A stretch of 64,000 nucleotides of DNA from the NCBI GenBank assembly GCA_964512485.1, contig CAZEHJ010000004.1:3400-67399 (forward strand), given 5' to 3'. This stretch comes from an uncultured Rhodothermales bacterium (GTDB lineage Bacteria > Bacteroidota > Rhodothermia > Rhodothermales > UBA10348). Within the stretch, counting starts at the first letter, position 1; each line of letters starts with the position of its first letter. The notes below the pieces were generated by a model. That model was not told the origin of the DNA. It saw nothing but the letters and a program-made list of their open reading frames with translations, and searched no databases. This document shows, piece by piece, positions 1 through 64,000 of this stretch. The position numbers and the translations under genes are program-made.

Positions 1-26
1 CAGTTTCCCTAGATCTTCCAAATTCG

Positions 27-893
27 ATGGCCCAGATTATTGACGGAAAAGCAATTTCGGCTCAGGTTCGAGACGAAGTTAAACAGGCCGTAACCGCACG
101 ATCCGAAGCCGGATTACGCGCTCCATATCTTGCGGTCGTTCTGGTCGGCGAAGATCCGGCATCCGCCTCATACGTTCGGGGAAAAGCCCGTGCTTCGGCG
201 GAAGTGGGCATTGAGAGCGACACGATGTCATATGACGCATCGATTGCCGAGGAGGAACTGCTGAACATCGTCGAGAAGCTGAACAATGACGATGGAGTTG
301 ATGGAATCCTGGTCCAACTTCCCCTTCCAGAACATATCGACGATCGTAAAGTGATCAATGCAATCGCTCCATCTAAGGATGTTGATTGCTTTCATCCTGA
401 AAGTGTAGGAAATCTGGTGATTGGCCTCGATGGGTTTGCTCCGGCTACACCAGCCGGTATTGTTGAGCTCCTACAGCGTTCAGGCATTGAGACGAGCGGA
501 AAACACTGCGTTATCGTCGGTCGATCCAACATCGTGGGTAAGCCCCTGGCCAATCTGATGTTGAAAAAGGGCCTCGATGCAACCGTAACGGTGTGTCATA
601 GCCGAACTAAAGACCTGCCCTCGGTCGCCAGACAGGCCGATATTCTGGTCGCTGCAATCGGTCGTGCAAATTTCGTGACGGCCGATATGGTGAAGGATGG
701 AGCAGTCGTGATTGACGTGGGTATCAATCGTGTCGACGATGCGAGCCGGGAACGAGGCTACCGTTTGGTCGGAGATGTGGACTTCGAAGCGGTTTCTGAA
801 AAGGCCAGCTTCATCACACCGGTTCCGGGCGGAGTTGGCCCGATGACCATCGCTGTTCTTCTCCAGAATACATTGAAAGCTGCCTCCAATTGA
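27..893 (+). CDS. folD: Bifunctional methylenetetrahydrofolate dehydrogenase/cyclohydrolase
   Basis: IIDGKAIS start, GILVQLPLP, KDVDCFHP, GRSNIVGKP, ITPVPGGVGPMTIA motifs. Confidence 0.98.
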   Translation: MAQIIDGKAISAQVRDEVKQAVTARSEAGLRAPYLAVVLVGEDPASASYVRGKARASAEVGIESDTMSYDASIAEEELLNIVEKLNNDDGVDGILVQLPLPEHIDDRKVINAIAPSKDVDCFHPESVGNLVIGLDGFAPATPAGIVELLQRSGIETSGKHCVIVGRSNIVGKPLANLMLKKGLDATVTVCHSRTKDLPSVARQADILVAAIGRANFVTADMVKDGAVVIDVGINRVDDASRERGYRLVGDVDFEAVSEKASFITPVPGGVGPMTIAVLLQNTLKAASN

Positions 894-1119
894 GGCTTCC
901 TGGCTTGATGTGTTGCGTAATGTATTCTGGTCTATTAGGCTGTCTACCAACATATTATGGTTTGTTTCCAGCAATCTACAGACGTCCTGATATCCTTTTC
1001 GATTTCCGCTTGAGTAATTGGTTTTCCCGCCGATCCAGTAGTCATGGGCGCACGCGCGCGAATAAATACGATGCGCAGCTTCCGGCACCGACAAACGCCA
1101 AACTACTCGGATCTTACTC

Positions 1120-4100
1120 ATGCGGACTCTCAACACACCGCGACAAATACGAAACTCGGGACGTGCGCTTCTTAGCGTTCTCTTGTTGTGCCTCCTTTAT
1201 CCGCTTTTCGGCCCTCAGCTGAATGCCCAGGCCATTGGAGACTTCAGATCCCGCAGGAATGGAAACTGGAGTAAAAGCAACCGCTGGGAAGAATACACGG
1301 GCGCCGGTTGGACCAATACCGGAAACACGCCTAATTCAGCGGACGGCGTGATAACGATCCGAAACGGACATAATATCCGCGGCAACGTCAACGCTAATTA
1401 CGATGAGGTCATCATCGAAAACGGCGGAAGTCTCGATCTGACGCAGGTTTTTAAAGTCGTTGATGGCCCTGGAATTGATCTGCAAGTGCATGGAATCCTT
1501 TCTGTCAATCGAAATGTGCGTGTCAGGGGTACGGCATCAGCGTTTTTTTACTCGACGTCCGACGTTGATTTCGGGGGCGGCAACAAGCTCAGATTCGAAG
1601 ACACTACCACAGCCACGTTTGATGGCGGTACAGTTGCAACCGCAAACGGCACATTCCAGGTCGAAGACAATGCTGTAGTCCAGGTGAACAATGGGACCGT
1701 GATAACCAATACGGGCAGAACACTTGTCAGGAACAGTGGATCTCTTACGCTCACTTCGAGCACAGTTGTCAATCAGGGCTTGTTTGACATAAATGGATCT
1801 GGCGCAGTTACCTTCGCGAATGGATCGATATATGAACACGGGCAGGACGGCAGCTACTTCCCGATTGCTGTCAGAACGACGTTTCAGGCTGGTTCTGAAG
1901 CGAGGGTCACCGGTGTTACGACGACCCTTCCTACGAGACTCAACCACACGTTTGACAAGTTCACGTGGAACTCGACTTCTCAAACAGCCGATCTGGACCT
2001 GGCAGCCGGAATTACAGCGATAAACGACGATTTCACCGTTACATCGACTGGAACGGGCTCTATCACTTGGGATGCGTCGGGGTCTGCCACAACTATCGGC
2101 GGTGACTACATCCAATCCGGCGGGGATTTTCGCTATTCAGACACCGGTTCCACCACGATGACCGTTTCAGGCAATCTGGATGTCAACGGTGGTACATTTG
2201 ACATCGCCAATACCTCCGGTACCCCAATTGTAGCCGTCGCCGGCAATTTTTCCGTTACAGGGGCCATGACCGAATCAGGAACTGGCTCTGGTACGGTCCT
2301 CCTGAACGGAGCAGGCGCACAAACCATTACTGCCAACGGTACTCTTTCGGGAAACATCCATGTGACTACCGCTGGCGCTGGACTCGCTTCGCTTACTACT
2401 GATTTGTTGGTCCCGGGAAATCTTACTGAAACGAGCGGTGGGCTCGATTTGGCCAACTTTGGCCTGGAGGTGGAAGGCAATCTCAGCATCACCTCCGCCC
2501 TCTCAAATACCGGACAAATCCTCTTTTCGAGCGCTACGGCAGCTCAACTGCAGCTTCCTGCCGGCTCCAAGACGCTTCCGGATGTTGTTATTGACAAGCC
2601 AGCCTCGTCTCTCACGATTCTTGCTGACGTTGCGACATCGACGACAGTCATCGTGAGGAATGGCACGCTCGACACCAACGGCTTCGAGTGGCTGCTGCCC
2701 CATGGGACAACTCTTTACAACACAGGTACTGTGACGGGAAATGTCACCATTCAGCGCTCATATTCCCAGAACAGCGATGGTTGGAGAATGCTGGCAGCAC
2801 CCGTAACGGGTCTCATGTATAGCGACCTGAATACCTCATTCTGGACGCAAGGAGCCCCTTGGGCATCAAAAATAGAGGGAACGGCAAACCTGCAGTCATT
2901 CGATTTCGCCTCTCAGGGCTGGACTGAATTAGGCGGAGCTGACGCCGGCTTCGGGACCGGTGGCGGCTACATCTTCTATATGTACGCGCTGGATGACCTG
3001 GGAGCACCAATTTTGCCAGCTACCTGGACTGCAACGGGTACTCCGGGAGCGATGGGAACCATGGGCCTCTCTTTCGCGACCGCGATATCAGATTCGTACA
3101 ACCTTATGGGCAATCAGTCCACCACAAATCTGGATTGGGACCTGACGCATGCTGCCAGTACCAACATGGAATCGTCGTATGCCACCTGGGACCCTTCGGT
3201 CACAACGGGTGGTGGCACGACAGGATACAAGTATTATGATGCAACCAGTGGACTCGGAGCGGCCGGTCGGTACGTAGCCCCCTTCACCTCATTCATGGTT
3301 GCCGCCAATGCTGGTGGAGCTCAGATTGTCCCGACCTCGAGCGAAGCGGCTTCCCGACAAACTGCCGTCACGTACGGTAAAAACAACCGCATTGCACCAC
3401 ATTTCCGCCTTTTGCTTGAAGGTGAGGGACTTGCCGAAAACGAGACCTATCTCTCGTACGGCGGCGAGGCCACAGACGAATCCGGTGAATTTGACGTGCT
3501 GCGCCTGCACCCCCTCTCTCTCGATTTTGTGACCCTTTGGTCTGAATCTGATGGACGCAGGCTGGCATTTGACGGCCGCACCATGGACGAAGGTCGCGAA
3601 ATCTACGACCTCACAGTTGCAGCGACCCGAAACGGACAATATTCGCTCACATTGCTTGGCAAACACAAAATCCCCGATTCCTGGACCGTTACGCTTGTTG
3701 ACCTTCAGACGGGCAACAAGGCTGACCTGAGTAACGGCGAAGAAATGCTGTTCCAGACGCGCTCTGAAGACATCGTGACGGTCAATTCAGGCTTCGAATC
3801 CACACGCGCTCCTCGATTCAGGGTGATCGTGACGGATTCAAATCGAACGGTGGAGGCATCTGAAGACCTTTTCGCACAGACAGATGTGCCCGTTCTGAGC
3901 CAGAATTACCCAAATCCCTTCAATCCATCTACTTCGATCCGTTATTCCATCCCACGTTCATCCGTGGTTTCTCTCGAAGTATTTGATGTCCTCGGTCGTC
4001 GTCTGGCCATTCTTGTGGACCAGACTCAGGATGCCGGCTGGCATGAAGTGAATTTTTTGTCTGGAAATCTTGGAAGTGGCACCTATTTATACCGCTTAGT

Positions 4101-4146
4101 CGTTGATGGCCAATCGTTTAGTAGGCCTATGCTCCTGCTTAAGTAG
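1120..4146 (+). CDS. Large secreted adhesin-like protein with beta-helix-type repeats and T9SS C-terminal sorting domain
   Basis: Signal peptide (..QLNA|QA); N-terminal GDFRS..GNW..W..ITIRNGH motif; G/T/N/S-rich repeats of the type xVxGN(L/F)xVxGG; C-terminal SQNYPNPFNPST..VFDVLGR..GTYLYRL..MLLLK CTD (~3892-4146). Confidence 0.8.
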   Translation: MRTLNTPRQIRNSGRALLSVLLLCLLYPLFGPQLNAQAIGDFRSRRNGNWSKSNRWEEYTGAGWTNTGNTPNSADGVITIRNGHNIRGNVNANYDEVIIENGGSLDLTQVFKVVDGPGIDLQVHGILSVNRNVRVRGTASAFFYSTSDVDFGGGNKLRFEDTTTATFDGGTVATANGTFQVEDNAVVQVNNGTVITNTGRTLVRNSGSLTLTSSTVVNQGLFDINGSGAVTFANGSIYEHGQDGSYFPIAVRTTFQAGSEARVTGVTTTLPTRLNHTFDKFTWNSTSQTADLDLAAGITAINDDFTVTSTGTGSITWDASGSATTIGGDYIQSGGDFRYSDTGSTTMTVSGNLDVNGGTFDIANTSGTPIVAVAGNFSVTGAMTESGTGSGTVLLNGAGAQTITANGTLSGNIHVTTAGAGLASLTTDLLVPGNLTETSGGLDLANFGLEVEGNLSITSALSNTGQILFSSATAAQLQLPAGSKTLPDVVIDKPASSLTILADVATSTTVIVRNGTLDTNGFEWLLPHGTTLYNTGTVTGNVTIQRSYSQNSDGWRMLAAPVTGLMYSDLNTSFWTQGAPWASKIEGTANLQSFDFASQGWTELGGADAGFGTGGGYIFYMYALDDLGAPILPATWTATGTPGAMGTMGLSFATAISDSYNLMGNQSTTNLDWDLTHAASTNMESSYATWDPSVTTGGGTTGYKYYDATSGLGAAGRYVAPFTSFMVAANAGGAQIVPTSSEAASRQTAVTYGKNNRIAPHFRLLLEGEGLAENETYLSYGGEATDESGEFDVLRLHPLSLDFVTLWSESDGRRLAFDGRTMDEGREIYDLTVAATRNGQYSLTLLGKHKIPDSWTVTLVDLQTGNKADLSNGEEMLFQTRSEDIVTVNSGFESTRAPRFRVIVTDSNRTVEASEDLFAQTDVPVLSQNYPNPFNPSTSIRYSIPRSSVVSLEVFDVLGRRLAILVDQTQDAGWHEVNFLSGNLGSGTYLYRLVVDGQSFSRPMLLLK

Positions 4147-4259
4147 AGCCGACTCGCCTACGTTCATCTACTTAATTCCTGATCATTTCAGCCGATAGGT
4201 GATGCAGAGGCGGAACGGTTTCGCCCCTCAATTGAGCCTTTAACCGAAGACTCTCTCTC

Positions 4260-4267
4260 AAGGAGGT
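4260..4267 (+). promoter_or_regulatory. Consensus Shine-Dalgarno site of the first pilin-like gene
   Basis: AAGGAGGT 7 nt before ATG at 4275. Confidence 0.8.
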
Positions 4268-4274
4268 ATATCTC

Positions 4275-4781
4275 ATGAAGAAAATGAAATTAACTGTTAT
4301 TGTGACCGGGCTGATCCTGTTTGCAGGATTGGCCACCACCGCAAAAGCGCAGTCTGACAATCATCTGGTAAACGTCGAAGTGCAGGCAATCAACGAGATT
4401 GCAATCGCGGCTGATGTTACACTTCAGATTACGACTGCAACGGCTGGTTCCGATCCAACGGATGCTACTGACAACACTTCGTATGCAATAACGACGAACG
4501 ATGCCGGTGGAACAACCAGAATTACAGCAGCTACGAGCGTCGACCCAGCCACGTTGGGTGATGGTCCTGCTGGTGTAGACATCCAGGTAAACGCAACTGC
4601 TCCTACGGGCGGTTTGGGTGCCGGGAATATTTCTCTCGGAACCGTTGCAGCTAACGTTGTAACCAGTATCGACCCTGTTTCTGAAGGAACACTGACACTC
4701 GCTTACACGCTGAGTGCCACCGCCGAAACTGGACAGCTGGCTTCAACTGCCGTTACAGTTACCTACACGATCGTCAACTAA
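4275..4781 (+). CDS. Secreted pilin-like subunit 1 (putative major subunit)
   Basis: Sec signal peptide (AKA|QS); A/T/V/G-rich beta protein with no Cys; N-terminal alternating LVNVEV strand; C-terminal VTVTYTI strand; paralogous to the next two ORFs. Confidence 0.65.
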   Translation: MKKMKLTVIVTGLILFAGLATTAKAQSDNHLVNVEVQAINEIAIAADVTLQITTATAGSDPTDATDNTSYAITTNDAGGTTRITAATSVDPATLGDGPAGVDIQVNATAPTGGLGAGNISLGTVAANVVTSIDPVSEGTLTLAYTLSATAETGQLASTAVTVTYTIVN

Positions 4782-4797
4782 GCAGTGAAAACTGTTT
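4780..4797 (+). promoter_or_regulatory. Stem-loop directly after the subunit 1 stop codon (GAAA tetraloop)
   Basis: AAGCAGT-GAAA-ACTGTTT, 7-bp stem with one G-U pair. Confidence 0.45.
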
Positions 4798-4832
4798 AGA
4801 ACGCGATCTGTAGATATCCCTTCAAACGATCC

Positions 4833-5369
4833 ATGCGTAGAACAATGCCCATACTGTGGTTATTTCTCGCATGGATCGTTTTGTTTTGGGTTCCCGACTC
4901 AAGGGCCCAAGTCCCTCCTCCTCTTCCTGACGCGCTCATAATGGCGGCATCCAGCCTGACCCTAAGCCAGTCGGTGACGGTTTCCGTTCAGGAAATCAAC
5001 GAACTTTCTATTTCCGGGGATGTGGCAATTACAATTTCCACTGCTTCACCGGGCTCCGGACCTGATCCTGAGAACGACACCTCCGCCAGCTACAATCTGA
5101 CCACCAACGGAGCCAACAAGAAGATTACAGGCTCGATAGATGTGGCCTACACGGCTGGAATCACCCTCTCTCTATTGCTGGCAGCGCCTTCTGGTGGCTC
5201 AGCATCCTCAAAAAACCTCAGCACCACGGCTCAAGACCTCGCCACCGGATTCGGCCTCACAGCTGAATCCAGCCTTGGCATCACCTATACAGCATCCGCG
5301 ACCGTTGACGTAGCTCCGAACGGCCTTGGTGAAACGCGTACGGTAACGCTTACGCTGATGGACAACTGA
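4833..5369 (+). CDS. Secreted pilin-like subunit 2 (Pro-rich N-terminal extension)
   Basis: Signal peptide (SRA|QV); shares VxVxVQxINE..I.xDV..I.TA..GS.P, SY..TTN, AP.GG, Y..SAT and the C-terminal TVT.T motifs with subunit 1. Confidence 0.65.
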   Translation: MRRTMPILWLFLAWIVLFWVPDSRAQVPPPLPDALIMAASSLTLSQSVTVSVQEINELSISGDVAITISTASPGSGPDPENDTSASYNLTTNGANKKITGSIDVAYTAGITLSLLLAAPSGGSASSKNLSTTAQDLATGFGLTAESSLGITYTASATVDVAPNGLGETRTVTLTLMDN

Positions 5370-5370
5370 G

Positions 5371-5880
5371 ATGAGAACATGTAGCCAACATATTCTCAGA
5401 CTTTCCGCAGCAAGCCTGGTCATCCTGTTCAGCCTCCTTTCTGCCCCACAAAGCCGGGCACAGGAGTTTCGCTACAATTCAGGCGGTGGCCCGCTAACTC
5501 TGCTGATCCAGACGGCGACGGCAGGCTCAGAGCCGAATGATGCCACTGACAATGCAACAGAAATCTACTGGGATGCCAACTTCGGCGCCCCATCCAAAAT
5601 TACAGTCTCGACTATCGCACCAGGCCAGTCTTTCCAGCTCTTCCTTTTACTTAGCGTACCAAGCCAGGGTGGTGGTGGACAAGGTGTTGCGCAGCCCGAG
5701 GTCACGTTAGTTGACGGGATGCTCGATGCAGACCTGTTTACAGACATTCCCTCCACCCTGCCAGGACGGCAAGGTTTTGGCACGCTTGAATACCGTGCAG
5801 CCGCTACAGTTGCTGATGGCAACAGTTCGATGCACGGAGATGACGTTCACATAGTCACTTTAACCGTTTTAGCCCAATGA
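5371..5880 (+). CDS. Secreted pilin-like subunit 3 (lacks the N-terminal strand)
   Basis: Signal peptide (SRA|QE); TATAGSEPNDATDN nearly identical to TATAGSDPTDATDN of subunit 1; KIT, LEYRAAAT and C-terminal IVTLTV motifs. Confidence 0.6.
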   Translation: MRTCSQHILRLSAASLVILFSLLSAPQSRAQEFRYNSGGGPLTLLIQTATAGSEPNDATDNATEIYWDANFGAPSKITVSTIAPGQSFQLFLLLSVPSQGGGGQGVAQPEVTLVDGMLDADLFTDIPSTLPGRQGFGTLEYRAAATVADGNSSMHGDDVHIVTLTVLAQ

Positions 5881-6698
5881 GCAGACAAATAGCCCTCATA
5901 CTCACTCTTTTGATGCTGGCTGTTCCTTCCTCTTCGAAGGCACAAATTTCCGTCAGATCTCAGCTTTCACAGGACACCAGCGCCCAACCTGGTGAATCCT
6001 ACGTGGGATCGATACTGATTCGCAACGATACGGATGAAATTCAGCAGGCAAAGATTTATCAGACGGATTATCTGTTCCAGTCTGACGGGTCAAACTATTT
6101 CGGCGATCCAGGAACGATTGAACGTTCAAATGCAAAGTGGATCGACGTTGCATCTTCATCCATGATGGTCCCTCCTCGTGAAGCCATCGAGGTAAGTTAT
6201 CGCGTGAACGTACCAATGGACGTAGATGCCGAACCTCTTCAGGGGTCGTACTGGAGCATCATCATGGTAGAGGGCATTCCCAAGAGCTCTCCAGAGAATA
6301 TTGAGAACGATGTACCAGACGATGCTCTGGGAATAATTCAGGTCACTCGCTACGGTGTACAGGTTGCCACTCACATTGACGGCACCGGCGCTGCAAACCT
6401 GACAATCAGTGAATCAGCTCTGTCCAAAAGCGAAGGCAACATTGCTTCTCTGCAACTGAGCGTGGCAAACGAAGGCGACAAGCTTGTCAGGCCTGAAATC
6501 TGGGTTGAGCTCTACGATGAGGCAGGAAACGCCCTTGGACGCATCGACGGAGTCAATAACCGCATTTATCCAGGAACGAGCGTCAAGCAACAGATTGAAC
6601 TGGGTAAACTCGAAATCGGAAGATACCGGGCCCTTGTCATCATGGATGCCGGAGACGATGAGGTGTTCGCGGCCGAATACAATCTGAACATCGACTAA
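5877..6698 (+). CDS. Periplasmic two-Ig-domain chaperone-like protein (PapD-like / DUF916-like)
   Basis: Signal peptide (SKA|QI); W.DV....VPP..A.EV.Y.V.VP, GSYWSIIMVE, acidic loop then LGIIQVTRYGVQV; second Ig domain with NEG..LVRP..W.ELYD..G and G.YRALVI.D; ATGA overlap with subunit 3. Confidence 0.6.
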   Translation: MSRQIALILTLLMLAVPSSSKAQISVRSQLSQDTSAQPGESYVGSILIRNDTDEIQQAKIYQTDYLFQSDGSNYFGDPGTIERSNAKWIDVASSSMMVPPREAIEVSYRVNVPMDVDAEPLQGSYWSIIMVEGIPKSSPENIENDVPDDALGIIQVTRYGVQVATHIDGTGAANLTISESALSKSEGNIASLQLSVANEGDKLVRPEIWVELYDEAGNALGRIDGVNNRIYPGTSVKQQIELGKLEIGRYRALVIMDAGDDEVFAAEYNLNID

Positions 6699-6735
6699 CA
6701 CCTGACACCTTTCAAAATCGGACACTCCAGGTCTG

Positions 6736-9700
6736 ATGAGACGATCTAGTTACATATCGGTTGTTCTGTTAATCACGGGATTGTTCGCCGTCGCACCAAG
6801 CGCAACGGCGGCTTTTTCTTTTGAAGAGGTTTCTCGGCAGGACGAAGTGTCCATCGATATAATCGGCGGAGACAGCCTTGCTGTGGACCCGGGCGATGTT
6901 GTAACACTGGTCTACAAGATCCACTCAGACCAATCGGGTGTTCGCAATCTGACTCCATCTTTTGACATTCCACAGGGATGGAGCGTCGTTTTTGGAACAG
7001 ATACGCTGAAATTGAGCCCTGAAGAACCCACGACCCGATTGGTGACCTACAAGGTTCCGGAGTCGTCACTGGCCGGTTCCTACAAGATCAACCTTGCGCT
7101 CCTTGACGCAGAGGGAAATGCGATAGGAAATAAAAGTGCCGGTATTGGAGTCAATGCAATTTTCGCGATCGACCTGGATGCAGACCCCATGGAAACCTAT
7201 GCGGCAGCCGGAAAGCTGGTTCAGGTCACTTTCACGCTTTCAAACGACGGCAACGCACCCATCTCTGTGAACCTCGATGCTGTCGACCGCAAGTTTGCTG
7301 ACGTTCGCCTACCATATTCCAGCATTGATCTGGCTCCGAAAGAGTCAGTCACCTTTACTGCCGAAATCAACACAGATGCCAATCTCGATCACACCCAGCG
7401 GGCAAACCTGCGATTTGAAGCCCAGATCGCCGAAAAAAGTGAAATATTCGATTTTGAAACTGTAGCGTTTGATATCGTACCCGTCTATTCCCGAATCCGT
7501 CCAAAAGCGGCCAGAGTGCCTCTGAGCCTTGCTCTTGAAACAGTGGGAGACGAATCCGGAATAATGCCCCAGGCCACAATCGCTGCACAGACTCACCTTT
7601 TGGGTGGCAACGTATCTGTGATTGCTACCCTTGCTGAGATGCCACGTCAGAAGTTCTTCGGAGCGGATCAGCGACTCGAAATTCAGTACGAGAACGAAGA
7701 TGTGACCGTAAAACTCGGCGATCACTCTCAGTCCATCTCACCGATGACGCTCACAGGAGAGCAAGGACTCGGAATTGGAGCAGAAGTTAAAACTACAGAC
7801 TGGACGTTTAAAGGCACTGTCCAACGTTCACGATTCGTATTCCCAGTACAGGAACGATTCGCTGCCTCAGCCGCCTACCAGACATCACCATCGTCCTTTG
7901 TAAGCGCTAACTTGCTGCACCGCAACGAATTTTACGATGGCACCTTACTTACTTTGAGAAGTTCTTCGCAGCCGCTTGGTTCTTCTTCCCGTATGGATGT
8001 CGAGTGCGGAATCGACTCTTCTGAAGCGTTGCGAGATCCCTCCTGCTCGGTTCAGTTCTCAGATAGTGGCTCCCGATTGTCGTACCGAATACGAGCTCAG
8101 AAGGCGTCGGAGTCATTTCCCGGCACACTGGCAGGACTACGCCAGATTTCCGAATACGCATCCTTCAGGCTGAACGACAGATTCCGCCTCGACAATACGT
8201 ATAGACGTTTCGATCGATCGTTGGGCGGCGGATTTGCGCGTTCGAGTTCTCTCGCGAAGGCTGGAGTCACATATACCGATCGCATTCACGGAGGTACATT
8301 GTACCTGACGGCGCATGGTATCCGCACTAAATCGACCTATTCCAATATTCGATCAGACGCGGATCGATCTGAACTTATTGCTCGAACAACCCTGGGATAT
8401 CACATGCGTTCCATAGGGTTAACGGTATCTATGGAGGAAGGTAGAACGACCTCCACCAGCGAGCAGAAGGCAGGGAGTCTGCGCCGTTTCAAGACCAATT
8501 TCAGAGTTTCTCCTCTCCCAAGATGGACGCTGAACGCGTCAGTTGAAGCATCGACGGGCAGCCTTTCCGCTCTTTCTGTACGTCAGTCGCAGAAGCAGTA
8601 TGGTCTCGGCTCCACGATCAGCCTGCCTCGTGAGTGGACGGCCAGTGTGATAGGATTTCACAGTCAGGTCAAAACCCTGATTGATCAGCAGTATTCATCT
8701 CTCAGAAGCGGCCTTTCCAAGTCATTTCGGTCCGGTCGTACTCTTTCCGCCCAGGTTCAGCTGAACCGGAGTACGGGTCGTAGTACCGTTCAAACGGCAG
8801 ATTACCGCCTTTCATTTACTACTCCACTTTCCATGCCGTTTGGTGGAAAAGGATTTGACGATGAAATGCTGCGTGGTCGCGTGACCGATGAAGAAACGGG
8901 ACTCCCATTGTCAGGCGTTCTCGTATTTCTGGGCGACAAACTTGCTATCTCTGATGACAAGGGACGATTTGTCTTCCCGAGACCTGAACTGGCTGTAGAA
9001 TTCCTTCGCGTAGATCAGAACAGTATCGGCTATGATCGCACACCCGCCGCCGCCATGCCGATGGAAATCGATCCATCCTCGTTTCTGAACTCAGAATTGA
9101 ACCTGATCATATCCAAGGCTTCCAGTATTACCGGAGACATTTTCATCTACCACAACAGTGCAAGCAGCGACCTGCTCGTTGGGAATCCATCAGACAAACT
9201 GGTTCAGGAAGGCGGAATCAATGGCGCGATAGTTCAGATTTCCAATGAGAAGCACAGACAGCGTACGAGAACATCACGCAGCGGATCTTTCAGGTTTGAC
9301 CAGCTTCCATCCGGCGAATACACTATTGAGATTATTCGCATTCAACACGAAGAACACCAACAGATTAGCACGACTTCGTTTAAGGTTTTTGTAAAGCAGG
9401 GTGAAAGTGAATACGTGCTATTCAGGGTGGAGCCGAAACGCAAGTCGATAAGGATGATTCAGTCTTCGACCCTGTCAGTAGGTGATCCTAAAGACAACAT
9501 TCGAAAAATACCTGTCCTCAAAGGAGATCACGTTTCTTCGGATTCCGTGAAAACCAAAAAGAATGATTGGAAGGCTCGCACTCCAAATCCTGAAACGCCT
9601 GTTCGAAATGAATCCAAACCTGCAAAAGGGAAATGGTCAGATCAGATGCTGGACTCTGCCAAAGAAGCCCCAAGCGATTCTCTGGACGCATTCTCTGCGG

Positions 9701-10551
9701 TATCAATACCGTATTACGTTGAAATAGAGGGAAATACAGCCAACGAGAAGAGATCCGGGCTCGTCATGCTTCTCTTTGTCCTGTGTGTGCTATTCGTCCT
9801 CCTGGACGTGGATCTTCTCGTTCGCCATGCGATGGATTCATTTGGCGGTCCCATCAAGTCGATGAATTCACCAGTCTGGCTCTGGACGATCAGGCAGGCA
9901 GCTGTTTATGCTCTTGGAATTGGATTTTTTACTCTCTGGGCTGGTGTGCTCGAAGGATTCGCTGTATCTCTGGCTCTTGGAGGCATTACAGTAGCCGTCG
10001 AATCGTGGAATACGTACCGAGCAATTGGGAATATCATGAACCTGACCTTCCTGAGACGGGCCGGATCGGGGTCCTGGATTCCATATAGAAACTCCACTGC
10101 TCGCATCGTCTCGATTTCCCTTGAGTCCGTCGAACTGGAGTTACTGAACGGAAATACCGTCAAAGTGGCCACCCATGCAATTCGACGCCTGTCACCGCGG
10201 AAATGGACGAGTAACTCAGTGGTAACAAATGAGTTTGAAATCCAGATATCCAGGATGTCCAATCTGAAGCTGGTCCGAAGCAGCATTGAGGAGACTCTGG
10301 CCTTGTACGCTCCCGAAGGAACATCCGGAAACGTCCATATCGAGTTTATAGATGTAAATGAAAGTGACACAATTGCTTCGATACGGACCGTAATCGACAA
10401 AGCTCGTCCTGATCATGGCATCATCAGTGCTGTGGTTGAGAAAGAGCTTGCCGCATACGGTGTTGAGCTGAGATCCGTCAGGCTTCATGCGCCAGATTCG
10501 CCCTTCGGCCCGCTCAAACTGGTTCAGCTCCCCGGTACCAAAGCGGCCTGA
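6736..10551 (+). CDS. Usher-like outer-membrane protein (2 Ig domains + beta-barrel + 2 carboxypeptidase-regulatory-like domains) fused to a C-terminal MscS-like module
   Basis: Signal peptide; aa ~38-250 two NEW3/COG1470-type Ig domains; aa ~261-700 amphipathic beta-strands; aa ~712-900 GRVTDEETGLPLSGV..SDDKGRF and GAIVQI..TSRSGSFRFDQLPSGEY; aa ~1005-1255 three hydrophobic helices plus MscS-like cytoplasmic domains. Confidence 0.6.
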   Translation: MRRSSYISVVLLITGLFAVAPSATAAFSFEEVSRQDEVSIDIIGGDSLAVDPGDVVTLVYKIHSDQSGVRNLTPSFDIPQGWSVVFGTDTLKLSPEEPTTRLVTYKVPESSLAGSYKINLALLDAEGNAIGNKSAGIGVNAIFAIDLDADPMETYAAAGKLVQVTFTLSNDGNAPISVNLDAVDRKFADVRLPYSSIDLAPKESVTFTAEINTDANLDHTQRANLRFEAQIAEKSEIFDFETVAFDIVPVYSRIRPKAARVPLSLALETVGDESGIMPQATIAAQTHLLGGNVSVIATLAEMPRQKFFGADQRLEIQYENEDVTVKLGDHSQSISPMTLTGEQGLGIGAEVKTTDWTFKGTVQRSRFVFPVQERFAASAAYQTSPSSFVSANLLHRNEFYDGTLLTLRSSSQPLGSSSRMDVECGIDSSEALRDPSCSVQFSDSGSRLSYRIRAQKASESFPGTLAGLRQISEYASFRLNDRFRLDNTYRRFDRSLGGGFARSSSLAKAGVTYTDRIHGGTLYLTAHGIRTKSTYSNIRSDADRSELIARTTLGYHMRSIGLTVSMEEGRTTSTSEQKAGSLRRFKTNFRVSPLPRWTLNASVEASTGSLSALSVRQSQKQYGLGSTISLPREWTASVIGFHSQVKTLIDQQYSSLRSGLSKSFRSGRTLSAQVQLNRSTGRSTVQTADYRLSFTTPLSMPFGGKGFDDEMLRGRVTDEETGLPLSGVLVFLGDKLAISDDKGRFVFPRPELAVEFLRVDQNSIGYDRTPAAAMPMEIDPSSFLNSELNLIISKASSITGDIFIYHNSASSDLLVGNPSDKLVQEGGINGAIVQISNEKHRQRTRTSRSGSFRFDQLPSGEYTIEIIRIQHEEHQQISTTSFKVFVKQGESEYVLFRVEPKRKSIRMIQSSTLSVGDPKDNIRKIPVLKGDHVSSDSVKTKKNDWKARTPNPETPVRNESKPAKGKWSDQMLDSAKEAPSDSLDAFSAVSIPYYVEIEGNTANEKRSGLVMLLFVLCVLFVLLDVDLLVRHAMDSFGGPIKSMNSPVWLWTIRQAAVYALGIGFFTLWAGVLEGFAVSLALGGITVAVESWNTYRAIGNIMNLTFLRRAGSGSWIPYRNSTARIVSISLESVELELLNGNTVKVATHAIRRLSPRKWTSNSVVTNEFEIQISRMSNLKLVRSSIEETLALYAPEGTSGNVHIEFIDVNESDTIASIRTVIDKARPDHGIISAVVEKELAAYGVELRSVRLHAPDSPFGPLKLVQLPGTKAA

Positions 10552-10632
10552 ACAACCCCTTACAGCGCGGTTCAACCTGTCTGTATTGCCGGAAGGCGTT
10601 TGGGCCCGAAATCCGCACCGATCTGGATTCGG

Positions 10633-11097
10633 TCAATCTCCGAAGTTGAGAACTGATCCCTCGTATTCTTCCCCGTTAATCGAATAGCAATACTCGATCT
10701 GAGCGCTCTTGGCCAGCATTTCCGCCACCGAGCAGTATTTGCCCAGACCCAATTCGATCGCGCGCCTGGTCTTTTTCTCATCCAGAGTCCCTTCGAATCG
10801 ATAGGACAAGATGATGCGCTCGTAGGTTGAGGGCGAAACACCATCCGGTTTGAATCCATCAACTTGCATATTGAAGCCGGTGAGCTCCTGACGTCCTTTC
10901 TTTAGTATAGAAACGATGTCACCCCCACTGCAGGCACCGATCGCAATCACGATCAGCTGCATGGGGCCTACTCCGTTGCCGTCGCCATCTTCGTACGCCG
11001 TTGCGTCATCGATGTCAACCGAGTGGCCGTCAGCATTGAAGCCGCGAAAATGGAAATCATTGTCCTGTTTTTCAAGGCGAACAGATACTTTGCCCAT
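10633..11097 (-). CDS. OsmC/Ohr family (YhfA-like) protein
   Basis: GVGPMQL..AIGACSGGDIVSILKKGRQ and KYCSVA two-Cys motifs; probable start MGKVSV at 11097 (ORF track extends to 11151). Confidence 0.9.
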   Translation of the reverse strand: MGKVSVRLEKQDNDFHFRGFNADGHSVDIDDATAYEDGDGNGVGPMQLIVIAIGACSGGDIVSILKKGRQELTGFNMQVDGFKPDGVSPSTYERIILSYRFEGTLDEKKTRRAIELGLGKYCSVAEMLAKSAQIEYCYSINGEEYEGSVLNFGD

Positions 11098-11107
11098 CAG
11101 ATAGTCC

Positions 11108-11908
11108 TCAGTCGGTGGCGGATTCTTCTTCGTTCCAAGTCCAGGTACCAAGATCTTCCAAGGTGTGATAAGCCGTCAGGTCGTGTTGAATGGGTGTAAT
11201 TGAGACCCACCCATTTTCGACAGCCCATAAATCGGTGTTGTCGCCTGTGTCCAGGTTTACAAATGTACCTGATAGCCAGTAGTATGGTCTGTTAAACGGG
11301 TCGAGTCGTTCAGCAAACGACTCCTCCCACATGGATCTGGCCTGTCTCGTAACCATGCAGCCTTGTAATTCGGACAGCGGAAGATCTGGGACGTTCACGT
11401 TGAGCAGAATTCCGGGCATCAACCCTCCCTGCAGTACACGAACTGCTATATCTTTTGCCACTCGTGCGGATGCTTCGAAGTCGCCCCCTCCCCATTTGCA
11501 GTAGGAAAAGGCGATTGCGGGTATTCCCAGAATGGCCGCTTCTGTGGCCGCGCTGACCGTACCGGAATAGATCACGTTTACAGCCGTGTTGGGCCCATGA
11601 TTAATCCCAGAAACGACCAGATCAGGCTTTCTGGGGACGAGCTTGTCGAGTGCAAGCTTCACACAGTCGGCTGGAGTCCCCGAGACCGCATAGGCTTGAA
11701 TCTGACCCGATGGTCCCCGGAATGGCCAGGGCCGGGCTCTGACAGGATCACGCATCGTTATCGCATGGCCTACCGCACTCATTTCCTGAAGCGGGGCAAC
11801 GACTATCAGATCTGCAATTGAATCCAGAGCTGCAGCGAGCGACAGAATACCGGCAGCTTCAATTCCATCATCATTGCTGATCAGAATCAGCGGGCGATCA
11901 TTTTTCAT
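11108..11908 (-). CDS. surE: 5'/3'-nucleotidase SurE
   Basis: [39 protein letters not shown] motifs. Confidence 0.97.
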
Positions 11909-11976
11909 CTACGCATCATTGGTCTACACTTTGTGGCCTGGGCGAGTTGACTTACGCGATACTATCAACTCGAAGT

Positions 11977-12810
11977 TCAGTAGCTCTCATCATTCGACGG
12001 AAACTGACCGGTGCGAACATCGCTTATGTATTGCTGAACCCGCTCGGTAATAAGATCTCCCAGATGAGCATAACGACGAACAAAGCGTGGATTAAAATCA
12101 GTCGTTAATCCCAGGGCATCATGGGTTACGAGAACCTGGCCATCACAGGCTGGGCCTGCTCCTATTCCAATTGTGGGTACGGAAAGAGACTCCGAAACCT
12201 GCTTGCCCAATGGAGCCGGTATTTTCTCCAGCACGATTCCAAACACTCCCGCCTTTTCCAGCAGTACAGCATCCTCTTTCAACTCCTCTGCTTCGATCTC
12301 TTCCTGCGCTCGTACCTGGTAGGACCCGAAGCGGTAGATCGATTGAGGAGTCAAACCCAGGTGGCCCATAACAGGAATACCTGCCTCGAGAATGCGCTCG
12401 ACGATCGGGATCACGGTCTTCCCTCCTTCAACCTTCACAGCATGTGCACCGGACTCTTTCATCACCCGAACGGCCGAAGACAGAGCCTCTTTGGAATTGC
12501 CCTGATAGCTACCGAAAGGCAAGTCTACGACGACAAGTGCCCTTCCTACCCCCCGCACCACGCACTGGGCATGGTAGATCATCTGATCCAGCGTTATCGG
12601 AAGAGTAGTCTCATGACCCGCCATGACGTTCGATGCCGAATCCCCGACAAGGATCACGTCCAGGCCAGCAGCATCCAGTATACGGGCTGACGTGTAGTCG
12701 TAGGCCGTGAGCATGGCAATACGAACGCCGGAGCGTTTCATTTCCTGAAGGGTCCGGGTCGTAACCCTGACTGCCTTATCCGGAGATGGTCTGGTGGACT
12801 CTGTACTCAT
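11977..12810 (-). CDS. panB: 3-methyl-2-oxobutanoate hydroxymethyltransferase
   Basis: [40 protein letters not shown] motifs. Confidence 0.98.
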
Positions 12811-12852
12811 ATATATGGGGGCAGATATTTATGCGCGGGTCGCAATATAAAG

Positions 12853-12883
12853 AAAGGCGGGCGCCCTGTGGGCGCCCGCCTTT
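12853..12883 (-). terminator. Intrinsic terminator downstream of the bamA-skp-skp operon
   Basis: Perfect 14-bp stem AAAGGCGGGCGCCC/GGGCGCCCGCCTTT, followed on the minus strand by TTTCTTT; also T-rich on the plus strand. Confidence 0.85.
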
Positions 12884-12904
12884 TAAAGCGCTTCGAATTC
12901 AAAC

Positions 12905-13450
12905 TCAGTTCGAGGCAGTCGTGTCTTCTTCGATTTCAATACCGAGTGCCTGGGCAATATCGACATTGATATTGATAACCTTCTCAGGATTGACGTAAAG
13001 CAACGCAGGAGATCGAATGACGATGTCGAGTCCTTTCTCAGCTGAGATCGAATCGATTGCGTCCTGCACTTTCTGAAGCAGCGGTGCCATCAATTCGTCC
13101 TGACGTGCAGCCAGTTCCTGATCCTTGGCAGCCGCTGAATTCTGTATTTCTGCCTGGAGCGCGGCAAGTTCACCTTCTCGTTCTGCCTGACGTTCCGCCG
13201 ACAGGAGCGGCTGCTGACGCTGGTACCGATCAACGCGTTCCTGAAAGTCCTCTGCAAGCGCCTGAAGAGCATCCTGGCTCGTGCGGTACTCTACTGCAAT
13301 CTGCTGCTGGACGCCTTGATACTCAGGCATATACGTGATAATAATTTCAGGATCGGCATAACCAACCTTGAGAGCCTGTGCAGAGGCATCCGTCTGCGTA
13401 AAGCCTATCATCATGAAGGCTACTACGATGCTGAAAATGAATTTTTTCAT
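12905..13450 (-). CDS. skp: OmpH/Skp periplasmic chaperone (copy 2)
   Basis: Signal peptide, KVGYAD, coiled coil, L..KVQDAI..I..EKGLDIV; follows bamA. Confidence 0.9.
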   Translation of the reverse strand: MKKFIFSIVVAFMMIGFTQTDASAQALKVGYADPEIIITYMPEYQGVQQQIAVEYRTSQDALQALAEDFQERVDRYQRQQPLLSAERQAEREGELAALQAEIQNSAAAKDQELAARQDELMAPLLQKVQDAIDSISAEKGLDIVIRSPALLYVNPEKVININVDIAQALGIEIEEDTTASN

Positions 13451-13547
13451 GTCTGTTATTTAGTCACTTCGGCTGCGTGGCAGCGTTCGTGCTGGATTAT
13501 GCGGTTGAACAAACGTTCAACCTGTTTTTGGAGTTTAGATGTGTCTC

Positions 13548-14096
13548 TTAACCGCGGGTACTCACAACGTCTATGCCAAGTTCTCTGAGAACGGTATCAG
13601 AAAGATCGAATTGATCGCGCTTGAACATGAACAGGAACTCCCCGTTGATATCAAATACGTAATCATATCCCTCAGACGTGGCCACTTCGTCGATTGCTTG
13701 AAGAATTTTTTCCTGAACTGGCCTCATGAGCTGTTCCTGATTCAGAAATATATCCCCTTCAGGGCCAAAATACTTGACCCGCAGTCTTTCCAGGTCTTCT
13801 TCGGCTCTCACGATTTCCTGTCTGCGCCGCTGCCGTTCTTCATTGGTATAAAGCAGCTCTCTGGCCTGGTATTCACGAAATTGCTCGTCCAATTCTCCTC
13901 GGAGACCATCCAACTCCTGTTGCCAGGTTTGGGCCATTCGGTCAAGCTGTTGTTGAATAGTCGCGTATTCCGGAAGAGCATTCAGGATATATTCGGAATC
14001 GATATATCCAATCTTCTGCTGTGCACTGGCAGACTGAAAAGGAATTACAAGCGCAAAAACCAGAGCAGCTAGAAGGGTAGACAGATTCTTAGTCAT
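13548..14096 (-). CDS. skp: OmpH/Skp periplasmic chaperone (copy 1)
   Basis: QKIGYIDSEYIL..LPEY, P.QEKI..AIDEVA..EGYDYVFD, DLSD.VL.ELG. Confidence 0.93.
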   Translation of the reverse strand: MTKNLSTLLAALVFALVIPFQSASAQQKIGYIDSEYILNALPEYATIQQQLDRMAQTWQQELDGLRGELDEQFREYQARELLYTNEERQRRRQEIVRAEEDLERLRVKYFGPEGDIFLNQEQLMRPVQEKILQAIDEVATSEGYDYVFDINGEFLFMFKRDQFDLSDTVLRELGIDVVSTRG

Positions 14097-14166
14097 CGTA
14101 CTGGCGTTGATTATTGACGGCGGAAGTTGGTAACAAGCTGTACAGTATTCAGGACTCCGTTACTTG

Positions 14167-16644
14167 TTACTGTCCGAAACTCTGGCCCAGGCTGAACTGG
14201 AAGGACCACTTTTTCGAGCCGTCGTGTTTGCTGTCAATCGCTTCAAATTCGTCAAAATTATAACCGTATGCCATTTCTACCATACCGAGAATCGGCAAGA
14301 AAAACTTCATTCCGAAGCCTGCTGACCGAAACAGATCCGTCGGATTGTACGATTTGAAGTCATGCCAAGCGTTTCCAGCGTCAATAAATGCATATGGGAC
14401 GGCCTGAAGCTGCTCCGATTGAACGGCCGACCATTTCAATTCAGCAGAGTATTTATTCAATATCTGACCACCGAAGGGCTCGTTGTCAGATGCTCTCGGG
14501 CCAATTGCTCCTAAAGAGTACCCTCTCATATAGACGATGTCCTTTCCGAAGAAATTGAAAAAACCCTGCGTGTCGAAAGGAGAGCCACCAACAATGAAGC
14601 GTTCGAAGGCCACATCATCCCCATTCAATGATCCGATATACCCATAATCAGCGGCAAGGCTGAGAGACAGCTTCGGTGCGATAGGTGTATTCCAGGAGTT
14701 CTTCATTCTCCACTTGTGATACTGGATCAGATTTCCGAGCGGAGGCGCAATTTCAAGAGACAGGGAGAAAGTCGATCCACTCTGAGGGAAAAACGGATGA
14801 TCCGCCGTGTTTCTGGAGAGGGACTGTTGGATTGTGATTTCCTGGCTCACACCAAATGGTAGTGTAGAAATCCATTCCTCATTGTTGTAATACTGATAAC
14901 CCAGAGATGTCGAAGTCCTGAACCATGGATCAGGCCATTTCAAACGCTGCTCGAAAAATACACGCTGATTGAACGTCTGCAATTTTCCGCCTGAACTTCC
15001 CGATCTGATAATGTTCTGTGCGATGCGCGAGTAGGAAGTGGAGAACCCGACGGGCCTCGGTTTCCCTTTGAACCAGGGCTCGGTGAAAGAAAGTGAATAC
15101 TGCTGATACAGGCGACCGCTGGTCTGGACACCCACAGAGAATCGCTGTCCATCTCCGGATGGGAGCGGCTTCCACTCCTTCGCTTTGAAGAAATTCTGCA
15201 TCGAGAAGTTGTTGAACGTAAATCGCAGCATCAGAATCAGACCGAACTGACCCCAGGTACCAGATAATTCCAACTGATCGGTGCCAGCTTCCGCAAGATT
15301 GTATTGTAGATCAACTGTTTTGCTCTCTTCCCTGACGTCGATGCCAGGCCCACCGGCAAGAGATTCCTGCGTGAAATAGTTCAACTGCATCAGGCGCCTG
15401 ATTGAATCCTGAATCGCATTTCGACTGAACGTGTTTCCCGGCACCGTGGTCAATTCACGTCGCACGACATGATCCTTTGTCTTGGTGTTGCCAGCGATAT
15501 TTATTGTCCCGTAGTTGTAGACATCTCCCTCGAACAGGTCAAAAAGCAGGTCGAGGCTATCTCCCACAACAGTAATCCGAGGCTCGACACTGAAGCGCAT
15601 ATAGCCGGAATTGAAATACAGACTTGATACGTCTCTGTTCTTTCCGACACCATACAGATTTTCGGTCAACATCTTGGAGTTGTATGCATCTCCTTCGAGA
15701 ATTCCGAGGCGCTCATTAAGCATTTCTTCCGGGAAAAGAGTGTTTCCCTCCCACTTGATGCTTCTGACGTGATACTGTGGGCCTTCGACAACTTCCAGGT
15801 CAACTACCAGGAATGGCTTCTTGCTGTCAGCATTCTCAATGAATACTGAGTCCCGAACGACGCGCGCATCGAAATATCCATTTTCATTGTACTTCGCAAC
15901 GATGCGATCAAGATCTTTCTCGTACTCGCTGCGATCCATCTTGCCGCTACGCCAGAATCTGAGGCCACCTTTCGGTTTGGTTTCCATGGCACCGATTACC
16001 TTGGACTCGGACAAACCTTCGCTTCCGGAAATATTGATCTCGCGAACTTTTACTTTCGGACCACGATCTATCAGGAAGTCGACCGACTCCGTGTTATCAG
16101 GGTGGGACGATTTTGTCACTTCTACTTCGGCCAGAGGAAAGCCCTTCTCAGCGTAAAAGTCTGTGATGATTTGGACGCTTCTCGCGATGCTGTTCTCGTG
16201 GACCGGTCCACGCGTTACGAGAGGGACCTCTTTGCGCAGGTCTTTTGCGTGTCCCTTCTTTATTCCCGAGAACTGATACTCCCTCAATTTGGGGACTTCG
16301 CGCACCCGGATCACCAGATATACCCCCTGACCGACCTTTCTCTCCTGAACGATCTGGACATCTTCATAGGTACGCAGACGATAAATAGCCCGAATGGCAT
16401 CTCCGAGAGCAGGATCGCCCGGAATCGTCATTTTCTGTCCTATGAGAAGACGAGACGTCTGCTGCACAAAACTGTTGGAATAATCGTCACTCGTGCCTTC
16501 AACGGAGATTCCGAGAATTTCAACAATCTCAGGGTTTCCAAGGGGACCGCGCGCATCTGAGAGCGCCTGACCGGTCAATTGCGCGTGCGATGCTCCCGTT
16601 ACTGTTGCCAGTAGAAGTAGGATAAAAAGGGCTTTGAGCCTCAT
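14167..16644 (-). CDS. bamA: Outer membrane protein assembly factor BamA
   Basis: POTRA repeats (GNTKTKDHVVRRE), MRGY motif, FIDAGNAW, FGYG-like strand, terminal FQFSLGQSF. Confidence 0.96.
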   Translation of the reverse strand: MRLKALFILLLLATVTGASHAQLTGQALSDARGPLGNPEIVEILGISVEGTSDDYSNSFVQQTSRLLIGQKMTIPGDPALGDAIRAIYRLRTYEDVQIVQERKVGQGVYLVIRVREVPKLREYQFSGIKKGHAKDLRKEVPLVTRGPVHENSIARSVQIITDFYAEKGFPLAEVEVTKSSHPDNTESVDFLIDRGPKVKVREINISGSEGLSESKVIGAMETKPKGGLRFWRSGKMDRSEYEKDLDRIVAKYNENGYFDARVVRDSVFIENADSKKPFLVVDLEVVEGPQYHVRSIKWEGNTLFPEEMLNERLGILEGDAYNSKMLTENLYGVGKNRDVSSLYFNSGYMRFSVEPRITVVGDSLDLLFDLFEGDVYNYGTINIAGNTKTKDHVVRRELTTVPGNTFSRNAIQDSIRRLMQLNYFTQESLAGGPGIDVREESKTVDLQYNLAEAGTDQLELSGTWGQFGLILMLRFTFNNFSMQNFFKAKEWKPLPSGDGQRFSVGVQTSGRLYQQYSLSFTEPWFKGKPRPVGFSTSYSRIAQNIIRSGSSGGKLQTFNQRVFFEQRLKWPDPWFRTSTSLGYQYYNNEEWISTLPFGVSQEITIQQSLSRNTADHPFFPQSGSTFSLSLEIAPPLGNLIQYHKWRMKNSWNTPIAPKLSLSLAADYGYIGSLNGDDVAFERFIVGGSPFDTQGFFNFFGKDIVYMRGYSLGAIGPRASDNEPFGGQILNKYSAELKWSAVQSEQLQAVPYAFIDAGNAWHDFKSYNPTDLFRSAGFGMKFFLPILGMVEMAYGYNFDEFEAIDSKHDGSKKWSFQFSLGQSFGQ

Positions 16645-16807
16645 GAAGTACTGCCTGTTTCGATTCCTGCGAGTTCCGGAATGATGATCCCGCTTCTTAG
16701 AAGCGCATGAACGGTTCGCGCCAATTCGGGTTTCCTCGTTATCGGGGCAATCCGCTGTGCCGTCTTAACGAAGCCGGGAGGTCGATTATTGTCTCTCCGA
16801 CTCGATA

Positions 16808-17563
16808 TCAGCTTTCACTTAGTACCCTGCCAAAGCGGCGCTCACGTTCCTGAAAATCTCGAATGGCTGCATACAGATTCTCTCTCCTGAAATCCGGCCA
16901 GTAGACCGACGAAAAATGGAGTTCGGTGTATGCGGACTGCCAGAGCATGTAGTTTGAAATTCGACGCTCTCCTCCCGTTCGCACAAGCAGATCAGGATCC
17001 GAAAAGTCAGAGGTGGAAAGATGACGGGAAATGAGGTTTTCATCAATCTCTTCCGGATTTAATTCACCCGCTTTGATCTGAACAGCCAGAGATCTCATTG
17101 CATGGGTCAAATCCCATCTTCCGCTATAAGAAAGTGCCAGTGTCAGCGTCATTCGGTTATAGTCCGCGGTGTCTGAAATCACTTCTTCCAATTCGCGTTG
17201 ACAGGCTGAAGGCAGTTTTTCGATATCCCCAATGGCGTTCAGGCTTATCTGATTGTCGTGAAACGTTACGGCCTCGCGCTTAAGTGCCTTGATCAACAGT
17301 TGCATCAGCGCGTTGATTTCGGCGAGAGGTCTGTTCCAGTTCTCGGTCGAGAATGTGTACAGCGTGAGGTTTGGGATACCCAGCTCAGCACACGCTTCGG
17401 TTACGTCGCGCACTGAGTGTACTCCAGCCTTGTGGCCTTTCACTCTGGGGTATCCGCGTTCTTTTGCCCATCTACCATTTCCGTCCATAATGACGGCAAT
17501 ATGTTTGGGCAGCGGACCATTCTGCTTGAGCTGCAGCTGTATTTCAGAATCTGCCTTGCTCAC
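16808..17563 (-). CDS. uppS: Undecaprenyl/isoprenyl diphosphate synthase
   Basis: HIAVIMDGNGRWA, YTFSTENW, DPDLLVRTGGERRISNYMLWQ. Confidence 0.98.
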   Translation of the reverse strand: MSKADSEIQLQLKQNGPLPKHIAVIMDGNGRWAKERGYPRVKGHKAGVHSVRDVTEACAELGIPNLTLYTFSTENWNRPLAEINALMQLLIKALKREAVTFHDNQISLNAIGDIEKLPSACQRELEEVISDTADYNRMTLTLALSYSGRWDLTHAMRSLAVQIKAGELNPEEIDENLISRHLSTSDFSDPDLLVRTGGERRISNYMLWQSAYTELHFSSVYWPDFRRENLYAAIRDFQERERRFGRVLSES

Positions 17564-17565
17564 GA

Positions 17566-18948
17566 TCAGAGTTTGAGCAAATCATTGAAAATGACGAAGA
17601 CCATGAATGCCAACAAGATCATCATTCCAACCTGCTGTAAAGCCATTCTGATCTTGAGGGATGGCTCTTTTCGAACAATGCCCTCATATATGAGAAAGAC
17701 GAGGTGTCCACCGTCAAGAGCCGGAATCGGTAAGATGTTTATGATCGCCAGAGTGATGGACAGCATCGCAACGATATTCCAGAAAAACGGAGCTCCCATG
17801 TCTGCTGCTTCCTTTGTGACCTTGGCGATCATGACCGGTCCGCCAATGTTTTGACGGAAGCTGTCTTGGCCAACGAAAATGCGTTTGAGACTGGCTGCAA
17901 CCATTCGTGTGTTTGTCCACGTATCAGCTGTTCCACTTATGATCGCCTCACCCAGTCCGTAGTCCTTTAAACGGATGAGCTGCGTAATCCCCATCAAATA
18001 CTGACCGGAAGAAAGATTGGCGGCCATCGTGACTTCATAACCAACTCCGCCAATTGTCTGGAGCGAATCCGGAAGCCTAACCGCTCCTCCGCCCACAGCC
18101 TGGGAAATCGAATCAGGACGGACAAACCTGAGCACGAACTCCTCTCCTTCCGTGGCCTGCAAGGCCAGGGGGATTTCAGAAAAGAACGTAATAGTTGAAT
18201 CACCCACGTTTGTGATTCGGTCTCCCGGAAGTAGTCCTTTCTCTTCTGCTGGAGTATTGACACCAACAAATCCGACAATTGCAGGATCGAAGTCTATCCC
18301 GAAAGAACCTCCGGACTCATTCAGTTTTGTCATTATGTCGCGAGGACCTTCCAGACGAAGCAGTTCCCCTTTTCGATCGACATCGATGATCAGTGGATCG
18401 GCCAGAAGCAACTCTTCCATGCCCCCCAGGCCCTCCAGGACATCGACAGGTTTGCCATTCACCGCCGAGATCATGTCGCCGGTTCGCAGTCCCATTTCGT
18501 GAGCGACAGATTGCTCTGAGACCACGACGGCTCCCACAGCCGGATCATACGCTTCACCGTAGCCGGCCTTGAGCGTTATGAAGATTATCGCTGCGAGAAT
18601 AAAGTTGAATAGAACGCCTCCCGTAATAACCAGGATTCGTTGCCACACCGGTTTGGCCCTGAACTCGTAAGGCTGAGGCTCGGCTTCCATGAACTCTGTG
18701 TCCATGCTCTCATCGACCATTCCGGCAATCTTGACATAGCCCCCCAGAGGAGTGAGGCCAATGACGTATTCCGTTTCGCCAACTTTTTTGCCTATGATTT
18801 TCGGTGGAAATCCGACAGAGAACTTTTCGACCTTCATCTTGAAAAGCTTGGCGAACAGGAAGTGTCCCAGCTCGTGGATGAAGACCAGAATCATAATGGC
18901 CAGCAGAACCCAACCGACGTAGGGCAGAAAATTTAGAATCGCGTCCAT
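17566..18948 (-). CDS. rseP: RIP metalloprotease RseP
   Basis: HELGH, LGGYVKIAGM, PDZ domains, NILPIPALDGGH. Confidence 0.97.
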   Translation of the reverse strand: MDAILNFLPYVGWVLLAIMILVFIHELGHFLFAKLFKMKVEKFSVGFPPKIIGKKVGETEYVIGLTPLGGYVKIAGMVDESMDTEFMEAEPQPYEFRAKPVWQRILVITGGVLFNFILAAIIFITLKAGYGEAYDPAVGAVVVSEQSVAHEMGLRTGDMISAVNGKPVDVLEGLGGMEELLLADPLIIDVDRKGELLRLEGPRDIMTKLNESGGSFGIDFDPAIVGFVGVNTPAEEKGLLPGDRITNVGDSTITFFSEIPLALQATEGEEFVLRFVRPDSISQAVGGGAVRLPDSLQTIGGVGYEVTMAANLSSGQYLMGITQLIRLKDYGLGEAIISGTADTWTNTRMVAASLKRIFVGQDSFRQNIGGPVMIAKVTKEAADMGAPFFWNIVAMLSITLAIINILPIPALDGGHLVFLIYEGIVRKEPSLKIRMALQQVGMMILLAFMVFVIFNDLLKL

Positions 18949-19020
18949 GGATTCCCCTGTGACGGGGCCGCTTGGTAATATTTATTCAGACTTGGTCTGA
19001 AGGGAATGTAGAGAAGCGCT

Positions 19021-20205
19021 CTAATTCGCGTCTACACCAGCTAGTTCCTTGACCAGTGACCGAGCCTCAATATCTATTTCGAGACGAGCCTCTATTGAAT
19101 CAGCAGCATCCGGTGTGATCCGCTGCATTACGCTGTCAATCAGAGAAGAGATGCGATTGAAATTAATTTTTTCGCCGAGAAATAAGGCAACGGCTTCTTC
19201 GTTTGCTGCATTCAGTGCCGCCGGCATCGCCCCTCCCACATTCAGCGCCTGGTATGCAAGGGCCAGATTCGGATATCGCTCAGCTTGAGGCGCTTCAAAT
19301 GTCAATGCTTGAGGCTTAGACCAGTCAACCGTTGGGTGCGATGCATCCCACCGTTCTGGAGCGCTCAATGCGTATTGAATAGGCACCTTCATATCCGGGG
19401 GGCCCAGCTGCGCTTTCGATGACCCGTCTTTGAACTGGACCATCGAGTGGATAATAGACTGTGGGTGTATTACTACATCGATCCTGCTTGCCTCAATTCC
19501 AAAAAGCCATCTGGCTTCGATCACTTCCAATCCTTTGTTCATCATCGTCGCCGAATCAACGGTAATCTTTGATCCCATGCTCCAATTCGGATGACTCAAG
19601 GCTTCAGGTAGAGTGATTGATTCGAATGTGGACATATCGCGTTCGCGAAACGGTCCTCCAGATGCCGTCAATATCAGTCGGTCGACGGAATCCGTCTCTT
19701 CACCGATCAGACACTGATAGATCGCCGAGTGTTCGCTGTCCACCGGAAGAATTCGAGAATCGAACTGTTCGGCCAGACCCCGGATCAGATCTCCCGCTAC
19801 TACCATCGTCTCCTTGTTCGCAAGAGCGATCCTTCGGCCGCATTCGATGGCAGCGACAGTCGGAAGCAGTCCTGCCGAACCGACCATTGCCGTTACAACG
19901 ACGTCTACATTCGGCCATCTCGCCGCGTCCAGGATTCCTTCACTTCCTCCATGAACCCGTCTGCCCAATCTGGCACTCAAGTCTTTCGCGAGTGCCGTGT
20001 CATGTAGAGCCACACACTCTGGTTCGAATTCCCGAACCTGCCTTTCCAGAAGATCAACATTGCGACCCGCCGCCAGGGCCACGATTGTGAACCGCTCCGG
20101 ATGCGCGCGAACGATTTCCAGTGTCTGCGTGCCGATGGACCCGGTACTTCCCAGGATGCCCACACGGACCATTTCTTTTGAAGACGAAGGCATCAAGTCC
20201 TTCAA
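19021..20205 (-). CDS. dxr: 1-deoxy-D-xylulose-5-phosphate reductoisomerase
   Basis: GSTGSIG, LANKE, PVDSEHSAI, HPNWSMGSKITVDSATMMNKGLE; the true start may be a few codons downstream. Confidence 0.98.
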   Translation of the reverse strand: MKDLMPSSSKEMVRVGILGSTGSIGTQTLEIVRAHPERFTIVALAAGRNVDLLERQVREFEPECVALHDTALAKDLSARLGRRVHGGSEGILDAARWPNVDVVVTAMVGSAGLLPTVAAIECGRRIALANKETMVVAGDLIRGLAEQFDSRILPVDSEHSAIYQCLIGEETDSVDRLILTASGGPFRERDMSTFESITLPEALSHPNWSMGSKITVDSATMMNKGLEVIEARWLFGIEASRIDVVIHPQSIIHSMVQFKDGSSKAQLGPPDMKVPIQYALSAPERWDASHPTVDWSKPQALTFEAPQAERYPNLALAYQALNVGGAMPAALNAANEEAVALFLGEKINFNRISSLIDSVMQRITPDAADSIEARLEIDIEARSLVKELAGVDAN

Positions 20206-20370
20206 CGGTGTTGGTTTTTGAAGCAGGCCTTGAGTTTTAGGGTAAGATTGCGTCCCTAAATCAAGATCGCCGAAACTTACGGGCCTCCGGCGCGATATTA
20301 AAGCGCTTCCCTCCGGAATGGTGAATTGTGCACTCCGGAAATTATCCAGTTGAGCAATGGAAATTATTTA

Positions 20371-22227
20371 ATGCGATTTCGCCACTTCATCCTTGCCTGG
20401 ATTCTTGCCATTGCGCCGGTTGGGGCTCTGTTTGCACAAAATGTTGACAGTTCACAGGTTGGAAGATTCCAACTCGCGGAATCCTTCCTGAGAGCTGCAC
20501 AGTTTGAGAGAGCAATCGGTATGCTGGAAGGTCTCTACGAAGAAAGTCCGGAGACCCATGTTTTTTATGAGCGTCTGAGGGAATCGTACGAAAGCGTCAA
20601 ACGCTACGATGCAGCTATCGCCCTGGTTGATGACAAGATTGGTTCAGAAGCAGCGCCGACCTCGTATATCACCGAAAAGGCACGACTCCTCTTTCTGAAG
20701 GGTGATGAGGAAGAAGCCAAACAAGTGTGGCAGACTGCTATCGACGCGAACCAAGGCTCGCCGAGCGTCTACCTCCTTGTCTACCGGTCACTCATGCAGA
20801 TTCGACTCTTCGATTTCGCTATCGAGATTCTGGAACAGGGGCGTGAAAGACTGGAAAACGAGACTCTCTTCCAAACTGATCTTGCTCAGCTATACAATCT
20901 TACCTCCCAGTATGGTAAGGCCGTGTCGCAATACCTGGAGCTTCTCAAGATCAATCAGAACCAGCTCAGTTATGTCAAAAGCCAGCTTGGTCAGTTCCTT
21001 GTAAACGAACAGGCACTTTCCGAGAGTATCGAGGTGGCTGAGGAAGGTGTTGGAAACGAACCACTCAATCGATCTTATCGTGAGCTACTGGCCTGGCTTT
21101 ACATCGAGGCCGGCAGCTTCCGCGAAGCACTGGCCGTGTATCGGGCTGTCGATCGTCTCGAACGTGAAGAAGGGCGAATGCTCTTCGCATTCGCCCAGAT
21201 CGCGGCCGACGGTGGGGCTTACGATGTCGCTCTCGAAGCCTTTGACGAGGTACTCAGGCGCTATCCCGATGCCCCGTCAGCTCCTGACGCATTGCGCGGA
21301 CTCGGCATGATGCAATCCAAATGGGCTGAGACTCTGGGCGAACGGGTTTACGATCTTGCAGGTGAACGCCTGGAGCGCAACCATTATGACGAGGCCCTGG
21401 ATACCTTCCAGCGTTTCCTGATTGACTACCCGCTGCACTCCCAATTCCCTGATGTTCTCAGACGAATCGGAGTTCTGCATCAGGACATCTTCTTCGATTT
21501 CGTTTCTGCCGAAACCGTACTCAGAGAAGTGATTGGTCGATATCCACAGACCGAGGCCGCTAATCAGGCTGCTTTCGATCTCGGAAGGCTCGCCATAACG
21601 CAAAACAAACTCGGTGACGCCCGCGTCCAGTTCAGCCGCCTTCTTACCAGGCTCAGAACTGGAGACCTTGCTGACCAGGCTCGCTACGAACTGACTCTGC
21701 TTCATTTCTACCAGGGCGATTTCGACGCAGCTCAAGGATTTACGCAAGCCATGCAGGAAAACACATCTACCGACGTTGCCAATGACGCCATTGCCCTGAA
21801 GGTGCTGCTTATTGAGAGTATGGGGCCGGACTCACTCAACACTCCGCTCCGGCGTTTCGCGAGAATCAAACTGCTGACACGCCAACGATCATGGGAGGTC
21901 GCGAAGCATCAGCTCGAAGATCTACTCAATGAGTTCGGGCTCCATGCGCTGGCGGATGATATGCTGTTTCAACGAGCTGAACTTCAGGCCAGGACCGGCG
22001 ACCTCGAAGGAGCCATTCAGGCCTACCTGGAACTACCGCTTCTCTACCCGGCCAGCTTCCTTGGAGCAAGGAGCCTGTTCGAAGCCGCCACACTTCAAGC
22101 TGAGCAGCTTGGCGACAAAACTGCGGCAATTCAAACGTTTGAGAGAATACTCGTAGAGTATCCCGGCTCTCTACTCATAAACAACACCCGTGAAGCAATC
22201 CGATTACTAAGAGGCGATGAGGTTTAG
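20371..22227 (+). CDS. Exported tetratricopeptide-repeat protein
   Basis: Signal peptide from MRFRHF at 20371 (ORF track starts at 20326); helical TPR-like repeats including multiple ..YP..A/S.. YfiO/CpoB-type motifs. Confidence 0.8.
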   Translation: MRFRHFILAWILAIAPVGALFAQNVDSSQVGRFQLAESFLRAAQFERAIGMLEGLYEESPETHVFYERLRESYESVKRYDAAIALVDDKIGSEAAPTSYITEKARLLFLKGDEEEAKQVWQTAIDANQGSPSVYLLVYRSLMQIRLFDFAIEILEQGRERLENETLFQTDLAQLYNLTSQYGKAVSQYLELLKINQNQLSYVKSQLGQFLVNEQALSESIEVAEEGVGNEPLNRSYRELLAWLYIEAGSFREALAVYRAVDRLEREEGRMLFAFAQIAADGGAYDVALEAFDEVLRRYPDAPSAPDALRGLGMMQSKWAETLGERVYDLAGERLERNHYDEALDTFQRFLIDYPLHSQFPDVLRRIGVLHQDIFFDFVSAETVLREVIGRYPQTEAANQAAFDLGRLAITQNKLGDARVQFSRLLTRLRTGDLADQARYELTLLHFYQGDFDAAQGFTQAMQENTSTDVANDAIALKVLLIESMGPDSLNTPLRRFARIKLLTRQRSWEVAKHQLEDLLNEFGLHALADDMLFQRAELQARTGDLEGAIQAYLELPLLYPASFLGARSLFEAATLQAEQLGDKTAAIQTFERILVEYPGSLLINNTREAIRLLRGDEV

Positions 22228-22230
22228 GCG

Positions 22231-23499
22231 ATGAGATTGAGAACAGTTCTTTGTTTTCTGGTGATTGTTGCTCTGGGAAGTTCTTCTGCCCGGAGTCAAG
22301 ATATTCTGGTCCCGATGGATGAGACCCAGTCGGATCACCTGAAGGCGTACGGGGTGACTTTCTGGTCCCTCGAGAGAAGTGTGGATGTGGATTGGCTCCT
22401 GAACTATCGGGGAGGGTCCTTCCTCATCTCGCATGATCCTGCTATCGAATCAGAACTCCGAGTCCGTGGAGTGACCTATGAGCTTTTAAATGGCTCCCAG
22501 ACGGCTTCGATCATATCGGCTGTAGAAAGCGATGCTGCAAATACGAGTATTGTTCGTCTCGAGAAACCACCGCGTATCGCTGTTTATGCTCCGGATCAGA
22601 CGCTGCCGTGGGATGATGCCGTGTTGCTGGCTCTTACCTATGCCGAAGTACCATACGAGATGATTTATGACGATCAGGTACTGAGGGGAGATCTCGAGGA
22701 TTACGACTGGTTGCATTTGCACCATGAGGACTTCACCGGTCAGTATGGAAAATTTTTCAACTACCGTGCCACACCCTGGTACATCGAGCAGCAACGCAGG
22801 GCCGAAGTTTCGGCAAGGAGCCACGGCTTCAGGAAAGTCAGCGACCTGAAAAAGAGTGTTGTTGCGACTATTCGCGATTATGTGGGTGGTGGCGGATTTT
22901 TGTTCGCGATGTGTTCCGGGACTGACACATTTGACATCGCACTCGCCGCTCACCTGACGGATGTAGTACCGGCGGAATATGATGGTGATCCGATAGACCC
23001 GGACGCGCTCTCAAGACTGGATTTTCAGAATACATTCGCTTTTTCTGATTTCAGGCCTACGTTCAACGCTCGCGAGTACGAGCACTCGGACATCGATGCG
23101 GGACCTCCTCCCCCGCAACTCCGAAATCCGGCAGTAGACTATTTCACTCTGTTCGAGTTCAGCGCGAAATATGACCAGGTCCCGACGATGCTGACCCAGA
23201 ATCACGTTCCGACGATCAAAGGGTTCATCGGACAAACAACCAATTTCCGGAAATCTGCGATCAAGCCCAACGTGGTAATTCTGGCCGAGGCTCCCGGTCG
23301 TGATGAAGTTCGATATCTGCACGGCACGTTTGGCGAAGGTACGTTTACGTTCTATGGCGGCCATGACCCGGAAGACTACCAACACTTCGTTCAGGACCCC
23401 CCGACTGACCTGAGCCTTCACAAGCATTCACCGGGCTACAGGCTGATATTGAATAACATCCTCTTCCCTGCCGCCAAAAAGAAGAAACAGAAAACCTGA
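22231..23499 (+). CDS. Conserved exported protein of the FCB family often labelled 'asparagine synthetase B' (probably class I glutamine-amidotransferase-like fold)
   Basis: ILVPMDETQSDHLKAYG, WLLNYRGGSF, DWLHLHHEDFTGQYGKF, GGFLFAMCSGTDT, PGYRLILNN; signal peptide. Confidence 0.7.
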   Translation: MRLRTVLCFLVIVALGSSSARSQDILVPMDETQSDHLKAYGVTFWSLERSVDVDWLLNYRGGSFLISHDPAIESELRVRGVTYELLNGSQTASIISAVESDAANTSIVRLEKPPRIAVYAPDQTLPWDDAVLLALTYAEVPYEMIYDDQVLRGDLEDYDWLHLHHEDFTGQYGKFFNYRATPWYIEQQRRAEVSARSHGFRKVSDLKKSVVATIRDYVGGGGFLFAMCSGTDTFDIALAAHLTDVVPAEYDGDPIDPDALSRLDFQNTFAFSDFRPTFNAREYEHSDIDAGPPPPQLRNPAVDYFTLFEFSAKYDQVPTMLTQNHVPTIKGFIGQTTNFRKSAIKPNVVILAEAPGRDEVRYLHGTFGEGTFTFYGGHDPEDYQHFVQDPPTDLSLHKHSPGYRLILNNILFPAAKKKKQKT

Positions 23500-23502
23500 T
23501 CA

Positions 23503-24042
23503 ATGGAACGAAGCAGTAAACCTGTATCCTCATCACACTCGATAATGAGTGAGTTGGTGTTGCCAAACGACACCAACGGTCTGGGAAATCTCATGGGCGG
23601 CCGTCTACTGCACTGGATGGACGTTTGTGCAGCAATCTCGTCGCAGCGACATGCCGGAAGCATCTGTGTGACGGCCTCGGTCGATTCAGTTGAATTTCAT
23701 TCTCCTATTCTGCAGTCGGAAATAGTCACAATTCAGTCTCAGGTGAATCGCGCTTTTCGAACATCGATGGAAATCGAGCTTCTCGTTGACGCCGAAAATC
23801 CACGCACCGGCTCGAAACGGAGGTGTAACAGGGCATTCTATACTTTTGTGTCCGTCGATTCCGAGGGGAAACCCAAAGTGGTTCCTCTTGTCACACCGGA
23901 GACCGAAGAACAGAAAGTCCGATACGAAGAAGCAGAGCGTCGGCGTGATTTTCGGCTTTTTCTCGCCGGACGTCTCGATTCTGACGGTGTCCAAAGCATC
24001 AGCGACTACATTGACGCCGTGAAAGATGCCCACTCCAGTTAA
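23503..24042 (+). CDS. Acyl-CoA thioesterase (hotdog fold)
   Basis: LVLPNDTN..GNLMGGRLLHWMD, VTASVDSVEF, N.AFYTFVSVD..GKP. Confidence 0.93.
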   Translation: MERSSKPVSSSHSIMSELVLPNDTNGLGNLMGGRLLHWMDVCAAISSQRHAGSICVTASVDSVEFHSPILQSEIVTIQSQVNRAFRTSMEIELLVDAENPRTGSKRRCNRAFYTFVSVDSEGKPKVVPLVTPETEEQKVRYEEAERRRDFRLFLAGRLDSDGVQSISDYIDAVKDAHSS

Positions 24043-24496
24043 GCGTTGGTTTCTATGCCTCGTGTTGGCAGGATCGCTGGCTCCAGATATTTCAGCGCAA
24101 TCGTTTCGCGACGTTCGACCTTTCGCAATTGGTGGCATGGTTGGTCCTACGTCAGGGACAACATTCAAGGTCACGTTTGAGGAAAACGTCGACAAAAACC
24201 ACACTCAGAGCATCGACCTGAACCTGACGTCGGACTTCGACGACTATCTCCTGGGTTCTGCCCACGTTACTCGTAATTCGCCCCTACCTGACTCCCCGAT
24301 GTCAATCTTCCTCGGCCCCGGTTTCTTCATGGGATTTGAGGGTAAAGAGGCCTTTTGGGGTCCTTCCACCAATATCGGTGCCTTCTTCGTCCAAACCAGA
24401 TATGAAGTTTTTTTCCAGATAATGCCCCGCATCAGAATTACTCCCGATGTTCGTGGCGAATTCGGGGCGTCAGTCGGGATGAGATACCTTTTCTGA
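24026..24496 (+). CDS. Hypothetical small outer-membrane beta-barrel protein
   Basis: Signal peptide, alternating beta-strands, C-terminal GMRYLF. Confidence 0.55.
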   Translation: MPTPVKRWFLCLVLAGSLAPDISAQSFRDVRPFAIGGMVGPTSGTTFKVTFEENVDKNHTQSIDLNLTSDFDDYLLGSAHVTRNSPLPDSPMSIFLGPGFFMGFEGKEAFWGPSTNIGAFFVQTRYEVFFQIMPRIRITPDVRGEFGASVGMRYLF

Positions 24497-24656
24497 AACC
24501 GGCAAGCCCTGAAATCGTTATGCGGGCGTCCATGCGAAACTAGTCGGAAACCGATTCTCGGAGAGATATTTTGCATGTCGGAGGCTGGTCTGAAGCGAAA
24601 ACCGGCCTTACTGGACGGATCTTCGGACGTTTTGCCGCTCACCACTTTAAACAAAC

Positions 24657-25580
24657 TTGTTCAACAGAGTCCTCATAACTGGAGCCAATGGCCTGCTTGG
24701 ACAACACCTTGTCCGGCTCATGGGTCGTATGCCTGAATATGATGTCCTGGCGACGGGGCAGGATATGGAGCCCCGGTTTTCGGGCGGCTCATGCGGATAC
24801 ACGCGCCTCGACATTACCGATCAGACTGCCGTAGAGCGGATTTTCGATGACTTTGCGCCTGACGTGGTAATTAACTGTGCCGCTATGACCCAGGTGGACC
24901 AGTGCGAAACTGAGAAAGAAGCGTGTTGGCAGATCAATGCGGTCGCGGTCGAGCTGCTTTCAAAGGCGTGCCTTAAGACTGGCGCACGGTTGGTTCAGAT
25001 ATCAACCGACTTCGTTTTTGACGGTGAAGATGGACCGTACAGAGAGAATGCAAGACCAAGCCCGCTCAGTTACTACGGTCGTTCGAAGCTGGCCGGAGAA
25101 AATTACGCGCGCGGGGCAGGTACCAACAAATGGTCGATTGTCCGCACTGTGCTTGTCTACGGAGTTGCTGAAAATGCAAAGCGGTCCAACTTCGTGGTCT
25201 GGCTCAGAACGAAGCTGGAGGCGGGTGAACCGGTTCGTATTGTCACGGACCAGTGGCGAACTCCTACTTACGTTGTGGATCTGGCGTCGGCCATTGAACG
25301 GTTGGTTCGATTCAAGAAACACGGTGTATTTCATGTTTCAGGAAGAGAAAACATGTCCGTCCATGATTTTGCTCTGCTGATTGCGGAGGCCTTGAATCTG
25401 GACAAGAACCTGATAAGCCCTGCAGACGCATCGAGTTTTTCACAGGTTGCCTCGCGGCCCGCGAAATCCGGATTCATCATTTTGAAAGCGGAAACGGAGT
25501 TGGGATTCAAGCCCCACTCATCCAGAGACGCAATACTCGAAATCGATAGAAGGATTTCGCGATACGACGAAGCTTCCTGA
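24657..25580 (+). CDS. rfbD: dTDP-4-dehydrorhamnose reductase (RmlD/RfbD) family SDR oxidoreductase
   Basis: TTG start; ITGANGLLG, INCAAMTQVD.CE, ISTDFVFDG, YGRSKLAGE, DQWRTPT. Confidence 0.85.
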   Translation: MFNRVLITGANGLLGQHLVRLMGRMPEYDVLATGQDMEPRFSGGSCGYTRLDITDQTAVERIFDDFAPDVVINCAAMTQVDQCETEKEACWQINAVAVELLSKACLKTGARLVQISTDFVFDGEDGPYRENARPSPLSYYGRSKLAGENYARGAGTNKWSIVRTVLVYGVAENAKRSNFVVWLRTKLEAGEPVRIVTDQWRTPTYVVDLASAIERLVRFKKHGVFHVSGRENMSVHDFALLIAEALNLDKNLISPADASSFSQVASRPAKSGFIILKAETELGFKPHSSRDAILEIDRRISRYDEAS

Positions 25581-25768
25581 AACTTGCGTCCTCGCGGGTG
25601 CTCATTCTGATGCCTAAATCCCCGGGCTCGATTCCCTGCAGACATGAATCACACGTTTTTCGCGTGTTGACGCCATCAACTGTTAGTACCTTTTATCCCT
25701 GATCCCGAATCCTGGCCACGCGCGAGGATCATCACCCGGTTTATCATACCGCCTAGAAGACGAGTTCA

Positions 25769-27046
25769 ATGCTTGATATCCAGTTCATCAGAGACAATAC
25801 CGAAACGGTAAAGGGTGCCCTGACCAACAAAGGAATAGGTGAGGAATCTCTCGTCGACCGCGTTCTGGATGCGGATGAGAAACGCCGGGCTCTGACAACC
25901 CAGCTTCAAGAGACACAAACGGAAGCTAATCAGGCCGCGAAAGAGATTGGCCTGCTCATGAAAGAAGGGCGCAAAGACGAGGCCCAATCAGCGATTGAAA
26001 ACAATGCACGTCTAAAATCCAGCGTCAAAGAACTGGAAGTTTTGCAGCGCGAAGCTCAGACCACTCTTGAGAGCCTGCTATTTGAGATTCCCAACGTGCC
26101 TCACGAAACGGTGCCTGTGGGCCGCACTCCGGACGAAAATCAGGTGGTTTTTGAAACTGACCCGCATCCCGGCTTCGATTTCGAGCCCGTTCCCCACTGG
26201 GAGTTGACGGACAAGCTCGATCTGGTGGATTTTGATCGCGGTTCAAAAGTGACTGGGGCCGGATTTCCGTTCTACAAAGGCGGTGGCGCACGATTTCAGA
26301 GGGCGCTCATCAATTTCTTTCTCGATTCCGCCGCTGAGGCAGGGTATATCGAATTGCAGACGCCGCTCGTTGTAAACGAAGACTCGGCAAGAGGCACAGG
26401 ACAATTGCCGGACAAGGAGGATCAGATGTATGAGGCCGAGCGTGACGGATTATACCTCATTCCGACTGCTGAGGTACCTGTCACAAATCTACATCGCGAC
26501 GAGATTTTTCAGGAAACCGATCTTCCGCTCAGATACTGTGCCTACACACCATGCTTTCGTCGAGAGGCTGGATCCTACGGAAAAGATGTTCGCGGCTTGA
26601 ATCGATTACATCAGTTCGATAAGGTCGAATTGGTACACTTTGTGACTCCAGAGAGTAGCTATCAAGCACTTGAGCAGTTGAGGGAGCATGCCGAGAGTCT
26701 TCTGATCAAGTTGGAGCTACCATACAGGCGACTGTTGATGTGTACGGGCGATATGGGCTTTACTCAAAGCAAGAAGTACGATTTGGAGGTCTGGAGTTCT
26801 GGACAGAAACGCTGGTTGGAGGTTTCTTCTATTTCTAATTTTGAGGCCTTCCAGGCTCGACGAATGAAGATCCGGTTCCGAGCTGAAGATGGAGGAAAGC
26901 CTCAGATCATTCATACGCTCAACGGAAGCGGAATGGCGCTTCCGCGAATGGTCGCAGCTTTGCTGGAGAATAACCAGCAAAAAGACGGTTCCATAAGGAT
27001 TCCAACCGCTCTCGTGCCTTATTTCGGTTCCGAAGTACTGCAGTAG
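25769..27046 (+). CDS. serS: Serine--tRNA ligase
   Basis: MLDIQFIR, coiled-coil arm, LIPTAEVP, CFRREAGSYGKDVRGLNRLHQFDKVE, HTLNGSG. Confidence 0.99.
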   Translation: MLDIQFIRDNTETVKGALTNKGIGEESLVDRVLDADEKRRALTTQLQETQTEANQAAKEIGLLMKEGRKDEAQSAIENNARLKSSVKELEVLQREAQTTLESLLFEIPNVPHETVPVGRTPDENQVVFETDPHPGFDFEPVPHWELTDKLDLVDFDRGSKVTGAGFPFYKGGGARFQRALINFFLDSAAEAGYIELQTPLVVNEDSARGTGQLPDKEDQMYEAERDGLYLIPTAEVPVTNLHRDEIFQETDLPLRYCAYTPCFRREAGSYGKDVRGLNRLHQFDKVELVHFVTPESSYQALEQLREHAESLLIKLELPYRRLLMCTGDMGFTQSKKYDLEVWSSGQKRWLEVSSISNFEAFQARRMKIRFRAEDGGKPQIIHTLNGSGMALPRMVAALLENNQQKDGSIRIPTALVPYFGSEVLQ

Positions 27047-27158
27047 GGCGGCAAAACCAGAAACGGCTGATCTGAGTTGTTTTGGCAGTTTTTAGCCAAA
27101 TGACTTGAAATTGTGACGGTTTTATGACATTCTGGATAGGATCGAATTCGACGATGAG

Positions 27159-27167
27159 TGTTATAAT
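27159..27167 (+). promoter_or_regulatory. Extended -10 promoter element upstream of the DUF1800/DUF1501 pair
   Basis: TG-T-TATAAT about 55 nt before ATG 27222; no good -35 at 17 bp. Confidence 0.45.
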
Positions 27168-27221
27168 TGGATAGCCAAACCGTCGATACCAGAAGCATTC
27201 ATTCGTTCAGGCGATTACTAA

Positions 27222-28772
27222 ATGAATCCTTTCGATAGTCGTGGTGTCCCGAACCACCGAATCAATTCCAGCATGGATGAGCACACGTCTCCCGTGACGG
27301 AGGACGAAGCGCATCATCTTTTGTCTCGTCTTACCTATGGCGCGACCATCGATCGTCTCGCTGAGTCTGTTGGATTGACGGCCGGAGAGATTGTGGACCA
27401 ACTGCTCGACGAAGCTGAAGCGCCTCTCCCCCCAGCTCCATCATGGATCACCGTTCAGCGCCCACCTCGAGGTGCGCCGTCTGAAGATTTTACAGCGTTC
27501 AACGCGAGCAACAGGACCTGGAGGGATGAACTTCGCACCTCCTGGATTCAGGACATGGCGGAAAATGGACTACGTGGAAGGCTTGCCTTGTTCTGGCACA
27601 ATCATTTCGTAACGAGCTACGTCGTGTATTCCTATGCCGCTATGGGATACCACTATCTGAAGACGTTGCAGACTCACTCAACGGGAAATTTCAAGGATTT
27701 TGTCCATGCCGTCGGTCGTGATTCAGCCATGTTGGTATATCTGGATGGTGACACAAACAGGGCTTCCGCTCCAAATGAAAACTATGCTCGTGAACTGCTT
27801 GAGTTGTTCACGATGTCCCCTGTTGGGCCTGACGGTTCTCCGAATTACACGGAGGATGACATTCAGGAAATCTCTAGAGCCATGACAGGTTGGAGAATTA
27901 CTCCTTCATCGACATGGTTTTCATACATGTTATTCACCCGTTACGACGACGGGGACAAAACCATATTCGGGCAAACATCAGACTTCAACTACAATGAAGT
28001 CATCGACCTGATTTTCCAGGAAAGAGCAACTCAGATTGCCCACTTCATCGCCGAGAAACTCTATTGCGAGTTCATCTATCAGGATCCTGACCCGGAAGCG
28101 ATAGCAGACCTTGCACAAACCTTCGTCGATTCTGAATTTGAGCTTCGTCCTGTACTTCGAAAACTGTTCACCAGCCAACGGTTTTTGGACCAGAATTTCG
28201 CAGGATCTCGAGTAAAGTCTCCAGTGGAATTCCTACTAGGGCATTTCCGGGAAATCGACATATTGCCTACAGAAGATCAGGCAGAAGAAATTTGGCGCGG
28301 CGCTGCTGAAATGGGCCAGAGTATTTTTGATCCTCCGAACGTTGCCGGATGGCCAGGCCAGCGCTACTGGCTCTCCACAGACACACTCCCGAAACGCTGG
28401 AGCTCTTCAGAGTATTTGAGTTCGCGTTCCATCTCGCGAGTGTATCTCATAAACTTCTCCGAAAACCTGGTCGGCCAGGCCAATATCTATGCAGGAGTAG
28501 ATCTACCCGTCGCACTTGCGAAACACTTCCTGAAGGTGCCCATCGATTGGGTTGAAGTACCAAATATTTCAGAGCCATTCGAGGGAGATCTAGACGCCAA
28601 CCCGCTTCCAGAATGGTTGGTCAATGGACCGGAGAACCAGCGAAACCTCGTCAAGCTCTTCCTCGGATCCGTGCCGTGGTACGAATATTCGATTCGAACC
28701 GGAGTGGGGCACGTCATGATCGCCAACTTCCTGACGAAGCTGTCGCAATTTCCGGAATACCAACTCATTTAA
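27222..28772 (+). CDS. DUF1800 family protein
   Basis: HLLSRLTYG, LALFWHNHF, AMLVYLD...N...PNENYARELLELFTM, PPNVAGW. Confidence 0.93.
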   Translation: MNPFDSRGVPNHRINSSMDEHTSPVTEDEAHHLLSRLTYGATIDRLAESVGLTAGEIVDQLLDEAEAPLPPAPSWITVQRPPRGAPSEDFTAFNASNRTWRDELRTSWIQDMAENGLRGRLALFWHNHFVTSYVVYSYAAMGYHYLKTLQTHSTGNFKDFVHAVGRDSAMLVYLDGDTNRASAPNENYARELLELFTMSPVGPDGSPNYTEDDIQEISRAMTGWRITPSSTWFSYMLFTRYDDGDKTIFGQTSDFNYNEVIDLIFQERATQIAHFIAEKLYCEFIYQDPDPEAIADLAQTFVDSEFELRPVLRKLFTSQRFLDQNFAGSRVKSPVEFLLGHFREIDILPTEDQAEEIWRGAAEMGQSIFDPPNVAGWPGQRYWLSTDTLPKRWSSSEYLSSRSISRVYLINFSENLVGQANIYAGVDLPVALAKHFLKVPIDWVEVPNISEPFEGDLDANPLPEWLVNGPENQRNLVKLFLGSVPWYEYSIRTGVGHVMIANFLTKLSQFPEYQLI

Positions 28773-28786
28773 CAGGAGAACGAACG

Positions 28787-30412
28787 ATGTGTGATCACAA
28801 TCACAGTTCTCCTATCAAGGGAGAGCGACTCGAAGACGGCAAACACCACGCCACTCATCACCGACAGTGGTCCCGTCGCCAATTCATGGCAGGGTTGGGA
28901 ATGTCCGCGACTGGTGTCGCGATGACACTGGGAGGAGTTCCTATCAAATCTTACGGGGCATCCCCTCTACTGTCGAAGCTGCGCAATAATCAGAGTGACC
29001 GGATTCTTGTCCTGGTTCAGCTTTCGGGCGGCAATGATGGACTCAATACTGTGGTTCCCTACACAAATGATGTGTACTACCAGTTGAGGCCCAACATTGA
29101 CATCGCGGCAAATTCGGTCCTACCGCTTACCGCTGATCTTGGGCTGCATCCTCTTCTGGCCCCGTTTGAAAGCATGTATCACGATGGCACCCTTGAGATC
29201 GTTCAGGGTGTTGGATACGAGAATCCCGTTCTGTCACACTTCTCGTCTACGGACGTGTGGGCGACTGCCTCCGACCCATCGGATATCGGATTATCAGGCT
29301 GGCTGGGCAGGTATCTTGAAGACACCAATCCAGAGCATTTCGAGAATCCAGCAAATTACCCATTGGCCATCCAACTGGGAAATGGATCTCCGCTGGTATC
29401 TCAGGGGTCTGTAACCGGTATGGGAGTGACGTTCCCGGATCTGGACCTCCTCCGGCGCTTTTTCGAGACTGGCAGCCTGTACGATGAACAATTTGCTCCT
29501 GCTACTCCCTACGGAGGCGAGCTCTCCTACGTGCGGTCCATCGCAAACAACGCTGTTCGATACGCTGATACCATAACAGTGGCGGCTGACACCGGCATTA
29601 ACCTGGCTGAATATCCATCAACCAATGGGCTGTCAGGAAATCTGGCGACAACAGCACAGTTAATTCGTGGAGGGCTTTCCACGAGTATCTATCACCTGAA
29701 CCTGGCTGGTTTTGACACACATTCTGGTCAGTCCGGAAGACACGCCACGTTGATGGAAACTTTGTCTCTCGCGCTGTCATCGTTCATGCAGGACCTTCAG
29801 GCCGATGGACTCGACGAAAGGGTTCTGGTCATGACTTTCTCCGAGTTCGGACGAAGGATTTATCAGAATGGCTCCGCCGGAACAGATCATGGTACAGCGG
29901 CACCCCTGTTTATTCTTGGCGGAGGCGTTAATGGTGGAATTATAGGGGACCACCCGAGCTTGACGGATCTCGACCGGGGTGGCAATATGATAAATGGAAT
30001 CGATTTTCGATCGGTCTACGGCACCGTCTTGACCGATTGGTTCGGACTCCCCAATAACGATGTGACCGAATTATTGGGCCAGGACTACGGTCAGATTCCG
30101 ATCATCGATTCCATGTTCTCGACGAGCACGGATCAGACAACGTTGCCGCAGTCAATTTCGCTTCTCAGCAACTATCCGAATCCGTTCAGCGGACAGACGC
30201 TCCTAACCTTCGACATGGATCGCGCGGATCACGTATCGTTGTCTGTGTTCGACATGGCTGGGCGGCGAGTGGCGTCACTGACCGACCAGACGCTTCCTCC
30301 GGGATCACATGAACTGAGTTTCGAGGCCAGAGGACTACCAGCGGGTGTGTACCTGGCACGGCTTCAGACGTCTTCGGGAACGCTTACGAGAAAGCTCGTC
30401 GTCGTTCGATAA
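28787..30412 (+). CDS. DUF1501 family protein with Tat-like motif and T9SS C-terminal domain
   Basis: Start MCDHNH at 28787 after AGGAGA; SRRQFM motif; LVQLSGGNDGLNT, GFDTH, FSEFGRR, GTDHG, DFRSVY; C-terminal NYPNPF..G.Y..RL CTD. Confidence 0.92.
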   Translation: MCDHNHSSPIKGERLEDGKHHATHHRQWSRRQFMAGLGMSATGVAMTLGGVPIKSYGASPLLSKLRNNQSDRILVLVQLSGGNDGLNTVVPYTNDVYYQLRPNIDIAANSVLPLTADLGLHPLLAPFESMYHDGTLEIVQGVGYENPVLSHFSSTDVWATASDPSDIGLSGWLGRYLEDTNPEHFENPANYPLAIQLGNGSPLVSQGSVTGMGVTFPDLDLLRRFFETGSLYDEQFAPATPYGGELSYVRSIANNAVRYADTITVAADTGINLAEYPSTNGLSGNLATTAQLIRGGLSTSIYHLNLAGFDTHSGQSGRHATLMETLSLALSSFMQDLQADGLDERVLVMTFSEFGRRIYQNGSAGTDHGTAAPLFILGGGVNGGIIGDHPSLTDLDRGGNMINGIDFRSVYGTVLTDWFGLPNNDVTELLGQDYGQIPIIDSMFSTSTDQTTLPQSISLLSNYPNPFSGQTLLTFDMDRADHVSLSVFDMAGRRVASLTDQTLPPGSHELSFEARGLPAGVYLARLQTSSGTLTRKLVVVR

Positions 30413-30419
30413 CTGTTTG

Positions 30420-32453
30420 TTAGAGAGCCTGTGCGCCGAACTCACGTTGAATGGTCTTCTCCGCGAGCGTCTCATTGCTCACATCCGTGCTTTTTCTCGT
30501 GACACCCGGAAACTGATCGATCAGATCTGTCCTGACCTTTTTACCTGTACCGGCGGAGGTCGGAGACGACTCATGAATATAAAAGTCACTGTTCGGCAGA
30601 GACCCGTTGTAGACCCGGGCCTGCGCGGAGGCTTCAGCCATGGAATCATCTGAGGAGTTCCTCAGCTCTCTGAACAGGTCATTCGAGCGTTTTTCGAACA
30701 GGTCAAAACCGTGTACGAAAAATGCCATATCCCGCTCAAGTGATTCATCAACGGCGCTAATCTGAGAGTCGATGCGGGAAAGCATGCAGCTCAGAGCGAA
30801 AATAAATGTCGCCGTGTCGCCGAGCCGAGCTTGAACCACCTGCTTCACAACTATCTGCTCCTTGTGCCACTTTGATGCCATTTTGAACTTGTGGGCATGG
30901 GTTTGCACGAGCTTTTCCAGTCTTTGAGCGTAAGGTTTCAATTGCGCATTGACAACTGATACGGATGGCGCTGCCGGGATATAACCGAGAAACAATTCGG
31001 ACGCCAGTGGCACTGCTCGGACCATGACTTTTGGACTGAAGGCATTTTTCAGAAACTTGCCAATGTTGGCTGCGAACGAATCATCTGAGTCCCAGGTCAG
31101 GGCCTGTTGGATCATGATCATCTGTTCCGCCAGCTGTTTTCCTCCATAACCAAAGATGAAAGGCTGCATGACTTCATTGGAGCCTTCCACAATCCTGTGG
31201 ATTCGGTTGTCGCGCCAGAGGCGTTCCAGTTCGTTCTCCGTCATGTAGCCTTCGCCACCCATGATCTCCAGAGCATCGTCTATGGCTTCCCAGCCAATCT
31301 GCGAACAGAACACCTTCGTCATGGCCGTTTCAACCATAATGTCCGTATCTCCTCGATCCAGCATACCCGTCATCATGTACAGAATGGAGTCCATGGCATA
31401 AGCATGGGTGTACATCCGAGCGATTCGCTGCTGGACCAGTTCAAACTCTGCAAGAGGCCGCTCAAACTGGTGTCTGGTTTCAACCCACTTCGTCGCCTGA
31501 TCCGCGGCCCGCTTTGTCGCACCCGTGATTCCGGCCGACAACGTGCATCGACCATAATTCAGACAGGTCAACGCGACGTGAAGCCCGCGACCTTCTTTGT
31601 GCAACAGGTTTTCGACGGGGATTTTCACATCCGTGAATCGAATCCGCGCCTGCCAAGTGCCCCGTATTCCCGTTTTTGAGCGATTGGATTCGAAAATGTC
31701 AATCCCATCCATATCCGGCGTGCAAATGAGCGCGGTCACTTTGTCCCTCTTCTCGCCGGTTCGGGCGTCAGCAAGACTCTGATTCGCCATCACCGTATAC
31801 ATTCCGCTCAATGCCCCGGACGTGCTCCACTTCTTTTCTCCATTGAGAAGGTAGTATTTGCCATCAGCCGACAGCTCACATCTCGTCTCCTGCCCTGCTG
31901 CATCGGATCCCACTTGTGGCTCCGACAGGCAGAACGCGGAAAGGTACTCTCTCGCAACGCCGGGAAGATATTTTTGCTTCTGCTCTTCGTTTCCAAACAA
32001 CATGATGGCCTTGCAGCCGATCGACTGGTGCGCTGAAACCATGACCGAGGAAGAACCGCAATGCGCTCCTATCACTTCCAGCACACGATTGTAGCTCGTA
32101 ATTCCAAGACCCAGACCACCGTATTCTTCGGGCACGGTCATGCCCATCACTCCCAACTCAAAAAGTCTTCGGATAGCCCATTCTGGAATTTCCTGATTTT
32201 TATCTATTTCGATCGTGGGATGTTCATTCTTCAGATAGGCTTCCAACTTCACGAGGAGCGCGTCACATTTTCCTTGCTCTTCTGCAGACACCTTCGGATA
32301 ATCTGATATCAGATCGTTTCTGAATCGACCCCAGAACAGGTTTTTGGCGAACCCCATTTCACCGGGTTCGGGCCCCATCATCACTTCGATGTCGCGGATC
32401 ATTTTCTGATCCTGTTCAGAAACGTTTTTAAGATTGAGTTTGTCGATTCCCAT
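30420..32453 (-). CDS. Acyl-CoA dehydrogenase (VLCAD/ACAD9-like, long form)
   Basis: AFCLSEPQVGSDA, LNGEKKWST, LNYGR, RHQFERPLAEFELVQ, IMGGEGY, RIVEGSNE. Confidence 0.93.
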   Translation of the reverse strand: MGIDKLNLKNVSEQDQKMIRDIEVMMGPEPGEMGFAKNLFWGRFRNDLISDYPKVSAEEQGKCDALLVKLEAYLKNEHPTIEIDKNQEIPEWAIRRLFELGVMGMTVPEEYGGLGLGITSYNRVLEVIGAHCGSSSVMVSAHQSIGCKAIMLFGNEEQKQKYLPGVAREYLSAFCLSEPQVGSDAAGQETRCELSADGKYYLLNGEKKWSTSGALSGMYTVMANQSLADARTGEKRDKVTALICTPDMDGIDIFESNRSKTGIRGTWQARIRFTDVKIPVENLLHKEGRGLHVALTCLNYGRCTLSAGITGATKRAADQATKWVETRHQFERPLAEFELVQQRIARMYTHAYAMDSILYMMTGMLDRGDTDIMVETAMTKVFCSQIGWEAIDDALEIMGGEGYMTENELERLWRDNRIHRIVEGSNEVMQPFIFGYGGKQLAEQMIMIQQALTWDSDDSFAANIGKFLKNAFSPKVMVRAVPLASELFLGYIPAAPSVSVVNAQLKPYAQRLEKLVQTHAHKFKMASKWHKEQIVVKQVVQARLGDTATFIFALSCMLSRIDSQISAVDESLERDMAFFVHGFDLFEKRSNDLFRELRNSSDDSMAEASAQARVYNGSLPNSDFYIHESSPTSAGTGKKVRTDLIDQFPGVTRKSTDVSNETLAEKTIQREFGAQAL

Positions 32454-32664
32454 TTCAGATTATTCAGGTCCGTTTGCTTGTTCTCCCTCGTGCGCTTTTC
32501 GCTCGATTTCAGGCGTTTATCGCTGTTTTCACCCGTCGGTTCCGCATCCCGTGGTGGCTTGTACGTCGTCAGGTGAACAGTGTTAACCTCAAACGTGTGA
32601 GTACCGTTCCTTATGGGTATATTCAGCGGCTTTTCAGACTAAAAACGAACCCCATCAATTTACT

Positions 32665-33477
32665 GTGAATGTGACTTTTTCTCATCGTCTGTCTGAATTG
32701 AGGAGCAGAAAACAGTCCGTGCTCTGTGTTGGTCTCGACCCAGACCCTGCACGTATTCCGATTTCTTTGCTCAGTGGCAATACACCTGAGCAAGCAACTT
32801 CGATATTCTGTCGTGACATCATAGGAGCGACGGCATCCTCCGCCGTTGCTTTCAAAATCAATTTTGCATTCTTCGAGGCTCTCGGTGACTCCTGTTTCAG
32901 CGTCATGCGAGACGTCCTTGCCGTCATCCCCGATGATGTGCTCACGATTGCCGACGCCAAGCGCGGTGATATAGGAAATTCAGCATCCTTCTATGCCCGC
33001 TCAGTGTTCGATGACCTCGGATACGACTCGGTGACGGTAAGTCCGTACATGGGCCGCGATTCAGTTGATCCATTTCTGGGGAAGCCGGGGACCTGCGCCT
33101 TCGTCCTCGCCAGGACCTCAAATCCAGGCGGAAATGATCTACAACTGCTTCCAGTTGAAGGCGAGTTGTTGTACGAGTACACCGCCAGAAAAGCCGTTCA
33201 CTGGGCCGAAGGACTCCCCGGAGAAACCGGTTTAGTTGTCGGAGCAACGGACACTGTCTCTTTGTCCCGACTGAGGAATCAATTTCCGGATACGCCATTC
33301 CTTGTTCCAGGAGTAGGCGCCCAGGGTGGAAGCGGCAAGGATGTGATGGACGCCTCCGGGGACGGCCCCCTCCTCGTCAACAGCAGTCGAGCCATTCTAT
33401 ACGCCTCCTCAGACGAAGACTATGCGACGGCCGCCGCACGCAAAGCTGATGAAACCAGAATCTCACTCGGATCATGA
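32665..33477 (+). CDS. pyrF: Orotidine-5'-phosphate decarboxylase (type 2)
   Basis: CVGLDPD, DAKRGDIGNS, RTSNPG, LVVGAT, LVPGVGAQGG, NSSRAI. Confidence 0.97.
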   Translation: MNVTFSHRLSELRSRKQSVLCVGLDPDPARIPISLLSGNTPEQATSIFCRDIIGATASSAVAFKINFAFFEALGDSCFSVMRDVLAVIPDDVLTIADAKRGDIGNSASFYARSVFDDLGYDSVTVSPYMGRDSVDPFLGKPGTCAFVLARTSNPGGNDLQLLPVEGELLYEYTARKAVHWAEGLPGETGLVVGATDTVSLSRLRNQFPDTPFLVPGVGAQGGSGKDVMDASGDGPLLVNSSRAILYASSDEDYATAAARKADETRISLGS

Positions 33478-33770
33478 TCGAACGAATCGTCAGGCTCACC
33501 TTCATTCCAGAAAAGCAAGATGATTTCCTGGATCTGTTCTGGTCATCGTGTGACGCCATCAGAGCGATGGAAGGGTGCCTGGAGCTGCGACTTTTACGCG
33601 ACATCAAGTACCCGAACCAGTTTACAACCCATAGCAGGTGGGAAAGCGAAGCCTCTCTGCAGGCATATCGCAACTCAGAATTGTTCAGAGAGACCTGGGC
33701 AAAAACAAAGGTGATGTTCGCCGCCCGACCAGAGGCCTGGAGCTACGAGCATGTCACCGAGACAGATTGA
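33474..33770 (+). CDS. Antibiotic biosynthesis monooxygenase (putative quinol monooxygenase) family protein
   Basis: IVRLTF..GC..LRL.RD..FTTHSRWESEASL.AYR.SELF...W..TK..F..RPEAWS. Confidence 0.85.
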   Translation: MIERIVRLTFIPEKQDDFLDLFWSSCDAIRAMEGCLELRLLRDIKYPNQFTTHSRWESEASLQAYRNSELFRETWAKTKVMFAARPEAWSYEHVTETD

Positions 33771-35745
33771 CTCCGAAGCGAAAAGACCTGCCCGCTGACG
33801 GAAGTCCCAGTTGAGGCAAATGCAGATCGTCAAATACATTGTCTACGCCGGCGAACATCTCTGAAAACAGCCCCGACCTTGAGAAATATTTTCGGCTGGA
33901 CAAGCGGAAATTCACAAGCGTTGAAGCCGGAAGTTGAACCTGTTTGTTGTCCACGGCCAGCCCATAGGCGGTACCGGTGTAGACGAGTGTGGAGTTGACC
34001 ACGAGTCCTTTCAGGCCTGTTAACTGCGCCGAAATCGTTGCCAACACCTCTGGTTTCTCCATGAGATGCCTGTTGCCATCATCGGTCAATGCGATCGGAC
34101 GCATCCACGTCAGGTGCCCGTCGATCGTCAATCGGTCCCAGGGCGCCACCCTGGACACAAATTCAAGGCCATACACGCGGCTCCCGTCGAGATTTACCCG
34201 CTTTCGCTTCCTTACTTCACCATCAAAGACGTTGATCTGATCAATGGTGTCAATCGTGCGCTGCAGAAACGCTACGGTTTCAAAGGAGATGTTTTCGGAG
34301 AAATACTCAACTCCTGTTTCAGCCATCCAGGTGCGTTCGGGCTTAAGTTCTGGGTTGGGAATGAATCGATTGAGGGCCGTTCCAAACAACTCACGCATCG
34401 TCGGAAATCTCGGCTTGCTTCCCGCATTCATTTTGACGGCCAGGCCTTCACTGATCACTCTGACATATTCCGCATTTAAACTGGCTGCCCGGAACGGATC
34501 AGATGAGGGCTTGTCGCCTGTCAATGGCGTGGACATACCGTCCAGCGTGGCACCGGCCGCCCAATGACCCTCGTCCGATGAGGCGGAGGTCAATTCCAGC
34601 CCGATGGAATACAACACGTTTCGAAAAGCCTGAGGTGCCGAGGCTTCACCGGGAGCCATGAGCCGGTCGATATCAGACTGCTCGTGTTTCGACGTTGTCA
34701 CAAATGTAATACCTCTAAGAACCACTGGGCCAGCCGTTCGCTCTCCTATCAGTCGGACTCCTCCGCTGATATCCAGATCTTCCTGTGTTTCAAGAACAGA
34801 TTGATAGTGCTCATCTCCGTACTGATCGATTTCTTGCTGGAATCGCGACAGCCACACGGTTGAAAGTATGTTGTTCCTGCCTCTATGAGAGGATCCATTG
34901 AGAATGGCCATGGTGTTGCGCCACAACGGATATCTCCAGTACCTCACGTTGTCTATCAGAGGATTCAGATGCCCTTCTGGAGCAACGCCCTTGTTTGCAG
35001 AAGCATGGAGAAACGTGAAACCCCACGAAGCATTTGTCATCTCCCGATCCAGACGCAAATAGACATTCCCCTCTGATCTGTCGGTATTGAGTCTTCTGGT
35101 TGAACTGTTCTCGTACGGTAATTCTGCCTCTGAGGGAAGCACCATGCCGCCGGTCGATGCCAGAGTTGAACCTATGAGTATTGTGCTTTTTTCGGATCGA
35201 CTGGCAAACAGGGCCCGAGTCTGCCAGCTGTCGCCGCTACCTGCCTGCCCATTCAACTCGGAAAGCGTGCCTTGGGCCTCGAAATTTCGGGTCTGCAGAT
35301 TTACTGCCCCTCCTGAAACGTTGGTCCCGTATCCGGCGCTGACAGCTCCCCTCTCGACTGAAACGCCTCCGATGATGTTTGCCGGTACAAGGCTGAGATC
35401 AATTCGGTTGTCCCACGGGATGTTCAGAGGGGCGCCGTCCAAAAACAGAGCAACCTGCCTCTCGCCCGCCGCTCTGATGTAGACGAGTGTTTCTCCGCGT
35501 GAATTCGTTTGTACCGAAGCAGAAGGAAGAAGGCGCAACGTGCTCGCCACGTCCGGACTGTCCTGAATGGCCAACGCTGATAGACCGACCCGATGCAGAC
35601 GTTGGATGCGTTCAGCTCCCCTGGTTTCTCCCCCAATTACGATTTCTGACAGATTGTACGTCCTCAACGAATCCTGGTCCTCCTGGGCCAAGGATTCTGT
35701 CGCAGTAAGACACACGAGAAGGCAGATGACAGAAACTCTATTCAA
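33754..35745 (-). CDS. TonB-dependent receptor
   Basis: TTG start, signal peptide, TonB-box-like LSEIVIG, plug (YIRAAGERQVALFLDGAP, RGAVSAGYG..GGAVNL), NPELKPE, NVFD..GR.FRFGV. Confidence 0.9.
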   Translation of the reverse strand: MNRVSVICLLVCLTATESLAQEDQDSLRTYNLSEIVIGGETRGAERIQRLHRVGLSALAIQDSPDVASTLRLLPSASVQTNSRGETLVYIRAAGERQVALFLDGAPLNIPWDNRIDLSLVPANIIGGVSVERGAVSAGYGTNVSGGAVNLQTRNFEAQGTLSELNGQAGSGDSWQTRALFASRSEKSTILIGSTLASTGGMVLPSEAELPYENSSTRRLNTDRSEGNVYLRLDREMTNASWGFTFLHASANKGVAPEGHLNPLIDNVRYWRYPLWRNTMAILNGSSHRGRNNILSTVWLSRFQQEIDQYGDEHYQSVLETQEDLDISGGVRLIGERTAGPVVLRGITFVTTSKHEQSDIDRLMAPGEASAPQAFRNVLYSIGLELTSASSDEGHWAAGATLDGMSTPLTGDKPSSDPFRAASLNAEYVRVISEGLAVKMNAGSKPRFPTMRELFGTALNRFIPNPELKPERTWMAETGVEYFSENISFETVAFLQRTIDTIDQINVFDGEVRKRKRVNLDGSRVYGLEFVSRVAPWDRLTIDGHLTWMRPIALTDDGNRHLMEKPEVLATISAQLTGLKGLVVNSTLVYTGTAYGLAVDNKQVQLPASTLVNFRLSSRKYFSRSGLFSEMFAGVDNVFDDLHLPQLGLPSAGRSFRFGVNLSR

Positions 35746-35782
35746 TCTCTAATCCGTCAGCACAGTTCTGGAACGTGAAAAT

Positions 35783-35810
35783 GCGGCGGCCCTGAACTCA
35801 GGGCCGCCGC
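35783..35810 (-). terminator. Terminator-like hairpin in the 5' leader of the TonB-dependent receptor gene
   Basis: Perfect GCGGCGGCCCTGA/TCAGGGCCGCCGC inverted repeat followed by ATTTTC on the minus strand, 38 nt before the start codon; lies between divergent genes. Confidence 0.55.
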
Positions 35811-35944
35811 TCCGACATTACTCTACGTAATCGACACGGGTTCCGCAGGAGATCCTGTCTACCGGATTTTGGGGCAAAACTCGCGCAGACTGAAACCCGA
35901 CGACGTCACCTGCGGTAGACCGCTATCCACACCAACGAGCGAGC

Positions 35945-38900
35945 ATGAGTTCTTCCACACAACAACTGGTCATCCTCCTTCGGCAGAAGCTTATCGCCGC
36001 CAGAAACAAGCTTCTGCGCGTTGACCTCGTAGCGGGTTTAATGCTCTGCGTTGGAACCGTTCTCGGCATCTGGTTTCTGTTCGTATCACTGGAGTATTTC
36101 TTTTGGTTTTCCCCGCTCGTCAAATGGATTGGTATCGCTACTCTGAGCCTGGTATTGGCCTATTTGCTGCTGAGATTTGTTGTGCGTCCGTACCTCATGC
36201 ATCTCAACATTCTGAGTGGTCGTGATGAAACCACTGTCGCCCGAGAAATCGGGAGAGCGTATCCACAGGTAGGAGATCGTCTTCTTAATCTGATGCAGTT
36301 GGCTGACGGCCATCACAGCTTCAGTCCTGAGCCTTTTGTTGACCACGCTGTACAGCGACTGGGTGAGCCTATGCGCGAGATGTCGTTTTCCGATATCACA
36401 TCCTGGGACGGCCCGAAACGTATTTCCCAGCTGGTCGCCCTCCCGGTGGTATTGTTGGTCGCCTTCGTCATAGCAGCACCGGGACCGTTCTTTTCGGCGT
36501 CGGGTCGCATCGTCAGCCCTTCAACCGTTTTTGAGCGCCCGGCCCCTTATTCAATTGCCGTAAACCCCGGCAACGCTGAGCTGATTATCGGCGAAGACCT
36601 TGAAGTGGGCGTTTCCATCACAGGTGACGCCCCCGCCGAACCGCCTGTCCTCGAAACGATTCTCGCCGGAGAACTTCGATCCAGATTTGTCAATCTGGCT
36701 CCGGATTCAGCCTCGGGTCTGGTTCATCGCTACGAAAACGTCAGGCAGGCCTTCCGGTATCGGGTCGCCAGTGAGAGCCTCAACTCGGAATGGTTTGAGG
36801 TCGTGCTCGTCGAACGTCCTCTGGTTCAGCAACTGAACCTGAGACTTGCGTTTCCCGCCTACACAAGAATCCCGGCACAATCTCTCGATTCCAATGTCGG
36901 CGATGTGGCTGTCCTCACTGGAACGCGCGTTTCAGTAAACGTGGCCGTGTCTGGCACACAAGCCTCTCTTGCGTGGATGCAATTCGAATCCGGACGAAGG
37001 GTAGATCTTGAGGTAGATGGCACTATTGCGAGTGCAATCTTCGAGGTCCGCAGCGACGATGTCTATCGGATCATGCTCGAAAGCCCTGAAGGAATACAGA
37101 ATCTGTCACCGATAAACTATAGTGTCGAGAGCCTGCCGGATACGCACCCATCTGCCACGCTTCTCGCTCCTGAATCCCTGGTCGATCTGAACGAGAATTT
37201 GCAGGTTTCGATGTTGACGCACATCACCGACGATTTCGGATTTGATCGCCTCATCTTGAATTACCGACTCTCGGAAAGCCGATTCGGGCAGATTTCGGAG
37301 ACCTTTACCGAACATCCAATAGCGCTTGCTAGCCCGTTCCAGCTTGATCAGGACGTGCCATTTGATTGGGCCGTATCCGCCTCAACTGATCTTGATCCCG
37401 TTCCGGGCGATATCATCGACTATTACGTGGAGGTATGGGACAACGACGCAGTGTCCGGTCGCAAGTCTGCTCAGACGCGTATTTACCAGTTGAGAATGCC
37501 ATCGCTGGCTGAGCAGTACGAGTCCTTGGATTCCAAGGAAGATGACACGCAGAAGTCGCTCGAAGACCTTTTGGATGAGGCGGAACGGGCAAGAGAACAG
37601 TTCGATGAGTTAAAAGAAGAGCTCCTCGAAAATCCGGAAGCTGATTTTCACGAAGAACGACTTCTCGAGCAGTTGCAGGAGCAGCAGGATAATCTGGAAA
37701 ATTCGGTTGACACTATCGCCGACCAGATGCAGGAAATTGCGGATCAGATGGAGAACAATGATCTGGTCTCGGAAGAAACGCTCAGCGCGTTCGAAGAACT
37801 TCAGGAAGTTGTCGATGAAGTCCGCACGCCTGAGTTGATGGATGCCCTTGAGCAATTACAGAACGCGCTGGAGAACATGGATCTGAATGAAATGCAGGAC
37901 GCGCTCGAAAAATTCGAGTTTTCAGAAGACATGTATCAGGAGCGACTCGACCGCACACTCGATCTGTTCAAGAAATTCAGGGTGGATCAGGATCTCGAAG
38001 AGATTGAAAATCGCGCTGAAGATCTCGCTGAGACGGAAGACAAGCTGGCTGAAGAAACGGCCAAGTTGGAAAACGAGCAGCGGGAAGAAGCTGATGGCGA
38101 TAATGAGCAGCCAGGCGAACGAAACGAAGAACTCGCCCAGCAACAGGAGATGGCCGCCGAGGACATGAAGGCACTGGAAGAGAAAATGGAAGAAGTGCGC
38201 GAGCGCATGGAAGAACTCGACAACATGCCATCCGAGCAGATGCAGGACCTGATGGAGGACACGCAGGACCAGGAAATGGCCGAGCAAATGCAGCAGAATG
38301 CAGAGGAGTTGCGCGAAAACTCCCTTCAGGAAGCCGGACAGCAGCAGCAGGAAATGTCCCAGCAGCTCAATCAGCTTTCTTCACAGATGAACGAGATGCA
38401 GATGGGAATGCAGGGTGCCCAGATGCAACTCAATATTGCGGCCATCAGAGCAGCGCTGGAGGATATTCTGACGTTGTCCGACCAGCAGGAGACTCTGAGA
38501 CGGGATGTGCTTTCCCTCGCCTCCGACTCCCCCCTACTCCGCACATCAGCGCAGCGACAAGTTGATCTGACTGAAGGCCTTTCGGTCCTTTCTGATACGC
38601 TCCAGTCGATCGCCCGGGAAATCCCACAGATGACCAGGGACGTTCAGCAGCGAGCTGGAGATTCGATGCGCGAAATGGGAGATGCAACCGCCGCCCTGAC
38701 CGAACGCGCAGCAAGGCGTGCCGCGGGTCACCAGCGCGGTGCCATGACCAACTTGAATGAATTGGCGCTCATGCTTTCAGAACTTCTGGACCAGCAAATG
38801 AACGGCTCAGGCTCAGGCCAGAGCAATCAAAGCATGGAACAGATGATGGAGCAGCTCCAGCAGATGGGTCAGCAGCAGCAGCAGTTAAATCAGCAGGTGC

Positions 38901-39385
38901 AGCAACTGTTGAATGATATGCAGGGCTCCAGGCTGACTCAGGACATGATGGACCGTCTACGTCAGATGGGAAGCCAGCAGGAACAGATCAGAAATGACTT
39001 GCGGCAGATGAGTCGCAACAGAGACACCAAAAACAAGGTGCTTGGTGATCTCAACCGAATTGCGGACCAGATGATGGAGTCCATTCAGGAATTGCAACAG
39101 AATCGAGTATCCCGTCGAACTGTTCAGCGCCAGCAGCAAATTCTCACGCGGCTCCTCGAGGCTTCTCGTTCGATGGAGCAAAGAGGCAAGGACAAAAAGC
39201 GGGAAGGGAAATCGGCTGAGGAAATTCTACGCGAAAGCCCTGCATCTCTCACTCCTTCTGAACAACTCGAGAGGCTTCGTCGAGATCTGATTCGCGCCCT
39301 GGAGACTGGGTATTCAACGGATTATGAGACCCTGATACGTAGGTATTTCGAATTACTGCAGTCCCAGTCTGATTCCCGCCCTTGA
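35945..39385 (+). CDS. DUF4175 family membrane-anchored protein with long coiled coil
   Basis: N-terminal TM helices, Ig-like middle region (P..TRIP..G.V..L.GT, Y..EVWDND..G.K), E/Q/M-rich coiled coil, RLLEAS.S..QR..D.KR, Y..LIRRYF.LL. Confidence 0.82.
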   Translation: MSSSTQQLVILLRQKLIAARNKLLRVDLVAGLMLCVGTVLGIWFLFVSLEYFFWFSPLVKWIGIATLSLVLAYLLLRFVVRPYLMHLNILSGRDETTVAREIGRAYPQVGDRLLNLMQLADGHHSFSPEPFVDHAVQRLGEPMREMSFSDITSWDGPKRISQLVALPVVLLVAFVIAAPGPFFSASGRIVSPSTVFERPAPYSIAVNPGNAELIIGEDLEVGVSITGDAPAEPPVLETILAGELRSRFVNLAPDSASGLVHRYENVRQAFRYRVASESLNSEWFEVVLVERPLVQQLNLRLAFPAYTRIPAQSLDSNVGDVAVLTGTRVSVNVAVSGTQASLAWMQFESGRRVDLEVDGTIASAIFEVRSDDVYRIMLESPEGIQNLSPINYSVESLPDTHPSATLLAPESLVDLNENLQVSMLTHITDDFGFDRLILNYRLSESRFGQISETFTEHPIALASPFQLDQDVPFDWAVSASTDLDPVPGDIIDYYVEVWDNDAVSGRKSAQTRIYQLRMPSLAEQYESLDSKEDDTQKSLEDLLDEAERAREQFDELKEELLENPEADFHEERLLEQLQEQQDNLENSVDTIADQMQEIADQMENNDLVSEETLSAFEELQEVVDEVRTPELMDALEQLQNALENMDLNEMQDALEKFEFSEDMYQERLDRTLDLFKKFRVDQDLEEIENRAEDLAETEDKLAEETAKLENEQREEADGDNEQPGERNEELAQQQEMAAEDMKALEEKMEEVRERMEELDNMPSEQMQDLMEDTQDQEMAEQMQQNAEELRENSLQEAGQQQQEMSQQLNQLSSQMNEMQMGMQGAQMQLNIAAIRAALEDILTLSDQQETLRRDVLSLASDSPLLRTSAQRQVDLTEGLSVLSDTLQSIAREIPQMTRDVQQRAGDSMREMGDATAALTERAARRAAGHQRGAMTNLNELALMLSELLDQQMNGSGSGQSNQSMEQMMEQLQQMGQQQQQLNQQVQQLLNDMQGSRLTQDMMDRLRQMGSQQEQIRNDLRQMSRNRDTKNKVLGDLNRIADQMMESIQELQQNRVSRRTVQRQQQILTRLLEASRSMEQRGKDKKREGKSAEEILRESPASLTPSEQLERLRRDLIRALETGYSTDYETLIRRYFELLQSQSDSRP

Positions 39386-39437
39386 TTTGTCAGGCGGAAA
39401 GGCTGCTCTGATTGGTGGATTGCCGCACACATCGCGC

Positions 39438-39839
39438 CTATATGAAGCGATCCCTGATTTCTGGTGTCGGAATCCGGCAGGAATCCATTTTGCCGAACCA
39501 ATCGTAGCGATTGCTGGCAAACCATCGGTAGATGCCATCCCTTATGGATAGGGGAACGAATCGGAACCAATACAGAACGGGCCACAGCCCTTTCAAATGT
39601 CTCGCGATTCTCAAAACAGCATCTGAATTCGCGTGAACTGTGTCACCGTCGACCAGAACGATTGAATCCAGGTATTCTGGGGGAAGGTCGTGTTTGCTCA
39701 GAATTTCTCTGGCTTCATCAGATTGAAGCGCCCCAAACTTGAAATAACCCTCTGGATCCCGGTCCAGAACGTAATTGACGCCGGAATTGCAAAAATTGCA
39801 GACTCCGTCGAACAGTATGATGGCTGGCTTGATTGCCAT
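39438..39839 (-). CDS. Thiol-disulfide oxidoreductase DCC family (DUF393) protein
   Basis: ILFDGVCNFC, F.ALQS, DSIVL, RDGIYRWFA.NRY.WFG. Confidence 0.93.
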   Translation of the reverse strand: MAIKPAIILFDGVCNFCNSGVNYVLDRDPEGYFKFGALQSDEAREILSKHDLPPEYLDSIVLVDGDTVHANSDAVLRIARHLKGLWPVLYWFRFVPLSIRDGIYRWFASNRYDWFGKMDSCRIPTPEIRDRFI

Positions 39840-40162
39840 TGCTCCCTTCTCACGTTTCTTGTTCTGTTGCTTCTACGTTGACTTCGTTTCAAAAGCTTCC
39901 TTTTGAGCCCACGTTAGCAGAAGATTCGAATTAGAATGGTTGTCTTCAACGTAGTCTTGAAAAAACAGTCACATATTGGTAAATTATAGGTTCTGTGTGT
40001 TGCGGAAAGTGCCTTAAAACGCCGTAAACCGTGACTCCAGCACCACCGGACCGGGAAAAGGAGGTGCTCACACGATTCTGGCTCTTGCGAGCGTGAAAAA
40101 GTCGTCCCTCTCCATTTCCCCACCGACTCAAGTACACGCCCGAATAAAAACGTGACTCAGGA

Positions 40163-40936
40163 ATGGCCAACGCGATGAGGATTCTGTTTATATCAGGAGA
40201 AGTAGCCCCGTTTTCAGACAACTCGGAAGTTGCTCAGATTGTGAGAACACTTCCGGAAGCTCTCCATGAATCTGGCAGGTTTGAGACCAGAATCATGATG
40301 CCCAGGTATGGTACCGTCAGCGAACGAAGAAATCGTCTGCATGAGGTAATTCGACTGTCTGGCAGTGAAATCACCCTCGGTGATCGCACCGAGACTCTAA
40401 GAGTTAAAGTAGCCTCGATTCCGGGCATTCGCCTTCAGGTCTACTTCATGGACAATGATTTCTATTTCAAGCGAAAAGGAATCTATGCCGATAAACAGGG
40501 AGTCCTGTTTGAAGACAATCTTGAACGTTCGGCGTTTTACGCAAGAAGCGTGATCAGAACCATCCGTAATCTGGGATGGCAGCCAGATCTTGTTCATGCC
40601 TTCGGGTGGCTCAGTGGTCTCGTCCCGTATGTACTGCGCACGGAATTTGCGGATGATGAGCTATTCCGTGACTCTAAAATTGTCTATACACCTGATACGG
40701 TGGATTTCGAAGCACGATTCAACAAGAAAAGTTTCGATTCCCTCAGTATGGCACCCCATGACGACCTGATGGGTCAGCAGCCGTCTGAATCCGGAGTCAG
40801 TTTTGCTGATGCCACCATATATCCTCCGTCGATGGCTGAAACAGCCGATGGCCCTGCTTTCAGCGGGAATTCAGAGACGGAAATGGACGAAGCGGTTGCC
40901 GTTTACGAAAGCATTCTGAGTGGAGTGCTGGCGTAA
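40163..40936 (+). CDS. Glycogen/starch synthase N-terminal-domain-only protein (FCB type)
   Basis: RILFISGEVAPF, IMMPRYG.VSERRNRLHEVIRLSG, LRVKVASIP..RLQVYFMDN.FYFKRK, W.PDLVHA.GW; C-terminal GT domain absent. Confidence 0.85.
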   Translation: MANAMRILFISGEVAPFSDNSEVAQIVRTLPEALHESGRFETRIMMPRYGTVSERRNRLHEVIRLSGSEITLGDRTETLRVKVASIPGIRLQVYFMDNDFYFKRKGIYADKQGVLFEDNLERSAFYARSVIRTIRNLGWQPDLVHAFGWLSGLVPYVLRTEFADDELFRDSKIVYTPDTVDFEARFNKKSFDSLSMAPHDDLMGQQPSESGVSFADATIYPPSMAETADGPAFSGNSETEMDEAVAVYESILSGVLA

Positions 40937-41012
40937 CTGGATATTTGCCCCATTTTGGGGAAACAAGACTAACACGGACGGCATTGTACACGCCCGTCCG
41001 AGGCTTGGGATG

Positions 41013-41050
41013 AAACCCCGGAGGAAACTTCCGGGGTTTTATTTTTTATC
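41013..41050 (+). terminator. Intrinsic terminator after the GlgA-like gene
   Basis: AAACCCCGGAG-GAAA-CTTCCGGGGTTT followed by TATTTTTTAT. Confidence 0.85.
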
Positions 41051-41125
41051 AGGCGTCCCGCATACGATTGCCGCCTCTCCCCTCGTTTGGGTGATGGGCA
41101 AACCTAACACCTCTTTTCAGACAGA

Positions 41126-42298
41126 ATGTCTACCAATTTTCGTCTTCCCCTGAAGCTCACTTCAGTTTTTGTCTCAGCTATTCTTCTCCTCGGTTGTGAT
41201 GACCCGACAGACGTCGGTCGCAGCCTGGTCGACGCTCAAGCTGGTGAGACTTCAGTAACTACATTGAATGCCAGTACACTTGAATCCAACAGCATCGGTG
41301 ATATTACTGGCGGTAACGCAGCTTCCGGAGCTGTTCGAGTTTTGGCTGGAGTCGTTCAGGACCCGGTTGCCGGGCGGATCGAATCAACAGGATTCATGGA
41401 CTTCGTACCGTCGAGCCAGTTCGAATCCACCTTTCTGAACAACACTGTCGATTTTGCGGAGCTCCAACTTTCGATTGATTACGTGTATGGAGACTCAACA
41501 TTGCCCGTGACCTTTGAACTCCTGGCAGTGTCCCACGATTGGACTTCAACGTTCACCAGGGCAGACACAACCATCTTGACGGGAGATCCTATTCTGGTGA
41601 CCACCATCCCTTCAATTGAGGGAAAGCACACTGTAGAGTTTCCTCAGGAGTGGATTGCGTCAAACGATGCGCTACTTCGCAGTTCGACCTTTGTTGATGA
41701 TTTTCACGGCTTCGCTCTTCGACAGGTTTCAGGAAACGCCATATTGGGAGCACGTTTCTCAGAATCGATAATTCGTGCTTCTTCAGCCCCGGGAGACACC
41801 GTTTCATTCTCGCTCTCAAAAGTAATTTCAACCGCTGCAGAACCGGACGCCCCCACTTCTTCAGATCACGTTTTATTGAGAGACGGATCTGCAAAAGGTT
41901 TGGACCTCAGATTTTCGTTTGAGGGAGAGTCATTTCCGGAAGCGATGATCCACAGGGTGCTCATGCGGTTCAACACTATCGATCTTTCCAATCAGTACCC
42001 CGAAACGTTTGCGAGGCCCGAGGTGACGCTGGTGGGGCTGAGAGCTGTTTCTGAGGATGGAGGCTCGAGACTCGATATCGCTGAAGTGATCATCAATGCG
42101 GATGGTTCGTTCGCGTTCGACAACACGTCTCTGACCAACGTAGTCCAGACGGCCAATCTTGGAAAATCTGTACTGGACAGATTTGAGCTATACCTGCCCG
42201 TCACCCAAAGCGGCGTCGGCTATCTGGCTATAGAAAAGGATCTCACTCATAGTGAGAACTACCCCAGAGCGTTAGTGACTCTGACACCCATCAACTGA
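41126..42298 (+). CDS. DUF4270-like lipoprotein
   Basis: Lipobox LLG-C followed by DD; sits after truncated glgA as in the FCB group. Confidence 0.65.
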   Translation: MSTNFRLPLKLTSVFVSAILLLGCDDPTDVGRSLVDAQAGETSVTTLNASTLESNSIGDITGGNAASGAVRVLAGVVQDPVAGRIESTGFMDFVPSSQFESTFLNNTVDFAELQLSIDYVYGDSTLPVTFELLAVSHDWTSTFTRADTTILTGDPILVTTIPSIEGKHTVEFPQEWIASNDALLRSSTFVDDFHGFALRQVSGNAILGARFSESIIRASSAPGDTVSFSLSKVISTAAEPDAPTSSDHVLLRDGSAKGLDLRFSFEGESFPEAMIHRVLMRFNTIDLSNQYPETFARPEVTLVGLRAVSEDGGSRLDIAEVIINADGSFAFDNTSLTNVVQTANLGKSVLDRFELYLPVTQSGVGYLAIEKDLTHSENYPRALVTLTPIN

Positions 42299-42307
42299 GG
42301 CAGAGTC

Positions 42308-43678
42308 ATGAAAAAGAAATCACCATACATGTACGGAACAGGACGAAAGACAGTGCTCTCTCCACGTGACAAGGCAGTTCGAACAGGAAAACCTGGTATT
42401 TTATTGTTCGCTTGCCTGTTCTTATTTCAAGGGCTTTCAGCCCAGGCGCAGAGTCTGAACGATGGGTCTATCTATTCCCGCTTCGGAATTGGAGAACGCC
42501 AGCTATTCAATTCTTCGAAAGCTCAGGCCATGGGTGGTGGCGGATATGCCCTTTCTTCAACGATCTACGCCAATTTCGCAAACCCGGCCAGTTTGAGTGA
42601 CCAGTTCTATACGCGCTTTGCAGGTGGCCTCACCTACGAGACCATATCTGCATCAGCCGATGGATTCGAAACAGGACGTTTGGCATCCGGATCGCTGAGC
42701 GGTATTCAGATAGCCCTCCCCCTCAAGGTCAACAGGACGGGAATCGGTATTTCATTTTCGCCGTACACACGTGTGTCTTATCGAGTCGTCGGTAATTCCG
42801 AGCTCACTTCAGATCCTGAGAATGCAACTTCGACACCTCTTGTCACCCGATTCAACGGGAACGGAGGACTGTACAAACTGAGCATCGCCGCGGGACATCG
42901 TTTGAATTCCAGGTTTTCTTTTGGTCTAAGTACCGATTTACTGTTCGGTATTCTTGAGGAGACGCAGGGAGCGACGTTCAACTCGACACAATTCGTGGAC
43001 AGAACGGTCGAGTCGTCAACCCGCCTGAATGGAATTGCGGCTACATTTGGAGCTCGATGGCTCGTACCGGGATTGAAAAACGGAAGGTCACTCGTAGTGG
43101 GGGCCACCGCAACAATCCCCGCGTCTCTGTCCGGAGAACGAGCGCTGGCATTGACTACCGCGGTCGGTCGGGACACGCTCGGCACAACTACAAAAGGCGA
43201 CATGGATCTCCCGCTGAGCGTTGGCGTCGGTTTCGCTTTTCAGCCAAATCCTCGATGGTCCCTAATTGCAGACGTGACGTATGAGGGGTGGTCTTCTTTC
43301 AAAAGTGATTTCAGCCTTCCTGGATATGATTCTTCAGGATCGACGTTCGATGATCGAATTCGAATATCTGCCGGTGCTGAATATTGGCCGGCAGCGGGAC
43401 GCAATTTCGCGACCTACGGATCTCGAATTGCATATCGATTTGGTGTGTATTCAGATAAGTCCTACGTCTCTCCAGTAACCTCCGAGTCAATCAATTCCGT
43501 GGGTATGACGACCGGTCTGAGTCTTCCGTCGCTCATTCCTGGCACGACAATTGATTTTAATTTTGACGTAGGACGAAGAGGAACTACCTCTAATGGCCTC
43601 GTGAGGGATCGATACGTACGTTTCGGCCTCAACATAAATTTTGGTGAACGTTGGTTCGATCGCTTGCCTCGTAGCTAG
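42308..43678 (+). CDS. Outer-membrane beta-barrel protein (FadL/PorV-like)
   Basis: Signal peptide; SIYSRFGIG..AMGG....NPASL plug motif; beta-strands; terminal L.INFGERWF. Confidence 0.75.
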   Translation: MKKKSPYMYGTGRKTVLSPRDKAVRTGKPGILLFACLFLFQGLSAQAQSLNDGSIYSRFGIGERQLFNSSKAQAMGGGGYALSSTIYANFANPASLSDQFYTRFAGGLTYETISASADGFETGRLASGSLSGIQIALPLKVNRTGIGISFSPYTRVSYRVVGNSELTSDPENATSTPLVTRFNGNGGLYKLSIAAGHRLNSRFSFGLSTDLLFGILEETQGATFNSTQFVDRTVESSTRLNGIAATFGARWLVPGLKNGRSLVVGATATIPASLSGERALALTTAVGRDTLGTTTKGDMDLPLSVGVGFAFQPNPRWSLIADVTYEGWSSFKSDFSLPGYDSSGSTFDDRIRISAGAEYWPAAGRNFATYGSRIAYRFGVYSDKSYVSPVTSESINSVGMTTGLSLPSLIPGTTIDFNFDVGRRGTTSNGLVRDRYVRFGLNINFGERWFDRLPRS

Positions 43679-43744
43679 TCCAAGCCTGATCTTGTAAGGC
43701 TACGCTCAGAACGAATCGACCCTATCGAAACAGAGACAGGTACC

Positions 43745-45070
43745 ATGCTCTTCAGCACTATCAAATCCAAGGCTTCAAGCTCGATTATGGCCATTTTACT
43801 GGCGATAATAGGCTTTTCTATTGGTGCCGCCCCGGCAGTTGCACAGTCCGAATGCAACGAGGACGACGTCAGGATGAATTACAGCCTGTATTACGAAGAC
43901 TATAAAATTGAAAGCTGGGACACTTCTCTGCCGTATCTGCAGTGGATTCTGAAGTGCGCTCCCGGCTTTCCATCGAACAACGATAGGAATTATCGTCGCC
44001 TTGTAGAGGTTTACGAGGGCATAGCTCTCAATTCTGAGGATGCAGCCGTCCAGCGAACCTATTTGGACTCTGCACTCTACATACATGACATGGCACCGTC
44101 CGTTTTAGAGGACGCTGGCATTGAGGCCGACAGATACCAATGGTTGTTCAACAAGGGGCGTTTTATCCAGAAACACAGCGTCGCGCTTGAAGACCGACAG
44201 ACAGATGTGGGAGCGATTTACCACGAGGCATACAATATTGACTCGTCGAAAATGCAGAACTACTACATCAACTACATCATCATCGACAAGGTGTCCAAAG
44301 ATCGAAAAGGCGAAGCTGTCGATTTTATGGATCAGGTTGAACAGGATTTTGCAGATAATGCAGAAGTGATGACCACCATCGAAACCTGGAGAGGCCAGCT
44401 ATTCACTTCTCCAGAAGAAAGAATCGGATTTCTTGTATCCCAGATCGAAAAAAATCCGGAAGATGGGGAATTGAAAGCTGAACTACTCGAACTCTACATG
44501 GATGAAGGTATTCGTGACCTCGCCTATGAACTGGCAGATGAGATCATGAACAGCTCCCCCACCGCACGCTTATTCAGGACCGTCGGTAAAATGAGGCTCG
44601 ACGACGGTGATACGGACGATGCCATTCGCCTGTACGAAGAGTCCCTGACAATGGACGGAGGCATGGATGCCGCTCGTGAGGTCTATTTCAATATTGGAAT
44701 CGCACACCAGCAGGAAAATCGACTTGCAACAGCGCGCTCGCAGTTCCGCAGAGCGCTGGAGGCCGATCCTACCTATGTACAGGCACTGATCGCGATTGGT
44801 GACCTCTACGTCACTGCAGTTCAGGGATGTGGTTCTTTTGAGCGTGAAGACCGGGCAGTGTACTGGTTGGCTGCGGATTACTTCGATCGGGCAGCATCCC
44901 GTGCTGATACGGACACATACCGCAATCAGGCTCGGCAACGGACTTCGAGCATCCGCCGCTTCTTCCCGACTGCCGAAGACAAGTTCTTCAAGAACTGGAA
45001 TCCTGGTGATCGTCACGCGATCGATTACGGTTGCTACACCTGGATCGGCGAAACGACTTCGGTCCGCTAG
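43745..45070 (+). CDS. Exported tetratricopeptide-repeat protein
   Basis: Signal peptide; NYSLYYE; TPR motifs; AVYWLAADYF.RA; FF. Confidence 0.8.
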   Translation: MLFSTIKSKASSSIMAILLAIIGFSIGAAPAVAQSECNEDDVRMNYSLYYEDYKIESWDTSLPYLQWILKCAPGFPSNNDRNYRRLVEVYEGIALNSEDAAVQRTYLDSALYIHDMAPSVLEDAGIEADRYQWLFNKGRFIQKHSVALEDRQTDVGAIYHEAYNIDSSKMQNYYINYIIIDKVSKDRKGEAVDFMDQVEQDFADNAEVMTTIETWRGQLFTSPEERIGFLVSQIEKNPEDGELKAELLELYMDEGIRDLAYELADEIMNSSPTARLFRTVGKMRLDDGDTDDAIRLYEESLTMDGGMDAAREVYFNIGIAHQQENRLATARSQFRRALEADPTYVQALIAIGDLYVTAVQGCGSFEREDRAVYWLAADYFDRAASRADTDTYRNQARQRTSSIRRFFPTAEDKFFKNWNPGDRHAIDYGCYTWIGETTSVR

Positions 45071-45260
45071 ATCCTGCAAGACGGTATCGACTTCGAGAGG
45101 GTTTGATGAGCAATCATCGAACCCTCTCTCTTTTTCAGGCTTTCTTCCTCCACTGCGCGAATAGATGGCGAAAAGGCCGGGGTTTCTTTGTCATTCGCCC
45201 TCAGGGTTGCGAATTTGCGGCCTGACACCTTGTTCACGATTGTTCTAATCAACGCACTAG

Positions 45261-46550
<1,290 letters not shown>

Positions 46551-46599
46551 TACCTTCCAGAGGACTCCCGGAATTATCCAACTGCATTTCCTCCGATAA

Positions 46600-46905
46600 A
46601 TGTCGGTCAGCAGCAGAATATCAGACTTCCTCCTTCGATTCAAAGTCGTCGCGGCTGTTCTGTTCGTGTCGCTGGTACTCATGTGGCTTCTCTTTTTCGA
46701 CAGCCACAGCATCGTTTCACGCGTACAGCTTCACAATGAACGTTCTGAGCTTGAGGTCGATAATGAAGAATTGCGTGCCAAAATAAAACAGCTGGAGGAT
46801 CAGCTCTCCAGGCCACTGACTCCAGAGGAAGTGGAGAAACTGAGCCGCGAAGAACTTGGAATGAGCAAAGATGGAGAAACCGTCTATCCGCTTGTCGAAA
46901 AATAG
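46600..46905 (+). CDS. ftsB: Septum formation initiator FtsB/DivIC family protein
   Basis: Single TM helix, coiled coil, EKLSREELGMSKDGETVY; follows eno as in the conserved eno-ftsB arrangement. Confidence 0.85.
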   Translation: MSVSSRISDFLLRFKVVAAVLFVSLVLMWLLFFDSHSIVSRVQLHNERSELEVDNEELRAKIKQLEDQLSRPLTPEEVEKLSREELGMSKDGETVYPLVEK

Positions 46906-46911
46906 CACCAT

Positions 46912-47901
46912 ATGAGTAACGACAATCGTACGGCGATCGGGATCGACCTCGGAGGCACCTCCATCAAGGCGGCTCTCTTGTCCGAGAAAGAAGGGCTCCT
47001 GGACGAGGCAATAGTCCCGACCGGAGCTGAAAAAGGCTCTGACGTCGTTCTGGAGCAGCTGGCGGGCCTTGTCAAAGGCTTCCTGGATACTCATTCGGAT
47101 GTTGTCGGGGTTGGTGTCGGATTTCCGGGAGCGGTCAACTGGGAACGCACTATTGCGTCACATCCTGTAAATATTTCCGGCTGGGGGAATGTAAACGTGG
47201 GCAACGCCATCAATGAGCGTTTGGGCACGGATCTGAAGGTGGTAATCGAAAACGACGCCAACGCTGCCGCTCTGGGGTCAGCCCGATTCGGTGCAGGCCG
47301 TGATTTTGACTCATTCATCATGATTACGCTCGGTACGGGTGTCGGTGGCGCGATCATCTACCAGAACAGGATTTTCCGTGGCTCTACTGGCGCAGCTGGC
47401 GAAATCGGACACGTCACCATTGATTACGATGGCCCTATGGCTCGCAGCAGCGTTCCTGGGGCAATAGAGGCGTATCTCGGACAACGATTTCTCTCTCGTC
47501 ATGCACGGTATCAATTGATGAACCGGCCGGAGAGCATGATCCACCAAATGGCAGAGAACGATCTCCACGGTATCACACCGAAGATGCTGCACGATGCTGC
47601 TCTCGCCGGAGACGAAGGCTCAATTGAAATCCTTGCCTGGGCCGGTCATAAACTCGGATGTGCCCTCGGCTCTACGGTCAATATCCTGGATATCAGAAAA
47701 TTCGTCATAGGAGGTGGTCTTTCTGCCGCAGGTGACTTCATCCTGTCGTCCGCCCGATCTGCACTCCACGATTTTGTAACGCCTGCTCTCAGGCCGGGTC
47801 TGGAAGTGGTACAAGAAACCCTCGGAAATGAAGTCGGTATGTTGGGTGCAGGTCGCCTGGTCTTTCAGCATATTGACCAATACGGTTCTGAAACTGATTA
47901 A
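46912..47901 (+). CDS. ROK family sugar kinase (glucokinase-like)
   Basis: GIDLGGT, ENDANAAALG, TLGTGVGG, GAAGEIGH. Confidence 0.93.
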   Translation: MSNDNRTAIGIDLGGTSIKAALLSEKEGLLDEAIVPTGAEKGSDVVLEQLAGLVKGFLDTHSDVVGVGVGFPGAVNWERTIASHPVNISGWGNVNVGNAINERLGTDLKVVIENDANAAALGSARFGAGRDFDSFIMITLGTGVGGAIIYQNRIFRGSTGAAGEIGHVTIDYDGPMARSSVPGAIEAYLGQRFLSRHARYQLMNRPESMIHQMAENDLHGITPKMLHDAALAGDEGSIEILAWAGHKLGCALGSTVNILDIRKFVIGGGLSAAGDFILSSARSALHDFVTPALRPGLEVVQETLGNEVGMLGAGRLVFQHIDQYGSETD

Positions 47902-50551
47902 CGGATCACACCGACGTCCTTCAAGGGCATTCTCAGGTACGAGTGCTTTTCGCTATGCGCCAGTTGTTCTACTGGTGTTGTGGGCTACCCTCCCCTCTAC
48001 TCTTCTCGCACGACAGGACACGGGCCAGATCACGGAACCCGTCGAATTCGTAGCCGGCGATTCCCTCATCTTCTCTTTAGGATCGGATAATCGATTCGGT
48101 ACTCTCCACGGCAATGCGTCTGTCAAATACAGTGACTCGTTCCTCAGCGCTCATGAAATCGACCTCTTGCTTGCCAGAGAAGAACTGAAAGCCCGTGGAC
48201 TGGAGTCCGATTCTGGGTGGGTGGGAAAACCTGAGATCACGCAGGGTGAGGACGTTTTCACCGGTACCGAACTGGCGTTTAACCTGCAGACCCAACGTGG
48301 ACGCATCGTCGGTGCCCAGACCCAGTATGAAGAGGGATTTATTCGGGCGGATGTGGTAAAATCTCTTGAGGACAGTACGCTGTTCATCAGAAACGGTATT
48401 TATACGACATGCTCCTGTGTTGAGGACCCTTCCTACTCGCTCCGGTCCAACAAAATGAAAATGGTCGGCCGAAAGTGGATATATACCGGGCCGATACAAC
48501 TCTACCTGTTCAGTATCCCGACACCTCTCTGGCTTCCATTCGGGTTTCTTCCGGCCCAGGATGATCGTCGAAGCGGCCCTCTTCCTCCTACGTACGGCGA
48601 AGATGAGTTCGGATTTTACCTGCGAGATTGGGGGTGGTATTTCGCACTCAACGACTATATGGACCTGCAACTGCAGGGTGGCTTCTGGACCAGAGGTAGC
48701 TGGGAGACCAGAACACTCTACCGCTACCGCAAAATGTATGCGTTTGATGGTCAGCTCCGCCTTGATTACGCACGATTCAGAAATGGTGAGCCAGGCGACC
48801 CCGGATTTTCCGTTCGAAAGACAAGTGCGTTCAGGTGGACTCATAATCAGACCCTGGGTCAGACATCCTCCTTCAATGCCAATGTCAACCTGTCGTCCTC
48901 ATCGTATTTGAAGGCTGTATCCCAGAATTACGATGATCGGGTGCGCCAGGATATTCAATCCAGCCTCAAATTCACGAAGCGATGGACCGGCAAAAACCTC
49001 TCGGTCCAGGTCAATCAGCGACAGCTGTTGTCGACCAACCAGGTTAATCTCACCCTGCCCAGTCTCTCGTTCTCTCAGAGCAGCTTCAAGCCGCTCCAAC
49101 GCTCAAACCGACCTCCGGGAAGTGGAGAGTCCATTCTGGATAAGCTGACCGTCAGTTACAACATGAACGTCAACAATCGCTTCAGCTTTGATCCACTGAC
49201 AGAGGACGAACTACTGGCCCGCGGCGACACACTGGCAGCCGAGATAAACTGGCTCGACGCGCTCTTTTCGAAAGACGACTATGAGCGTGCTACTGGCGAC
49301 GATACTCACTACGATTTCAAAGCAACCCACCGTATTCCGGTGTCTGCGCCATTTTCAGTGAATCGATTACCTCTTCTCGGTGATCTGGCATTGAACTTAT
49401 CACCCAGTTTCAATTACACGGAAGATTGGTTTCTGCAGTCGGAACGACGCTCTCTCAACTCCGACAGTTCCGGGATTGATGTGTTGAATGATCCCGGCTT
49501 CTTCGCGTTGCGCCAGTTCAGCACCTCGGTCTCTGCCAGCACGATTTTTTACGGCCTCTTCCCCTTCAAAGGATTCGGTTACAATGGAATCCGGCACACC
49601 GTACGTCCGAACGTGGGCATGTCCTACCGGCCAGACTTTTTTTCTGATCGCTGGGGATACCGCAGGACTTACACCGATGAAGATGGAGAAGAAGTCGAAT
49701 ATTCCGCCGTCTCAGGAGTCAGCAGGGGAAGGCAGCAGGCACTCACCTTTTCGTTGAACAATACTTTCGAAACGAAGAAGGCTGAAACCGACTCGACACA
49801 AACCAGCCGTTCAGCAAGCGCACTGAAATTGTTTGACTTCAATCTGTCGTCGTCTTACAACTTTGCGGCAGATTCGTTAAAAATGGCGAACGTGAGTATG
49901 ACTGCGCGTACCAGGATACTTGGCAAGGTAGACCTCGACCTCCGAAGCGCTTTTTCACCTTACGAGTTGTCCGAAGAAGGTCGATTGACGCGAACCAGCT
50001 CCTTTTCTTTGACCTCGCCCTTCGGCCGCATGACATCCACGAACGTGACGATGCGCACTTCGCTCAAATCCAAGCGAGGCGATGGTGACCGACCCATTAC
50101 TACTCCACGGGGAGCAATGGTAGCGCCGGGGAACGGTTTCGGGGGATTCAATCAGAGCACGTCGATTATACAGAACAACTACGCAAATGCAGGAGCGGAT
50201 TTCTCTATTCCGTGGTCTCTGAGCATGGACTTCTCGTACGGTGTCACAAAAAGCGGTCTGAACACCATCAAGAGAGCGATTCTGAACGCCTCATTTGATT
50301 TCAGCCTGACACCCAACTGGAAAGTGGCCAGTAGGACGGGGTACGACTTCGAGCGAAAAGAAATGGCAACCACCAATATTGCTCTGGCGAGGGATTTCGA
50401 CTGTTGGCAGATGTCGTTCAACTGGATTCCGTTCGGACTATATCAGTCCTGGGGCTTCGACCTGCACGTAAAGAGTGGGCATCTTCGGGATCTGCTGCGT
50501 GTCCGCCAACCAAAATCTGATGTTCAAGATCGGTTCGGATCTCTTCGATAA
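47828..50551 (+). CDS. lptD: Putative LPS-assembly protein LptD (FCB type)
   Basis: OstA-like N-domain, YTTCSC...P, GFYLRDWGWY, barrel strands, NFDFSLTPNWK, TGYDF, RDFDCW.MSF.W.P; start position uncertain. Confidence 0.85.
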   Translation: MKSVCWVQVAWSFSILTNTVLKLINGSHRRPSRAFSGTSAFRYAPVVLLVLWATLPSTLLARQDTGQITEPVEFVAGDSLIFSLGSDNRFGTLHGNASVKYSDSFLSAHEIDLLLAREELKARGLESDSGWVGKPEITQGEDVFTGTELAFNLQTQRGRIVGAQTQYEEGFIRADVVKSLEDSTLFIRNGIYTTCSCVEDPSYSLRSNKMKMVGRKWIYTGPIQLYLFSIPTPLWLPFGFLPAQDDRRSGPLPPTYGEDEFGFYLRDWGWYFALNDYMDLQLQGGFWTRGSWETRTLYRYRKMYAFDGQLRLDYARFRNGEPGDPGFSVRKTSAFRWTHNQTLGQTSSFNANVNLSSSSYLKAVSQNYDDRVRQDIQSSLKFTKRWTGKNLSVQVNQRQLLSTNQVNLTLPSLSFSQSSFKPLQRSNRPPGSGESILDKLTVSYNMNVNNRFSFDPLTEDELLARGDTLAAEINWLDALFSKDDYERATGDDTHYDFKATHRIPVSAPFSVNRLPLLGDLALNLSPSFNYTEDWFLQSERRSLNSDSSGIDVLNDPGFFALRQFSTSVSASTIFYGLFPFKGFGYNGIRHTVRPNVGMSYRPDFFSDRWGYRRTYTDEDGEEVEYSAVSGVSRGRQQALTFSLNNTFETKKAETDSTQTSRSASALKLFDFNLSSSYNFAADSLKMANVSMTARTRILGKVDLDLRSAFSPYELSEEGRLTRTSSFSLTSPFGRMTSTNVTMRTSLKSKRGDGDRPITTPRGAMVAPGNGFGGFNQSTSIIQNNYANAGADFSIPWSLSMDFSYGVTKSGLNTIKRAILNASFDFSLTPNWKVASRTGYDFERKEMATTNIALARDFDCWQMSFNWIPFGLYQSWGFDLHVKSGHLRDLLRVRQPKSDVQDRFGSLR

Positions 50552-50582
50552 GCGCCCGACCAGACTTTACTCGAGAGCCGGT

Positions 50583-51602
50583 TCAACTCAGGTCATTCTG
50601 GACAATCAGAGAATCCGAAATGTCGAAGCGTATTTCTGTTTGATCACTGACGAATCCCTGAACCCTGGCAGTAAGCTCAACATCTTCGCTTTTAATGGTC
50701 AACTCGGTAGACATTCCCAGGAACAGCTTGCCAGATATTTCACCGCTGAACTGACCCGAATCGGAAATCCTGATGTGCTCGGGTCGAATGGCCAGTGCAA
50801 ACCCCTCCTCGACCGGCTGCCCCGCAAACCGCTGAATGTTGGCATTTGAGGTTATGATGTTGCTCGAGCCCAGAAACGATGCAACGAATGCTGATTTCGG
50901 CCGATAATAGAGCTCTTCAGGCGCACCTGCCTGTACTATTCGTCCGCTTCGCATGACCGCAATATTGTCGGACAAAGCCAGGGCTTCCTCCTGGTCGTGT
51001 GTGACATAAATGCTGGTCAGGCCGAGCCGATGCTGCAGTTCTTTGAGTTCTCTTCGAGTCTGTTCTCTGAGCGCTACATCCAGATTTGACAGAGGTTCAT
51101 CGAAGAGTATGACCTTGGGCTCGATCGCGATGGCTCGCGCCAGAGCAGTCCGTTGCTGTTGCCCACCCGATAGTGAAGTTACCTGAGTGTCCCTGAAGCC
51201 AGATAAATCCACGCGACGAAGCGAATCTGATACAACCCGATCGATTTCTTGCTTTGATTTCCTACGAACCTTCAATCCATACGCGACATTCTCTCCCACA
51301 GTCATGTGAGGGAAAAGAGCGTAATTCTGAAAAACCATGGCTGTGGGTCTGCGGCGAGCCTCAACGCCAGTCACGTCCTGTTCACCGATTATCACTCTTC
51401 CCGTTTCAGGCTGTTCGAATCCTGAAATGATTCTAAGAGTGGTCGATTTGCCGCACCCACTCGGTCCGAGGAGCGAGCAAAATGACCCCGGCTTCACAAC
51501 CAACGACACATCGTCGACGGCAACAAGATCCCCAAAGCGCTTGGAAACGCCTTCGAGACGGATTTCAACGGCCTGGTCCACGGTATCTTGATTGTGAGTC
51601 AC
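50583..51602 (-). CDS. ABC transporter ATP-binding protein (PotA/FbpC-like, with TOBE domain)
   Basis: GPSGCGKST, VFQNYALFPHM, LSGGQQQR, LFDEPLSNLD, YVTHDQEEA. Confidence 0.95.
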   Translation of the reverse strand: MTHNQDTVDQAVEIRLEGVSKRFGDLVAVDDVSLVVKPGSFCSLLGPSGCGKSTTLRIISGFEQPETGRVIIGEQDVTGVEARRRPTAMVFQNYALFPHMTVGENVAYGLKVRRKSKQEIDRVVSDSLRRVDLSGFRDTQVTSLSGGQQQRTALARAIAIEPKVILFDEPLSNLDVALREQTRRELKELQHRLGLTSIYVTHDQEEALALSDNIAVMRSGRIVQAGAPEELYYRPKSAFVASFLGSSNIITSNANIQRFAGQPVEEGFALAIRPEHIRISDSGQFSGEISGKLFLGMSTELTIKSEDVELTARVQGFVSDQTEIRFDISDSLIVQNDLS

Positions 51603-51615
51603 GGAGTGCCCGGTG

Positions 51616-52791
51616 TCAGGCAGACAGCGCTACGTTGATTTTATCCGCAGCCTCCTGGAAAATGATCGCGGTTTCAACCTCGAGACCGCTTTCATCCAGA
51701 ATGGCCTTCCCTTCCTCGGCGTTGGTGCCCTGAAGGCGAACGATAAGAGGCAGAGCCATGTCAACCTTGCGGGCAGCTTCGACGACTCCTTTGGCGACCC
51801 GATCACAGCGGACAATTCCGCCGAAGATGTTCACCAGGATTGCTTTAACTCCTGGGTCCTTCAAAATAATTCGGAATCCCGCTTCAACTGTTTCCGGATT
51901 TGCTCCACCACCGACGTCCAGGAAGTTTGCCGGTTCTCCGCCCGCCAGTTTGATGATATCCATCGTGGCCATTGCGAGTCCGGCTCCATTGACCATGCAG
52001 CCCACGTTACCGTCGAGTTTTACATAATTGAGATGGTGCTCTCCAGCTTCGACTTCGAGAGGATCTTCTTCATGGACATCTCGCAGATCCGCCAGATCTT
52101 TATGTCTGTACAACGCATTGTCATCAATGTTGATTTTGGCGTCAATGGCCAAAACATCGCCGTCTTCGGTAAGCGTGAGAGGATTGATCTCAGCAATCGA
52201 GCAGTCACTGTCCTCATACGCCCTGTGCAGCGCGATAATGAATCGAACTGCCTTCTTGAAGGCATCACCCTCAAATCCCAGCCCGAAAGCCAGACGGCGT
52301 GCCTGAAAGCCCTGCAGGCCGATAACAGGATCAACCCACTCTTTCAGAATCAATTCTGGTGTTTCTTCGGCAACCGTTTCTATTTCGACGCCACCTTCTG
52401 TCGACGCCATGATGACAGTCTGGTTCTTTCCACGATCCAGCGTAATTCCGAGGTAAAACTCCTTCGCAATATCAACCGCGTCTGCGATCAACACGGAACG
52501 GACCTTCTGACCTTCAGCACCCGTCTGCGGAGTCTTGAGCATCATGCCCAGAATGGCATCGGCTTTCTCCCGGACTTCATCGGTACTTTTGGCCAGCTTC
52601 ACACCACCGCCTTTGCCGCGGCCTCCGGCGTGAATCTGAGCTTTGACTACAAACAGGTCGTTGCCCGTTTCTGCCTGAAGCTTTTCGGCCGCATCTACGG
52701 CTTCATCAGAAGAGGTGGCAAGAATTCCTTTTTGCACGGCGACGCCGTATTTGGCAAGGATTTCCTTGGCCTGATATTCGTGGACTTTCAT
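51616..52791 (-). CDS. sucC: Succinate--CoA ligase (ADP-forming) beta subunit
   Basis: HEYQAK, VKAQIHAGGRGKGGGV, EINPL, NGAGLAMAT, NFLDVGGG, NIFGGIVRCD. Confidence 0.99.
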   Translation of the reverse strand: MKVHEYQAKEILAKYGVAVQKGILATSSDEAVDAAEKLQAETGNDLFVVKAQIHAGGRGKGGGVKLAKSTDEVREKADAILGMMLKTPQTGAEGQKVRSVLIADAVDIAKEFYLGITLDRGKNQTVIMASTEGGVEIETVAEETPELILKEWVDPVIGLQGFQARRLAFGLGFEGDAFKKAVRFIIALHRAYEDSDCSIAEINPLTLTEDGDVLAIDAKINIDDNALYRHKDLADLRDVHEEDPLEVEAGEHHLNYVKLDGNVGCMVNGAGLAMATMDIIKLAGGEPANFLDVGGGANPETVEAGFRIILKDPGVKAILVNIFGGIVRCDRVAKGVVEAARKVDMALPLIVRLQGTNAEEGKAILDESGLEVETAIIFQEAADKINVALSA

Positions 52792-52921
52792 GGATCTCGA
52801 ATTGCGTAACTTGAATCCTGAAAATTACTGAGACCTGTGTCATTATGCCGGATCTCAAGGACCAAGATGACGATATTCTCCGTTTCTTATAGCGCGCGCT
52901 CCTTGCTCAACTGAAAATGCC

Positions 52922-54007
52922 TTGATGACCTACGATCTGCACATCTTCAAACGGTTTCTCACCGGATATGCTCTGCTCATTCTGGGGCTGATCGTTTTTT
53001 TCGTTGTACTGCACTACGTGGAGTATATCGATGACTTCATGGATCGGGGGGCAACGATGAACGACGTTTTTCTGGTTTATTATCCCAACTACATTCCGGA
53101 AATCATACGTCTTACCTCGCCACTGGCTGTATTCATATCAGCAATTTTCCTCACCTCGCGACTCACCCAGAAACTTGAGTTTTCTTCTCTTCAGACGGCC
53201 GGGGTTTCGCTGTACCGACTGATGGCTCCGTTCGTGATCGCAGGAATCCTGATCACAGGATTCATTTTCTGGTTCAACGGATGGATTGTGCCTCAAACGA
53301 ATCAGATTCGATTGGCTTTTGAACAGGACTACACAAAGGATGGGCCTTCGCGTGCCGAATATGTCAATATCCACAGACAGAACGCCCCAAACAGTATTCT
53401 TTCGGTCAACTTTTATGAGCGAAAGTCGAAAACGGCGACGTCGATTACTCTTCAGACATTCAGTGATGCCGGTAGTCTCGTCGAAAGAATCGATGCCGAC
53501 CGCATGACGTGGGACGATTCTCTTCGAGTCTGGCGCATCATATCCCCGGTCGTGCGGCGATTTGATAACGATGGTGAGCGGGGAAGGCGTCGAATGGAGG
53601 TGTTGGACACAACTCTCAGCCTGCTCCCCCGGGATCTAGCCCGCATTCAGGGAGACGTCGAAGCCATGACGATTTCTGAGGCCAGGAATTATCTGGACAC
53701 GTTGGAAAGAACGGCGGCCAATCGAACGGGACCCTCTCTGGTAGCCTATCACAGCAAGTACTCGTATCCGTTCGCGAATCTGATACTGATCCTGCTGGCA
53801 GTTCCGTTGGCATCAGTACGACGGCGAGGAGGGCAGGCTGTCCAGATGGGACTTGGCCTTTTTATTGCGTTCGTTTATCTCGCCCTGATGAAGCTCGTTG
53901 AGCCATTCGGCTATGCTGGCAGCCTATCGCCCATTCTTGCATCCTGGCTCCCCCACCTGGCATTTCTACTGTTCGCTCTCGTGGTGGTTTTTCGGGCTCG
54001 CAAATAA
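52922..54007 (+). CDS. LPS export permease LptF/LptG family protein
   Basis: N-terminal TMs, P.AVFIS.IF..S.L....E...QTAGVSL.RL..P, jellyroll periplasmic domain, K.SYPF...L.LAVPL, SWLPH. Confidence 0.93.
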   Translation: MMTYDLHIFKRFLTGYALLILGLIVFFVVLHYVEYIDDFMDRGATMNDVFLVYYPNYIPEIIRLTSPLAVFISAIFLTSRLTQKLEFSSLQTAGVSLYRLMAPFVIAGILITGFIFWFNGWIVPQTNQIRLAFEQDYTKDGPSRAEYVNIHRQNAPNSILSVNFYERKSKTATSITLQTFSDAGSLVERIDADRMTWDDSLRVWRIISPVVRRFDNDGERGRRRMEVLDTTLSLLPRDLARIQGDVEAMTISEARNYLDTLERTAANRTGPSLVAYHSKYSYPFANLILILLAVPLASVRRRGGQAVQMGLGLFIAFVYLALMKLVEPFGYAGSLSPILASWLPHLAFLLFALVVVFRARK

Positions 54008-54010
54008 GAC

Positions 54011-54337
54011 TTAGGCTTCTCCTCCGGGTATTCCGAAGTGAATTTCCGGTCCCTGCGGGCCGGAATCTTCAATTTCACCATGAGAGCGCTCAAATCGCTC
54101 AATATTGTCCGCCAGCGCTTTCAACAAGCGTTTTGCGTGCGGTGGAGAAACGATCACCCTGCTTTTCACCTTTGCTTTGGGGACTCCGGGCATTACACGA
54201 ATGAAGTCCAGAATGAACTCTTCGGAGGAGTGTGCCAACATCACCAGATTGGAATACGTACCCTCGGCTATTTCTTCTGAGAGTTCAATATTCAATTGGG
54301 GACCTTTGCCTTTTGGTCCTTCCTGATTCTCCTTCAT
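54011..54337 (-). CDS. DUF3467 family protein
   Basis: LNIELSEEIAEG.YSNL...HS.EEF.LDFI..MPG.PKA.V.SRV...P.HAKRLL.AL.DNI..FE...G.I. Confidence 0.9.
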   Translation of the reverse strand: MKENQEGPKGKGPQLNIELSEEIAEGTYSNLVMLAHSSEEFILDFIRVMPGVPKAKVKSRVIVSPPHAKRLLKALADNIERFERSHGEIEDSGPQGPEIHFGIPGGEA

Positions 54338-54406
54338 TTACTTTCACTCGTGTTTTGATATTGCGGGTTTTTAAAAATTCGGTGGCCGACTCTCGTTCCT
54401 GATGGA

Positions 54407-55786
54407 TTACGAATTCGAGGCCAATGCTTCTATCAGGTCGCTTTTTGTGATAATGGTGAAACCACCCATGTCGTCTTTTACCAGCACGGCTCCAGGTGAT
54501 TCAGTCAGCATGGATGTGAGGCCCCCGATAGGTATTGTTGGGTCAACGACAGAAAGCGGCGCACCCATATTGTCCGAAACGGCATGCGAACGCGCCCCCG
54601 GCTCTTCAATCAGTCTATTAAGAACCACTGATTCGGTCAGACTGCCGACGACTGCTTCTCCCTCGATGACGGGAAGCTGTGAAACGGACGCATTTACCAT
54701 GCGGTCAATTGCCGTCTGAAGAGTATCCGCGGGCGAAACTGAAATAAGCCCTCCGTCTCGCTCGGGAGCGAGGTCTCCGGCCGTCAATTCTTTGTCGCTG
54801 TCCAGAAAGCCCAGGCTTCGCATCCAGGTATCGTTGTATGTCTTCGACAGATAGCGGAATCCCGTATCCGGCAACAGAATGACCACGACGTCGTCAGGAT
54901 TGAGCTCCCCTTTGTGTGCTTCCAGCCATTTGAGTGCTCCGGAAACCGCCAATCCACTGGATTGACCGACAAACAGGCCTTCTTCTCGGGCCAGACGCCG
55001 CGTCATTATCATGTTTTCGCGGTCCGTCGAGCGCACATAGTCGTCAACGATATTAAAGTCCATGTTTCCAGCCAGGATATCCTCGCCCGCCCCCTCTGTG
55101 AGGTATGGATAGATCTCTTTGTCGTCAAATTCGCCGGTAAAGAAATACTTGTGGTAAACGGACCCAAACGTATCCACACCTATGAGTTTTATGCTCTTGT
55201 TCTGCTCTTTCAGATAGCGTCCCGTGCCCGATATCGTTCCACCCGTTCCGGCGGAAGCCACATAATGGCTAACCTTTCCGTCGGTTTGTGACCAGATCTC
55301 CGGTCCTGAAGTCTGGTAGTGTGCCTCGGCATTTGCAGGATTGTCATACTGATTCAGGTACACGGCATTCGGAGTTTCTTCCGCCAGTCGCTTCGAGACC
55401 GAGTAGTACGATCTCGCATCCTCAGGAGCCACGTTGGTGGGGCAAACGAGAACTTCGGCACCCAACGCGCGGAGCATGTCTGCCTTCTCTGGACTCTGTT
55501 TGTCTGTGGTGACAAAAATGCACTCATAACCGCGATCAATAGCTGCCAGAGCGATACCAGCACCTGTGTTCCCGCTTGTGCCTTCCACAATGGTTCCGCC
55601 CGGTTTCAGATCGCCCGATGCTTCAGCTGCATCAATCATGGCAACTCCGATTCGATCCTTGACCGATCCACCCGGATTGAAGTACTCAACCTTGGCCAAT
55701 ACCGTGCAAGGAAGGTGTGAAGCGATTTTATTCAGCTTGACGAGAGGTGTGTTGCCGACCGTGTCGAGTATGGAGTCGTGCCACAT
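54407..55786 (-). CDS. cbs: Cystathionine beta-synthase with C-terminal CBS domain pair
   Basis: GNTPLVKL, NPGGSVKDRIG (PLP lysine), TSGNTG, NQYDNP, GTGGTISG, CBS domains. Confidence 0.9.
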   Translation of the reverse strand: MWHDSILDTVGNTPLVKLNKIASHLPCTVLAKVEYFNPGGSVKDRIGVAMIDAAEASGDLKPGGTIVEGTSGNTGAGIALAAIDRGYECIFVTTDKQSPEKADMLRALGAEVLVCPTNVAPEDARSYYSVSKRLAEETPNAVYLNQYDNPANAEAHYQTSGPEIWSQTDGKVSHYVASAGTGGTISGTGRYLKEQNKSIKLIGVDTFGSVYHKYFFTGEFDDKEIYPYLTEGAGEDILAGNMDFNIVDDYVRSTDRENMIMTRRLAREEGLFVGQSSGLAVSGALKWLEAHKGELNPDDVVVILLPDTGFRYLSKTYNDTWMRSLGFLDSDKELTAGDLAPERDGGLISVSPADTLQTAIDRMVNASVSQLPVIEGEAVVGSLTESVVLNRLIEEPGARSHAVSDNMGAPLSVVDPTIPIGGLTSMLTESPGAVLVKDDMGGFTIITKSDLIEALASNS

Positions 55787-55947
55787 AGTAAGATTATTTC
55801 CTGATACAGAGCCGGAATCGGCGCTATGGATGGATGAGCAAATGGTCTATATTCCGCGAACGAACCGCGCATGGAAAGGTACGGTTCCTGCTCGACACCG
55901 ATTGAGAAGCGGATGCGAATCAATCGTAAATCAATTACCAATCAGTT

Positions 55948-57390
55948 GTGGCGCCTTCTTCTGACCATATTTCGATGATCGAACCTGATCTGCTGGTTGC
56001 GACCTGCAGCTCAGACGGACATGTCCTGATGCGAAACTCGGCGTGGAAGGCGGTTTTTGGGGAGGATGAGGATCTCTGGGGTCTGCTCATGCCTAACGAT
56101 CGGGAAACCGCCGAACAGAACCTGAACGAGGCGGCTCGCGGATCACTCGTCACTCATGCGCTGTTTATGGTAGAGTCGCCTCATCGAGATATTCCTACGC
56201 CCGTTCTGCTTCATTTTGTCCCCGTCGCCTCGGACGGTGCTGCTGCATCCAACGCGGTTGCCATTTCCGGCGAGGTGTTGGCTGAACCATCGACTTGGAC
56301 CGAAAGCCAGACTCATCGCCACCGAATGGAAACTCTCGGAAGAATGACCATGGGGATGGCGCACGACTTCAACAACCTTCTCAGTGGAATATTGGGACAC
56401 ATTGAGCTCTGGCGTATCGAATCAACTCTGGACGATGCTGCGAAAAGCCATGTCGCCATGATTGAGAAAGCTGCCGAAAACGGAGCTGAGCTGATTTCCA
56501 AAATTCAGCGCTACATAAGACAGGAAGCCCAATCGCAGCATGAACCGCTTGATCTTGCTCCGCTCATCGCAGAGTGCGTCTCCTTTACCAGACCCTATTG
56601 GTACAATGAACCCCGAAGACAGGGGATCAATATCGAGGTTCACCAACACTTCGAGGACCTTCCGTCAGTAGAGGGCTCCAGATCGGAGCTTCGGGATGTA
56701 TTTGTCAACATGATTCTGAATGCTGTGCACGCGATGCCGGAAGGCGGCTCGATCACTCTCGAAGGCAAGGCATCCGATTCTGAAGTCATTATCAGGTTGT
56801 CTGATACTGGTACAGGAATGAGCGACGATGTGCAAAACAGGATCTTTGAACCTTTGTTTTCGACGAAAGCCGAGCGCGGTACGGGGATGGGACTCTCCGT
56901 CGTCGCAGGTACGATGCGCGAGCACCGCGGAAGTGTCTCTGTAGAATCTACTCTTGGTACAGGAACCACATTTACGCTTCGTTTTCCTCTTTCATCTTTA
57001 AAAGATGAGGCAGACGAGAGAGGGATTCCTTCGGGCTTGAAAATCGAATCCTGGAGGCTTCTTGTTGTCGACGACGAAGAAATGGTCCGAAACGTTGTTT
57101 CGCGCCTGCTGGCCGTCCGCGGTCACGATGTTGTCGCAGTCGAATCTGGAAGCGAAGCAGTCCGTGTATTCGAAAGCGGAGATTTCGATCTGATTGTTAC
57201 GGATCAAGGAATGCCCGAAATGACGGGTCGTGAATTGGCCCACAACATCAGAAAACTCGATCCTTCCATACCCATTTTGCTACTCACAGGCGACACGGAT
57301 ATTGTGGTCGACTCGAATGAAATTAATCATGTGCTGACAAAACCGTTCAAAATCGACGAGATCGAAAGCGTTATTGCTTCGTTGACCTGA
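55948..57390 (+). CDS. Cytoplasmic hybrid sensor histidine kinase/response regulator (PAS-like, HisKA, HATPase, REC)
   Basis: MAHDFNNLL H-box, N-box NMILNA, D.GTGM, FEPLFSTK..GTGMGL, REC LVVDDE..TDQGMP..KPF; no TM segment. Confidence 0.92.
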   Translation: MAPSSDHISMIEPDLLVATCSSDGHVLMRNSAWKAVFGEDEDLWGLLMPNDRETAEQNLNEAARGSLVTHALFMVESPHRDIPTPVLLHFVPVASDGAAASNAVAISGEVLAEPSTWTESQTHRHRMETLGRMTMGMAHDFNNLLSGILGHIELWRIESTLDDAAKSHVAMIEKAAENGAELISKIQRYIRQEAQSQHEPLDLAPLIAECVSFTRPYWYNEPRRQGINIEVHQHFEDLPSVEGSRSELRDVFVNMILNAVHAMPEGGSITLEGKASDSEVIIRLSDTGTGMSDDVQNRIFEPLFSTKAERGTGMGLSVVAGTMREHRGSVSVESTLGTGTTFTLRFPLSSLKDEADERGIPSGLKIESWRLLVVDDEEMVRNVVSRLLAVRGHDVVAVESGSEAVRVFESGDFDLIVTDQGMPEMTGRELAHNIRKLDPSIPILLLTGDTDIVVDSNEINHVLTKPFKIDEIESVIASLT

Positions 57391-57489
57391 CGAATCATAC
57401 ACTTTACCGACAAGATGTCAGAAACCTCCGTTTGGCCTGGTTTTTGGGCTCGGGAAGACGTCAATTACCGCCGACATTAAAACCGCAAT

Positions 57490-59994
57490 ATGAATCAGGA
57501 TCTGGTTCTTCTTCTGGATGACGATCCAGAACAGAGTATTCCCCTTCCTACGGCTGACGAAGAGAAGGCAATGAGCACGTCCGATATTCCGGACACGCTG
57601 CCCATTCTCACACTTCGCAATACAGTCCTCTTCCCGGGTGTGGTTCTCCCCATCACGGTTGGCCGCGATACGTCATTGAAGCTCGTCAAGGATGCGTTTG
57701 GAGATGACCGATTGATCGGCGTTGTAGCTCAACGCAGTTCCGAGACAGAGAATCCGACTCCTGGCGACCTGTTCGAATACGGTACTGTGGCAAGCATCCT
57801 CAAGCTGATCAAGATGCCCGACGGAACGAAGTCGATCGTAATTCAGGGCAAGCGGCGATTCAGGGTGTCCGAGTATGTACAGGTCGATCCATACTTCACC
57901 GCGCGCGTCGAGCCGGTCGTAGAAGACCTCGCCGGAGAAGACATTGAAATCCAGGCACGGATCAGATCGATAAAGGAACTGGCGATTCAAATTGTCAATC
58001 TTTCTCCGAATCTGCCAAGTGAGGCAGCTTACGCGATCCAGAATATCGAGTCACCGACCTTTCTGATTCACTTCATTGCCTCGAATCTTCAGATTGAGGT
58101 GGAAGACAAGCAGGATTTGCTTGAAACACTTCCTCTCATAGATCGAGCCGATCTGGTAATGGACTATCTGAACCAGGAACTGCAGGTTCTGCAGCTCTCG
58201 GAAGAAATCCGCACGCGAGTCAAAACAGATGTCGACCAACAGCAGCGAGAATACCTGTTGCGTCAGCAGTTGAAGGCTATCCAGGACGAATTGGGAGAAA
58301 CCGAGGGCAACGGAGCAGAGGTCCGGGACCTGAGAGACAAAGCAGAACAGAAGGCTCTTCCCGATTACGTCAGAGAAGTACTGAACAAGGAAATGGACAA
58401 GCTGTCCAGATCCAATCCGGCTTCTCCCGACTACGCGGTGACCAGAAATTACATCGACTGGATTCTCGATATCCCGTGGCTCGACTATTCGAAAGACAAA
58501 CTTGATATTCCGAAAGCCGGCAAGATCCTGAATGAAGACCATTATGGTCTCGAAGCCGTCAAGCAGCGTATTCTCGAATACCTCGCCGTGCTGAAGCTGA
58601 AAGGAGATATGAAAGCACCCATTCTTTGCTTTCATGGTCCTCCGGGAGTTGGAAAAACCAGTCTGGGCAAGAGCATCGCCCGTGCCCTCGGGCGCGAATT
58701 CGTCCGCATGTCACTGGGTGGCGTCCGGGATGAAGCCGAAATTCGCGGCCATCGTCGCACGTATGTAGGTGCTCTCCCGGGCAGGGTTATTCAGGGCATG
58801 AAGAAGGCGGGGACAGCGAATCCTGTCTTTATGTTGGATGAAGTTGACAAGCTGGGCTCCGACTTTCGCGGAGATCCATCTTCGGCGCTGCTCGAAGTAC
58901 TGGATCCGGAGCAGAACATCGCCTTCAACGATCACTATCTGGAAGTCGATTACGATCTCTCCAACGTCTTATTCATCGCGACGGCGAACTATCTGGAGAT
59001 GATTCCTGCACCTCTGCGTGACCGAATGGAGATGATCGAAATCAACGGATACACGCAGGAAGAAAAACTGGCGATCGCGAAACAGTACCTGGTTCCAAGA
59101 CAGATTGACCGAAACGGGCTCAAGAAAGAGCAATTCAATATCTCGAATCAAGCACTGAAACTGGTCATCGATGGCTACACCCGTGAATCCGGTGTTCGAC
59201 AGCTTGAAAGGACCGTAGGGGCGGTAGCCCGTGGAGTCGCCAAGAAAGTTGCCATGGGTGAATCTGACGGCGAAAAAGTCGAAGCAGAACACATCGAGTC
59301 CTACCTGAAGGCTCGTAAATACTTCTCTGACGTTGCCGAGAGAACCGTCGTCCCCGGTGTTGCGACCGGGCTCGCCTGGACCCCGGTCGGCGGAGACATC
59401 CTCTTCATCGAGGTTTCCGTCTCACGTGGCTCAGGCCGAATGATCCTGACCGGGCAGTTGGGCGATGTAATGAAAGAATCGGCTCAGGCAGCTCTCTCCT
59501 ACGTAAAGGCCAACGCAGACAACTGGGACATTCCTTCCGATGCGTTCCGCTATTGGGATCTACATATTCACGTACCTGCTGGTGCCGTCCCGAAGGATGG
59601 ACCCTCTGCCGGTGTGGCTATGTTGAGTGCACTGATCTCCATCTACACGCAGCGTCGAGTCCTACACAACGTCGCCATGACAGGTGAAATCACGCTCAGA
59701 GGTCTGGTCCTTCCGGTGGGTGGTATCAAGGAAAAAGTCCTTGCTGCGAAGCGCGCCGGGATCAAAGCAGTCATTCTTCCTGAAAAGAACCGCAAAGATG
59801 TCGAGGAGATAAAAGCGTCCTCACTTCGCGGTCTGAAGATTACGTACGTGAAGAGAATGGAAGATGTGGTTGAGCTGGCGTTGCAAAAACGAGCGATCAA
59901 CAAGCCTCGGGCGTTCTTTACGATTCCCGATTCGGAAAAACCGAACGTCAAAGCGGGATCTAACGGAACTGCCCATTCGAGCGCAAACGCATAA
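57490..59994 (+). CDS. lon: ATP-dependent protease La (LonA)
   Basis: LON N-domain, GPPGVGKTS, HRRTYVGALPG, PKDGPSAG, GGIKEK. Confidence 0.98.
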   Translation: MNQDLVLLLDDDPEQSIPLPTADEEKAMSTSDIPDTLPILTLRNTVLFPGVVLPITVGRDTSLKLVKDAFGDDRLIGVVAQRSSETENPTPGDLFEYGTVASILKLIKMPDGTKSIVIQGKRRFRVSEYVQVDPYFTARVEPVVEDLAGEDIEIQARIRSIKELAIQIVNLSPNLPSEAAYAIQNIESPTFLIHFIASNLQIEVEDKQDLLETLPLIDRADLVMDYLNQELQVLQLSEEIRTRVKTDVDQQQREYLLRQQLKAIQDELGETEGNGAEVRDLRDKAEQKALPDYVREVLNKEMDKLSRSNPASPDYAVTRNYIDWILDIPWLDYSKDKLDIPKAGKILNEDHYGLEAVKQRILEYLAVLKLKGDMKAPILCFHGPPGVGKTSLGKSIARALGREFVRMSLGGVRDEAEIRGHRRTYVGALPGRVIQGMKKAGTANPVFMLDEVDKLGSDFRGDPSSALLEVLDPEQNIAFNDHYLEVDYDLSNVLFIATANYLEMIPAPLRDRMEMIEINGYTQEEKLAIAKQYLVPRQIDRNGLKKEQFNISNQALKLVIDGYTRESGVRQLERTVGAVARGVAKKVAMGESDGEKVEAEHIESYLKARKYFSDVAERTVVPGVATGLAWTPVGGDILFIEVSVSRGSGRMILTGQLGDVMKESAQAALSYVKANADNWDIPSDAFRYWDLHIHVPAGAVPKDGPSAGVAMLSALISIYTQRRVLHNVAMTGEITLRGLVLPVGGIKEKVLAAKRAGIKAVILPEKNRKDVEEIKASSLRGLKITYVKRMEDVVELALQKRAINKPRAFFTIPDSEKPNVKAGSNGTAHSSANA

Positions 59995-60062
59995 TCCCTG
60001 CTGATTGCCTCCAGGCTCGCTACGCTAGGCATCTCTGCTGAACTGATCCTCACTGTTGAGGG

Positions 60063-60287
60063 CTAGAGCGGAGTCTCGTCCTCTTCCAGTACCACGGCAT
60101 CGTCAATTTCGTCGTCCATGCCTTCCGCAAACGCATTTTCGGCGAGGGTCCAGACGTCACCAATCGTATTGACAGTAAAATCCACGACAGCACCGAGCGT
60201 TTTGAACGCAGTACCGGCAATAAACACAGCCTTTCCGACGGTGTTCAGGCGGTCGAACTCGACGATTCTGTTGTCTTCACTGGACAT
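60063..60287 (-). CDS. Hypothetical small acidic protein (paralog of the upstream ORF)
   Basis: 74-aa ORF with amphipathic helix and acidic tail; shares a motif with 60309-60677. Confidence 0.6.
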   Translation of the reverse strand: MSSEDNRIVEFDRLNTVGKAVFIAGTAFKTLGAVVDFTVNTIGDVWTLAENAFAEGMDDEIDDAVVLEEDETPL

Positions 60288-60308
60288 AGCCTGATGGTTA
60301 GAATGAGG

Positions 60309-60677
60309 TCAGGCGTCGTCTTCAGTTGCCTTTTTTGAAGTGGTCTTCTTGGCAGACTTCTTCGTGGTCTTTTTCTTGGGAGCGGCCTTCTTCTTCGCTG
60401 CTGTTTTGACCTTTTCTGTAGCGTCTTCTACCGCATCCTCGGCCGCATCCATAGCGTCTTCCGCTTTATCCTTCGCTTCTTTTGCTGCTTCCTCAGCTTT
60501 CGAAACTGCGTCTTTTACCACGTCACTCATCTGATCGCCTGCTTTCTGCAGACCATCAACAACGGTTTTCAGTGCAGATTCAACGAGGAAGAATGCTCTT
60601 TCTTCGATGCCCAAGCCTTCGAATGCATCTCGTGCGGAGAAATATTCTTTTGAGCGTTTGTCGGCGTTTTCTGACAT
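60309..60677 (-). CDS. Hypothetical protein with LEA-like A/E/K/D helix and Lys-rich (histone H1-like) tail
   Basis: AEEAAKEAKDKAEDAMDAAEDA and AAKKKAAPKKKTTKKSAKK segments. Confidence 0.7.
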   Translation of the reverse strand: MSENADKRSKEYFSARDAFEGLGIEERAFFLVESALKTVVDGLQKAGDQMSDVVKDAVSKAEEAAKEAKDKAEDAMDAAEDAVEDATEKVKTAAKKKAAPKKKTTKKSAKKTTSKKATEDDA

Positions 60678-60756
60678 GACTGATCGGTTTGGAGTTCGCG
60701 TTGATGTTATAACTGCAGTAGACGGAATCGCGTTAACGATGTTGCGCCAAATAAAA

Positions 60757-60786
60757 CGGGCGGGGGGCCTTCTGGCCCCCCGCCCG
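60757..60786 (-). terminator. Intrinsic terminator of ppdK
   Basis: 13-bp perfect stem CGGGCGGGGGGCC/GGCCCCCCGCCCG followed by TTTTATTT on the minus strand, just after the ppdK stop. Confidence 0.88.
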
Positions 60787-60813
60787 CATAACTTTCAATC
60801 ATCCGTGGCGATC

Positions 60814-63462
60814 TTATTCGTTGGCCAGATGAGCTTGAGCCGCAGCCAAGCGAGCGATCGGCACACGGAACGGAGAGCATGACACGTAATCCATTCCCAC
60901 TTCGAAACAGAAGTGAACGGAGTGAGGATCTCCACCGTGCTCGCCACAGATCCCAACTTTGAGTCCTTCACGGGCCTCACGACCGCGATCGGTACCCATG
61001 CGGACCAATTGCCCCACGCCCGAGACGTCGAGCGACTGGAACGGATCCTCAGGAAGAATCTTGCGATCTACATACTCAGGCAGGAAGACGCCGGCATCGT
61101 CGCGACTGTACCCGAACGTCATCTGCGTCAGATCATTCGTTCCGAATGAGAAAAACTCAGCTTCTTTGGCAATCTGATCTGCAGTCAGTGCCGCCCGCGG
61201 GATCTCGATCATCGTTCCGATCAGATAATCGACCGTTGCGCCTTTTTCTTCGAAGACCTTGTCGGCCGTAGCCTTGATCACATCGCGCTGATTGACGTAC
61301 TCCTCAACAGTACCGATCAGTGGAACCATGATCTCAGGCATGACGCTTACGCCCTGCTGACTCAGCTCAAGAGCAGCTTCAATGATTGCTCGAGCCTGCA
61401 TTTCCGTAATTTCGGGGTACGTGACTCCCAAACGGCAACCACGATGACCGAGCATCGGATTGAATTCGGACAGCGATTCGACTTTGGCCTGGACGATTTC
61501 GTAGGTGACGCCCATTTTTTCCGCCATGGCCCGTTTGTCCGCCTCCTCGTGAGGAAGGAACTCGTGAAGCGGTGGATCGAGAAGACGAACCGTGACGGGT
61601 TTTCCTTCCATCGCCTTGAATATGCCCAGGAAATCTTCTTTCTGATAAGGAAGCAACTTGGCAAGCGCCGTTCGGCGAGCAGGCTCATCTGAGGCTAGAA
61701 TCATCTCTCGAACACTGTCGATTCGGTCGCCTTCGAAGAACATATGCTCTGTACGACAAAGACCGATTCCTTCCGCGCCAAATTCGATGGCTTTCGCGGC
61801 ATCTGCAGGAGCGTCAGCGTTGGTGCGAACGCGCATAGTGCGATGCTCGTCCACCCATGCCATGAACGTACCGAAATCCCCCGTCAGTTCTGGCGCAACA
61901 AGTTTCTGAGCGCCTCTGATGACTTCGCCAGTGGTTCCATTGATTGAAATCCAGTCGCCTTCGTTGACCGTAACAGAGCCATTGGTGAACGACTTGGCTG
62001 CGTAGTTGATCACAACATCTCCGCAACCTGCTACACACGGCTTGCCCCAACCACGTGCAACCACGGCGGCGTGTGAGGTCATTCCGCCACGAGAGGTCAA
62101 AATTCCCTCAGCTGCATTCATTCCGCCGACATCTTCCGGGCTTGTTTCGATTCGAACCAGAATCACTTTTTTGCCGGCGGCGTGTGCTTCTTCAGCTCCT
62201 TCCGCAGAAAACACGACCTGTCCGACCGCTGCACCCGGTGAAGCTGGCAGTCCTTTTGCGATGACATCGTCTTTGTAAGCCGTAATGTCTTCGAACCCCG
62301 GGTGGAGAAGCTGATCCAGATGGCCGGGCTCAACCATATCCCGAACAGCTTCTTTAGACGTGATCAATCCCTCATCAACCATGTCTACCGCAACTTTGAT
62401 AGCGGCGGCACCAGTTCGTTTTCCGTTCCTGGTCTGCAGGATGAAGAGATTGCCTTCCTGAACCGTGAACTCAATATCCTGAATATTGCGGTAGTGACGC
62501 TCAAGCTGCTGCGTGACATCAACCAACCGCTCGTAGGCAGGCGGGAATTCGTTGGCCATCTGAGAAATGTCTTCCGGCGTCCTGATTCCGGCTACAACAT
62601 CTTCCCCCTGTGCGTTGACGAGGAATTCGCCATATAGTTTGTTCTCTCCGTTGGACGGGTTTCTGGTGAAAAGAACCCCCGTCCCACTTCCGTCGCCCAT
62701 GTTGCCATAGACCATGGCCTGCACGTTGACGGCCGTTCCTATCAGATTGGTAATCTTGTTGATCGAACGATACTTGAGTGCACGTTCTCCATCCCAAGAT
62801 CCGAACACCGCATTGATCGAGAGCTTCAACTGCTCGAAAGGATCGTCTGGAAACATGAATCCAGTGTGCTGCCGATAAATCGCTTTGTACCGGTCAACCA
62901 GGATCCGAAGATCATCCCCCGAAAGGTCAACGTCTTCTTCGACTCCTTTTTCCTTTTTCAGGGCTTCAATTGCCTCTTCAAAATGGCCGTGATGCACGCC
63001 CATGACAACATCACCAAACATGTCGATGAATCTGCGATACGCATCGAACGCAAATCGCACATTACCTGTCTTTTTGGCCAGACCCTCAACAGCTGCGTCG
63101 TTGAGACCAAGGTTCAGGACGGTGTCCATCATTCCCGGCATGGACACGGCTGCTCCGGAACGAACAGAAACGAGAAGTGGGTTTTCCGAATCACCGAATC
63201 CAGCATTCATTTCGGAAGCGATGTGCTCGATTCCGTCACGAATCTGCTCTTCCAGTCCCTTCGGCCAAGAGCCTTTTGTATCGCTGTAATATTTACAGGT
63301 GTCCGTGTTGATGGTGAAACCTGGAGGTACCGGAAGCCCGATGGAGCTCATTTCGGCCAGGTTTGCTCCTTTGCCACCCAGATGGGCCTTCATCGACTTG
63401 TTGCCCTCTGCGATACTGTCGCCAAATTTGTAGACCATCTTGGTCAGAGTCTCTACTTCCAT
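60814..63462 (-). CDS. ppdK: Pyruvate, phosphate dikinase
   Basis: [43 protein letters not shown] (phospho-His), [19 protein letters not shown]; probable start MEVETL at 63462 rather than 63666. Confidence 0.98.
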
Positions 63463-63778
63463 TTCTCTCAATTGGATATTGAAGGATATATTGTTGCGCG
63501 ACGGAATCGCGTCCTTTCCGAACCACTGCGAATAATGCACAACCGATAGATTGACACTATAGGTCATATTTCGCTGTGGGCGAATCCTGACGAAGATACG
63601 GCTCTGGCATACGTCAGTGCTTGTTTTGCATACTAAGAAATCATTAAACGCTGGTAGCGCTTCCAAGAACCCAAAACACTCAACATGGAACGCATCATGG
63701 CAAGACGCGTGTGAGGGGTCGAAAATTTGAATATTCCTTCCCTACCCGGGAGCGCAGTCAGCACGAAGAGATTTGTTT

Positions 63779-64000
63779 ATGAAGCGACTTGTCGTCGTTG
63801 AGTCACCGACCAAAGCCAGAACCATTCGGAAATTTCTTTCAGGTGATTACCTGGTTGAAGCGAGCATGGGGCATGTACGTGACCTTCCACCATCTGCGTC
63901 CCAGATTCCGGAGAAGTTCAAGAAACAGAAGTGGTCCCGTTTGGGCGTAAATGTAGAGGAAGACTTTTCTCCGCTCTACATCGTCCCGACCGATAAAAAG
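63779..64000 (+). CDS. topA: DNA topoisomerase I, 5' part (truncated by window end)
   Basis: [49 protein letters not shown] start. Confidence 0.95.

Follow-up and report, generated by a model that had tools for sequence, protein, structure and literature searches.

Does a six-gene cluster in an uncultured Rhodothermales bacterium encode a pathway that assembles a surface fibre, and how would such a pathway relate to the known ones? The window analyzed here, meaning the whole stretch under study, comprises 64,000 nucleotides of contig CAZEHJ010000004.1. A first-pass annotation read the cluster as a divergent chaperone-usher (CU)-like or WxL/DUF916-related fibre system with two unusual additions, a T9SS cargo and an MscS fusion. 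Here, we take up the arrangement of the genes, their distribution among bacteria, and the predicted structures of their products, and we weigh this reading against three alternatives.

Gene order and flanking genes

The first-pass annotation placed six co-directional genes, termed g1 to g6, between folD and an OsmC-like gene, and all six open reading frames are found there on the plus strand (Table 1). The tight spacing that it described is likewise present. Successive gaps from g1 to g6 measure 128, 51, 1, -4, and 37 nt; the negative value is an ATGA overlap at 5877-5880, and the last gap directly precedes position 6736. A strong Shine-Dalgarno sequence (AAGGAGGT) accompanies g2 alone among the six genes, and its restriction to g2, the tight gaps, and the translational coupling through the ATGA overlap together support an operon. 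Pfam identifies surE, panB, and an OmpH/Skp gene as further minus-strand flanking genes beside the OsmC-like gene. The core proteins (subunits, g5, and g6) all stay below the curated cut-offs of dedicated Pfam and NCBIfam families.

Table 1. Coordinates of the gene cluster, its flanking genes, and the predicted regions of g6 within the window.
Feature	Position	Strand	Description
folD	27-893	+	Upstream flank (Pfam)
g1	1120..4146	+	1008-aa secreted protein with C-terminal T9SS type A sorting domain; lineage-specific accessory
g2	4275..4781	+	168 aa; signal peptide and N-terminal amphipathic strand SDNHLVNVEVQAINE
g3	4833..5369	+	178 aa; paralogous subunit whose N-terminal strand is preceded by an additional proline-rich extension (QVPPPLPDAL...)
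g4	5371..5880	+	169 aa; paralogous subunit without the ~15-residue N-terminal strand (alignment)
g5	5877..6698	+	273-aa periplasmic protein of two beta-sandwich domains; chaperone-like and WxLIP-like
g6	6736..10551	+	1271 aa; usher-like, with a fused MscS-like module; 16 full-length homologues found
g6 residues ~38-248	6847..7479	+	Two N-terminal beta-sandwiches, NEW3/NPCBM_assoc-like and DUF7507-like (Pfam, AF2)
g6 residues ~279-695	7570..8820	+	~25 consecutive antiparallel beta-strands; putative outer-membrane barrel with or without plug (AF2)
g6 residues ~711-900	8866..9435	+	Two CarboxypepD_reg (transthyretin-like) beta-sandwiches at the usher CTD1/CTD2 position
g6 residues 1005-1271	9748..10548	+	MscS-like module of the inner membrane, comprising three TM segments, a beta domain, and an alpha/beta domain; conserved ...KAA tail
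OsmC-like gene	10633-11151	-	Downstream flank (Pfam)

A conserved core and lineage-specific additions

The cluster is real, conserved, and unannotated, and it occurs in many bacterial phyla. Its core consists of the small subunits, g5, and g6, which are co-linear in 82 of the 82 related loci examined; these loci all come from metagenome-assembled genomes. Because a g6-like gene lies immediately 3' of g5 in every one of these loci, with one to eight subunit genes 5' of g5, the arrangement is far beyond chance. Relatives of g5 are encoded by 304 species genomes from several phyla, and phyla with loci include Rhodothermota, Ignavibacteriota, Bacteroidota, Bdellovibrionota, Desulfobacterota, Planctomycetota, Gemmatimonadota, and Zixibacteria, together with one gammaproteobacterium. 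Co-conservation in other genomes, on which the first-pass annotation had staked its interpretation, thus extends across phyla. The taxonomic range of the cluster differs from that of CU pili in having its centre in the FCB group.

The two unusual additions fared differently. The T9SS domain and the MscS fusion are both genuine, but they are lineage-specific add-ons that lie outside the conserved core. The sorting domain of g1 matches TIGR04183 over residues 930-1002 (E 5e-8; 32.8 bits against an NCBIfam cut-off of 23), and the Pfam model Por_Secre_tail (PF18962) scores 21.6 bits, under its cut-off of 27. Full-length g1 orthologues (38-59% identity) adjoin the subunit genes upstream in 12/12 Rhodothermales-type loci and are absent elsewhere. 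No subunit-like domain was found in g1, which we regard as a putative surface adhesin.

Small subunits with and without an N-terminal strand

The small proteins g2, g3, and g4 are paralogous, as first proposed: blastp aligns g2 and g3 with 38% identity over 121 aa (E 2e-14), g2 and g4 with E 6e-8, and g3 and g4 with E 7e-5. They belong to a subunit family of about 282-283 members from related loci, with signal peptides that end in ...A-Q and a mean column identity of 25%. An N-terminal strand of alternating hydrophobic residues (V 68%, L/V 79%, V 94%) is present in 210/283 subunits, counted where at least 70% of the strand's alignment columns are filled. At the other end, a sharply conserved strand (T-V/I-T-Y/L/F-T-L) stops two to three residues short of the carboxyl end, and CU subunits resemble the family in having a conserved C-terminal strand so close to the carboxyl end. 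Comparison by hhalign with the pilins of E. coli K-12 gave a probability of 21%, over this C-terminal strand only.

The N-terminal strand is distributed by gene position. It is missing in 52 of the 77 subunits encoded immediately 5' of g5; at all other positions, 182/186 subunits carry it and 3/186 are strand-less. In 10 further loci, the gene immediately 5' of g5 encodes a divergent small secreted protein. Within the window, g2 is likely the major subunit, g3 has a proline-rich extension that is conserved in its orthologues, and g4 is a candidate for the tip or the initiator of the fibre. One strand-less subunit per locus recalls the CU tip adhesins, which have no donor strand; the tip-like subunit of this cluster differs from them in having no separate receptor-binding domain.

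Type V pili (FimA/Mfa1) share with the cluster an occurrence in the FCB group and, under the mechanism proposed here, assembly by strand exchange. A weak FimA-like_C match of g4 (E 1.3e-4) falls below the Pfam cut-off, and 2/92 subunits tested have a FimA-like match. Type V pilins, however, are protease-processed lipoproteins roughly twice as large and have no chaperone or usher, whereas the subunits here have the dedicated partners g5 and g6. That they contain no lipobox, a point of the first-pass annotation, is upheld by the family as a whole, in which 4 of 283 members contain a lipobox-like string.

A two-domain protein between CU chaperones and WxLIP

The most conserved component is g5, at 56% conservation compared with the 25% mean column identity of the subunits. 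It carries a signal peptide and lacks TM helices. Its AlphaFold2 model is confident (pLDDT 91.6, pTM 0.81) and contains two beta-sandwiches, in agreement with the initial two-Ig reading of this 273-aa protein; a long loop of lower confidence precedes the last strand of domain 1. We found 741 homologues, and among the 120 matches listed, which range from 44 to 89% identity, none is annotated.

Structural comparison of this model points to both of the alternatives that were first suggested, the WxLIP (DUF916/DUF3324) proteins and then the CU chaperones. The best Foldseek match is WxLIP of Enterococcus in a WxLIP-WxL complex (9i25_C; E 4.5e-13, TM ~0.5), with 9i1y also recovered, followed by CfaA, YadV, CsuC, CupB2, FimC, and Caf1M (E 1e-8 to 1e-6, TMt 0.5-0.58). 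At the sequence level, Pfam WxLIP_PGBD (PF06030) recurs below its cut-off in 18/40 g5 members (best E 8.9e-4, profile positions 23-116 of 121), and the same Pfam scan of g5 returned no DUF3324 match. No PapD_N or PapD_C match was obtained at E<=1 among 40 g5 homologues, and with six chaperones of E. coli K-12 hhalign gave a probability of 4%.

These matches raise the possibility that the cluster corresponds, in diderm hosts, to the Gram-positive WxL/WxLIP (DUF916-DUF3324) display complex and builds no polymerizing pilus. The subunits would then be monomeric or oligomeric surface proteins, held and presented by g5 through strand insertion, the binding mode proposed for WxL/WxLIP (PMC10599100), and g6 would act as outer-membrane translocon and anchor. 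WxL clusters, too, contain a single two-Ig protein together with small, secreted, beta-rich paralogues (PMC10599100, PMC9772566), and the top structural match and the recurrent sequence similarity of g5 argue in the same direction. We nonetheless consider this explanation unlikely. The subunits have neither WxL motif: Pfam WxL matched 0/92 of them, and g2 has zero tryptophan. WxLIP has a C-terminal TM helix, whereas g5 homologues stop where the second beta-sandwich ends and have no hydrophobic tail that could serve as a membrane anchor. WxL clusters have no counterpart of the large usher-like g6, which is always present here. Finally, the split between strand-bearing and strand-less subunits is the prediction of a polar polymer.

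A large usher-like protein

Region 1-920 of g6 is found in 68/68 full-length homologues, and the part C-terminal to it varies. The first-pass annotation made its reading depend on the 1271-aa protein forming a barrel, and the AF2 model does predict a run of strands (pLDDT mostly 75-95) flanked by beta-sandwiches. The predicted order, in which a beta-sandwich region precedes a barrel-like region and two further beta-sandwiches, resembles that of CU ushers, which have a periplasmic N-terminal domain, a 24-strand outer-membrane barrel with plug, and two C-terminal beta-sandwich domains. Among bacterial proteins, Foldseek ranks the ushers FimD (E 2.8e-9) and PapC first, with alignments of 794-941 columns, and the top 50 matches contain no other outer-membrane barrel family. 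Because the TM-scores are low (~0.2) and the model as a whole has a pLDDT of 77 and a pTM of 0.42, the strand number given in Table 1 is an approximate count, and the plug is not modelled reliably. The barrel-like region itself matches nothing in Pfam, and simple amphipathicity analysis does not distinguish its strands from those of the Ig domains. Pfam Usher, PapC_N, and PapC_C gave no match among 16 g6 homologues, and hhalign against five E. coli ushers gave a probability of 1%. The putative usher also differs from CU ushers in its flanking domains: the N-terminal ones are two in number and of NEW3/CARDB type, and the C-terminal ones are transthyretin-like.

The latter domains (PF13620, E 2.7e-12, two matched stretches) are typical of Bacteroidota SusC-like transporters, which would suit a nutrient-capture or uptake module in which g6 is a SusC/TonB-dependent-transporter-like barrel and the small proteins are substrate-binding partners. 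This is barely credible: g6 has no TonB-dependent receptor or plug match in Pfam, its CarboxypepD_reg domains lie C-terminal and not N-terminal to the barrel-like region, and its best 50 Foldseek matches include no TonB-dependent transporter.

C-terminal tethers of g6

Profile comparison confirms the MscS fusion called in the first-pass annotation. When PDB sequences are searched with a profile built from 16 homologues of g6, it recovers E. coli MscS (2oau, 6rld, and others) with E ~1e-8 over MscS residues 36-269, a stretch that covers TM2-TM3, the beta domain, and the alpha/beta domain, and it also matches YnaI. Pfam alone does not detect the module in the g6 of the window, and MS_channel_2nd appears below threshold in 3/16 homologues. 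About 100 low-complexity residues connect the module to the remainder of g6. The module is very divergent within the MscS family, with only 17 phmmer relatives among 1.84 billion representatives; ten of the 17 are proteins of 1220-1328 aa that have the module C-terminally, as the long forms of g6 do, and the rest are shorter. The fusion is therefore rare and lineage-specific. In MscK, the large N-terminal part is periplasmic, the same topology as predicted for g6; the N-terminal part of g6 is a usher-like beta protein and not the helical periplasmic domain of MscK-type channels.

Apart from the signal peptide, g6 homologues typically contain no TM helix, and 34/68 end in one to three SPOR domains instead of MscS, which places the g6 C-terminus in the periplasm. 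We know of no usher described with a C-terminal SPOR, TM, or MscS tether, each of which occurs in g6 proteins.

Both tethers could also be at home in an envelope-structural or peptidoglycan-associated complex that is neither a secretion nor a fibre system. In such a complex, g6 would serve as a scaffold, in the outer membrane or the periplasm, bound to peptidoglycan through SPOR or to the inner membrane through MscS. Its partners in the periplasm would be g5 and the small proteins, with roles such as tethering the envelope, acting at the division site, or sensing osmotic conditions. The cluster's neighbours in the window, OsmC, SurE, and Skp, which are envelope and stress housekeeping genes, accord with this explanation, but the genomic neighbourhood of the cluster varies between loci. 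Fast-diverging paralogous subunits beside a conserved g5 are the pattern of surface-fibre subunits with a shared chaperone, and the architecture of g6 is usher-like. We judge an envelope complex decidedly improbable.

A proposed chaperone-usher-like pathway

The explanation that we favour, and hold to be moderately likely, is that the cluster specifies a previously undescribed pathway of chaperone-usher-like type for the assembly of a surface fibre. It combines several small paralogous secreted subunits, a two-Ig periplasmic protein, and a large, putatively outer-membrane protein, as do the operons of classical and archaic CU pili (Fim, Pap, CFA/I, Csu). The first-pass reading is supported, but classical CU homology is absent by profile comparison: Pfam PapD_N, PapD_C, Usher, and the fimbrial families match none of the cluster's proteins. 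Since neither Pfam nor hhalign detects a sequence relationship to the proteins of classical CU systems, we call the pathway CU-like, and not a member of the CU family.

In the proposed pathway, g2 (major), g3 (variant), and g4 (tip-like) would be exported by Sec and captured in the periplasm by g5, a two-Ig chaperone-like protein whose fold is akin both to Gram-positive WxLIP and to PapD-type chaperones. The subunits would be handed to g6, which as an outer-membrane usher-like protein would present two N-terminal beta-sandwiches, a barrel, and two C-terminal beta-sandwiches. Polymerization may proceed by donor-strand complementation, with the N-terminal amphipathic strand of one subunit completing the fold of its neighbour beside the C-terminal strand. 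Having no such N-terminal strand, g4, as the one subunit of this kind per locus, would occupy the distal end of the fibre. The periplasmic C-terminus of g6 would be tethered to the cell envelope, through peptidoglycan-binding SPOR domains in half of the homologues and, in the narrow clade of the window, through the linker and the MscS-like inner-membrane module. In this scheme, g1 may serve as a Rhodothermales-specific, T9SS-secreted accessory, possibly an adhesin. It would be unusual for one polypeptide to contain inner-membrane helices as well as an outer-membrane barrel, and this counts against the pathway as proposed.

Finally, a bolder interpretation, which we put forward tentatively and consider unlikely, is that the subunits, g5, and g6 form a third, deeply separate branch of strand-complementation systems that links CU pili with WxL/WxLIP. 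In the clade of the window, the usher would then span both membranes, and a heptameric inner-membrane channel of MscS type may make secretion of the fibre responsive to membrane tension or to the osmotic state of the cell.

Organization and distribution of the locus

The first-pass annotation had described six co-directional, tightly spaced genes, and all six open reading frames are present (see table): g1 encodes a type IX secretion system (T9SS) protein, g2 to g4 small subunits, g5 a two-beta-sandwich protein, and g6 an usher-like protein. Measured intergenic distances from g1 to g6 are 128, 51, 1, -4 (an ATGA overlap), and 37 nt. All six products carry a hydrophobic, signal-peptide-like N-terminus on direct reading of the sequence. 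A strong Shine-Dalgarno sequence precedes g2 alone (AAGGAGGT), which suggests that g2 is the most abundant product. Sites found in a promoter and terminator scan were no commoner than in shuffled sequence; the sigma-54 promoter pattern was not enriched and did not occur upstream of g1 or g2 in the window; and Rfam returned zero matches.

Features of the window locus and of related loci from other genomes
Feature	Coordinates	Strand	Product
g1, T9SS protein	window 1120-4146	+	1008 aa
g2, subunit	window 4275-4781	+	168 aa
g3, subunit	window 4833-5369	+	178 aa
g4, subunit	window 5371-5880	+	169 aa
g5, two-beta-sandwich protein	window 5877-6698	+	273 aa
g6, usher-like protein	window 6736-10551	+	1271 aa
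g6 tail used in the tail comparison	window 10537-10548
Second ORF with T9SS sorting domain	window 28556-30409	+
Regulator pair, example	L035:5180-7345	-
Divergent pre-g5 protein (equivalents in L067, L069, L072, L073, L076, L078, L080, L082)	L081:9384-9971		153-195 aa, no Pfam match
g6 with atypical extension (C-terminal 120 aa)	L017:997-4188
g6 with atypical extension	L012:9383-12640

Pfam identifies folD upstream of the locus and, downstream on the opposite strand, OsmC-like, surE, panB, and OmpH/Skp genes. In E. coli K-12 (NC_000913.3), the sfm fimbrial operon adjoins folD and the yad fimbrial operon adjoins panB, the same two housekeeping genes that flank the window locus on either side; this likeness is most likely fortuitous.

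Over their core parts, the six window proteins all fall short of the curated cut-offs of dedicated Pfam and NCBIfam families. The protein collection holds 741 homologues of g5 and, among the matches listed, all are annotated as "hypothetical" and are 44-89% identical to g5. When one genome was scanned for each species, 304 genomes proved to have g5 relatives, and loci were taken from the best 80 of these; the genomes of the fetched relatives are all metagenome-assembled. Hosts among the best 80 are Rhodothermales, Ignavibacteria, and Bacteroidota; Bacteriovoracaceae, Syntrophales, and other Deltaproteobacteria; Phycisphaerae, Pirellulales, Zixibacteria, and Gemmatimonadaceae; and one gammaproteobacterium, Thiodiazotropha. 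Two of the loci come from bins with unexpected taxonomic labels, a MAG labelled Synechococcus (L071) and one labelled Clostridia (L074), and may be mis-binned contigs rather than evidence of true hosts.

In every one of the 82 loci, spanning several phyla, a g6-like gene lies directly 3' of g5 and one to eight small subunit genes precede it, frequently with one further subunit gene after g6. The co-conservation anticipated by the first-pass annotation is therefore observed for the subunit(s)-g5-g6 order, hereafter the core, and this synteny rules out a chance juxtaposition. Because neighborhoods outside the core differ between loci, the core genes appear to move as a unit. Immediately upstream of the subunit genes, about 35 Ignavibacteria and Bacteroidota loci (including L018, L023, L025, L029, L030, L033, L035, L044-L048, L056, L063, L066, and L070) harbor a divergently transcribed regulator pair, a HisKA histidine kinase (~260 aa) and a sigma-54-dependent NtrC-type response regulator (~460 aa). 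The adjoining pair suggests sigma-54 control of the core system in these loci; it is absent from the window.

A chaperone-like protein with a WxLIP-like fold

The AlphaFold2 model of g5, built from a 40-sequence alignment (pLDDT 91.6, pTM 0.81), comprises two beta-sandwich domains with a lower-confidence 23-residue loop (135-157) ahead of the last strand of domain 1. In Foldseek comparisons with the PDB, the first rank is taken by WxLIP of Enterococcus faecium, the DUF916/DUF3324 protein of Gram-positive WxL clusters (9i25_C, E 4.5e-13; 9i1y), including a WxLIP-WxL complex. Chaperones of chaperone-usher (CU) systems follow at E 1e-8 to 1e-6 (CfaA, YadV, CsuC, CupB2, FimC, Caf1M, DraB, FaeE, and SafB). 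The two-Ig protein of the proposed CU-like or WxL/DUF916-related pathway is thus recovered by fold. At the sequence level, 18 of the 40 family members have sub-threshold matches to Pfam WxLIP_PGBD (DUF916) that lie in the N-terminal domain and take in positions 23-116 of the 121-position profile, and none matches a PapD family in Pfam. Alignment by hhalign with six E. coli K-12 chaperones was insignificant (probability 4%; the chaperones, ushers, and pilins compared here were all taken from NC_000913.3), and PDB sequence and profile searches with g5 gave nothing useful. The protein is also the best-conserved component of the system, with a mean column identity of 56% versus 25% for the subunits, which fits a single protein serving many diverging partners.

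These matches bear on a non-polymerising, WxL-like surface-display complex in which g5 would hold the small proteins. WxLIP is indeed the nearest structural relative of g5, but the WxL motifs, membrane anchor, and monoderm context of WxL clusters are absent from the window system, and we consider such a complex distinctly less likely than CU-like assembly.

Subunits and the donor-strand prediction

The three subunits are paralogues, as had been claimed, and belong to a family of 282 ORFs across loci (median 172 aa) with no consistent Pfam relative or PDB sequence relative. When compared with 14 E. coli pilins by hhalign, they aligned over the C-terminal strands alone (probability 21%). Shared features are an A-Q ending to the signal peptide; an amphipathic N-terminal strand with the pattern (T/S)-A-T-(Q/H)-T-V-T-(L/V)-x-V; a turn, A-G-x-x-P, and a strand, K-K-I-T-V; and a C-terminal strand of the form (H/R)-T-(V/I)-T-(Y/L/F)-T-(L/I/V), with 2-3 residues left between its end and the carboxyl terminus. 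They have no lipobox, in agreement with the first-pass annotation, and this, together with their size, differs from type V pilins and rules out a type V pilus.

Two variants depart from this plan. Subunits of the g3 type have an added proline-rich N-terminal extension, and those of the g4 type lack the ~15-residue N-terminal strand. The strand is absent from 52 of the 77 subunits just upstream of g5 and present in 182 of 186 at other positions. Tip subunits of CU systems have no N-terminal extension and, by analogy with them, a polar donor-strand polymer would be expected to include one strand-less, acceptor-only subunit in each system; we infer that g4-type subunits may play this part. In 10 proteobacterial or planctomycete-type loci a divergent small secreted protein is instead encoded just before g5. 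At its C-terminus (...YYTVVDIQ) it is similar to the last strand of the subunits, and it is probably a divergent subunit of the tip type, overlooked by the subunit HMM.

A proposed usher-like platform with variable tethers

Residues 1-920 of g6 are found in all 68 full-length homologues, and the sequence beyond is variable. Since a homologue search with the middle region found none, the model of a 900-residue construct (residues 26-925) relied on an alignment of only 16 sequences (pLDDT 77, pTM 0.42). It features two N-terminal beta-sandwiches, a predicted run of ~25 consecutive antiparallel strands (residues ~279-695, pLDDT mostly 75-95), and two C-terminal beta-sandwiches that are CarboxypepD_reg domains. 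Eukaryotic multi-Ig ciliary proteins aside, the best Foldseek matches are the ushers FimD (9fy9_D, E 2.8e-9; also 3rfz, 6e14, 9bog, and others) and PapC (7lhh_C, 6cd2_C). The alignments extend over 794-941 columns but with low TM-scores (~0.2), as expected of a flexible multi-domain model. The 50 highest-ranking matches include no outer-membrane barrel family besides the ushers, and amphipathicity did not separate the predicted barrel strands from Ig-domain strands. At the sequence level, g6 homologues have no match to the Usher Pfam family, hhalign against five E. coli ushers gave a probability of 1%, and PDB sequence and profile searches with the N-terminal 1000 aa gave nothing useful; in these searches only the MscS module and a transthyretin-like domain found matches. 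The usher-like reading accords with the predicted strand run, a putative barrel, and with the fold matches, and not with sequence homology. A SusC or TonB-dependent transporter is rejected for lack of a plug or TonB-dependent receptor signal in g6, and an uptake module is highly improbable.

Most g6 homologues have no TM helix beyond the signal peptide. Pfam PF05036 (SPOR) scored above cut-off in three of six tails tested, with a fourth just below; by a local HMM, 34 of 68 homologues have between one and three SPOR domains. Among the others, 25 have no extension, seven have a membrane module, and one (L014) has a single TM helix; L017 was also scored as single-TM, but its tail is LysM-like by eye and the call is probably false. 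The L017 and L012 extensions are neither SPOR nor membrane module, and neither of the two LysM-like-looking repeats in L017 is significant in Pfam. As SPOR domains bind peptidoglycan, these tails place the g6 C-terminus in the periplasm, as in usher C-terminal domains, and recast the MscS fusion as one among several alternative tethers; the g6 C-terminus is an envelope tether. An envelope-structural complex seems unlikely to us.

The MscS fusion itself is confirmed: a profile of 16 long g6 forms matches E. coli MscS (E ~1e-8, MscS residues 36-269) and also YnaI. About 100 low-complexity residues separate the module from the last beta-sandwich. The topology predicted for it, from an outside N-terminus through three TM segments to an inside C-terminus, agrees with a location of the N-terminal part of g6 in the periplasm. 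The module is rare, as phmmer against 1.84 billion representatives returned 17 proteins; ten carry the module at the C-terminus of a 1220-1328-aa chain, and the others are shorter, some probably fragments. Long forms with a membrane module (~1240-1340 aa) occur only in the closest relatives of the window. Among the g6 proteins of the window, of P0001-P0016, and of L005-L009, L011, L014, and L015, membrane-anchored forms end in a conserved -(K/R/D/E)-A-A (full tail h-L-R-L-v-K-G...(K/R/D/E)-A-A-COOH), the exception being the truncated P0003. This predicted cytoplasmic tail, not found on SPOR-type or short forms, recalls Ala-Ala C-terminal degradation tags.

The closest relative genome (L005; Rhodothermales MAG CBDFGO010000003.1, 1-14639) carries two tandem copies of the system. 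In one copy g6 (1177 aa) is tethered by two SPOR domains, and the other copy combines g1 with an MscS-fused g6 (1265 aa), suggesting that duplication preceded the tether change.

The C-terminus of g1 is a T9SS type A sorting domain above the NCBIfam cut-off, consistent with its earlier description as T9SS cargo. Orthologues of full length are confined to the 12 Rhodothermales-type loci, where they invariably sit just 5' of the subunit genes. Both additions that had been called unusual, the T9SS protein and the MscS fusion, are lineage-specific and lie outside the conserved core. A second window ORF shares the sorting domain (phmmer E 2.4e-15), which by sequence indicates more T9SS cargo in the source genome.

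A proposed CU-like assembly line

The best explanation, which we favor at somewhat better than even, is a CU-like assembly line that would build a fiber from g2-g4 via g5 and g6. The subunits would be exported by Sec and received by g5 as periplasmic chaperone; g6 would serve as the usher-like platform in the outer membrane, held by its tether to peptidoglycan or the inner membrane; and subunits would polymerise as the N-terminal strand of one complements another, g2 being the major subunit and g4 occupying the distal end.

CU pili are the textbook case of energy-independent fiber assembly across the outer membrane and are characterized mainly in Proteobacteria. The window core resembles CU systems in fold and operon logic (subunits, two-domain chaperone-like g5, usher-like g6) but is not a family member by sequence; it lies outside the CU families because their defining sequence-family features were tested and not found. 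In the literature searched, no paper links CU and WxL systems, reports a CU-like system in Ignavibacteria or Bacteroidota, or describes the subunit-g5-g6 system. We regard it as CU-like machinery of a new class, unrelated in sequence, with an unusual lineage-specific usher::MscS fusion and a T9SS-secreted accessory.

A widespread, unannotated system with the same three-part logic and predicted folds, and without detectable sequence homology, would carry the CU principle into the FCB group and further phyla. If CU-like, it would assign a role to hundreds of proteins now labelled "hypothetical." Through g5 there is also a structural bridge to the WxL/WxLIP clusters of enterococci, listeriae, and lactobacilli, which are poorly understood. 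Finally, the variable g6 tethers (SPOR, single TM helix, MscS-like) raise the question of how the remainder of the envelope anchors or regulates an outer-membrane assembly platform.

Follow-up and report, generated by a model that had tools for sequence, protein, structure and literature searches.

Chaperone-usher (CU) pili, known mostly from Proteobacteria, are a textbook example of organelles for virulence and biofilm formation. Their usher consists of a 24-stranded barrel (PF00577) with a plug, an N-terminal domain and two C-terminal domains. In Firmicutes, a WxL cluster is made up of a short WxL protein, a long WxL protein and a WxLIP; the WxL domain is recognized by its dual Trp-x-Leu motif; the WxLIP comprises DUF916 (WxLIP_PGBD), DUF3324 and a C-terminal transmembrane (TM) helix. 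To our knowledge, the WxLIP is a Gram-positive protein with no known part in fibre building. The MscS family of channels includes E. coli MscK, YbiO and YjeP, which have large periplasmic N-terminal regions. Our literature searches on CU systems in the phyla considered below, and on a link between WxL and CU systems, found nothing relevant.

The window analyzed here, a stretch of 64,000 nt from an uncultured Rhodothermales bacterium, contains five adjacent genes on the + strand: S1 (4275..4781, 168 aa; putative major fibre subunit), S2 (4833..5369, 178 aa; probably a minor subunit), S3 (5371..5880, 169 aa; a strand-less protein and putative distal tip or initiator), C (5877..6698, 273 aa; a periplasmic two-domain Ig-like protein and putative subunit chaperone) and U (1271 aa in total; a putative outer-membrane assembly pore with a fused MscS-type module). 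A sequence-only reading of this DNA had placed three pilin-like subunits here; the three ORFs lie on the + strand with exactly the same boundaries, and the operon context around them, with subunit, chaperone-like and putative outer-membrane-pore genes, was also recovered. We propose that S-C-U is probably a fibre (pilus) system which works like the CU pathway and whose proteins belong to as yet undescribed sequence families.

The locus resembles those of CU pili, both alternate or class 5 (CFA/I and CS1, with CfaA/B/C/E) and archaic (Csu and CupE), in its small, Sec-exported, pilin-like Ig subunits, in the alternating hydrophobic extension at the N-terminus of S subunits together with a dedicated paralogue that has no extension, and in C as a periplasmic partner of ~250 aa with two Ig domains. 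It also resembles them in the U core of ~900 aa, with N-terminal periplasmic domains, a predicted barrel and two C-terminal beta-sandwich domains, and in the subunit-chaperone-pore operon with a hairpin 3' of the major-subunit gene. In contrast to CU pili, S-C-U proteins fall by sequence into none of the Fimbrial, SCPU, PapD and Usher families, C is nearer to the WxLIP, the barrel signal of U is Porin_4 rather than Usher, the tip candidate S3 consists of one pilin domain and lacks a lectin domain, U bears SPOR or MscS modules, and the hosts are FCB-group and Gemmatimonadota bacteria. An hhalign comparison of S, C and U with the Fim, Yad, Sfm and Yeh systems of E. coli K-12 gave probabilities below 45% throughout, but it carries no weight here: the positive controls, which set the classical usher and chaperone against those of Ecp, failed too, with probabilities of 0.5–3%.

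Gene order is conserved among the 83 related places examined. The C gene was present at every one of them and was followed directly by U except on two short contigs that end before U, while S genes were on the contig at 77 places, always in the order S (1–7 copies), C, U and on one strand. Most of these loci are from MAGs of Rhodothermales, Ignavibacteriota and 'Bacteroidota', with further loci in Longimicrobium (Gemmatimonadota) and in single MAGs labelled as several other phyla, and the three-component operon is found in at least 183 species representatives. All the homologues are from MAGs or metagenomes, the proposed fibre system being known here from genes alone. Searching the window with an S1-type profile found no second S-C-U copy. 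A scan of positions 3900–11300 for sigma-70 promoters and intrinsic terminators was uninformative, since the counts were at or below shuffle expectation.

The three S proteins are paralogous, with similarities well beyond chance. By BLASTP, S1 and S2 share 38% identity over 121 aa (E 2e-14), S1 matches S3 at E 6e-8 and S2 matches S3 at E 7e-5; a profile built from S1-type homologues only recovered both S2 (6.5e-37) and S3 (1.5e-8). Every shared motif that had been proposed from the letters falls on invariant columns of the three-way alignment, namely I.TA..GS.P....D (I52/T54/A55/G58/S59/P61/D66), R/K-IT (I83/T84), the third and fourth motifs (P110/G112/G113 and Y144/A148/T149) and the C-terminal strand (V162/T163/T165). 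The subunits had been called cysteine-free, which is correct for the mature parts of all three: S1 and S2 contain no Cys, and the sole Cys of S3 is residue 4, within the signal peptide. All three have type-I signal peptides, with cleavage between AKA and Q in S1 (aa 1–25) and between SRA and Q in S2 (aa 1–25) and S3 (aa 1–30). The S1 family forms 1,999 clusters at 50% identity and is covered by no Pfam or NCBIfam model. No Pfam match at E ≤ 1 to Fimbrial (PF00419), SCPU (PF05229) or class 5 pilin was obtained with S1 to S3 and 61 homologues, and the family profile found no match among PDB sequences.

The N-terminal differences among the subunits are real and are conserved in relatives. S1 and S2 have an alternating V-x-V-x-V-x-A strand (HLVNVEVQAINE and QSVTVSVQEINE, respectively), located at aa ~30–41 (nt ~4362–4397) in S1 and at aa 46–57 (nt 4968–5003) in S2. 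The alternating V32/V34/V36/A38 pattern of S1 is conserved among its homologues, with V32, V36, A38 and I39 conserved at 90% or more. Ahead of the S2 strand, aa 26–45 contain a second hydrophobic stretch and the Pro-rich leader noticed earlier, which forms the mature N-terminus (QVPPPLPDA) and is conserved in relatives: of 13 related Rhodothermales-clade loci, 8 have Q(V/I/T)PPPLP and 5 a shorter version, QVPLP. S3 is indeed without the strand: its mature protein starts with QEFRYNSGGGPLTL, it has about 10 residues fewer from the cleavage site to the TATAGS motif, and this N-terminus is conserved in the Rhodothermales clade. Each of the three N-terminal types is found again in Rhodothermales-clade loci, and Ignavibacteria have the strand-less one too. 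In most multi-subunit loci of both groups the strand-less type lies immediately 5' of the C gene, this '-1' gene missing profile positions ~19–40, whereas loci with one or two subunits retain the strand.

Strand loss in one dedicated paralogue, conserved across phyla, is by analogy how a distal tip or initiator would be expected to look, and S3 is the putative candidate for this role. One-subunit loci retain the S1 type alone, tandem amplification in other loci concerns this type, and a structurally conserved stem-loop follows the S1 stop codon; on these grounds S1 fits a major subunit. S2 may then be a minor subunit.

The AF2 model of S1 (pLDDT 84.7, pTM 0.71) agrees with a pilin fold. Among its best 50 Foldseek matches in the PDB, 43 were CU pilus subunits or tip adhesins (FimA, CfaB, PapA, CooA, FimF/G, CS17, CS20 and CupB6, with probability ≥ 0.75); the best pilin matches had a probability of ~1.0 with a modest TMq of 0.38–0.47 and E values of only 8e-4 to 5e-2. 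The description of the subunits as pilin-like was thus borne out at the level of fold, and the matches include the cysteine-poor class 5 pilins CfaB and CooA. The kinship with alternate CU systems (CFA/I, CS1) that had been suggested stands only in part, as likeness of fold to CfaB and CooA, but there is no sequence membership in any CU class. No CryoSeek TLP fibril was among the best structural matches of S1. Residues 26–39 of the model form no strand, and the conserved segment VTLQITTATAG has no sheet partner although its pLDDT exceeds 84. The unpaired segment and the unstructured N-terminus fit an open groove in S1, and on the predicted fold S1 appears to have an incomplete Ig-like pilin domain with an N-terminal donor extension.

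Protein C has a signal peptide (cleavage between SKA and Q) and no membrane anchor, and its AF2 model (pLDDT 91.5) has two beta-sandwich domains. Its best Foldseek match is the Gram-positive WxLIP (9i25_C, E 4.9e-13; 9i1y was also matched), followed by the CU chaperones CfaA, CsuC, YadV, FimC, Caf1M, DraB and FaeE (E 1.5e-8 to 6e-7, TMt 0.5–0.58). At the sequence level, weak, sub-threshold matches to WxLIP_PGBD, corresponding to the first domain, recur in 23 of 50 members of the C family (best E 8.9e-4); none of the 50 gave a Pfam match to PapD (PF00345/PF02753) at E ≤ 1, there was no DUF3324 match, C has no C-terminal TM helix, and the profile of the C family found no pilus protein among PDB sequences. 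We propose, on the predicted structure, that C may be a remote homologue of the WxLIP with the shape of a CU chaperone. A conserved, low-confidence loop (aa 135–157) is followed by a strand (aa 158–167; together nt 6279–6377), with Q155, R158, Y159 and Q162 invariant; invariant Arg residues of C include R83, R158 and R229. In PapD, Arg8 and Lys112 are the conserved basic cleft residues that anchor the subunit C-terminus.

In WxL clusters, two or more small beta-sandwich paralogues occur with one WxLIP, whose flexible hairpin is predicted by AF2 to supply a parallel strand that closes a gap of the WxL beta-sandwich (PMC10599100). This prediction is a precedent for the chaperone step proposed below, since C has an equivalent conserved low-confidence loop. 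The S-C-U locus likewise sets a single protein of two Ig domains, whose conserved loop is flexible, beside several small beta-sandwich paralogues, and it could be read as the diderm counterpart of a WxL cluster, in which the S proteins would be non-polymerizing surface or envelope proteins completed by a strand of C, with U as anchor or exit and no fibre formed. The structural and recurrent sequence matches of C to the WxLIP speak for this reading, but we consider it unlikely. C lacks the C-terminal membrane anchor, no WxL Pfam match was found in 61 S members, S1 has no Trp, and the S1 model matches CU pilins; moreover, a conserved, alternating N-terminal strand of donor type that is dropped in exactly one paralogue of each locus has no role in a 1:1 complex. 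Unlike WxL clusters, S-C-U also occurs in diderms and has a putative outer-membrane component.

The core of U (6736..9435) has, after a signal peptide, two Ig-like domains (aa ~30–250), a beta-rich, porin-like central region (aa ~255–705), for which a crude count gives ~23 amphipathic beta segments, and two CarboxypepD_reg/transthyretin-like domains (aa ~712–900), an order analogous to that of the usher. Among 34 members of the U family, Porin_4 matches the central region in 5 (in that of locus L066 at E 4e-7, its 30.6 bits exceeding the gathering score of 27), CooC_C (the C-terminal domain of the CS1 usher) gives a weak signal in 5, and a SPOR domain is present at the C-terminus of 15, while none matched Usher (PF00577), PapC_N or PapC_C at E ≤ 1. 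The U profile found no pilus protein among PDB sequences, the searches with S, C and U giving nothing or generic Ig and transthyretin domains. From its domain content, U is a putative outer-membrane assembly pore, and its porin-type signal suggests a barrel family with no known passage of folded subunits.

The core is followed in U by a Lys/Ser/Pro-rich linker of ~100 aa (aa ~900–1000) and a C-terminal MscS-family module (9742..10548, + strand), with hydrophobic segments at ~1009 and ~1070, a weaker third one at ~1050, and then beta and alpha/beta domains. A profile of 8 clade U members matched YnaI/MscS chains (E 1.1e-7 to 1.5e-5) over profile positions 22–256 of 282, and MS_channel_2nd was found in 3 of the 8. 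The similarity to MscS is weak (E 1e-7 by profile), and in the window's own copy of U it is below detection by Pfam. By this profile comparison, the last ~270 aa of U appear to contain the pore-lining helix (TM3), beta and alpha/beta parts of the MscS family, with a topology that fits a periplasmic N-terminus. In MscK, YbiO and YjeP the N-terminal part is a helical periplasmic domain, whereas the N-terminal ~900 aa of U are homologous to stand-alone S-C-U pore proteins. The extended length of U (1134–1343 aa) is conserved in 16 homologues, at least one of which (P0243) has no such module in its C-terminal part. The SPOR domains and the clade MscS module both place the C-terminus of U in the periplasm.

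The Porin_4 signal in place of an Usher signal, the MscS module here and the SPOR domains elsewhere, and the modest Foldseek scores of S1 would also agree with U being mainly a porin or mechanosensitive protein, with S and C as accessory beta-sandwich proteins (e.g. substrate-binding, envelope-structural or regulatory) whose likeness to pilins reflects a generic Ig fold. This is quite unlikely in our judgement: the S1 matches are almost purely CU pilins and not generic Ig domains, those of C are enriched in CU chaperones, and up to 7 subunit copies with class-specific N-termini are typical of fibre subunits. A pilus of type V (the FimA/Mfa type of Bacteroidota), formed by lipoprotein precursors that polymerize after proteolysis, was rejected as highly improbable despite the FCB-group host, because no lipobox Cys is present (the signal peptides end in AxA before Q and the mature subunits are Cys-free) and the FimA-like_C match is sub-threshold (E 1.3e-4, 22.1 bits against a gathering score of 27 bits) and limited to S3, with none in S2 or any of 61 S1-type homologues scanned (S1 included); in addition, no type V pilin was among the best 50 Foldseek matches of S1, and a pair of chaperone and pore genes is absent from type V loci.

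In the CU-like fibre system that we favour, S1, S2 and S3 would be exported by Sec, cleaved, and folded in the periplasm into incomplete Ig-like pilin domains. C would bind each subunit and insert its conserved flexible loop and strand (aa ~135–167) into the open groove, and the C:subunit complexes would then bind U at its Ig-like domains in the periplasm. The central region of U may form a large beta-barrel in the outer membrane, its transthyretin-like pair occupying the positions of usher CTD1 and CTD2. At U, the V-x-V-x-V-x-A extension of the incoming subunit would displace the chaperone strand (donor-strand exchange), and the growing fibre would be exported through the pore. Having a groove and lacking an extension, S3 would enter first and become the distal tip; S2, whose clade-specific QxPPPLP extension is longer, may link the tip to the shaft, which would be formed by polymerization of S1.

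If this reading is true, a large family of about 2,000 subunit clusters, so far without annotation, would be gained together with a conserved three-component operon, and donor-strand fibre assembly would reach Rhodothermales, Ignavibacteria, Gemmatimonadota and further phyla that have been little studied. Three sets of 'hypothetical proteins' would receive a function, and there would be a concrete hypothesis on relatives of the enigmatic Gram-positive WxLIP proteins. A bolder and doubtful extension is that S-C-U represents a distinct, ancient donor-strand class that links CU systems to WxL clusters, with the WxLIP as a chaperone homologue, and that the clade pore is joined by its ~100-aa linker, in the periplasm, to an MscS-type inner-membrane channel. 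Were the pore-MscS fusion correctly read, U would be a candidate, and an unusual one, for a protein inserted in both membranes, with an usher-like pore and an MscS-type channel in a single-polypeptide, envelope-spanning platform which could couple fibre force or envelope tension to ion flux or fibre assembly, a connection of surface fibres with mechanosensing that lends itself to testing.

Two elements adjoin the subunit genes. An RNA stem-loop (4765..4811, + strand; -22.7 kcal/mol, z -3.96) overlaps and then follows the S1 stop codon. Stem-loops with different stem sequences are present at the same position in loci L005, L006 and L007, and weaker ones in L008 and L004, making this a candidate attenuator or mRNA stabilizer after the major-subunit gene. 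Upstream of S1, a 1008-aa protein (1120..4146, + strand) matches TIGR04183 at aa 930–1002 (E 5.1e-8, 32.8 bits, cutoff 23 bits), and this match indicates a secreted protein with a type A C-terminal sorting domain of the type IX secretion system (T9SS). Its homologues align near full length, over about 800–1000 of its residues, several of them being longer (1239–2231 aa). In loci L004–L008, L010–L015, L017 and L051 their genes share the strand of the S genes and lie between these or immediately upstream. As judged from these alignments, the protein is conserved in the Rhodothermales clade as a member or neighbour of the S-C-U operon.

A tight row of six genes on the + strand of the window encodes a T9SS-tailed protein (1120–4146, 1008 aa), three small secreted pilin-like subunits, S1 (4275–4781, 168 aa), S2 (4833–5369, 178 aa) and S3 (5371–5880, 169 aa), a periplasmic two-Ig-domain chaperone-like protein, C (5877–6698, 273 aa), and a putative outer-membrane pore protein, U (6736–10551, 1271 aa). 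The sequence-only reading had described the subunits as cysteine-free paralogues with shared motifs and different N-termini, and all of this was borne out. In BLASTP, S1 matched S2 (38% identity, E 2e-14) and S3 (E 6e-8), S2 matched S3 (E 7e-5), and a profile built from S1-type homologues detected S2 at 6.5e-37 and S3 at 1.5e-8, indicating that the three are paralogues. Every listed motif corresponds to invariant columns in the three-way alignment. All three begin with a type-I signal peptide that ends in AxA|Q and contains no lipobox, and the mature proteins lack Cys, the sole Cys of S3 being residue 4. S1 carries the N-terminal strand HLVNVEVQAINE, S2 has a Pro-rich leader (QVPPPLPDA...) followed by QSVTVSVQEINE, and S3 starts with QEFRYNSGGGPLTL, the strand being absent.

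A strong Shine-Dalgarno-like AAGGAGG (4261–4267) lies 8 nt 5' of the S1 start codon, consistent with strong translation of the putative major subunit. At the other end of the gene, a stem-loop (4765–4811; -22.7 kcal/mol, z -3.96) spans the S1 stop codon and beyond; it occurs at the equivalent site in three related loci (L005, L006 and L007), with the structure kept and the stem sequences differing. Since it has no run of U residues, a simple intrinsic terminator is improbable; an attenuator or stabiliser that raises the major:minor subunit ratio would be expected to look like this. A promoter and terminator scan added nothing.

The 247 word-indexed homologues of S1 are all unnamed or "hypothetical", none contains a Pfam domain, and those with a named source come from Gemmatimonadota/Longimicrobium MAGs. 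An exhaustive profile search found 1,999 clusters (50% identity) at E <= 1e-3 and 1,312 at E <= 1e-10, nearly all single domains of ~160 aa. Pfam and NCBIfam assigned S1–S3 and 61 homologues to no family, the sole match being a sub-threshold FimA-like_C in S3. The AF2 model of S1 (61-sequence alignment; pLDDT 84.7, pTM 0.71) was compared with the PDB using Foldseek, and chaperone-usher (CU) pilus subunits or tip adhesins made up 43 of the 50 best matches, including FimA rods, CfaB, PapA, CooA, FimF/G, CS17, CS20 and CupB6 (probability 0.75–1.0, ~1.0 for the best 16; E 8e-4 to 5e-2; TMq 0.38–0.47). In this monomer model, residues 26–39 are strand-free and the conserved segment VTLQITTATAG pairs with no sheet despite high confidence. 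This would suit an open groove with a free extension, but is a hint only.

C has 741 word-indexed homologues, likewise unnamed, and lacks a membrane anchor. Its AF2 model (pLDDT 91.5) consists of two beta-sandwich domains (aa 24–134 and 158–272) joined by a low-confidence loop (aa 135–157), a region that holds the nearly invariant S138, E140, G152, Q155, R158, Y159 and Q162. The closest structures were WxLIP, the interacting protein of the Gram-positive cell-surface protein WxL, from Enterococcus faecium, both bound to WxL (9i25_C, E 4.9e-13, TMq 0.50) and free (9i1y, E 2.5e-12 to 8.2e-12), ahead of the CU chaperones CfaA, CsuC, YadV, FimC, Caf1M, CupB2, DraB and FaeE (E 1.5e-8 to 6e-7, TMt 0.5–0.58). 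WxLIP_PGBD (DUF916) matched 23 of 50 C-family members weakly (best 8.9e-4) and PapD matched none of the 50. C is thus nearer to WxLIP than to CU chaperones, and a non-polymerising WxL-like surface complex is a less probable alternative. In AF2 predictions (PMC10599100), a parallel strand from the flexible WxLIP hairpin fills a gap in the WxL beta-sandwich, which is donor-strand complementation of the chaperone type.

In U, a signal peptide is followed by two Ig-like domains up to aa ~250 (NPCBM_assoc, DUF7507/Ig_VWA7/FixG_C), a beta-rich centre of ~450 aa and two CarboxypepD_reg (transthyretin-like) domains (aa ~712–900). Porin_4 matches the centre in 5 of 34 family members, exceeding its gathering score in the U of locus L066 (residues 271–548 against positions 26–301 of 310; E 4e-7, 30.6 bits), and a rough periodicity-based count across the aligned family gave ~23 amphipathic beta segments. 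The Usher family matched none of the 34. CooC_C, which represents the CS1 usher's C-terminal domain, matched weakly in 5. In 15 the protein ends with SPOR, a peptidoglycan-binding domain (best E 2.6e-25), so that its C-terminus should be periplasmic, like that of ushers. The U of Ignavibacteria-type loci (L019, L022, L029, L044 and L057) ends in SPOR and lacks the MscS module described below, so the C-terminal add-on is clade-variable.

U of the window and its clade continues (9436–10548; aa ~900–1271) with a ~100-aa Lys/Ser/Pro-rich linker and a ~270-aa module that begins with hydrophobic segments at ~1009 and ~1070 and a weaker third at ~1050. An eight-member clade profile aligned at positions 22–256 of 282 with YnaI/MscS chains (E 1.1e-7 to 1.5e-5), and MS_channel_2nd was detected in 3 of the 8 members; on this profile evidence the module is a divergent member of the MscS channel family. 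Loci L004–L008, L011 and L015 have the fusion; the long form (1134–1343 aa) is kept in 16 homologues, at least one of which (P0243) lacks the module in its C-terminal part. The topology is consistent, since the N-terminus of MscS is periplasmic, and one polypeptide can be read as combining an outer-membrane barrel, periplasmic domains with a linker, and a channel module in the inner membrane. A less probable explanation of the locus, to which the Porin_4 and MscS similarities are relevant, is a porin or mechanosensor that has Ig proteins as accessories. All eight aligned long-form proteins (10543–10548 in the window) end in (K/R/D/E)-A-A, with -AA invariant and preceded by a conserved LRLV motif; such an ending is reminiscent of degrons or recognition tags at C-termini.

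The simplest account of these facts, and the one we regard as rather probable, is that S, C and U form a donor-strand-exchange fibre system, with U predicted to be a pore and the subunits to form fibres. C would act as periplasmic chaperone and U as outer-membrane assembly pore; S1 would build the shaft, S2 would be an adaptor with a specialised extension, and S3, which would have a groove and lacks a donor strand, would be the distal initiator. As proposed, this manner of working is like that of CU pili, but sequence-membership tests placed none of S, C and U in the pilin, chaperone or usher families. Because of this, and because C is nearer to WxLIP, the system is filed outside the alternate CU class (CFA/I, CS1), to which it had been likened. 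The type V pilus reading can in effect be dismissed. Comparison with E. coli pilus proteins by hhalign lacked power, as its controls failed too, and sequence-profile searches against the PDB and a literature search on such systems added nothing.

Distant homologues with the same module were found in a Longimicrobium MAG (one subunit, 264 aa and 1013 aa) and a second MAG (two subunits, 252 aa and 897 aa). The C profile detected 183 relatives in 185,579 species genomes, and 80 of these loci were taken for context analysis, with an HMM scan of all their ORFs. Most belong to Rhodothermales, Ignavibacteriota and "Bacteroidota" MAGs; single MAGs are labelled Bacteriovoracaceae, Spirochaetaceae, Syntrophales, Phycisphaerae, Pirellulales, Zixiibacteriota, Deferribacteres, Deltaproteobacteria and others. 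U lies directly 3' of C everywhere except on two short contigs that end before its position, S genes (1–7 copies) lie upstream on the same strand in all 77 places with S on the contig, and a further S gene often follows U. The window contains one S-C-U copy. The closest Rhodothermales MAG has two neighbouring systems, L004 and L010, ~9 kb apart on contig CBDFGO010000003.1, one with a long-form U (1265 aa) carrying an MscS-sized extension and the other with a U of 1177 aa.

The 1008-aa protein carries a type-A sorting domain of the T9SS and is otherwise without Pfam domains. Near-full-length homologues occur on the same strand, beside or within the operon, at every Rhodothermales-clade locus, and in L012, L017 and L051 between the major-type and S2-type genes; this conserved placement suggests that the T9SS cargo is functionally linked to the putative fibre system.

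When 242 S ORFs were aligned to the S profile, the N-terminal alternating strand was absent from the gene directly 5' of C in most multi-subunit loci of Rhodothermales and Ignavibacteria, and retained where a locus has one or two S genes. In the Rhodothermales clade, mature N-termini are conserved within, and specific to, each class: QxDNHxVxVEVQAINE (S1-type), Q(V/I/T)PPPLP...SLTLSQSVTVSVQEINE (S2-type) and QEFRFNSGGGP(L/I)TL (S3-type). These alignments indicate that the apparent division of labour among subunits is conserved across loci. Ignavibacteria have up to five S classes, the S1-like class sometimes being in tandem copies. Near-identical tandem copies of the major-type gene number up to five, as in L049 (30–4272), with amplification also in L062, L056, L028 and L024, and most Ignavibacteria loci encode an additional distinct S class 3' of U; antigenic or functional diversification is one possible reason, a terminator subunit another.

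Follow-up and report, generated by a model that had tools for sequence, protein, structure and literature searches.

Gene organization at the locus

The window analysed here is a stretch of 64,000 nucleotides from the genome of an uncultured Rhodothermales bacterium (GenBank assembly GCA_964512485.1, contig CAZEHJ010000004.1), and the features discussed below are collected in Table 1. The gene at the centre of this work, encoding a large outer-membrane barrel protein, occupies positions 6736-10551 on the + strand and specifies 1271 amino acids. An earlier note on this DNA had ended the gene at 9435; at that position, however, only the second C-terminal domain ends, the first stop is encountered at 10551, and the shorter span leaves out a disordered linker of about 100 residues as well as a conserved MscS-like module. 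That the long reading frame is a fusion or assembly artefact was rejected, because in 15 of 16 homologues the C-terminal module likewise follows without a change of frame; in the single exception (P0004/L018, on a long-read contig) it is broken in two, probably through an indel.

According to AlphaFold and Pfam the protein comprises, in this order, a signal peptide, two Ig-like domains, the barrel, two CarboxypepD_reg/transthyretin-like domains, a disordered linker and the MscS-like module, and all four domains that flank the barrel are kept across an alignment of 128 family members. The packing between the domains is uncertain, the AF2 model of the full protein having a pTM of 0.41. As read from the sequence, the signal peptide has a basic n-region and a hydrophobic core, with A-T-A preceding the predicted cleavage site after residue 25, and residues 3-24 form an isolated helix in the full AF2 model.

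Table 1. Features of the barrel gene and of the genes upstream of it, in window coordinates
Feature	Position	Strand	Residues or size	Basis or remark
1008-aa protein with T9SS C-terminal sorting domain, accessory	1120..4146	+	1008 aa	TIGR04183, 32.8 bits
Three small secreted paralogous proteins, candidate cargo/fibre subunits	4275..5880	+	168, 178, 169 aa	signal peptides
Secreted two-domain protein, chaperone candidate	5877..6698	+	273 aa	37 nt upstream of barrel gene
Signal peptide	6736..6810	+	aa 1-25	MRRSSYISVVLLITGLFAVAPSATA, then A; read from sequence
Ig-like domain 1, NPCBM_assoc type, predicted periplasmic	6847..7152	+	aa 38-139	PF10633, AF2
Ig-like domain 2	7168..7479	+	aa 145-248	weak Pfam matches, AF2
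Proline-flanked linker	7480..7518	+	aa 249-261	PVYSRIRPKAARV; conservation
Predicted outer-membrane beta-barrel, 26 strands, no plug insert	7519..8832	+	aa 262-699	AF2, Foldseek, family profile
C-terminal beta-sandwich 1, CarboxypepD_reg-like, predicted periplasmic	8866..9156	+	aa 711-807	PF13620, PF13715, AF2
C-terminal beta-sandwich 2, CarboxypepD_reg/transthyretin-like	9199..9435	+	aa 822-900	PF13620, AF2
Disordered linker, variable length	9436..9735	+	aa 901-1000	starts with conserved motif RKxIRMIxSSxLS
Predicted MscS-like inner-membrane module and stop codon	9736..10551	+	aa ~1001-1271	family profile against MscS

A conserved cassette of secreted proteins

The barrel gene is the last member of a cassette whose order, namely two to four small Pfam-less secreted proteins followed by a protein of 260-301 amino acids and then by the barrel protein, is the same in seven out of seven independent loci. 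This conservation spans deep divergence, as the loci include barrels that are just 17-26% identical and one locus from a Planctomycetota-labelled MAG. The cassette partners are homologous between loci, and their genes often abut or overlap the start of the barrel gene; the partners encoded here all possess type I signal peptides and contain no Cys.

The two-domain protein of about 280 amino acids is found immediately upstream of the barrel gene in each of the seven independent loci, and its representatives at eight loci display 35-63% identity with 44 invariant columns. Profile comparison of the 273-residue protein encoded here with PapD revealed no homology (probability 4.5-6%), and comparison with the first Ig-like domain of the barrel protein gave a weak signal of paralogy (59% probability, E 9e-5). 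Homologous sets of two to four small secreted proteins are present at every locus examined; no Pfam family was found for the three encoded in the window, and by hhalign the small proteins match a protein of the Planctomycetota-labelled locus at E 1.5e-5. Paralogues at a given locus differ in their N-termini. A putative N-terminal strand of the small proteins is of the VNVEVQAINEIAIA type. The 1008-residue protein with the T9SS sorting domain is linked to the cassette in the close clade only, being encoded upstream at loci L001, L002 and L018 and absent at the distant loci L006, L014 and L016.

Domains flanking the barrel

The first Ig-like domain is matched by PF10633 (NPCBM_assoc) at residues 51-121 (25.1 bits; cut-off, 24.4) and is modelled by AF2 as a beta-sandwich with a pLDDT of 75-88. 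The second gives weak matches to DUF7507 and FixG_C (residues 153-237) and is likewise modelled as a sandwich (pLDDT 77-91). Among the 128 family members, P79 and W82 of the first domain are conserved in 98% and 100%, respectively, and G159, N170 and N173 of the second in 97-100%. Comparisons of the tandem Ig region with PapD-like proteins gave no support for such an identity. The linker that leads from this region into the barrel has low pLDDT in both AF2 models, is bordered by two prolines (P249 and P262, each conserved in 93% of 128 sequences) and contains P256, K257, A258 and A259, which are invariant within the close clade.

Behind the barrel, PF13620 reaches a total of 47.3 bits over two stretches, the better of which covers residues 827-876 in the second sandwich; the first sandwich contains the first stretch of the PF13620 match together with the PF13715 match. 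AF2 models the strands of the first sandwich with a pLDDT of 68-85 and the second sandwich with 83-88. In the family alignment of 128 members, G714, G743 and P775 (first sandwich) are conserved in at least 95%, and R843, G850 and G860 (second sandwich) in 92-99%. The linker that follows has a pLDDT below 50 over residues 906-960, and in the family alignment it is gap-rich and variable except for K903, I905, R906, M907, I908 and S914.

C-terminal tails and topology

By profile comparison, the C-terminal module is a divergent MscS-like module, a putative channel, in which three hydrophobic helices are followed by beta and alpha/beta domains on the cytoplasmic side. The family profile matches residues 36-268 of the E. 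coli MscS chain (PDB 2OAU, 6RLD, 7ONJ) at E 6e-6 to 2e-5, a range that covers the transmembrane and pore helices and the cytoplasmic domains. The resemblance to MscS is confined to this module and is very divergent; PF00924 gives a match in one homologue only, and its score stays below the Pfam gathering threshold. In contrast to MscS itself, the module is fused behind an exported outer-membrane protein of about 1000 residues. Of 172 proteins of the family, 21 possess it, and these belong without exception to the closest clade. The scanned C-terminal tails of nine relatives contain LysM in four cases and SPOR in two.

The N-terminus of MscS is periplasmic, which suits a fusion behind the exported barrel part. 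Since the barrel has an even number of strands and the proteins of relatives terminate in domains that bind peptidoglycan, the Ig pair (residues 38-248) and the transthyretin-like domains (residues 711-900) are both predicted to reside in the periplasm; for the C-terminal domains, the LysM and SPOR tails combined with the periplasmic MscS N-terminus point to the same location. A precedent for one polypeptide with parts in both membranes is reported from the same superphylum, in an anti-sigma signalling system whose function differs from the one proposed below.

A 26-strand barrel without a plug

Between its flanks, the protein is modelled by AF2 (71-sequence alignment; pLDDT 93.3, pTM 0.85) as 26 consecutive hairpin-connected strands without any helix, the longest connection measuring 12 residues, and no plug or other inserted domain is found among the strand connections of this model. 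The strands are amphipathic, with a mean hydropathy of +0.87 on the hydrophobic face and -1.40 on the polar face, the loops are asymmetric, and strands and loops alike behave as in outer-membrane proteins. In agreement with this, the best 50 among the Foldseek matches listed for the barrel are outer-membrane barrel proteins throughout. The models thus support a large outer-membrane barrel flanked by beta-sandwich domains, and the layout that the earlier note had read from the letters holds in each of its parts: two Ig-like repeats at about residues 38-250 (PF10633 and the AF2 sandwiches), amphipathic strands at about 261-700 that correspond to a membrane barrel, and two transthyretin/CarboxypepD_reg-like repeats at about 712-900 (PF13620 and the AF2 sandwiches).

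Within the barrel, G328-D329, G346, R366 and E423 are conserved in 96-100% of the 128 family members, and a barrel segment of 468 residues is free of indels in 12 homologues. The family is unannotated and counts at least 242 cluster representatives matching at E<=1e-3; a profile search of contigs with a shallow family alignment recovered three loci, all of them close, and a word-based homologue search using distant members gave two true matches. The barrel profile has no match among PDB sequences even at E<=10, and the literature consulted on chaperone-usher and usher-like proteins, Rhodothermales, CarboxypepD_reg, donor strand and 26-stranded barrels does not describe this barrel family. Membership in a known non-usher outer-membrane protein family was looked for by Pfam, by the profile search of PDB sequences and by hhalign against LptD, and none was found. 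A TonB-dependent receptor or SusC-like protein was rejected, as neither Plug (PF07715) nor TonB_dep_Rec is matched, the strands number 26 rather than 22 and there is no plug; in SusC-like proteins, moreover, CarboxypepD_reg is N-terminal, whereas the CarboxypepD_reg domains here follow the barrel.

The structural matches of the barrel include OccK-type porins, AlgE and chitoporin, and the LysM and SPOR anchors of relatives recall OmpA-like outer-membrane proteins tethered to the cell wall, both of which would be in line with a large general or substrate-specific diffusion channel that is anchored in the periplasm and functionally independent of the small genes next to it. This explanation is nevertheless quite improbable, since an open 26-strand pore with loops of at most 12 residues would leak far too much, a porin has no need of four conserved domains in the periplasm, and the strict linkage with homologous partner genes in all seven loci argues for a joint function.

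Twenty-six is also the number of strands in LptD and MtrB. MtrB/PioB of the MtrCAB electron conduit (PDB 6R2Q chain B) forms a 26-strand sheath around a partner protein and yields the highest TMq obtained for the barrel (0.48). LptD of the lipopolysaccharide translocon LptDE (PDB 4Q35, 5IV9, 8H1R) resembles the barrel protein in having 26 strands without a built-in plug and a periplasmic beta domain at its N-terminus; its lumen is occupied by a second protein. It may therefore be asked whether the protein described here forms a stable envelope complex, in which the barrel would permanently house or cap a partner as in LptD-LptE or MtrB-MtrA without producing any fibre; barrel and tail (LysM, SPOR or MscS-like) would then jointly tether the envelope, sense its state or display a protein at the surface in a one-off manner. 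With neither a plug nor long loops, the lumen should be filled by another protein, the tails are of peptidoglycan-binding or inner-membrane type, as befits a tether, and the partner of about 280 residues is far better conserved than the barrel, which is often so for obligate complex partners.

On the other hand, a relationship with LptD by sequence was rejected (hhalign 1.3%, no Pfam LptD or OstA match, TMq 0.27-0.35); LptD begins with an OstA/LptA-like beta-jellyroll where the Ig domains stand here, lacks the two C-terminal domains and the tail, and has a lipoprotein partner, of which the cassette contains none. MtrB differs from the barrel protein in being devoid of flanking periplasmic domains, no MtrB_PioB Pfam match was detected in the barrel protein, and neither cytochrome genes nor CxxCH proteins occur in the cassette, the small proteins being Cys-free. 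Furthermore, each locus encodes two to four small paralogues whose N-termini differ, a situation more usual for the subunits of a polymer than for one plug protein, and the N-terminal sandwich region and the two C-terminal sandwiches match ushers best. For these reasons a stable complex is regarded as a serious but unlikely alternative.

Relation to FimD/PapC ushers

In the Foldseek comparison suggested in the earlier note, FimD and PapC rank first when the whole exported part is the query (E 3e-11 to 1e-7), and ushers also head the matches to the barrel alone (E 9e-8). Barrel-only TMq values remain below 0.5 throughout, with 0.41-0.45 for open-state FimD against 0.48 for MtrB. Once the flanking domains are included, the usher E-value is about 2,700 times better than for the barrel alone and the LptD E-value about 14 times, while OccK and MtrB become worse. 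In the models, the likeness to ushers is thus one of collinear layout, sandwich-barrel-sandwich-sandwich. Ushers (PF00577 Usher, PF13954 PapC_N, PF13953 PapC_C; PDB 3RFZ, 9FY9, 2VQI) resemble the barrel protein in layout: a large outer-membrane barrel is preceded by a periplasmic beta-sandwich region and followed by two further beta-sandwich domains, and the gene comes directly after those of a two-domain secreted protein and of small secreted subunit-like proteins.

The differences are nonetheless considerable. In ushers a plug that gates the pore is inserted between strands 6 and 7 of a barrel of 24, whereas the barrel here has 26 strands and no plug. The N-terminal PapC_N domain is replaced by the tandem NPCBM_assoc-type Ig pair, a positional analogue only; the two C-terminal domains occupy the place of PapC_C but are CarboxypepD_reg (PF13620)/transthyretin-like; the family ends in LysM, SPOR or MscS-like tails that ushers do not have; and usher operons encode pilin subunits and a PapD-like chaperone, to which the 273-residue partner shows no homology by profile comparison. 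The barrel is, as the earlier note had remarked, shorter than that of a classical usher when counted in residues, because it lacks a plug insert and has short loops; counted in strands it is larger (26 versus 24).

As the earlier note had anticipated, usher HMMs do not recognise the protein: PF00577, PF13953 and PF13954 gave no match at E<=1 in the barrel protein nor at E<=0.01 in nine distant relatives, and the usher families of NCBIfam do not match the barrel protein either. In hhalign comparisons with six E. coli K-12 ushers, using a usher profile made of gamma-fimbrial ushers only, the probabilities were 6.3%, 0.7% and 0.05%. Membership in the FimD/PapC family was rejected on the basis of these searches and of the differing strand count and plug.

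The further idea that the protein is an usher diverged beyond recognition, with a remodelled barrel and swapped periplasmic domains, draws on the top rank of ushers in the Foldseek matches of both models and on a gene order (subunits, chaperone-like protein, pore) that resembles the fim and pap operons. It has, however, largely been refuted by the failed tests of family membership; Fim/Usher barrels had either 24 or 16 strands in a large survey, both ends consist of other domain families, and the partner shows no homology to PapD, so that true descent from ushers must be considered highly improbable. An independent origin, that is analogy, fits better than divergence because of the 26 strands, the missing plug, the different flanking families, hhalign probabilities of 0.05-6% and a barrel TMq that is not above that of MtrB.

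Proposed function

On balance, the barrel protein is probably a non-homologous functional analogue of an usher, acting as the outer-membrane component of an unannotated three-part cassette made up of the small proteins, the protein of about 280 residues and the barrel. In such a mechanism, the barrel protein would be exported by Sec and residues 262-699 would insert into the outer membrane, and in the periplasm its Ig and transthyretin-like domains would capture the small proteins in complex with the protein of about 280 residues. The small proteins would be fed through the wide plug-less pore to the cell surface, probably as a polymer, and the flexible C-terminal tail would anchor the machine to the layer below, which may be the peptidoglycan in relatives (via LysM or SPOR) and the inner membrane in this clade (via the MscS-like module). 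Several results speak against this reading: none of the components is homologous in sequence to chaperone-usher proteins, a barrel of 26 strands without a plug offers no evident means of gating, the TM-scores of the barrel alone give ushers no advantage over MtrB, and the domain packing in the full model is uncertain.

More tentatively, and with rather more doubt than conviction, these proteins could represent an undescribed class of outer-membrane machinery for fibre or protein export that is independent of the chaperone-usher pathway and includes a mechano-coupling trans-envelope clade. Such a class may be defined by a plug-less 26-strand pore with Ig and transthyretin-like domains, a two-domain partner of about 280 residues and small subunits, with an apparently wide distribution among uncultured bacteria of the FCB group and Planctomycetota-labelled ones. 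The pore protein of one clade may be a single trans-envelope polypeptide whose C-terminus is a predicted MscS-like inner-membrane channel, and through this fusion the assembly of a surface structure might respond to envelope tension or osmotic state, or the reverse.

Biological significance

To our knowledge, besides the chaperone-usher pathway only a few systems unrelated to it, such as curli and type V pili, have been found to assemble pili at the outer membrane without ATP. The barrel cassette is apparently a second, sequence-unrelated solution that combines a periplasmic carrier, a multi-domain pore and small subunits. If this holds true, it would constitute a case of convergent evolution of the usher principle and would provide a function for several protein families that lack annotation, of which the barrel family by itself has at least 242 representative clusters. 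A new problem of gating would arise as well, since a 26-strand barrel without a plug must somehow be kept closed. Finally, the MscS-like fusion would be a rare single polypeptide spanning both membranes and, as such, a handle on envelope mechanics linked to the assembly of surface structures.

Gene extent and reading frame

The reading frame of the barrel gene opens with an ATG at 6736 and reaches its first stop at 10551, encoding 1271 aa; the earlier note had placed the gene at 6736-9435, with a start that stands but an end that covers just the first 900 aa of the open frame. A first search returned 12 homologues of 1134-1343 aa (41-60% identity) and a profile search added four more (16 in total), and since 15 of these 16 align over the full length, the long frame is considered real. 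The segment aa 245-712 comprises exactly 468 residues, with zero indels, in all 12 first-round homologues, a fixed length that marks strong constraint. The orthologue at locus L018 (7001-10799), on one long-read metagenome contig, is split into ORFs of 1134 and 117 aa with the break inside the MscS-like module, and its cluster-mate P0172 has 1265 aa; the split is probably an assembly indel, not a natural truncation.

Features of the window and residues of the 1271-aa protein conserved across 128 family sequences
Feature	Window coordinates	Strand	Location or conserved residues
1008-aa protein, T9SS type A sorting domain	1120-4146	+	upstream of cassette
Three small secreted paralogues	4275-5880	+	upstream of barrel gene
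273-aa secreted protein	5877-6698	+	upstream of barrel gene
Barrel protein, Ig1			W82 (100%)
Barrel protein, Ig2			N170, N173
Barrel protein, barrel			G328-D329, G346, R366, E423 (100%)
Barrel protein, CTD1			G743
Barrel protein, CTD2			G850

Domain architecture and barrel model

Pfam places NPCBM_assoc at aa 51-121, marginally above threshold, and, within aa ~713-876, two stretches of CarboxypepD_reg (47 bits), with no match in aa 250-710 or beyond aa 900; an NCBIfam scan of the protein gave nothing further. An AF2 model of aa 1-960 from 16 sequences (pLDDT 73.8, pTM 0.41) displays beta-sandwiches at aa 38-139 (Ig1) and 145-248 (Ig2), then an unbroken series of hairpin strands, and two more sandwiches at aa 711-807 (CTD1) and 822-900 (CTD2), with disorder from aa 906. 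Modelled alone from 71 diverse sequences, aa 249-712 yields a confident barrel (pLDDT 93.3, pTM 0.85) of 26 strands, the first at aa 262-272 and the last at aa 685-699, with no helix and no inserted domain; a proline-flanked linker occupies aa 249-261. One face of the strands is hydrophobic and the other polar (mean hydropathy +0.87 versus -1.40), and connections average 5.8 residues on the side opposite the termini versus 3.2 on the near side, about twofold, none exceeding 12; this asymmetry is the pattern usual in outer-membrane proteins whose termini are both periplasmic. The best 50 Foldseek matches listed for the barrel model were all outer-membrane barrel proteins. The two N-terminal Ig-like repeats, the central amphipathic strands read as a barrel and the two CarboxypepD_reg-like domains, as described in the earlier note, are thus borne out by these models and matches, and the protein is very probably a 26-strand barrel of the outer membrane flanked on either side by periplasmic domains. 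The impression that the barrel looks short holds for its residues, because it has no plug and short loops, but not for its strand number, which exceeds that of ushers.

The strongest family signature, the conserved GDxxxxLSPLTxxGxxGxG (aa 328-346), spans strand 5, a loop and strand 6. In the stretch aa 423-437 (window 8002-8046), the lumen-facing E423 is invariant in 128/128 family members, and C424/C437, an invariant pair in the close clade, flank the strand 11-12 loop and probably form a disulfide on the outer side. Directly after CTD2, RKxIRMIxSSxLS (aa 901-914, window 9436-9477) is disordered in AF2; K903, R906, I908 and S914 are invariant in the 16 homologues, P900 and R/K903 are ~80% conserved in the 128 sequences, and the segment may act as a latch, or as a strand pairing with a partner.

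Relationship to ushers

HMM searches with PF00577, PF13953 and PF13954, the check proposed for a usher, gave no match at E<=1 in the 1271-aa protein, and these models were also absent from nine distant relatives scanned. Against six E. coli K-12 ushers, profile-profile comparison gave probabilities of 6.3%, 0.7% and 0.05% (control, E. coli LptD: 1.3%), and the barrel profile had no match among PDB sequences. With the whole exported part, Foldseek ranked FimD and PapC best (E 3e-11 to 1e-7), followed by LptD (2.5e-7) and OccK porins (1e-6). With the barrel alone, E-values fall into one band (FimD 9e-8, OccK 1.3e-7, MtrB 2e-7) and TM-scores all lie below 0.5 (MtrB 0.48, open FimD 0.41-0.45, PapC and FimD pores 0.32). 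What specifically resembles ushers is therefore the shared order of parts along the chain, a sandwich region followed by the barrel and then two sandwiches, rather than the barrel as such.

Ushers have 24 strands and a plug, whereas this protein has 26 strands and no plug. Four defining features of usher membership (HMM match, 24 strands, plug and PapC_N) are lacking, so the protein is not filed as a usher. Of the divergent usher analogue envisaged earlier, the usher-like layout is retained, but HMM searches, profile-profile comparison, strand number and plug speak against descent from ushers; analogy fits better than extreme divergence.

Cassette partners and genomic neighbourhood

The cassette genes are separated by short gaps or overlap, and their order is repeated in close relatives (L001, L002, L018) as well as in five distant loci (L006, L007, L014, L015, L016) whose barrels are just 17-26% identical. 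At each locus, 2-4 small Pfam-less proteins precede a 260-301-aa Pfam-less protein abutting the barrel gene. These ~280-aa partners are 35-63% identical across loci, with 44 invariant columns, and are far better conserved than the barrel.

In the partner family, weak WxLIP_PGBD/DUF916 matches occur in 2/5 members (E 0.06) and CARDB matches in 2/5. The 273-aa protein carries a WSxxMVExxP motif, an acidic loop and an alternating strand, LGIIQVTRYGVQV, collinear with the F1-loop-G1 of PapD-like chaperones; hhalign against such chaperones gave just 6%. Its domain 1 aligns weakly with Ig1 (6847-7152; hhalign probability 59%, E 9e-5, 87 columns), a hint of common descent for a CARDB/NPCBM_assoc-type domain in both proteins. 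The small proteins align by type, with a cross-phylum relation at E 1.5e-5; types 1 and 2 have an N-terminal alternating-hydrophobic strand (VNVEVQAINEIAIA, VTVSVQEINELSIS), absent from type 3, and QVP(P)xLPxxGA after the signal peptide is common to window type 2 and to types 2 and 3 of L007 (2096-3192).

Linkage of the 1008-aa T9SS protein to the cassette is confined to the close Rhodothermales-like clade (L001, L002, L018) and does not extend to distant loci, so the protein is regarded as accessory, not core. Just upstream of the cassette lies folD (window 27-893; L009 876-1742), as it does in relatives; E. coli K-12 folD adjoins the sfm fimbrial operon, and this parallel is very likely chance. 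Downstream, surE, panB, two skp/OmpH genes and bamA (10572-16644, minus strand) follow the order found in L001, L002 and L018; core outer-membrane biogenesis genes adjoin the cassette in this lineage.

Family spread, topology and the MscS-like tail

Among 1.84 billion representatives, the barrel-segment profile retrieved 242 proteins at E<=1e-3, 101 of them at E<=1e-10. Most are 900-1100 aa long, and the barrel occupies roughly residues 250-710 (median flanks 244 aa N-terminal and ~300 aa C-terminal). All looked-up members are unnamed or "hypothetical" and derive from MAGs or metagenomes, under the labels Rhodothermales, "Bacteroidetes bacterium" and Planctomycetota. The pairing of NPCBM_assoc-type Ig and CarboxypepD_reg domains recurs in 9/9 scanned relatives, whose extreme C-terminus holds LysM in four and SPOR in two. 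Both LysM and SPOR are peptidoglycan-binding domains, so the family's C-terminal end is predicted to be periplasmic, and a barrel of 26 strands would put the Ig pair at the N-terminus on that side too.

The tail of the 1271-aa protein consists of a ~100-aa variable disordered linker and the MscS-like module, which the family profile matches to residues 36-268 of E. coli MscS (E about 6e-6). As the N-terminus of MscS is periplasmic, the fusion makes sense topologically: export by the signal peptide would take ~1000 residues across, and three helices would then hold the remainder in the inner membrane. The module, presumably heptameric although the barrel is monomeric, occurs in 21/172 family proteins, exclusively in the closest clade, and is a clade-specific substitute for the cell-wall anchor. 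Bacteroides Dma proteins offer a precedent for one polypeptide in two membranes (PMC10927553). Two fairly close relatives, P0022 (1077 aa; barrel E 1e-106) and P0023 (952 aa; 1e-94), do not have the module; the fusion boundary is therefore restricted to a small section of the family tree and may be datable.

Proposed role and significance

Architecture and strict gene linkage lean slightly towards a usher-like export or assembly pore for the small proteins of the cassette, in which the ~280-aa protein would load them onto the barrel protein in usher fashion and the latter would export or assemble them; polymer formation is less certain. The main rival is rather unlikely: a stable complex resembling LptDE or MtrAB, or an envelope tether, in which no fibre would be made. 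Neither Pfam nor NCBIfam has a model for the barrel, the 273-aa partner or the small proteins, and a literature search found no description of them. The barrel protein is rated as a usher-type outer-membrane platform made from unrelated parts, and there is a substantial chance that, with its cassette, it represents an independent class of machinery.

Follow-up and report, generated by a model that had tools for sequence, protein, structure and literature searches.

MscS-like channels serve as the model for force-from-lipids gating, and the known elaborations of the MscS core are extra transmembrane (TM) helices, helical periplasmic rings (in MscK and MscM) and cytoplasmic add-ons. E. coli MscS (YggB; PDB 2OAU, 2VV5, 6RLD, and 7ONL) carries ~26 residues ahead of a core of three TM helices in an N-out/C-in arrangement, followed by a β domain and an α/β domain. 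In MscK (KefA) and MscM (YjeP), a signal peptide leads into a large N-terminal region outside the cytoplasm, and the MscS core stands at the C-terminus; these channels have 11 TM helices, and their periplasmic bundles are helical and ~470 residues long. The large periplasmic domains assemble into rings and influence gating (PMC13591265).

A protein related to these channels was found in the window, the whole 64,000-nucleotide stretch of DNA from an uncultured Rhodothermales bacterium that was analysed here. It ended in the same three TM helices and the same β and α/β domains as E. coli MscS, at ~13-14% identity and in a topology predicted to be the same, but ~985 exported residues stood ahead of the core. 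Like MscK and MscM, it began with a signal peptide and a large extracytoplasmic region; unlike them, it had three core TM helices, an all-β region of ~985 residues, a long disordered spacer, and operon partners that were either T9SS-tailed or small and secreted. The protein belonged to a small, Rhodothermales-specific family in which an MscS core is permanently fused to an exported β-rich part, so that a minimal three-helix core is joined to ~985 residues resembling an outer-membrane assembly platform. In the literature, no usher-MscS or T9SS-MscS link and no description of an MscS core arranged with an exported β-protein were found.

Domain organization of the 1271-residue protein

The protein was encoded by a genuine open reading frame (ORF) with an ATG start and a TGA stop at 10549-10551. 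All peptide segments quoted in the initial annotation of this DNA were located in the frame of this ORF, in the order given there. The features of the ORF and of the conserved gene cluster around it were as follows.

1120..4146, + strand: first gene of the conserved cluster, a 1008-aa secreted protein with a T9SS C-terminal sorting tail
4275-4781, 4833-5369 and 5371-5880, + strand: three paralogous ~170-aa secreted proteins, without family assignment
5877..6698, + strand: 273-aa secreted protein, with a 4-nt overlap with the preceding gene, 38 nt upstream of the 1271-aa ORF
6736..10551, + strand: whole ORF, 1271 aa, stop codon counted in the coordinates
6736..6810, + strand: signal peptide, aa 1-25 (hydropathy peak at aa 3-29; without a lipobox Cys)
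6886..7446, + strand: two Ig-like domains (Pfam)
7471..8850, + strand: all-β middle region of ~460 aa, aa 246-705 (period-2 pattern; probable outer-membrane β-barrel)
8851..9450, + strand: two CarboxypepD_reg (transthyretin-like) domains, aa 706-905 (PF13620, E 2.7e-12, two stretches)
9451..9705, + strand: low-complexity linker, aa 906-990 (G-W-x3-L-K-x-T-A-R motif conserved, W967 invariant)
9706..9756, + strand: juxtamembrane motif I-P-(F/Y)-Y-(L/V)-E (P992 nearly invariant; predicted periplasmic)
9757..9843, + strand: TM1, aa 1008-1036 (AF2 helix 24-52 of a 287-aa segment; hydropathy)
9874..9942, + strand: TM2, aa 1047-1069 (R1053 and Y1058 invariant; AF2)
9946..10053, + strand: TM3, equivalent of the pore-lining helix, aa 1071-1106 (hmmalign, hhalign; AF2 helix 87-122)
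10075..10191, + strand: equivalent of the MscS β domain, aa 1114-1152, GSWI...NG...VATH (profile, AF2, alignment)
10219..10485, + strand: equivalent of the MscS α/β domain, aa 1162-1250 (profile, AF2, Foldseek, hhalign)
10486..10548, + strand: C-terminal tail ...L-(K/R)-L-V-...-K-A-A-COOH, conserved in the family

The signal peptide would be cleaved at ...APSATA/AF. The exported, β-rich part of ~985 residues was composed of the two Ig-like domains, the ~460-residue region and the two transthyretin-like domains. The first Ig-like domain (aa 51-121) was assigned to NPCBM_assoc/NEW3 (PF10633, 25.1 bits, above the cutoff of 24.4) and the second (aa 153-237) was DUF7507/FixG_C-like (PF24346, under its own cutoff), and the Pfam match to PF13620 was present in 16/16 family members. 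The MscS-like core formed the final ~280 residues (nt 9706-10548) and contained the three TM helices, the β domain, the α/β domain, and the C-terminal strand with its KAA tail.

The synteny of the cluster was conserved in the loci of the relatives, and osmC was a conserved convergent neighbour. The 1008-aa protein in the window matched PF18962 at 21.6 bits against a cutoff of 27, and its orthologues were flagged with PF18962. Among the ~170-aa paralogues, one group showed a sub-threshold match to FimA-like_C (22 bits, cutoff 27), and the comparison with the PDB gave no match. The 273-aa protein matched no Pfam family, the chaperone families PF00345 and PF02753 included, nor any PDB sequence at E <= 10.

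The C-terminal MscS-like module

Hydropathy analysis of the whole protein revealed helical-TM-grade stretches only in the signal peptide (aa 3-29) and at aa 1003-1089. The alignment-based AF2 model showed three helices in the second stretch (aa 1008-1036, 1047-1069, and 1071-1106), in agreement with the three hydrophobic helices claimed before. The numbers of Lys and Arg residues (none before TM1, two in the TM1-TM2 loop, and three after TM3) were compatible with an N-out/C-in topology and an exported N-terminal part.

The relationship of this module to MscS was revealed by profile and structure comparisons. A profile of the 23 family members, searched against 177,635 PDB sequences, recovered 14 MscS chains with E values from 5e-8 to 2e-3 and no other significant match, and the profile of the whole protein likewise found MscS chains only. 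Alignment with E. coli MscS by hhalign gave a probability of 96.7% (E 4e-10). A profile restricted to the soluble domains still found E. coli MscS at E 0.003, with E values of at least 76 for 200 shuffles. E. coli MscS was not detected with the profile of the TM helices only (TM1-TM3a), so that the homology of these helices is supported by the structure model and by their continuity with the soluble domains. The AF2 model of the module, built with the 23-sequence alignment, reached a pLDDT of 80; this alignment was needed, as the single-sequence model (pLDDT 44) was unusable. When the model was compared with the PDB using Foldseek, the best 50 matches all belonged to the MscS family (MscS, YbiO, YnaI, MscK, MSL1, MSL10, and Flycatcher), with E values down to 1.8e-10, a probability of 1.00 and ~250 aligned columns; the TM-scores were just 0.24-0.29, for a model that was a monomer with free helix orientation.

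Single-sequence phmmer against the PDB gave no match, and the PDB signal appeared with the 23-sequence alignment. Exhaustive phmmer reached one true MscS (P0029, E 1e-3), which itself matched PF00924 at E 1e-15. In the Pfam comparison that had been proposed with PF00924 and PF21082, the window protein had no Pfam MscS match at E <= 1 and none in NCBIfam, and neither PF21088 nor PF21082 gave any match, but 9 of the 23 family members matched PF00924 below threshold, the best at 20.1 bits against a cutoff of 20.2. The homology of the window protein to MscS was visible solely at the level of profiles and structure.

The elements of the module were collinear with those of MscS. In the alignments produced by hmmalign and hhalign, G133-E-Y-V of MscS corresponded to G-S-W-I and D159-G to N-G. 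A 22-residue segment of MscS was aligned with VTNEFEIQISRMSNLKLVRSSIEE; the next pair was MTVRLNELGASSINFVVRV and VHIEFIDVNESDTIASIRTV, and the last pair was IKREFDAAGISF and VEKELAAYGVEL. The C-terminal strand was also retained, and the tail of E. coli MscS (...F-K-R-V-K-E-D-K-A-A-COOH) shared its ...VK...KAA pattern and its KAA C-terminus with the module. Both the order of elements and the completeness of the module put forward in the initial annotation were thus borne out, the order by the profile search, hmmalign, and hhalign, and the completeness by the profile match to the PDB, hhalign, and the AF2 model with Foldseek. The C-terminal ~280 residues are a divergent yet complete MscS-superfamily core.

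In E. coli MscS, the hinge glycines G113 and G121 function in gating and inactivation, a trait of E. coli-type gating and not of the whole superfamily. Glycine was found at neither position in any member of the present family, and the positions were occupied by N/D/R/K and I/V/L/A instead. The hydrophobic gate residues L105 and L109 were matched by I1084 and V1088 (I/L/V/F in the family), a correspondence established at the level of alignment, and E1089, at the position of A110, was invariant. The IPN motif of MscS was changed to IPT or VAT in the family and to VAT in the window protein. The alignment therefore agreed with the earlier impression that the Gly/Ala pattern of the pore helix and the IPN motif were partly degenerate. 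Because the gate pair was kept as Ile/Val, the pore may still open; because G113 and G121 were absent and IPN was replaced by VAT, channel function may have been lost. If the pore gates at all, its behaviour can be expected to depart from that of E. coli MscS, since the hinge glycines were gone and an invariant Glu lay beside the gate.

The fusion, the linker and the middle region

About 20 full-length homologues (1220-1343 aa, 40-60% identity) were recovered from Rhodothermales metagenome-assembled genomes and metagenomes, and the architecture was common to all of them; a metagenome scan added two further loci of the same family. A word-indexed search with the module alone was blank and missed even its own protein, which was a limit of the tool, and the family was found with exhaustive and full-length queries. 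The linker measured 74-111 aa in 16 homologues and was in frame every time, and the gene was read in a single frame throughout at loci L003, L005, L006, L009, and L011. The dN/dS ratio was 0.17 for the MscS-like module and ~1.1 for the linker; when the full-length L005 was compared with the collapsed locus L014, dS was saturated and gave no usable ratio. An apparently truncated relative (P0003) differed from the intact L006 by one 1-nt indel. The in-frame joining of the module to the upstream part was thus upheld: the fusion is ancestral and selected, and neither a lost stop codon nor an assembly artefact was its cause. The linker itself, described before as ~100 aa and rich in P/K/E/S, was present, but that of the window protein was somewhat shorter (~76-85 aa) and rich in K/S/D/P. 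A variable insert of 0-45 aa was found ahead of the C-terminal strand of the module.

The middle region (aa 246-705) contained 33 period-2 amphipathic segments, was rich in S/R/T/G and lacked hydrophobic helices. It carried a conserved Cys pair (C424/C437) and ended in ...ADYRLSFTTPLSMPF. Its sequence pattern suggests that it is probably an outer-membrane β-barrel; no match to the region was obtained in Pfam, NCBIfam, or the PDB sequences, and no homology to a known barrel was found. In particular, the label "usher-like" could not be maintained. The usher family PF00577 matched 0/16 members even at E <= 10, no usher appeared when the PDB was searched with the whole-protein profile, and hhalign of the barrel profile with FimD gave a probability of 8% over 14 columns, compared with 96.7% for MscS by the same method; the neighbouring genes also showed no homology to PapD chaperones and, beyond the sub-threshold FimA-like_C match, none to pilins. 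The ushers FimD and PapC, a group marked by a 24-stranded outer-membrane barrel with an internal plug domain, shared only a domain logic with the window protein, namely periplasmic N-domain(s), a large β region and two C-terminal β-sandwiches, together with small secreted β-rich proteins encoded nearby, and they are without an inner-membrane module, whereas the window protein has an MscS-like one. The NCBIfam "choice-of-anchor T" matches of 7/16 members fell within the second Ig-like domain, scored 16-19 bits where the cutoff is 70, and were uninformative.

Possible roles in the cell envelope

We consider it rather probable that the module forms an MscS-type heptameric base in the inner membrane and that the exported part, tied to this base, belongs to a structure on the cell surface encoded by the cluster. 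The signal peptide would export the N-terminal part, and TM1 would act as a stop-transfer sequence, which would give the topology of MscS with the N-terminus outside and the C-terminus inside. The module would then form a ring of seven in the inner membrane, complete with a cytoplasmic cage, in the manner of MscS; the retained C-terminal strand and KAA tail lend this assembly indirect support. The exported part would join a surface structure with products of the same operon, namely the large T9SS-tailed protein, the three small secreted paralogues and the 273-aa protein. The base would anchor and oligomerise the exported part and link it physically to the inner membrane. It speaks against this reading that a seven-fold inner-membrane ring tied to seven separate barrels is, to our knowledge, without precedent.

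The same architecture could also mean that one chain spans the whole envelope, with a ~90-aa spacer tying an outer-membrane barrel to a heptamer of the MscS type whose channel is gated directly by load on the surface structure or by the separation of the membranes, which we regard as unlikely. If the barrel reading holds, the protein would be a rare bridge between the two membranes, and would offer a test bed for the tether-gating of an MscS core, or for MscS as a pure heptameric anchor. Single polypeptides that touch both membranes are known from type IV secretion (VirB10/TraF), and the window protein would be comparable to them if the barrel reading is right. VirB10, however, has one N-terminal TM helix, an α-helical outer-membrane antenna and no channel core, with the parts in the opposite order and no homology. 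As a tethered mechanosensor, which is similarly doubtful, the protein would pass load on an outer-membrane fibre or adhesin platform, or a wider gap between the membranes, along the linker to the N-terminal end of TM1 and so to the pore, and surface contact or envelope deformation would become ion flux; it would then be a tether-gated bacterial mechanosensor with an MscS core. The gate residues that remained hydrophobic, the purifying selection on the module including the cytoplasmic cage, and the conserved juxtamembrane motifs directly ahead of TM1 all fit this role, as does a linker whose length was held at 74-111 aa while its sequence varied freely. The gating of MscM is also affected by its periplasmic domain, but MscS-type channels are gated by lipid force (PMC13591265). 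Moreover, a disordered, neutrally evolving spacer would be a poor transmitter of force unless fully stretched, the hinge glycines for E. coli-type gating were missing, and the role presupposes that the middle region, as its sequence pattern suggests, would insert into the outer membrane.

At about the same low probability, the whole N-terminal region of ~985 residues would be periplasmic and lie outside the outer membrane, as in a channel of the MscK/MscM type. The protein would then be a specialised osmotic or ion-release channel, with a β-rich domain that tunes gating or binds the secreted proteins of the operon. Periplasmic domains of ~470 aa after a signal peptide are known in MscS relatives (PMC13591265), the middle region was not found to be homologous to any family of outer-membrane barrels, and osmC was the conserved neighbour; one polypeptide would also not have to be assembled in two membranes. 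However, the many long amphipathic hairpins, the tight turns and the aromatic ...YRLSF..PF end are, judged from the sequence, typical of membrane barrels and not of soluble domains, and a disordered spacer of ~90 aa would be superfluous if the domains sat on the channel itself. A paralogue at locus L006 also bears on this point. It had the same barrel end, CarboxypepD_reg pair and linker, but its C-terminus consisted of two peptidoglycan-binding SPOR domains instead of MscS, and no membrane helix was found at the C-terminal end of the sequence, which was recovered without its N-terminus. On present evidence, the scaffold thus needs no inner-membrane anchor. A search with the barrel alignment including this paralogue returned P0003 and one unrelated weak match, and no further paralogues.

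The paralogue suggests that the C-terminal position of the scaffold is a slot for an envelope anchor, and the alternative C-terminal anchors on one scaffold point to a modular evolution of envelope tethering. In envelope proteins of the OmpA and PorE type, a β region or a CarboxypepD_reg domain is followed by a peptidoglycan-binding C-terminal domain. The logic of an outer part with a C-terminal envelope anchor is common to these proteins and the L006 paralogue; in the window protein, by contrast, the anchor would be an inner-membrane MscS core, and the likeness is one of layout.

It is very improbable that the two halves act separately, the module being made alone from an internal start or by proteolysis of a disordered and possibly protease-accessible linker, or that the fusion is an assembly or mutational artefact, since one frame was kept in ~20 full-length homologues despite many linker indels, the sole apparent truncation (P0003) came down to a single 1-nt indel, the internal start suggested at ATG 9766 failed because M1011 falls within TM1 and is not conserved, and a scan of 9300-10800 for sigma-70 promoters and terminators, a weak test in this phylum, found no terminator and no + strand promoter-like site ahead of the module. 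Two collapsed loci did keep the module without the barrel, preceded by no more than a signal peptide in P0017 and by a portion of another protein in P0019; this hints at a module that may be able to work alone. The only name given to the homologues in their sources was "hypothetical protein", and the module lay under the thresholds of both Pfam and NCBIfam, which shows that curated thresholds overlook divergent MscS cores of this sort.

In-frame fusion and selection on its parts

A single uninterrupted ORF with an ATG start (window 6736..10551, +) encoded a protein of 1271 aa and ended in ...AAA GCG GCC TGA (K-A-A-stop). The peptides by which the initial annotation had described a complete MscS-like module fused in frame to an usher-like protein were all found in this frame, in the order claimed. 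Kyte-Doolittle analysis of the whole protein confined hydrophobicity of membrane-helix grade to aa 3-29, the signal peptide, and to aa 1003-1089. The N-terminal region is exported, and hydropathy and the K/R counts (0 ahead of TM1, 2 in the TM1-TM2 loop, 3 past TM3) showed a predicted N-out/C-in topology for the three module helices, which were preceded by a low-complexity, K/S/D/P-rich linker of about 76-85 aa. The elements of the module were placed by an MSA-based AlphaFold2 model (mean pLDDT 80; soluble domains mostly >90):

aa 1008-1036, 1047-1069 and 1071-1106: helices
about aa 1114-1152: small β domain
about aa 1162-1250: α/β domain

With the full-length protein as query, 15 of the 16 recovered proteins were 1253-1343 aa long and aligned over 95-100% of the window protein with 40-60% identity; the exhaustive search added four further long family members. 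The linker varied from 74 to 111 aa across homologues and was never interrupted. The in-frame fusion is real, not a lost stop or assembly artefact, being shared by full-length homologues and encoded in one frame at the DNA level in the related loci L003/L007, L005, L006, L009 and L011; no fusion of this kind was described in the literature searched. For the lone “truncated” protein (P0003, locus L004), comparison with the uninterrupted gene of L006 over 3.8 kb at 91% identity showed a single 1-nt indel (TTT vs TT), and removal of the extra base left zero stops. This one-base difference in a T run is most likely a sequencing error. Single frameshifts broke the gene in two assemblies (L004:13175-13176 and L008 around 9449-9479), the contig names of which suggest long reads. 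The internal start suspected at ATG 9766 (M1011) lay inside TM1 and was unconserved, and no promoter-like site was found on the + strand ahead of the module, a weak test for this phylum.

Nei-Gojobori dN/dS for the L004/L006 pair was 0.19 in the Ig-like domains, 0.11 in the β middle region (aa 246-705), 0.06 in the CarboxypepD_reg pair (aa 706-905), 1.11 in the linker and 0.17 in the MscS module. The module is selected as a protein, under purifying selection; the linker is a sequence-neutral spacer, yet always in frame, and is disordered and constrained in length. The family is rare, with four representatives among 185,579 GTDB species (two labelled Rhodothermales, one “Bacteroidetes” and one “uncultured bacterium”) and two JGI metagenome contigs as additional carriers.

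MscS identity of the C-terminal module

The window protein matched nothing in Pfam or NCBIfam at E ≤ 1, so the PF00924 match anticipated initially was not obtained from the single sequence, and single-sequence phmmer against PDB sequences found nothing. Exhaustive phmmer against 1.84 billion cluster representatives recovered only 17 proteins; the long ones all had the fused architecture, and the weakest match (P0029, E 1e-3) was a bona fide small MscS (PF00924 at E 1e-15, and PF21088). A family profile was built from an alignment of the module in 23 members. Against 177,635 distinct PDB sequences, hmmsearch with this profile found 14 MscS chains and nothing else significant. Matches to E. coli MscS and to YnaI-MscS chimeras ran from E 5e-8 to 1.6e-6, and those to H. 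pylori MscS and one further MscS were weaker. The alignment was collinear from TM3 right through the α/β domain, and a whole-protein profile gave the same outcome. Hhalign of the family profile with E. coli MscS (from MG1655) gave 96.7% probability and E 4e-10. Sub-threshold PF00924 matches appeared in 9 of the 23 members (best 20.1 bits vs the cutoff of 20.2), and a few members touched NCBIfam full-length MscS models. In a Foldseek search of the PDB with the module model, the top 50 were all MscS-superfamily channels (MscS, YbiO, YnaI, MscK, MSL1, MSL10 and Flycatcher1), with E down to 1.8e-10, probability 1.00 and about 250 columns aligned; the low TM-scores (0.24-0.29) were attributed to helix orientation, which is unconstrained in a monomer model. 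To control for hydrophobic-composition artefacts, a soluble-domain-only profile was run; it found E. coli MscS at E 0.003 (200 shuffles, E ≥ 76), whereas a TM-only profile found no match. The signal at sequence level thus lies in TM3b, the β domain and the α/β domain, and the likeness of TM1-TM3a is suggested by the structure model. Profile searches, hhalign and the model agree that the module is complete as an MscS core, as first proposed.

Residues of E. coli MscS, the window protein and the family

G104: G; family G/S/A
L105 (gate): I; family I/L/V/F
L109 (gate): V; family mostly I
A110: E; family invariant E
G113 (hinge): N; family N/D/R/K, never Gly
G121 (hinge): I; family I/V/L/A, never Gly
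G133-x-Y135: G-x-W; conserved in family
D159-G160: N-G; family N/D-G
I-P-N (165-167): V-A-T; family I-P-T

Compared with E. coli MscS, the gate of the module is still hydrophobic, the hinge glycines used in E. coli-type gating are absent, and a family-specific buried Glu is present. A true tether-gated mechanosensor is an unlikely reading of the protein. In MscS structures, the C-terminal strand seals the bottom of the heptameric cage. The C-termini were similar (E. coli MscS ...FKRVKEDKAA; family ...LRLVKGxxxKAA; window protein ...LKLVQLPGTKAA), so this strand and the terminal KAA appear to be retained. We infer that the module would form an inner-membrane heptamer of the MscS type, which would anchor and oligomerise the exported portion of a surface structure and link the outer envelope layers to the inner membrane.

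The operon and the exported region

The giant gene lies in an operon with genes for a T9SS-tailed protein and further secreted proteins:

1120-4146 (+): 1008-aa secreted protein, T9SS C-terminal sorting tail
4275-4781, 4833-5369 and 5371-5880 (+): three secreted paralogues of ~170 aa
5877-6698 (+): 273-aa secreted protein, highly conserved

The spacings from 4275 onward (52, 1, -4 and 38 nt) are consistent with one transcript. The order (T9SS-tailed protein of ~1006-1025 aa, three secreted paralogues of ~165-190 aa, 273-aa protein, giant ORF) was syntenic in L003, L004 and L006, the loci with upstream sequence recovered; folD lay ahead of it in L003 and L004, and a paralogue of the giant protein in L006. 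PF18962 was sub-threshold in the 1008-aa protein and flagged in its orthologues. A GDFRSR..W motif was conserved at its N-terminus, and it had no other family assignment. The ~170-aa proteins shared a TATAGS.P..TD core and a ...VT.T...N C-terminus, and may be subunits of a surface structure not yet described. They had no PDB match and no Pfam match above threshold; their sole family signal was a sub-threshold FimA-like_C match, confined to one paralogue group and, in the window, to the third protein. The 273-aa protein (62-69% identity to its three orthologues; mean column identity 81%) gave only weak FxLYD and fn3-like matches and neither a PapD-like nor a PDB match.

These neighbours, together with the searches of the giant protein, left an usher unsupported as a homologue. 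Usher PF00577 was matched by no family member with the limit relaxed to E ≤ 10, comparison of the barrel profile with E. coli FimD by hhalign gave 8% probability over 14 columns, and the PDB profile search returned no outer-membrane proteins. The MscS module and the fusion of the original interpretation stood and its usher label did not, while its two-membrane and sensing ideas are still hypotheses; the analogy left with ushers is one of gene order. The middle region (aa 246-705) contained 33 period-2 amphipathic segments. Its sequence reads as long hairpins with strands of 11-15 residues and turns of 2-4; it is rich in S/R/T/G, has a conserved pair of Cys, and ends in ...ADYRLSFTTPLSMPF, which we take to resemble the last-strand signal of a barrel. 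Usher label aside, it is probably an outer-membrane β-barrel. An N-terminal region that is periplasmic throughout, like that of MscK, is unlikely.

The closest described kind is MscK/MscM, in which helical periplasmic domains of ~470 aa form rings that modulate gating (PMC13591265). Unlike these, the giant protein has only three core helices, and its all-β extracytoplasmic part has twice the length and probably sits in a membrane. It represents a new extracytoplasmic architecture within the MscS superfamily.

Alternative attachment and collapsed operons

Two kinds of relatives bear on the proposed anchoring role and its rivals:

L006:200-2011: paralogue of the giant protein, directly upstream of the operon, cut by the locus start
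L001:1130-2263 (P0017), L014:8001-10748 (P0019) and L015:373-999 (P0028): three independent collapsed operons at the same chromosomal position

The paralogue, 30% identical to the giant protein over aa 499-915, shared the barrel end, a pair of CarboxypepD_reg domains and a linker of low complexity. In place of the MscS module it carried two SPOR domains, which bind peptidoglycan (PF05036, E 7e-9), with zero C-terminal membrane helices. The C-terminus of this scaffold therefore seems to hold alternative envelope-attachment modules, for the cell wall in the paralogue and for the inner membrane in the giant protein. The paralogue also fits an exported outer part that needs no inner-membrane helix of its own.

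In the collapsed loci, an in-frame internal deletion left the 5' part of the first, T9SS-tailed gene fused to the 3' part of the giant one; dS was saturated in the comparison of L014 with the full-length L005. P0017 kept only the signal peptide of the first gene, and both P0017 and P0019 kept the whole module behind a signal peptide, so the module may retain some function without the barrel. This counts for separately functioning halves, a very improbable reading. The flanks were folD before (L001 and L014, upstream known) and osmC-surE or a CBM48 gene after.

In the window, an OsmC-family gene (10633-11151, -) faced the 3' end of the giant gene as a conserved convergent neighbour, with a CBM48 gene intervening in L003; the proximity of this osmotically inducible family to an MscS-like module may be coincidental. 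The cluster adjoined a conserved surE-panB-skp(ompH)x2-bamA-uppS-rseP-dxr block (window 11108-13450, -; downstream in L003 and L004), which is probably mere neighbourhood.
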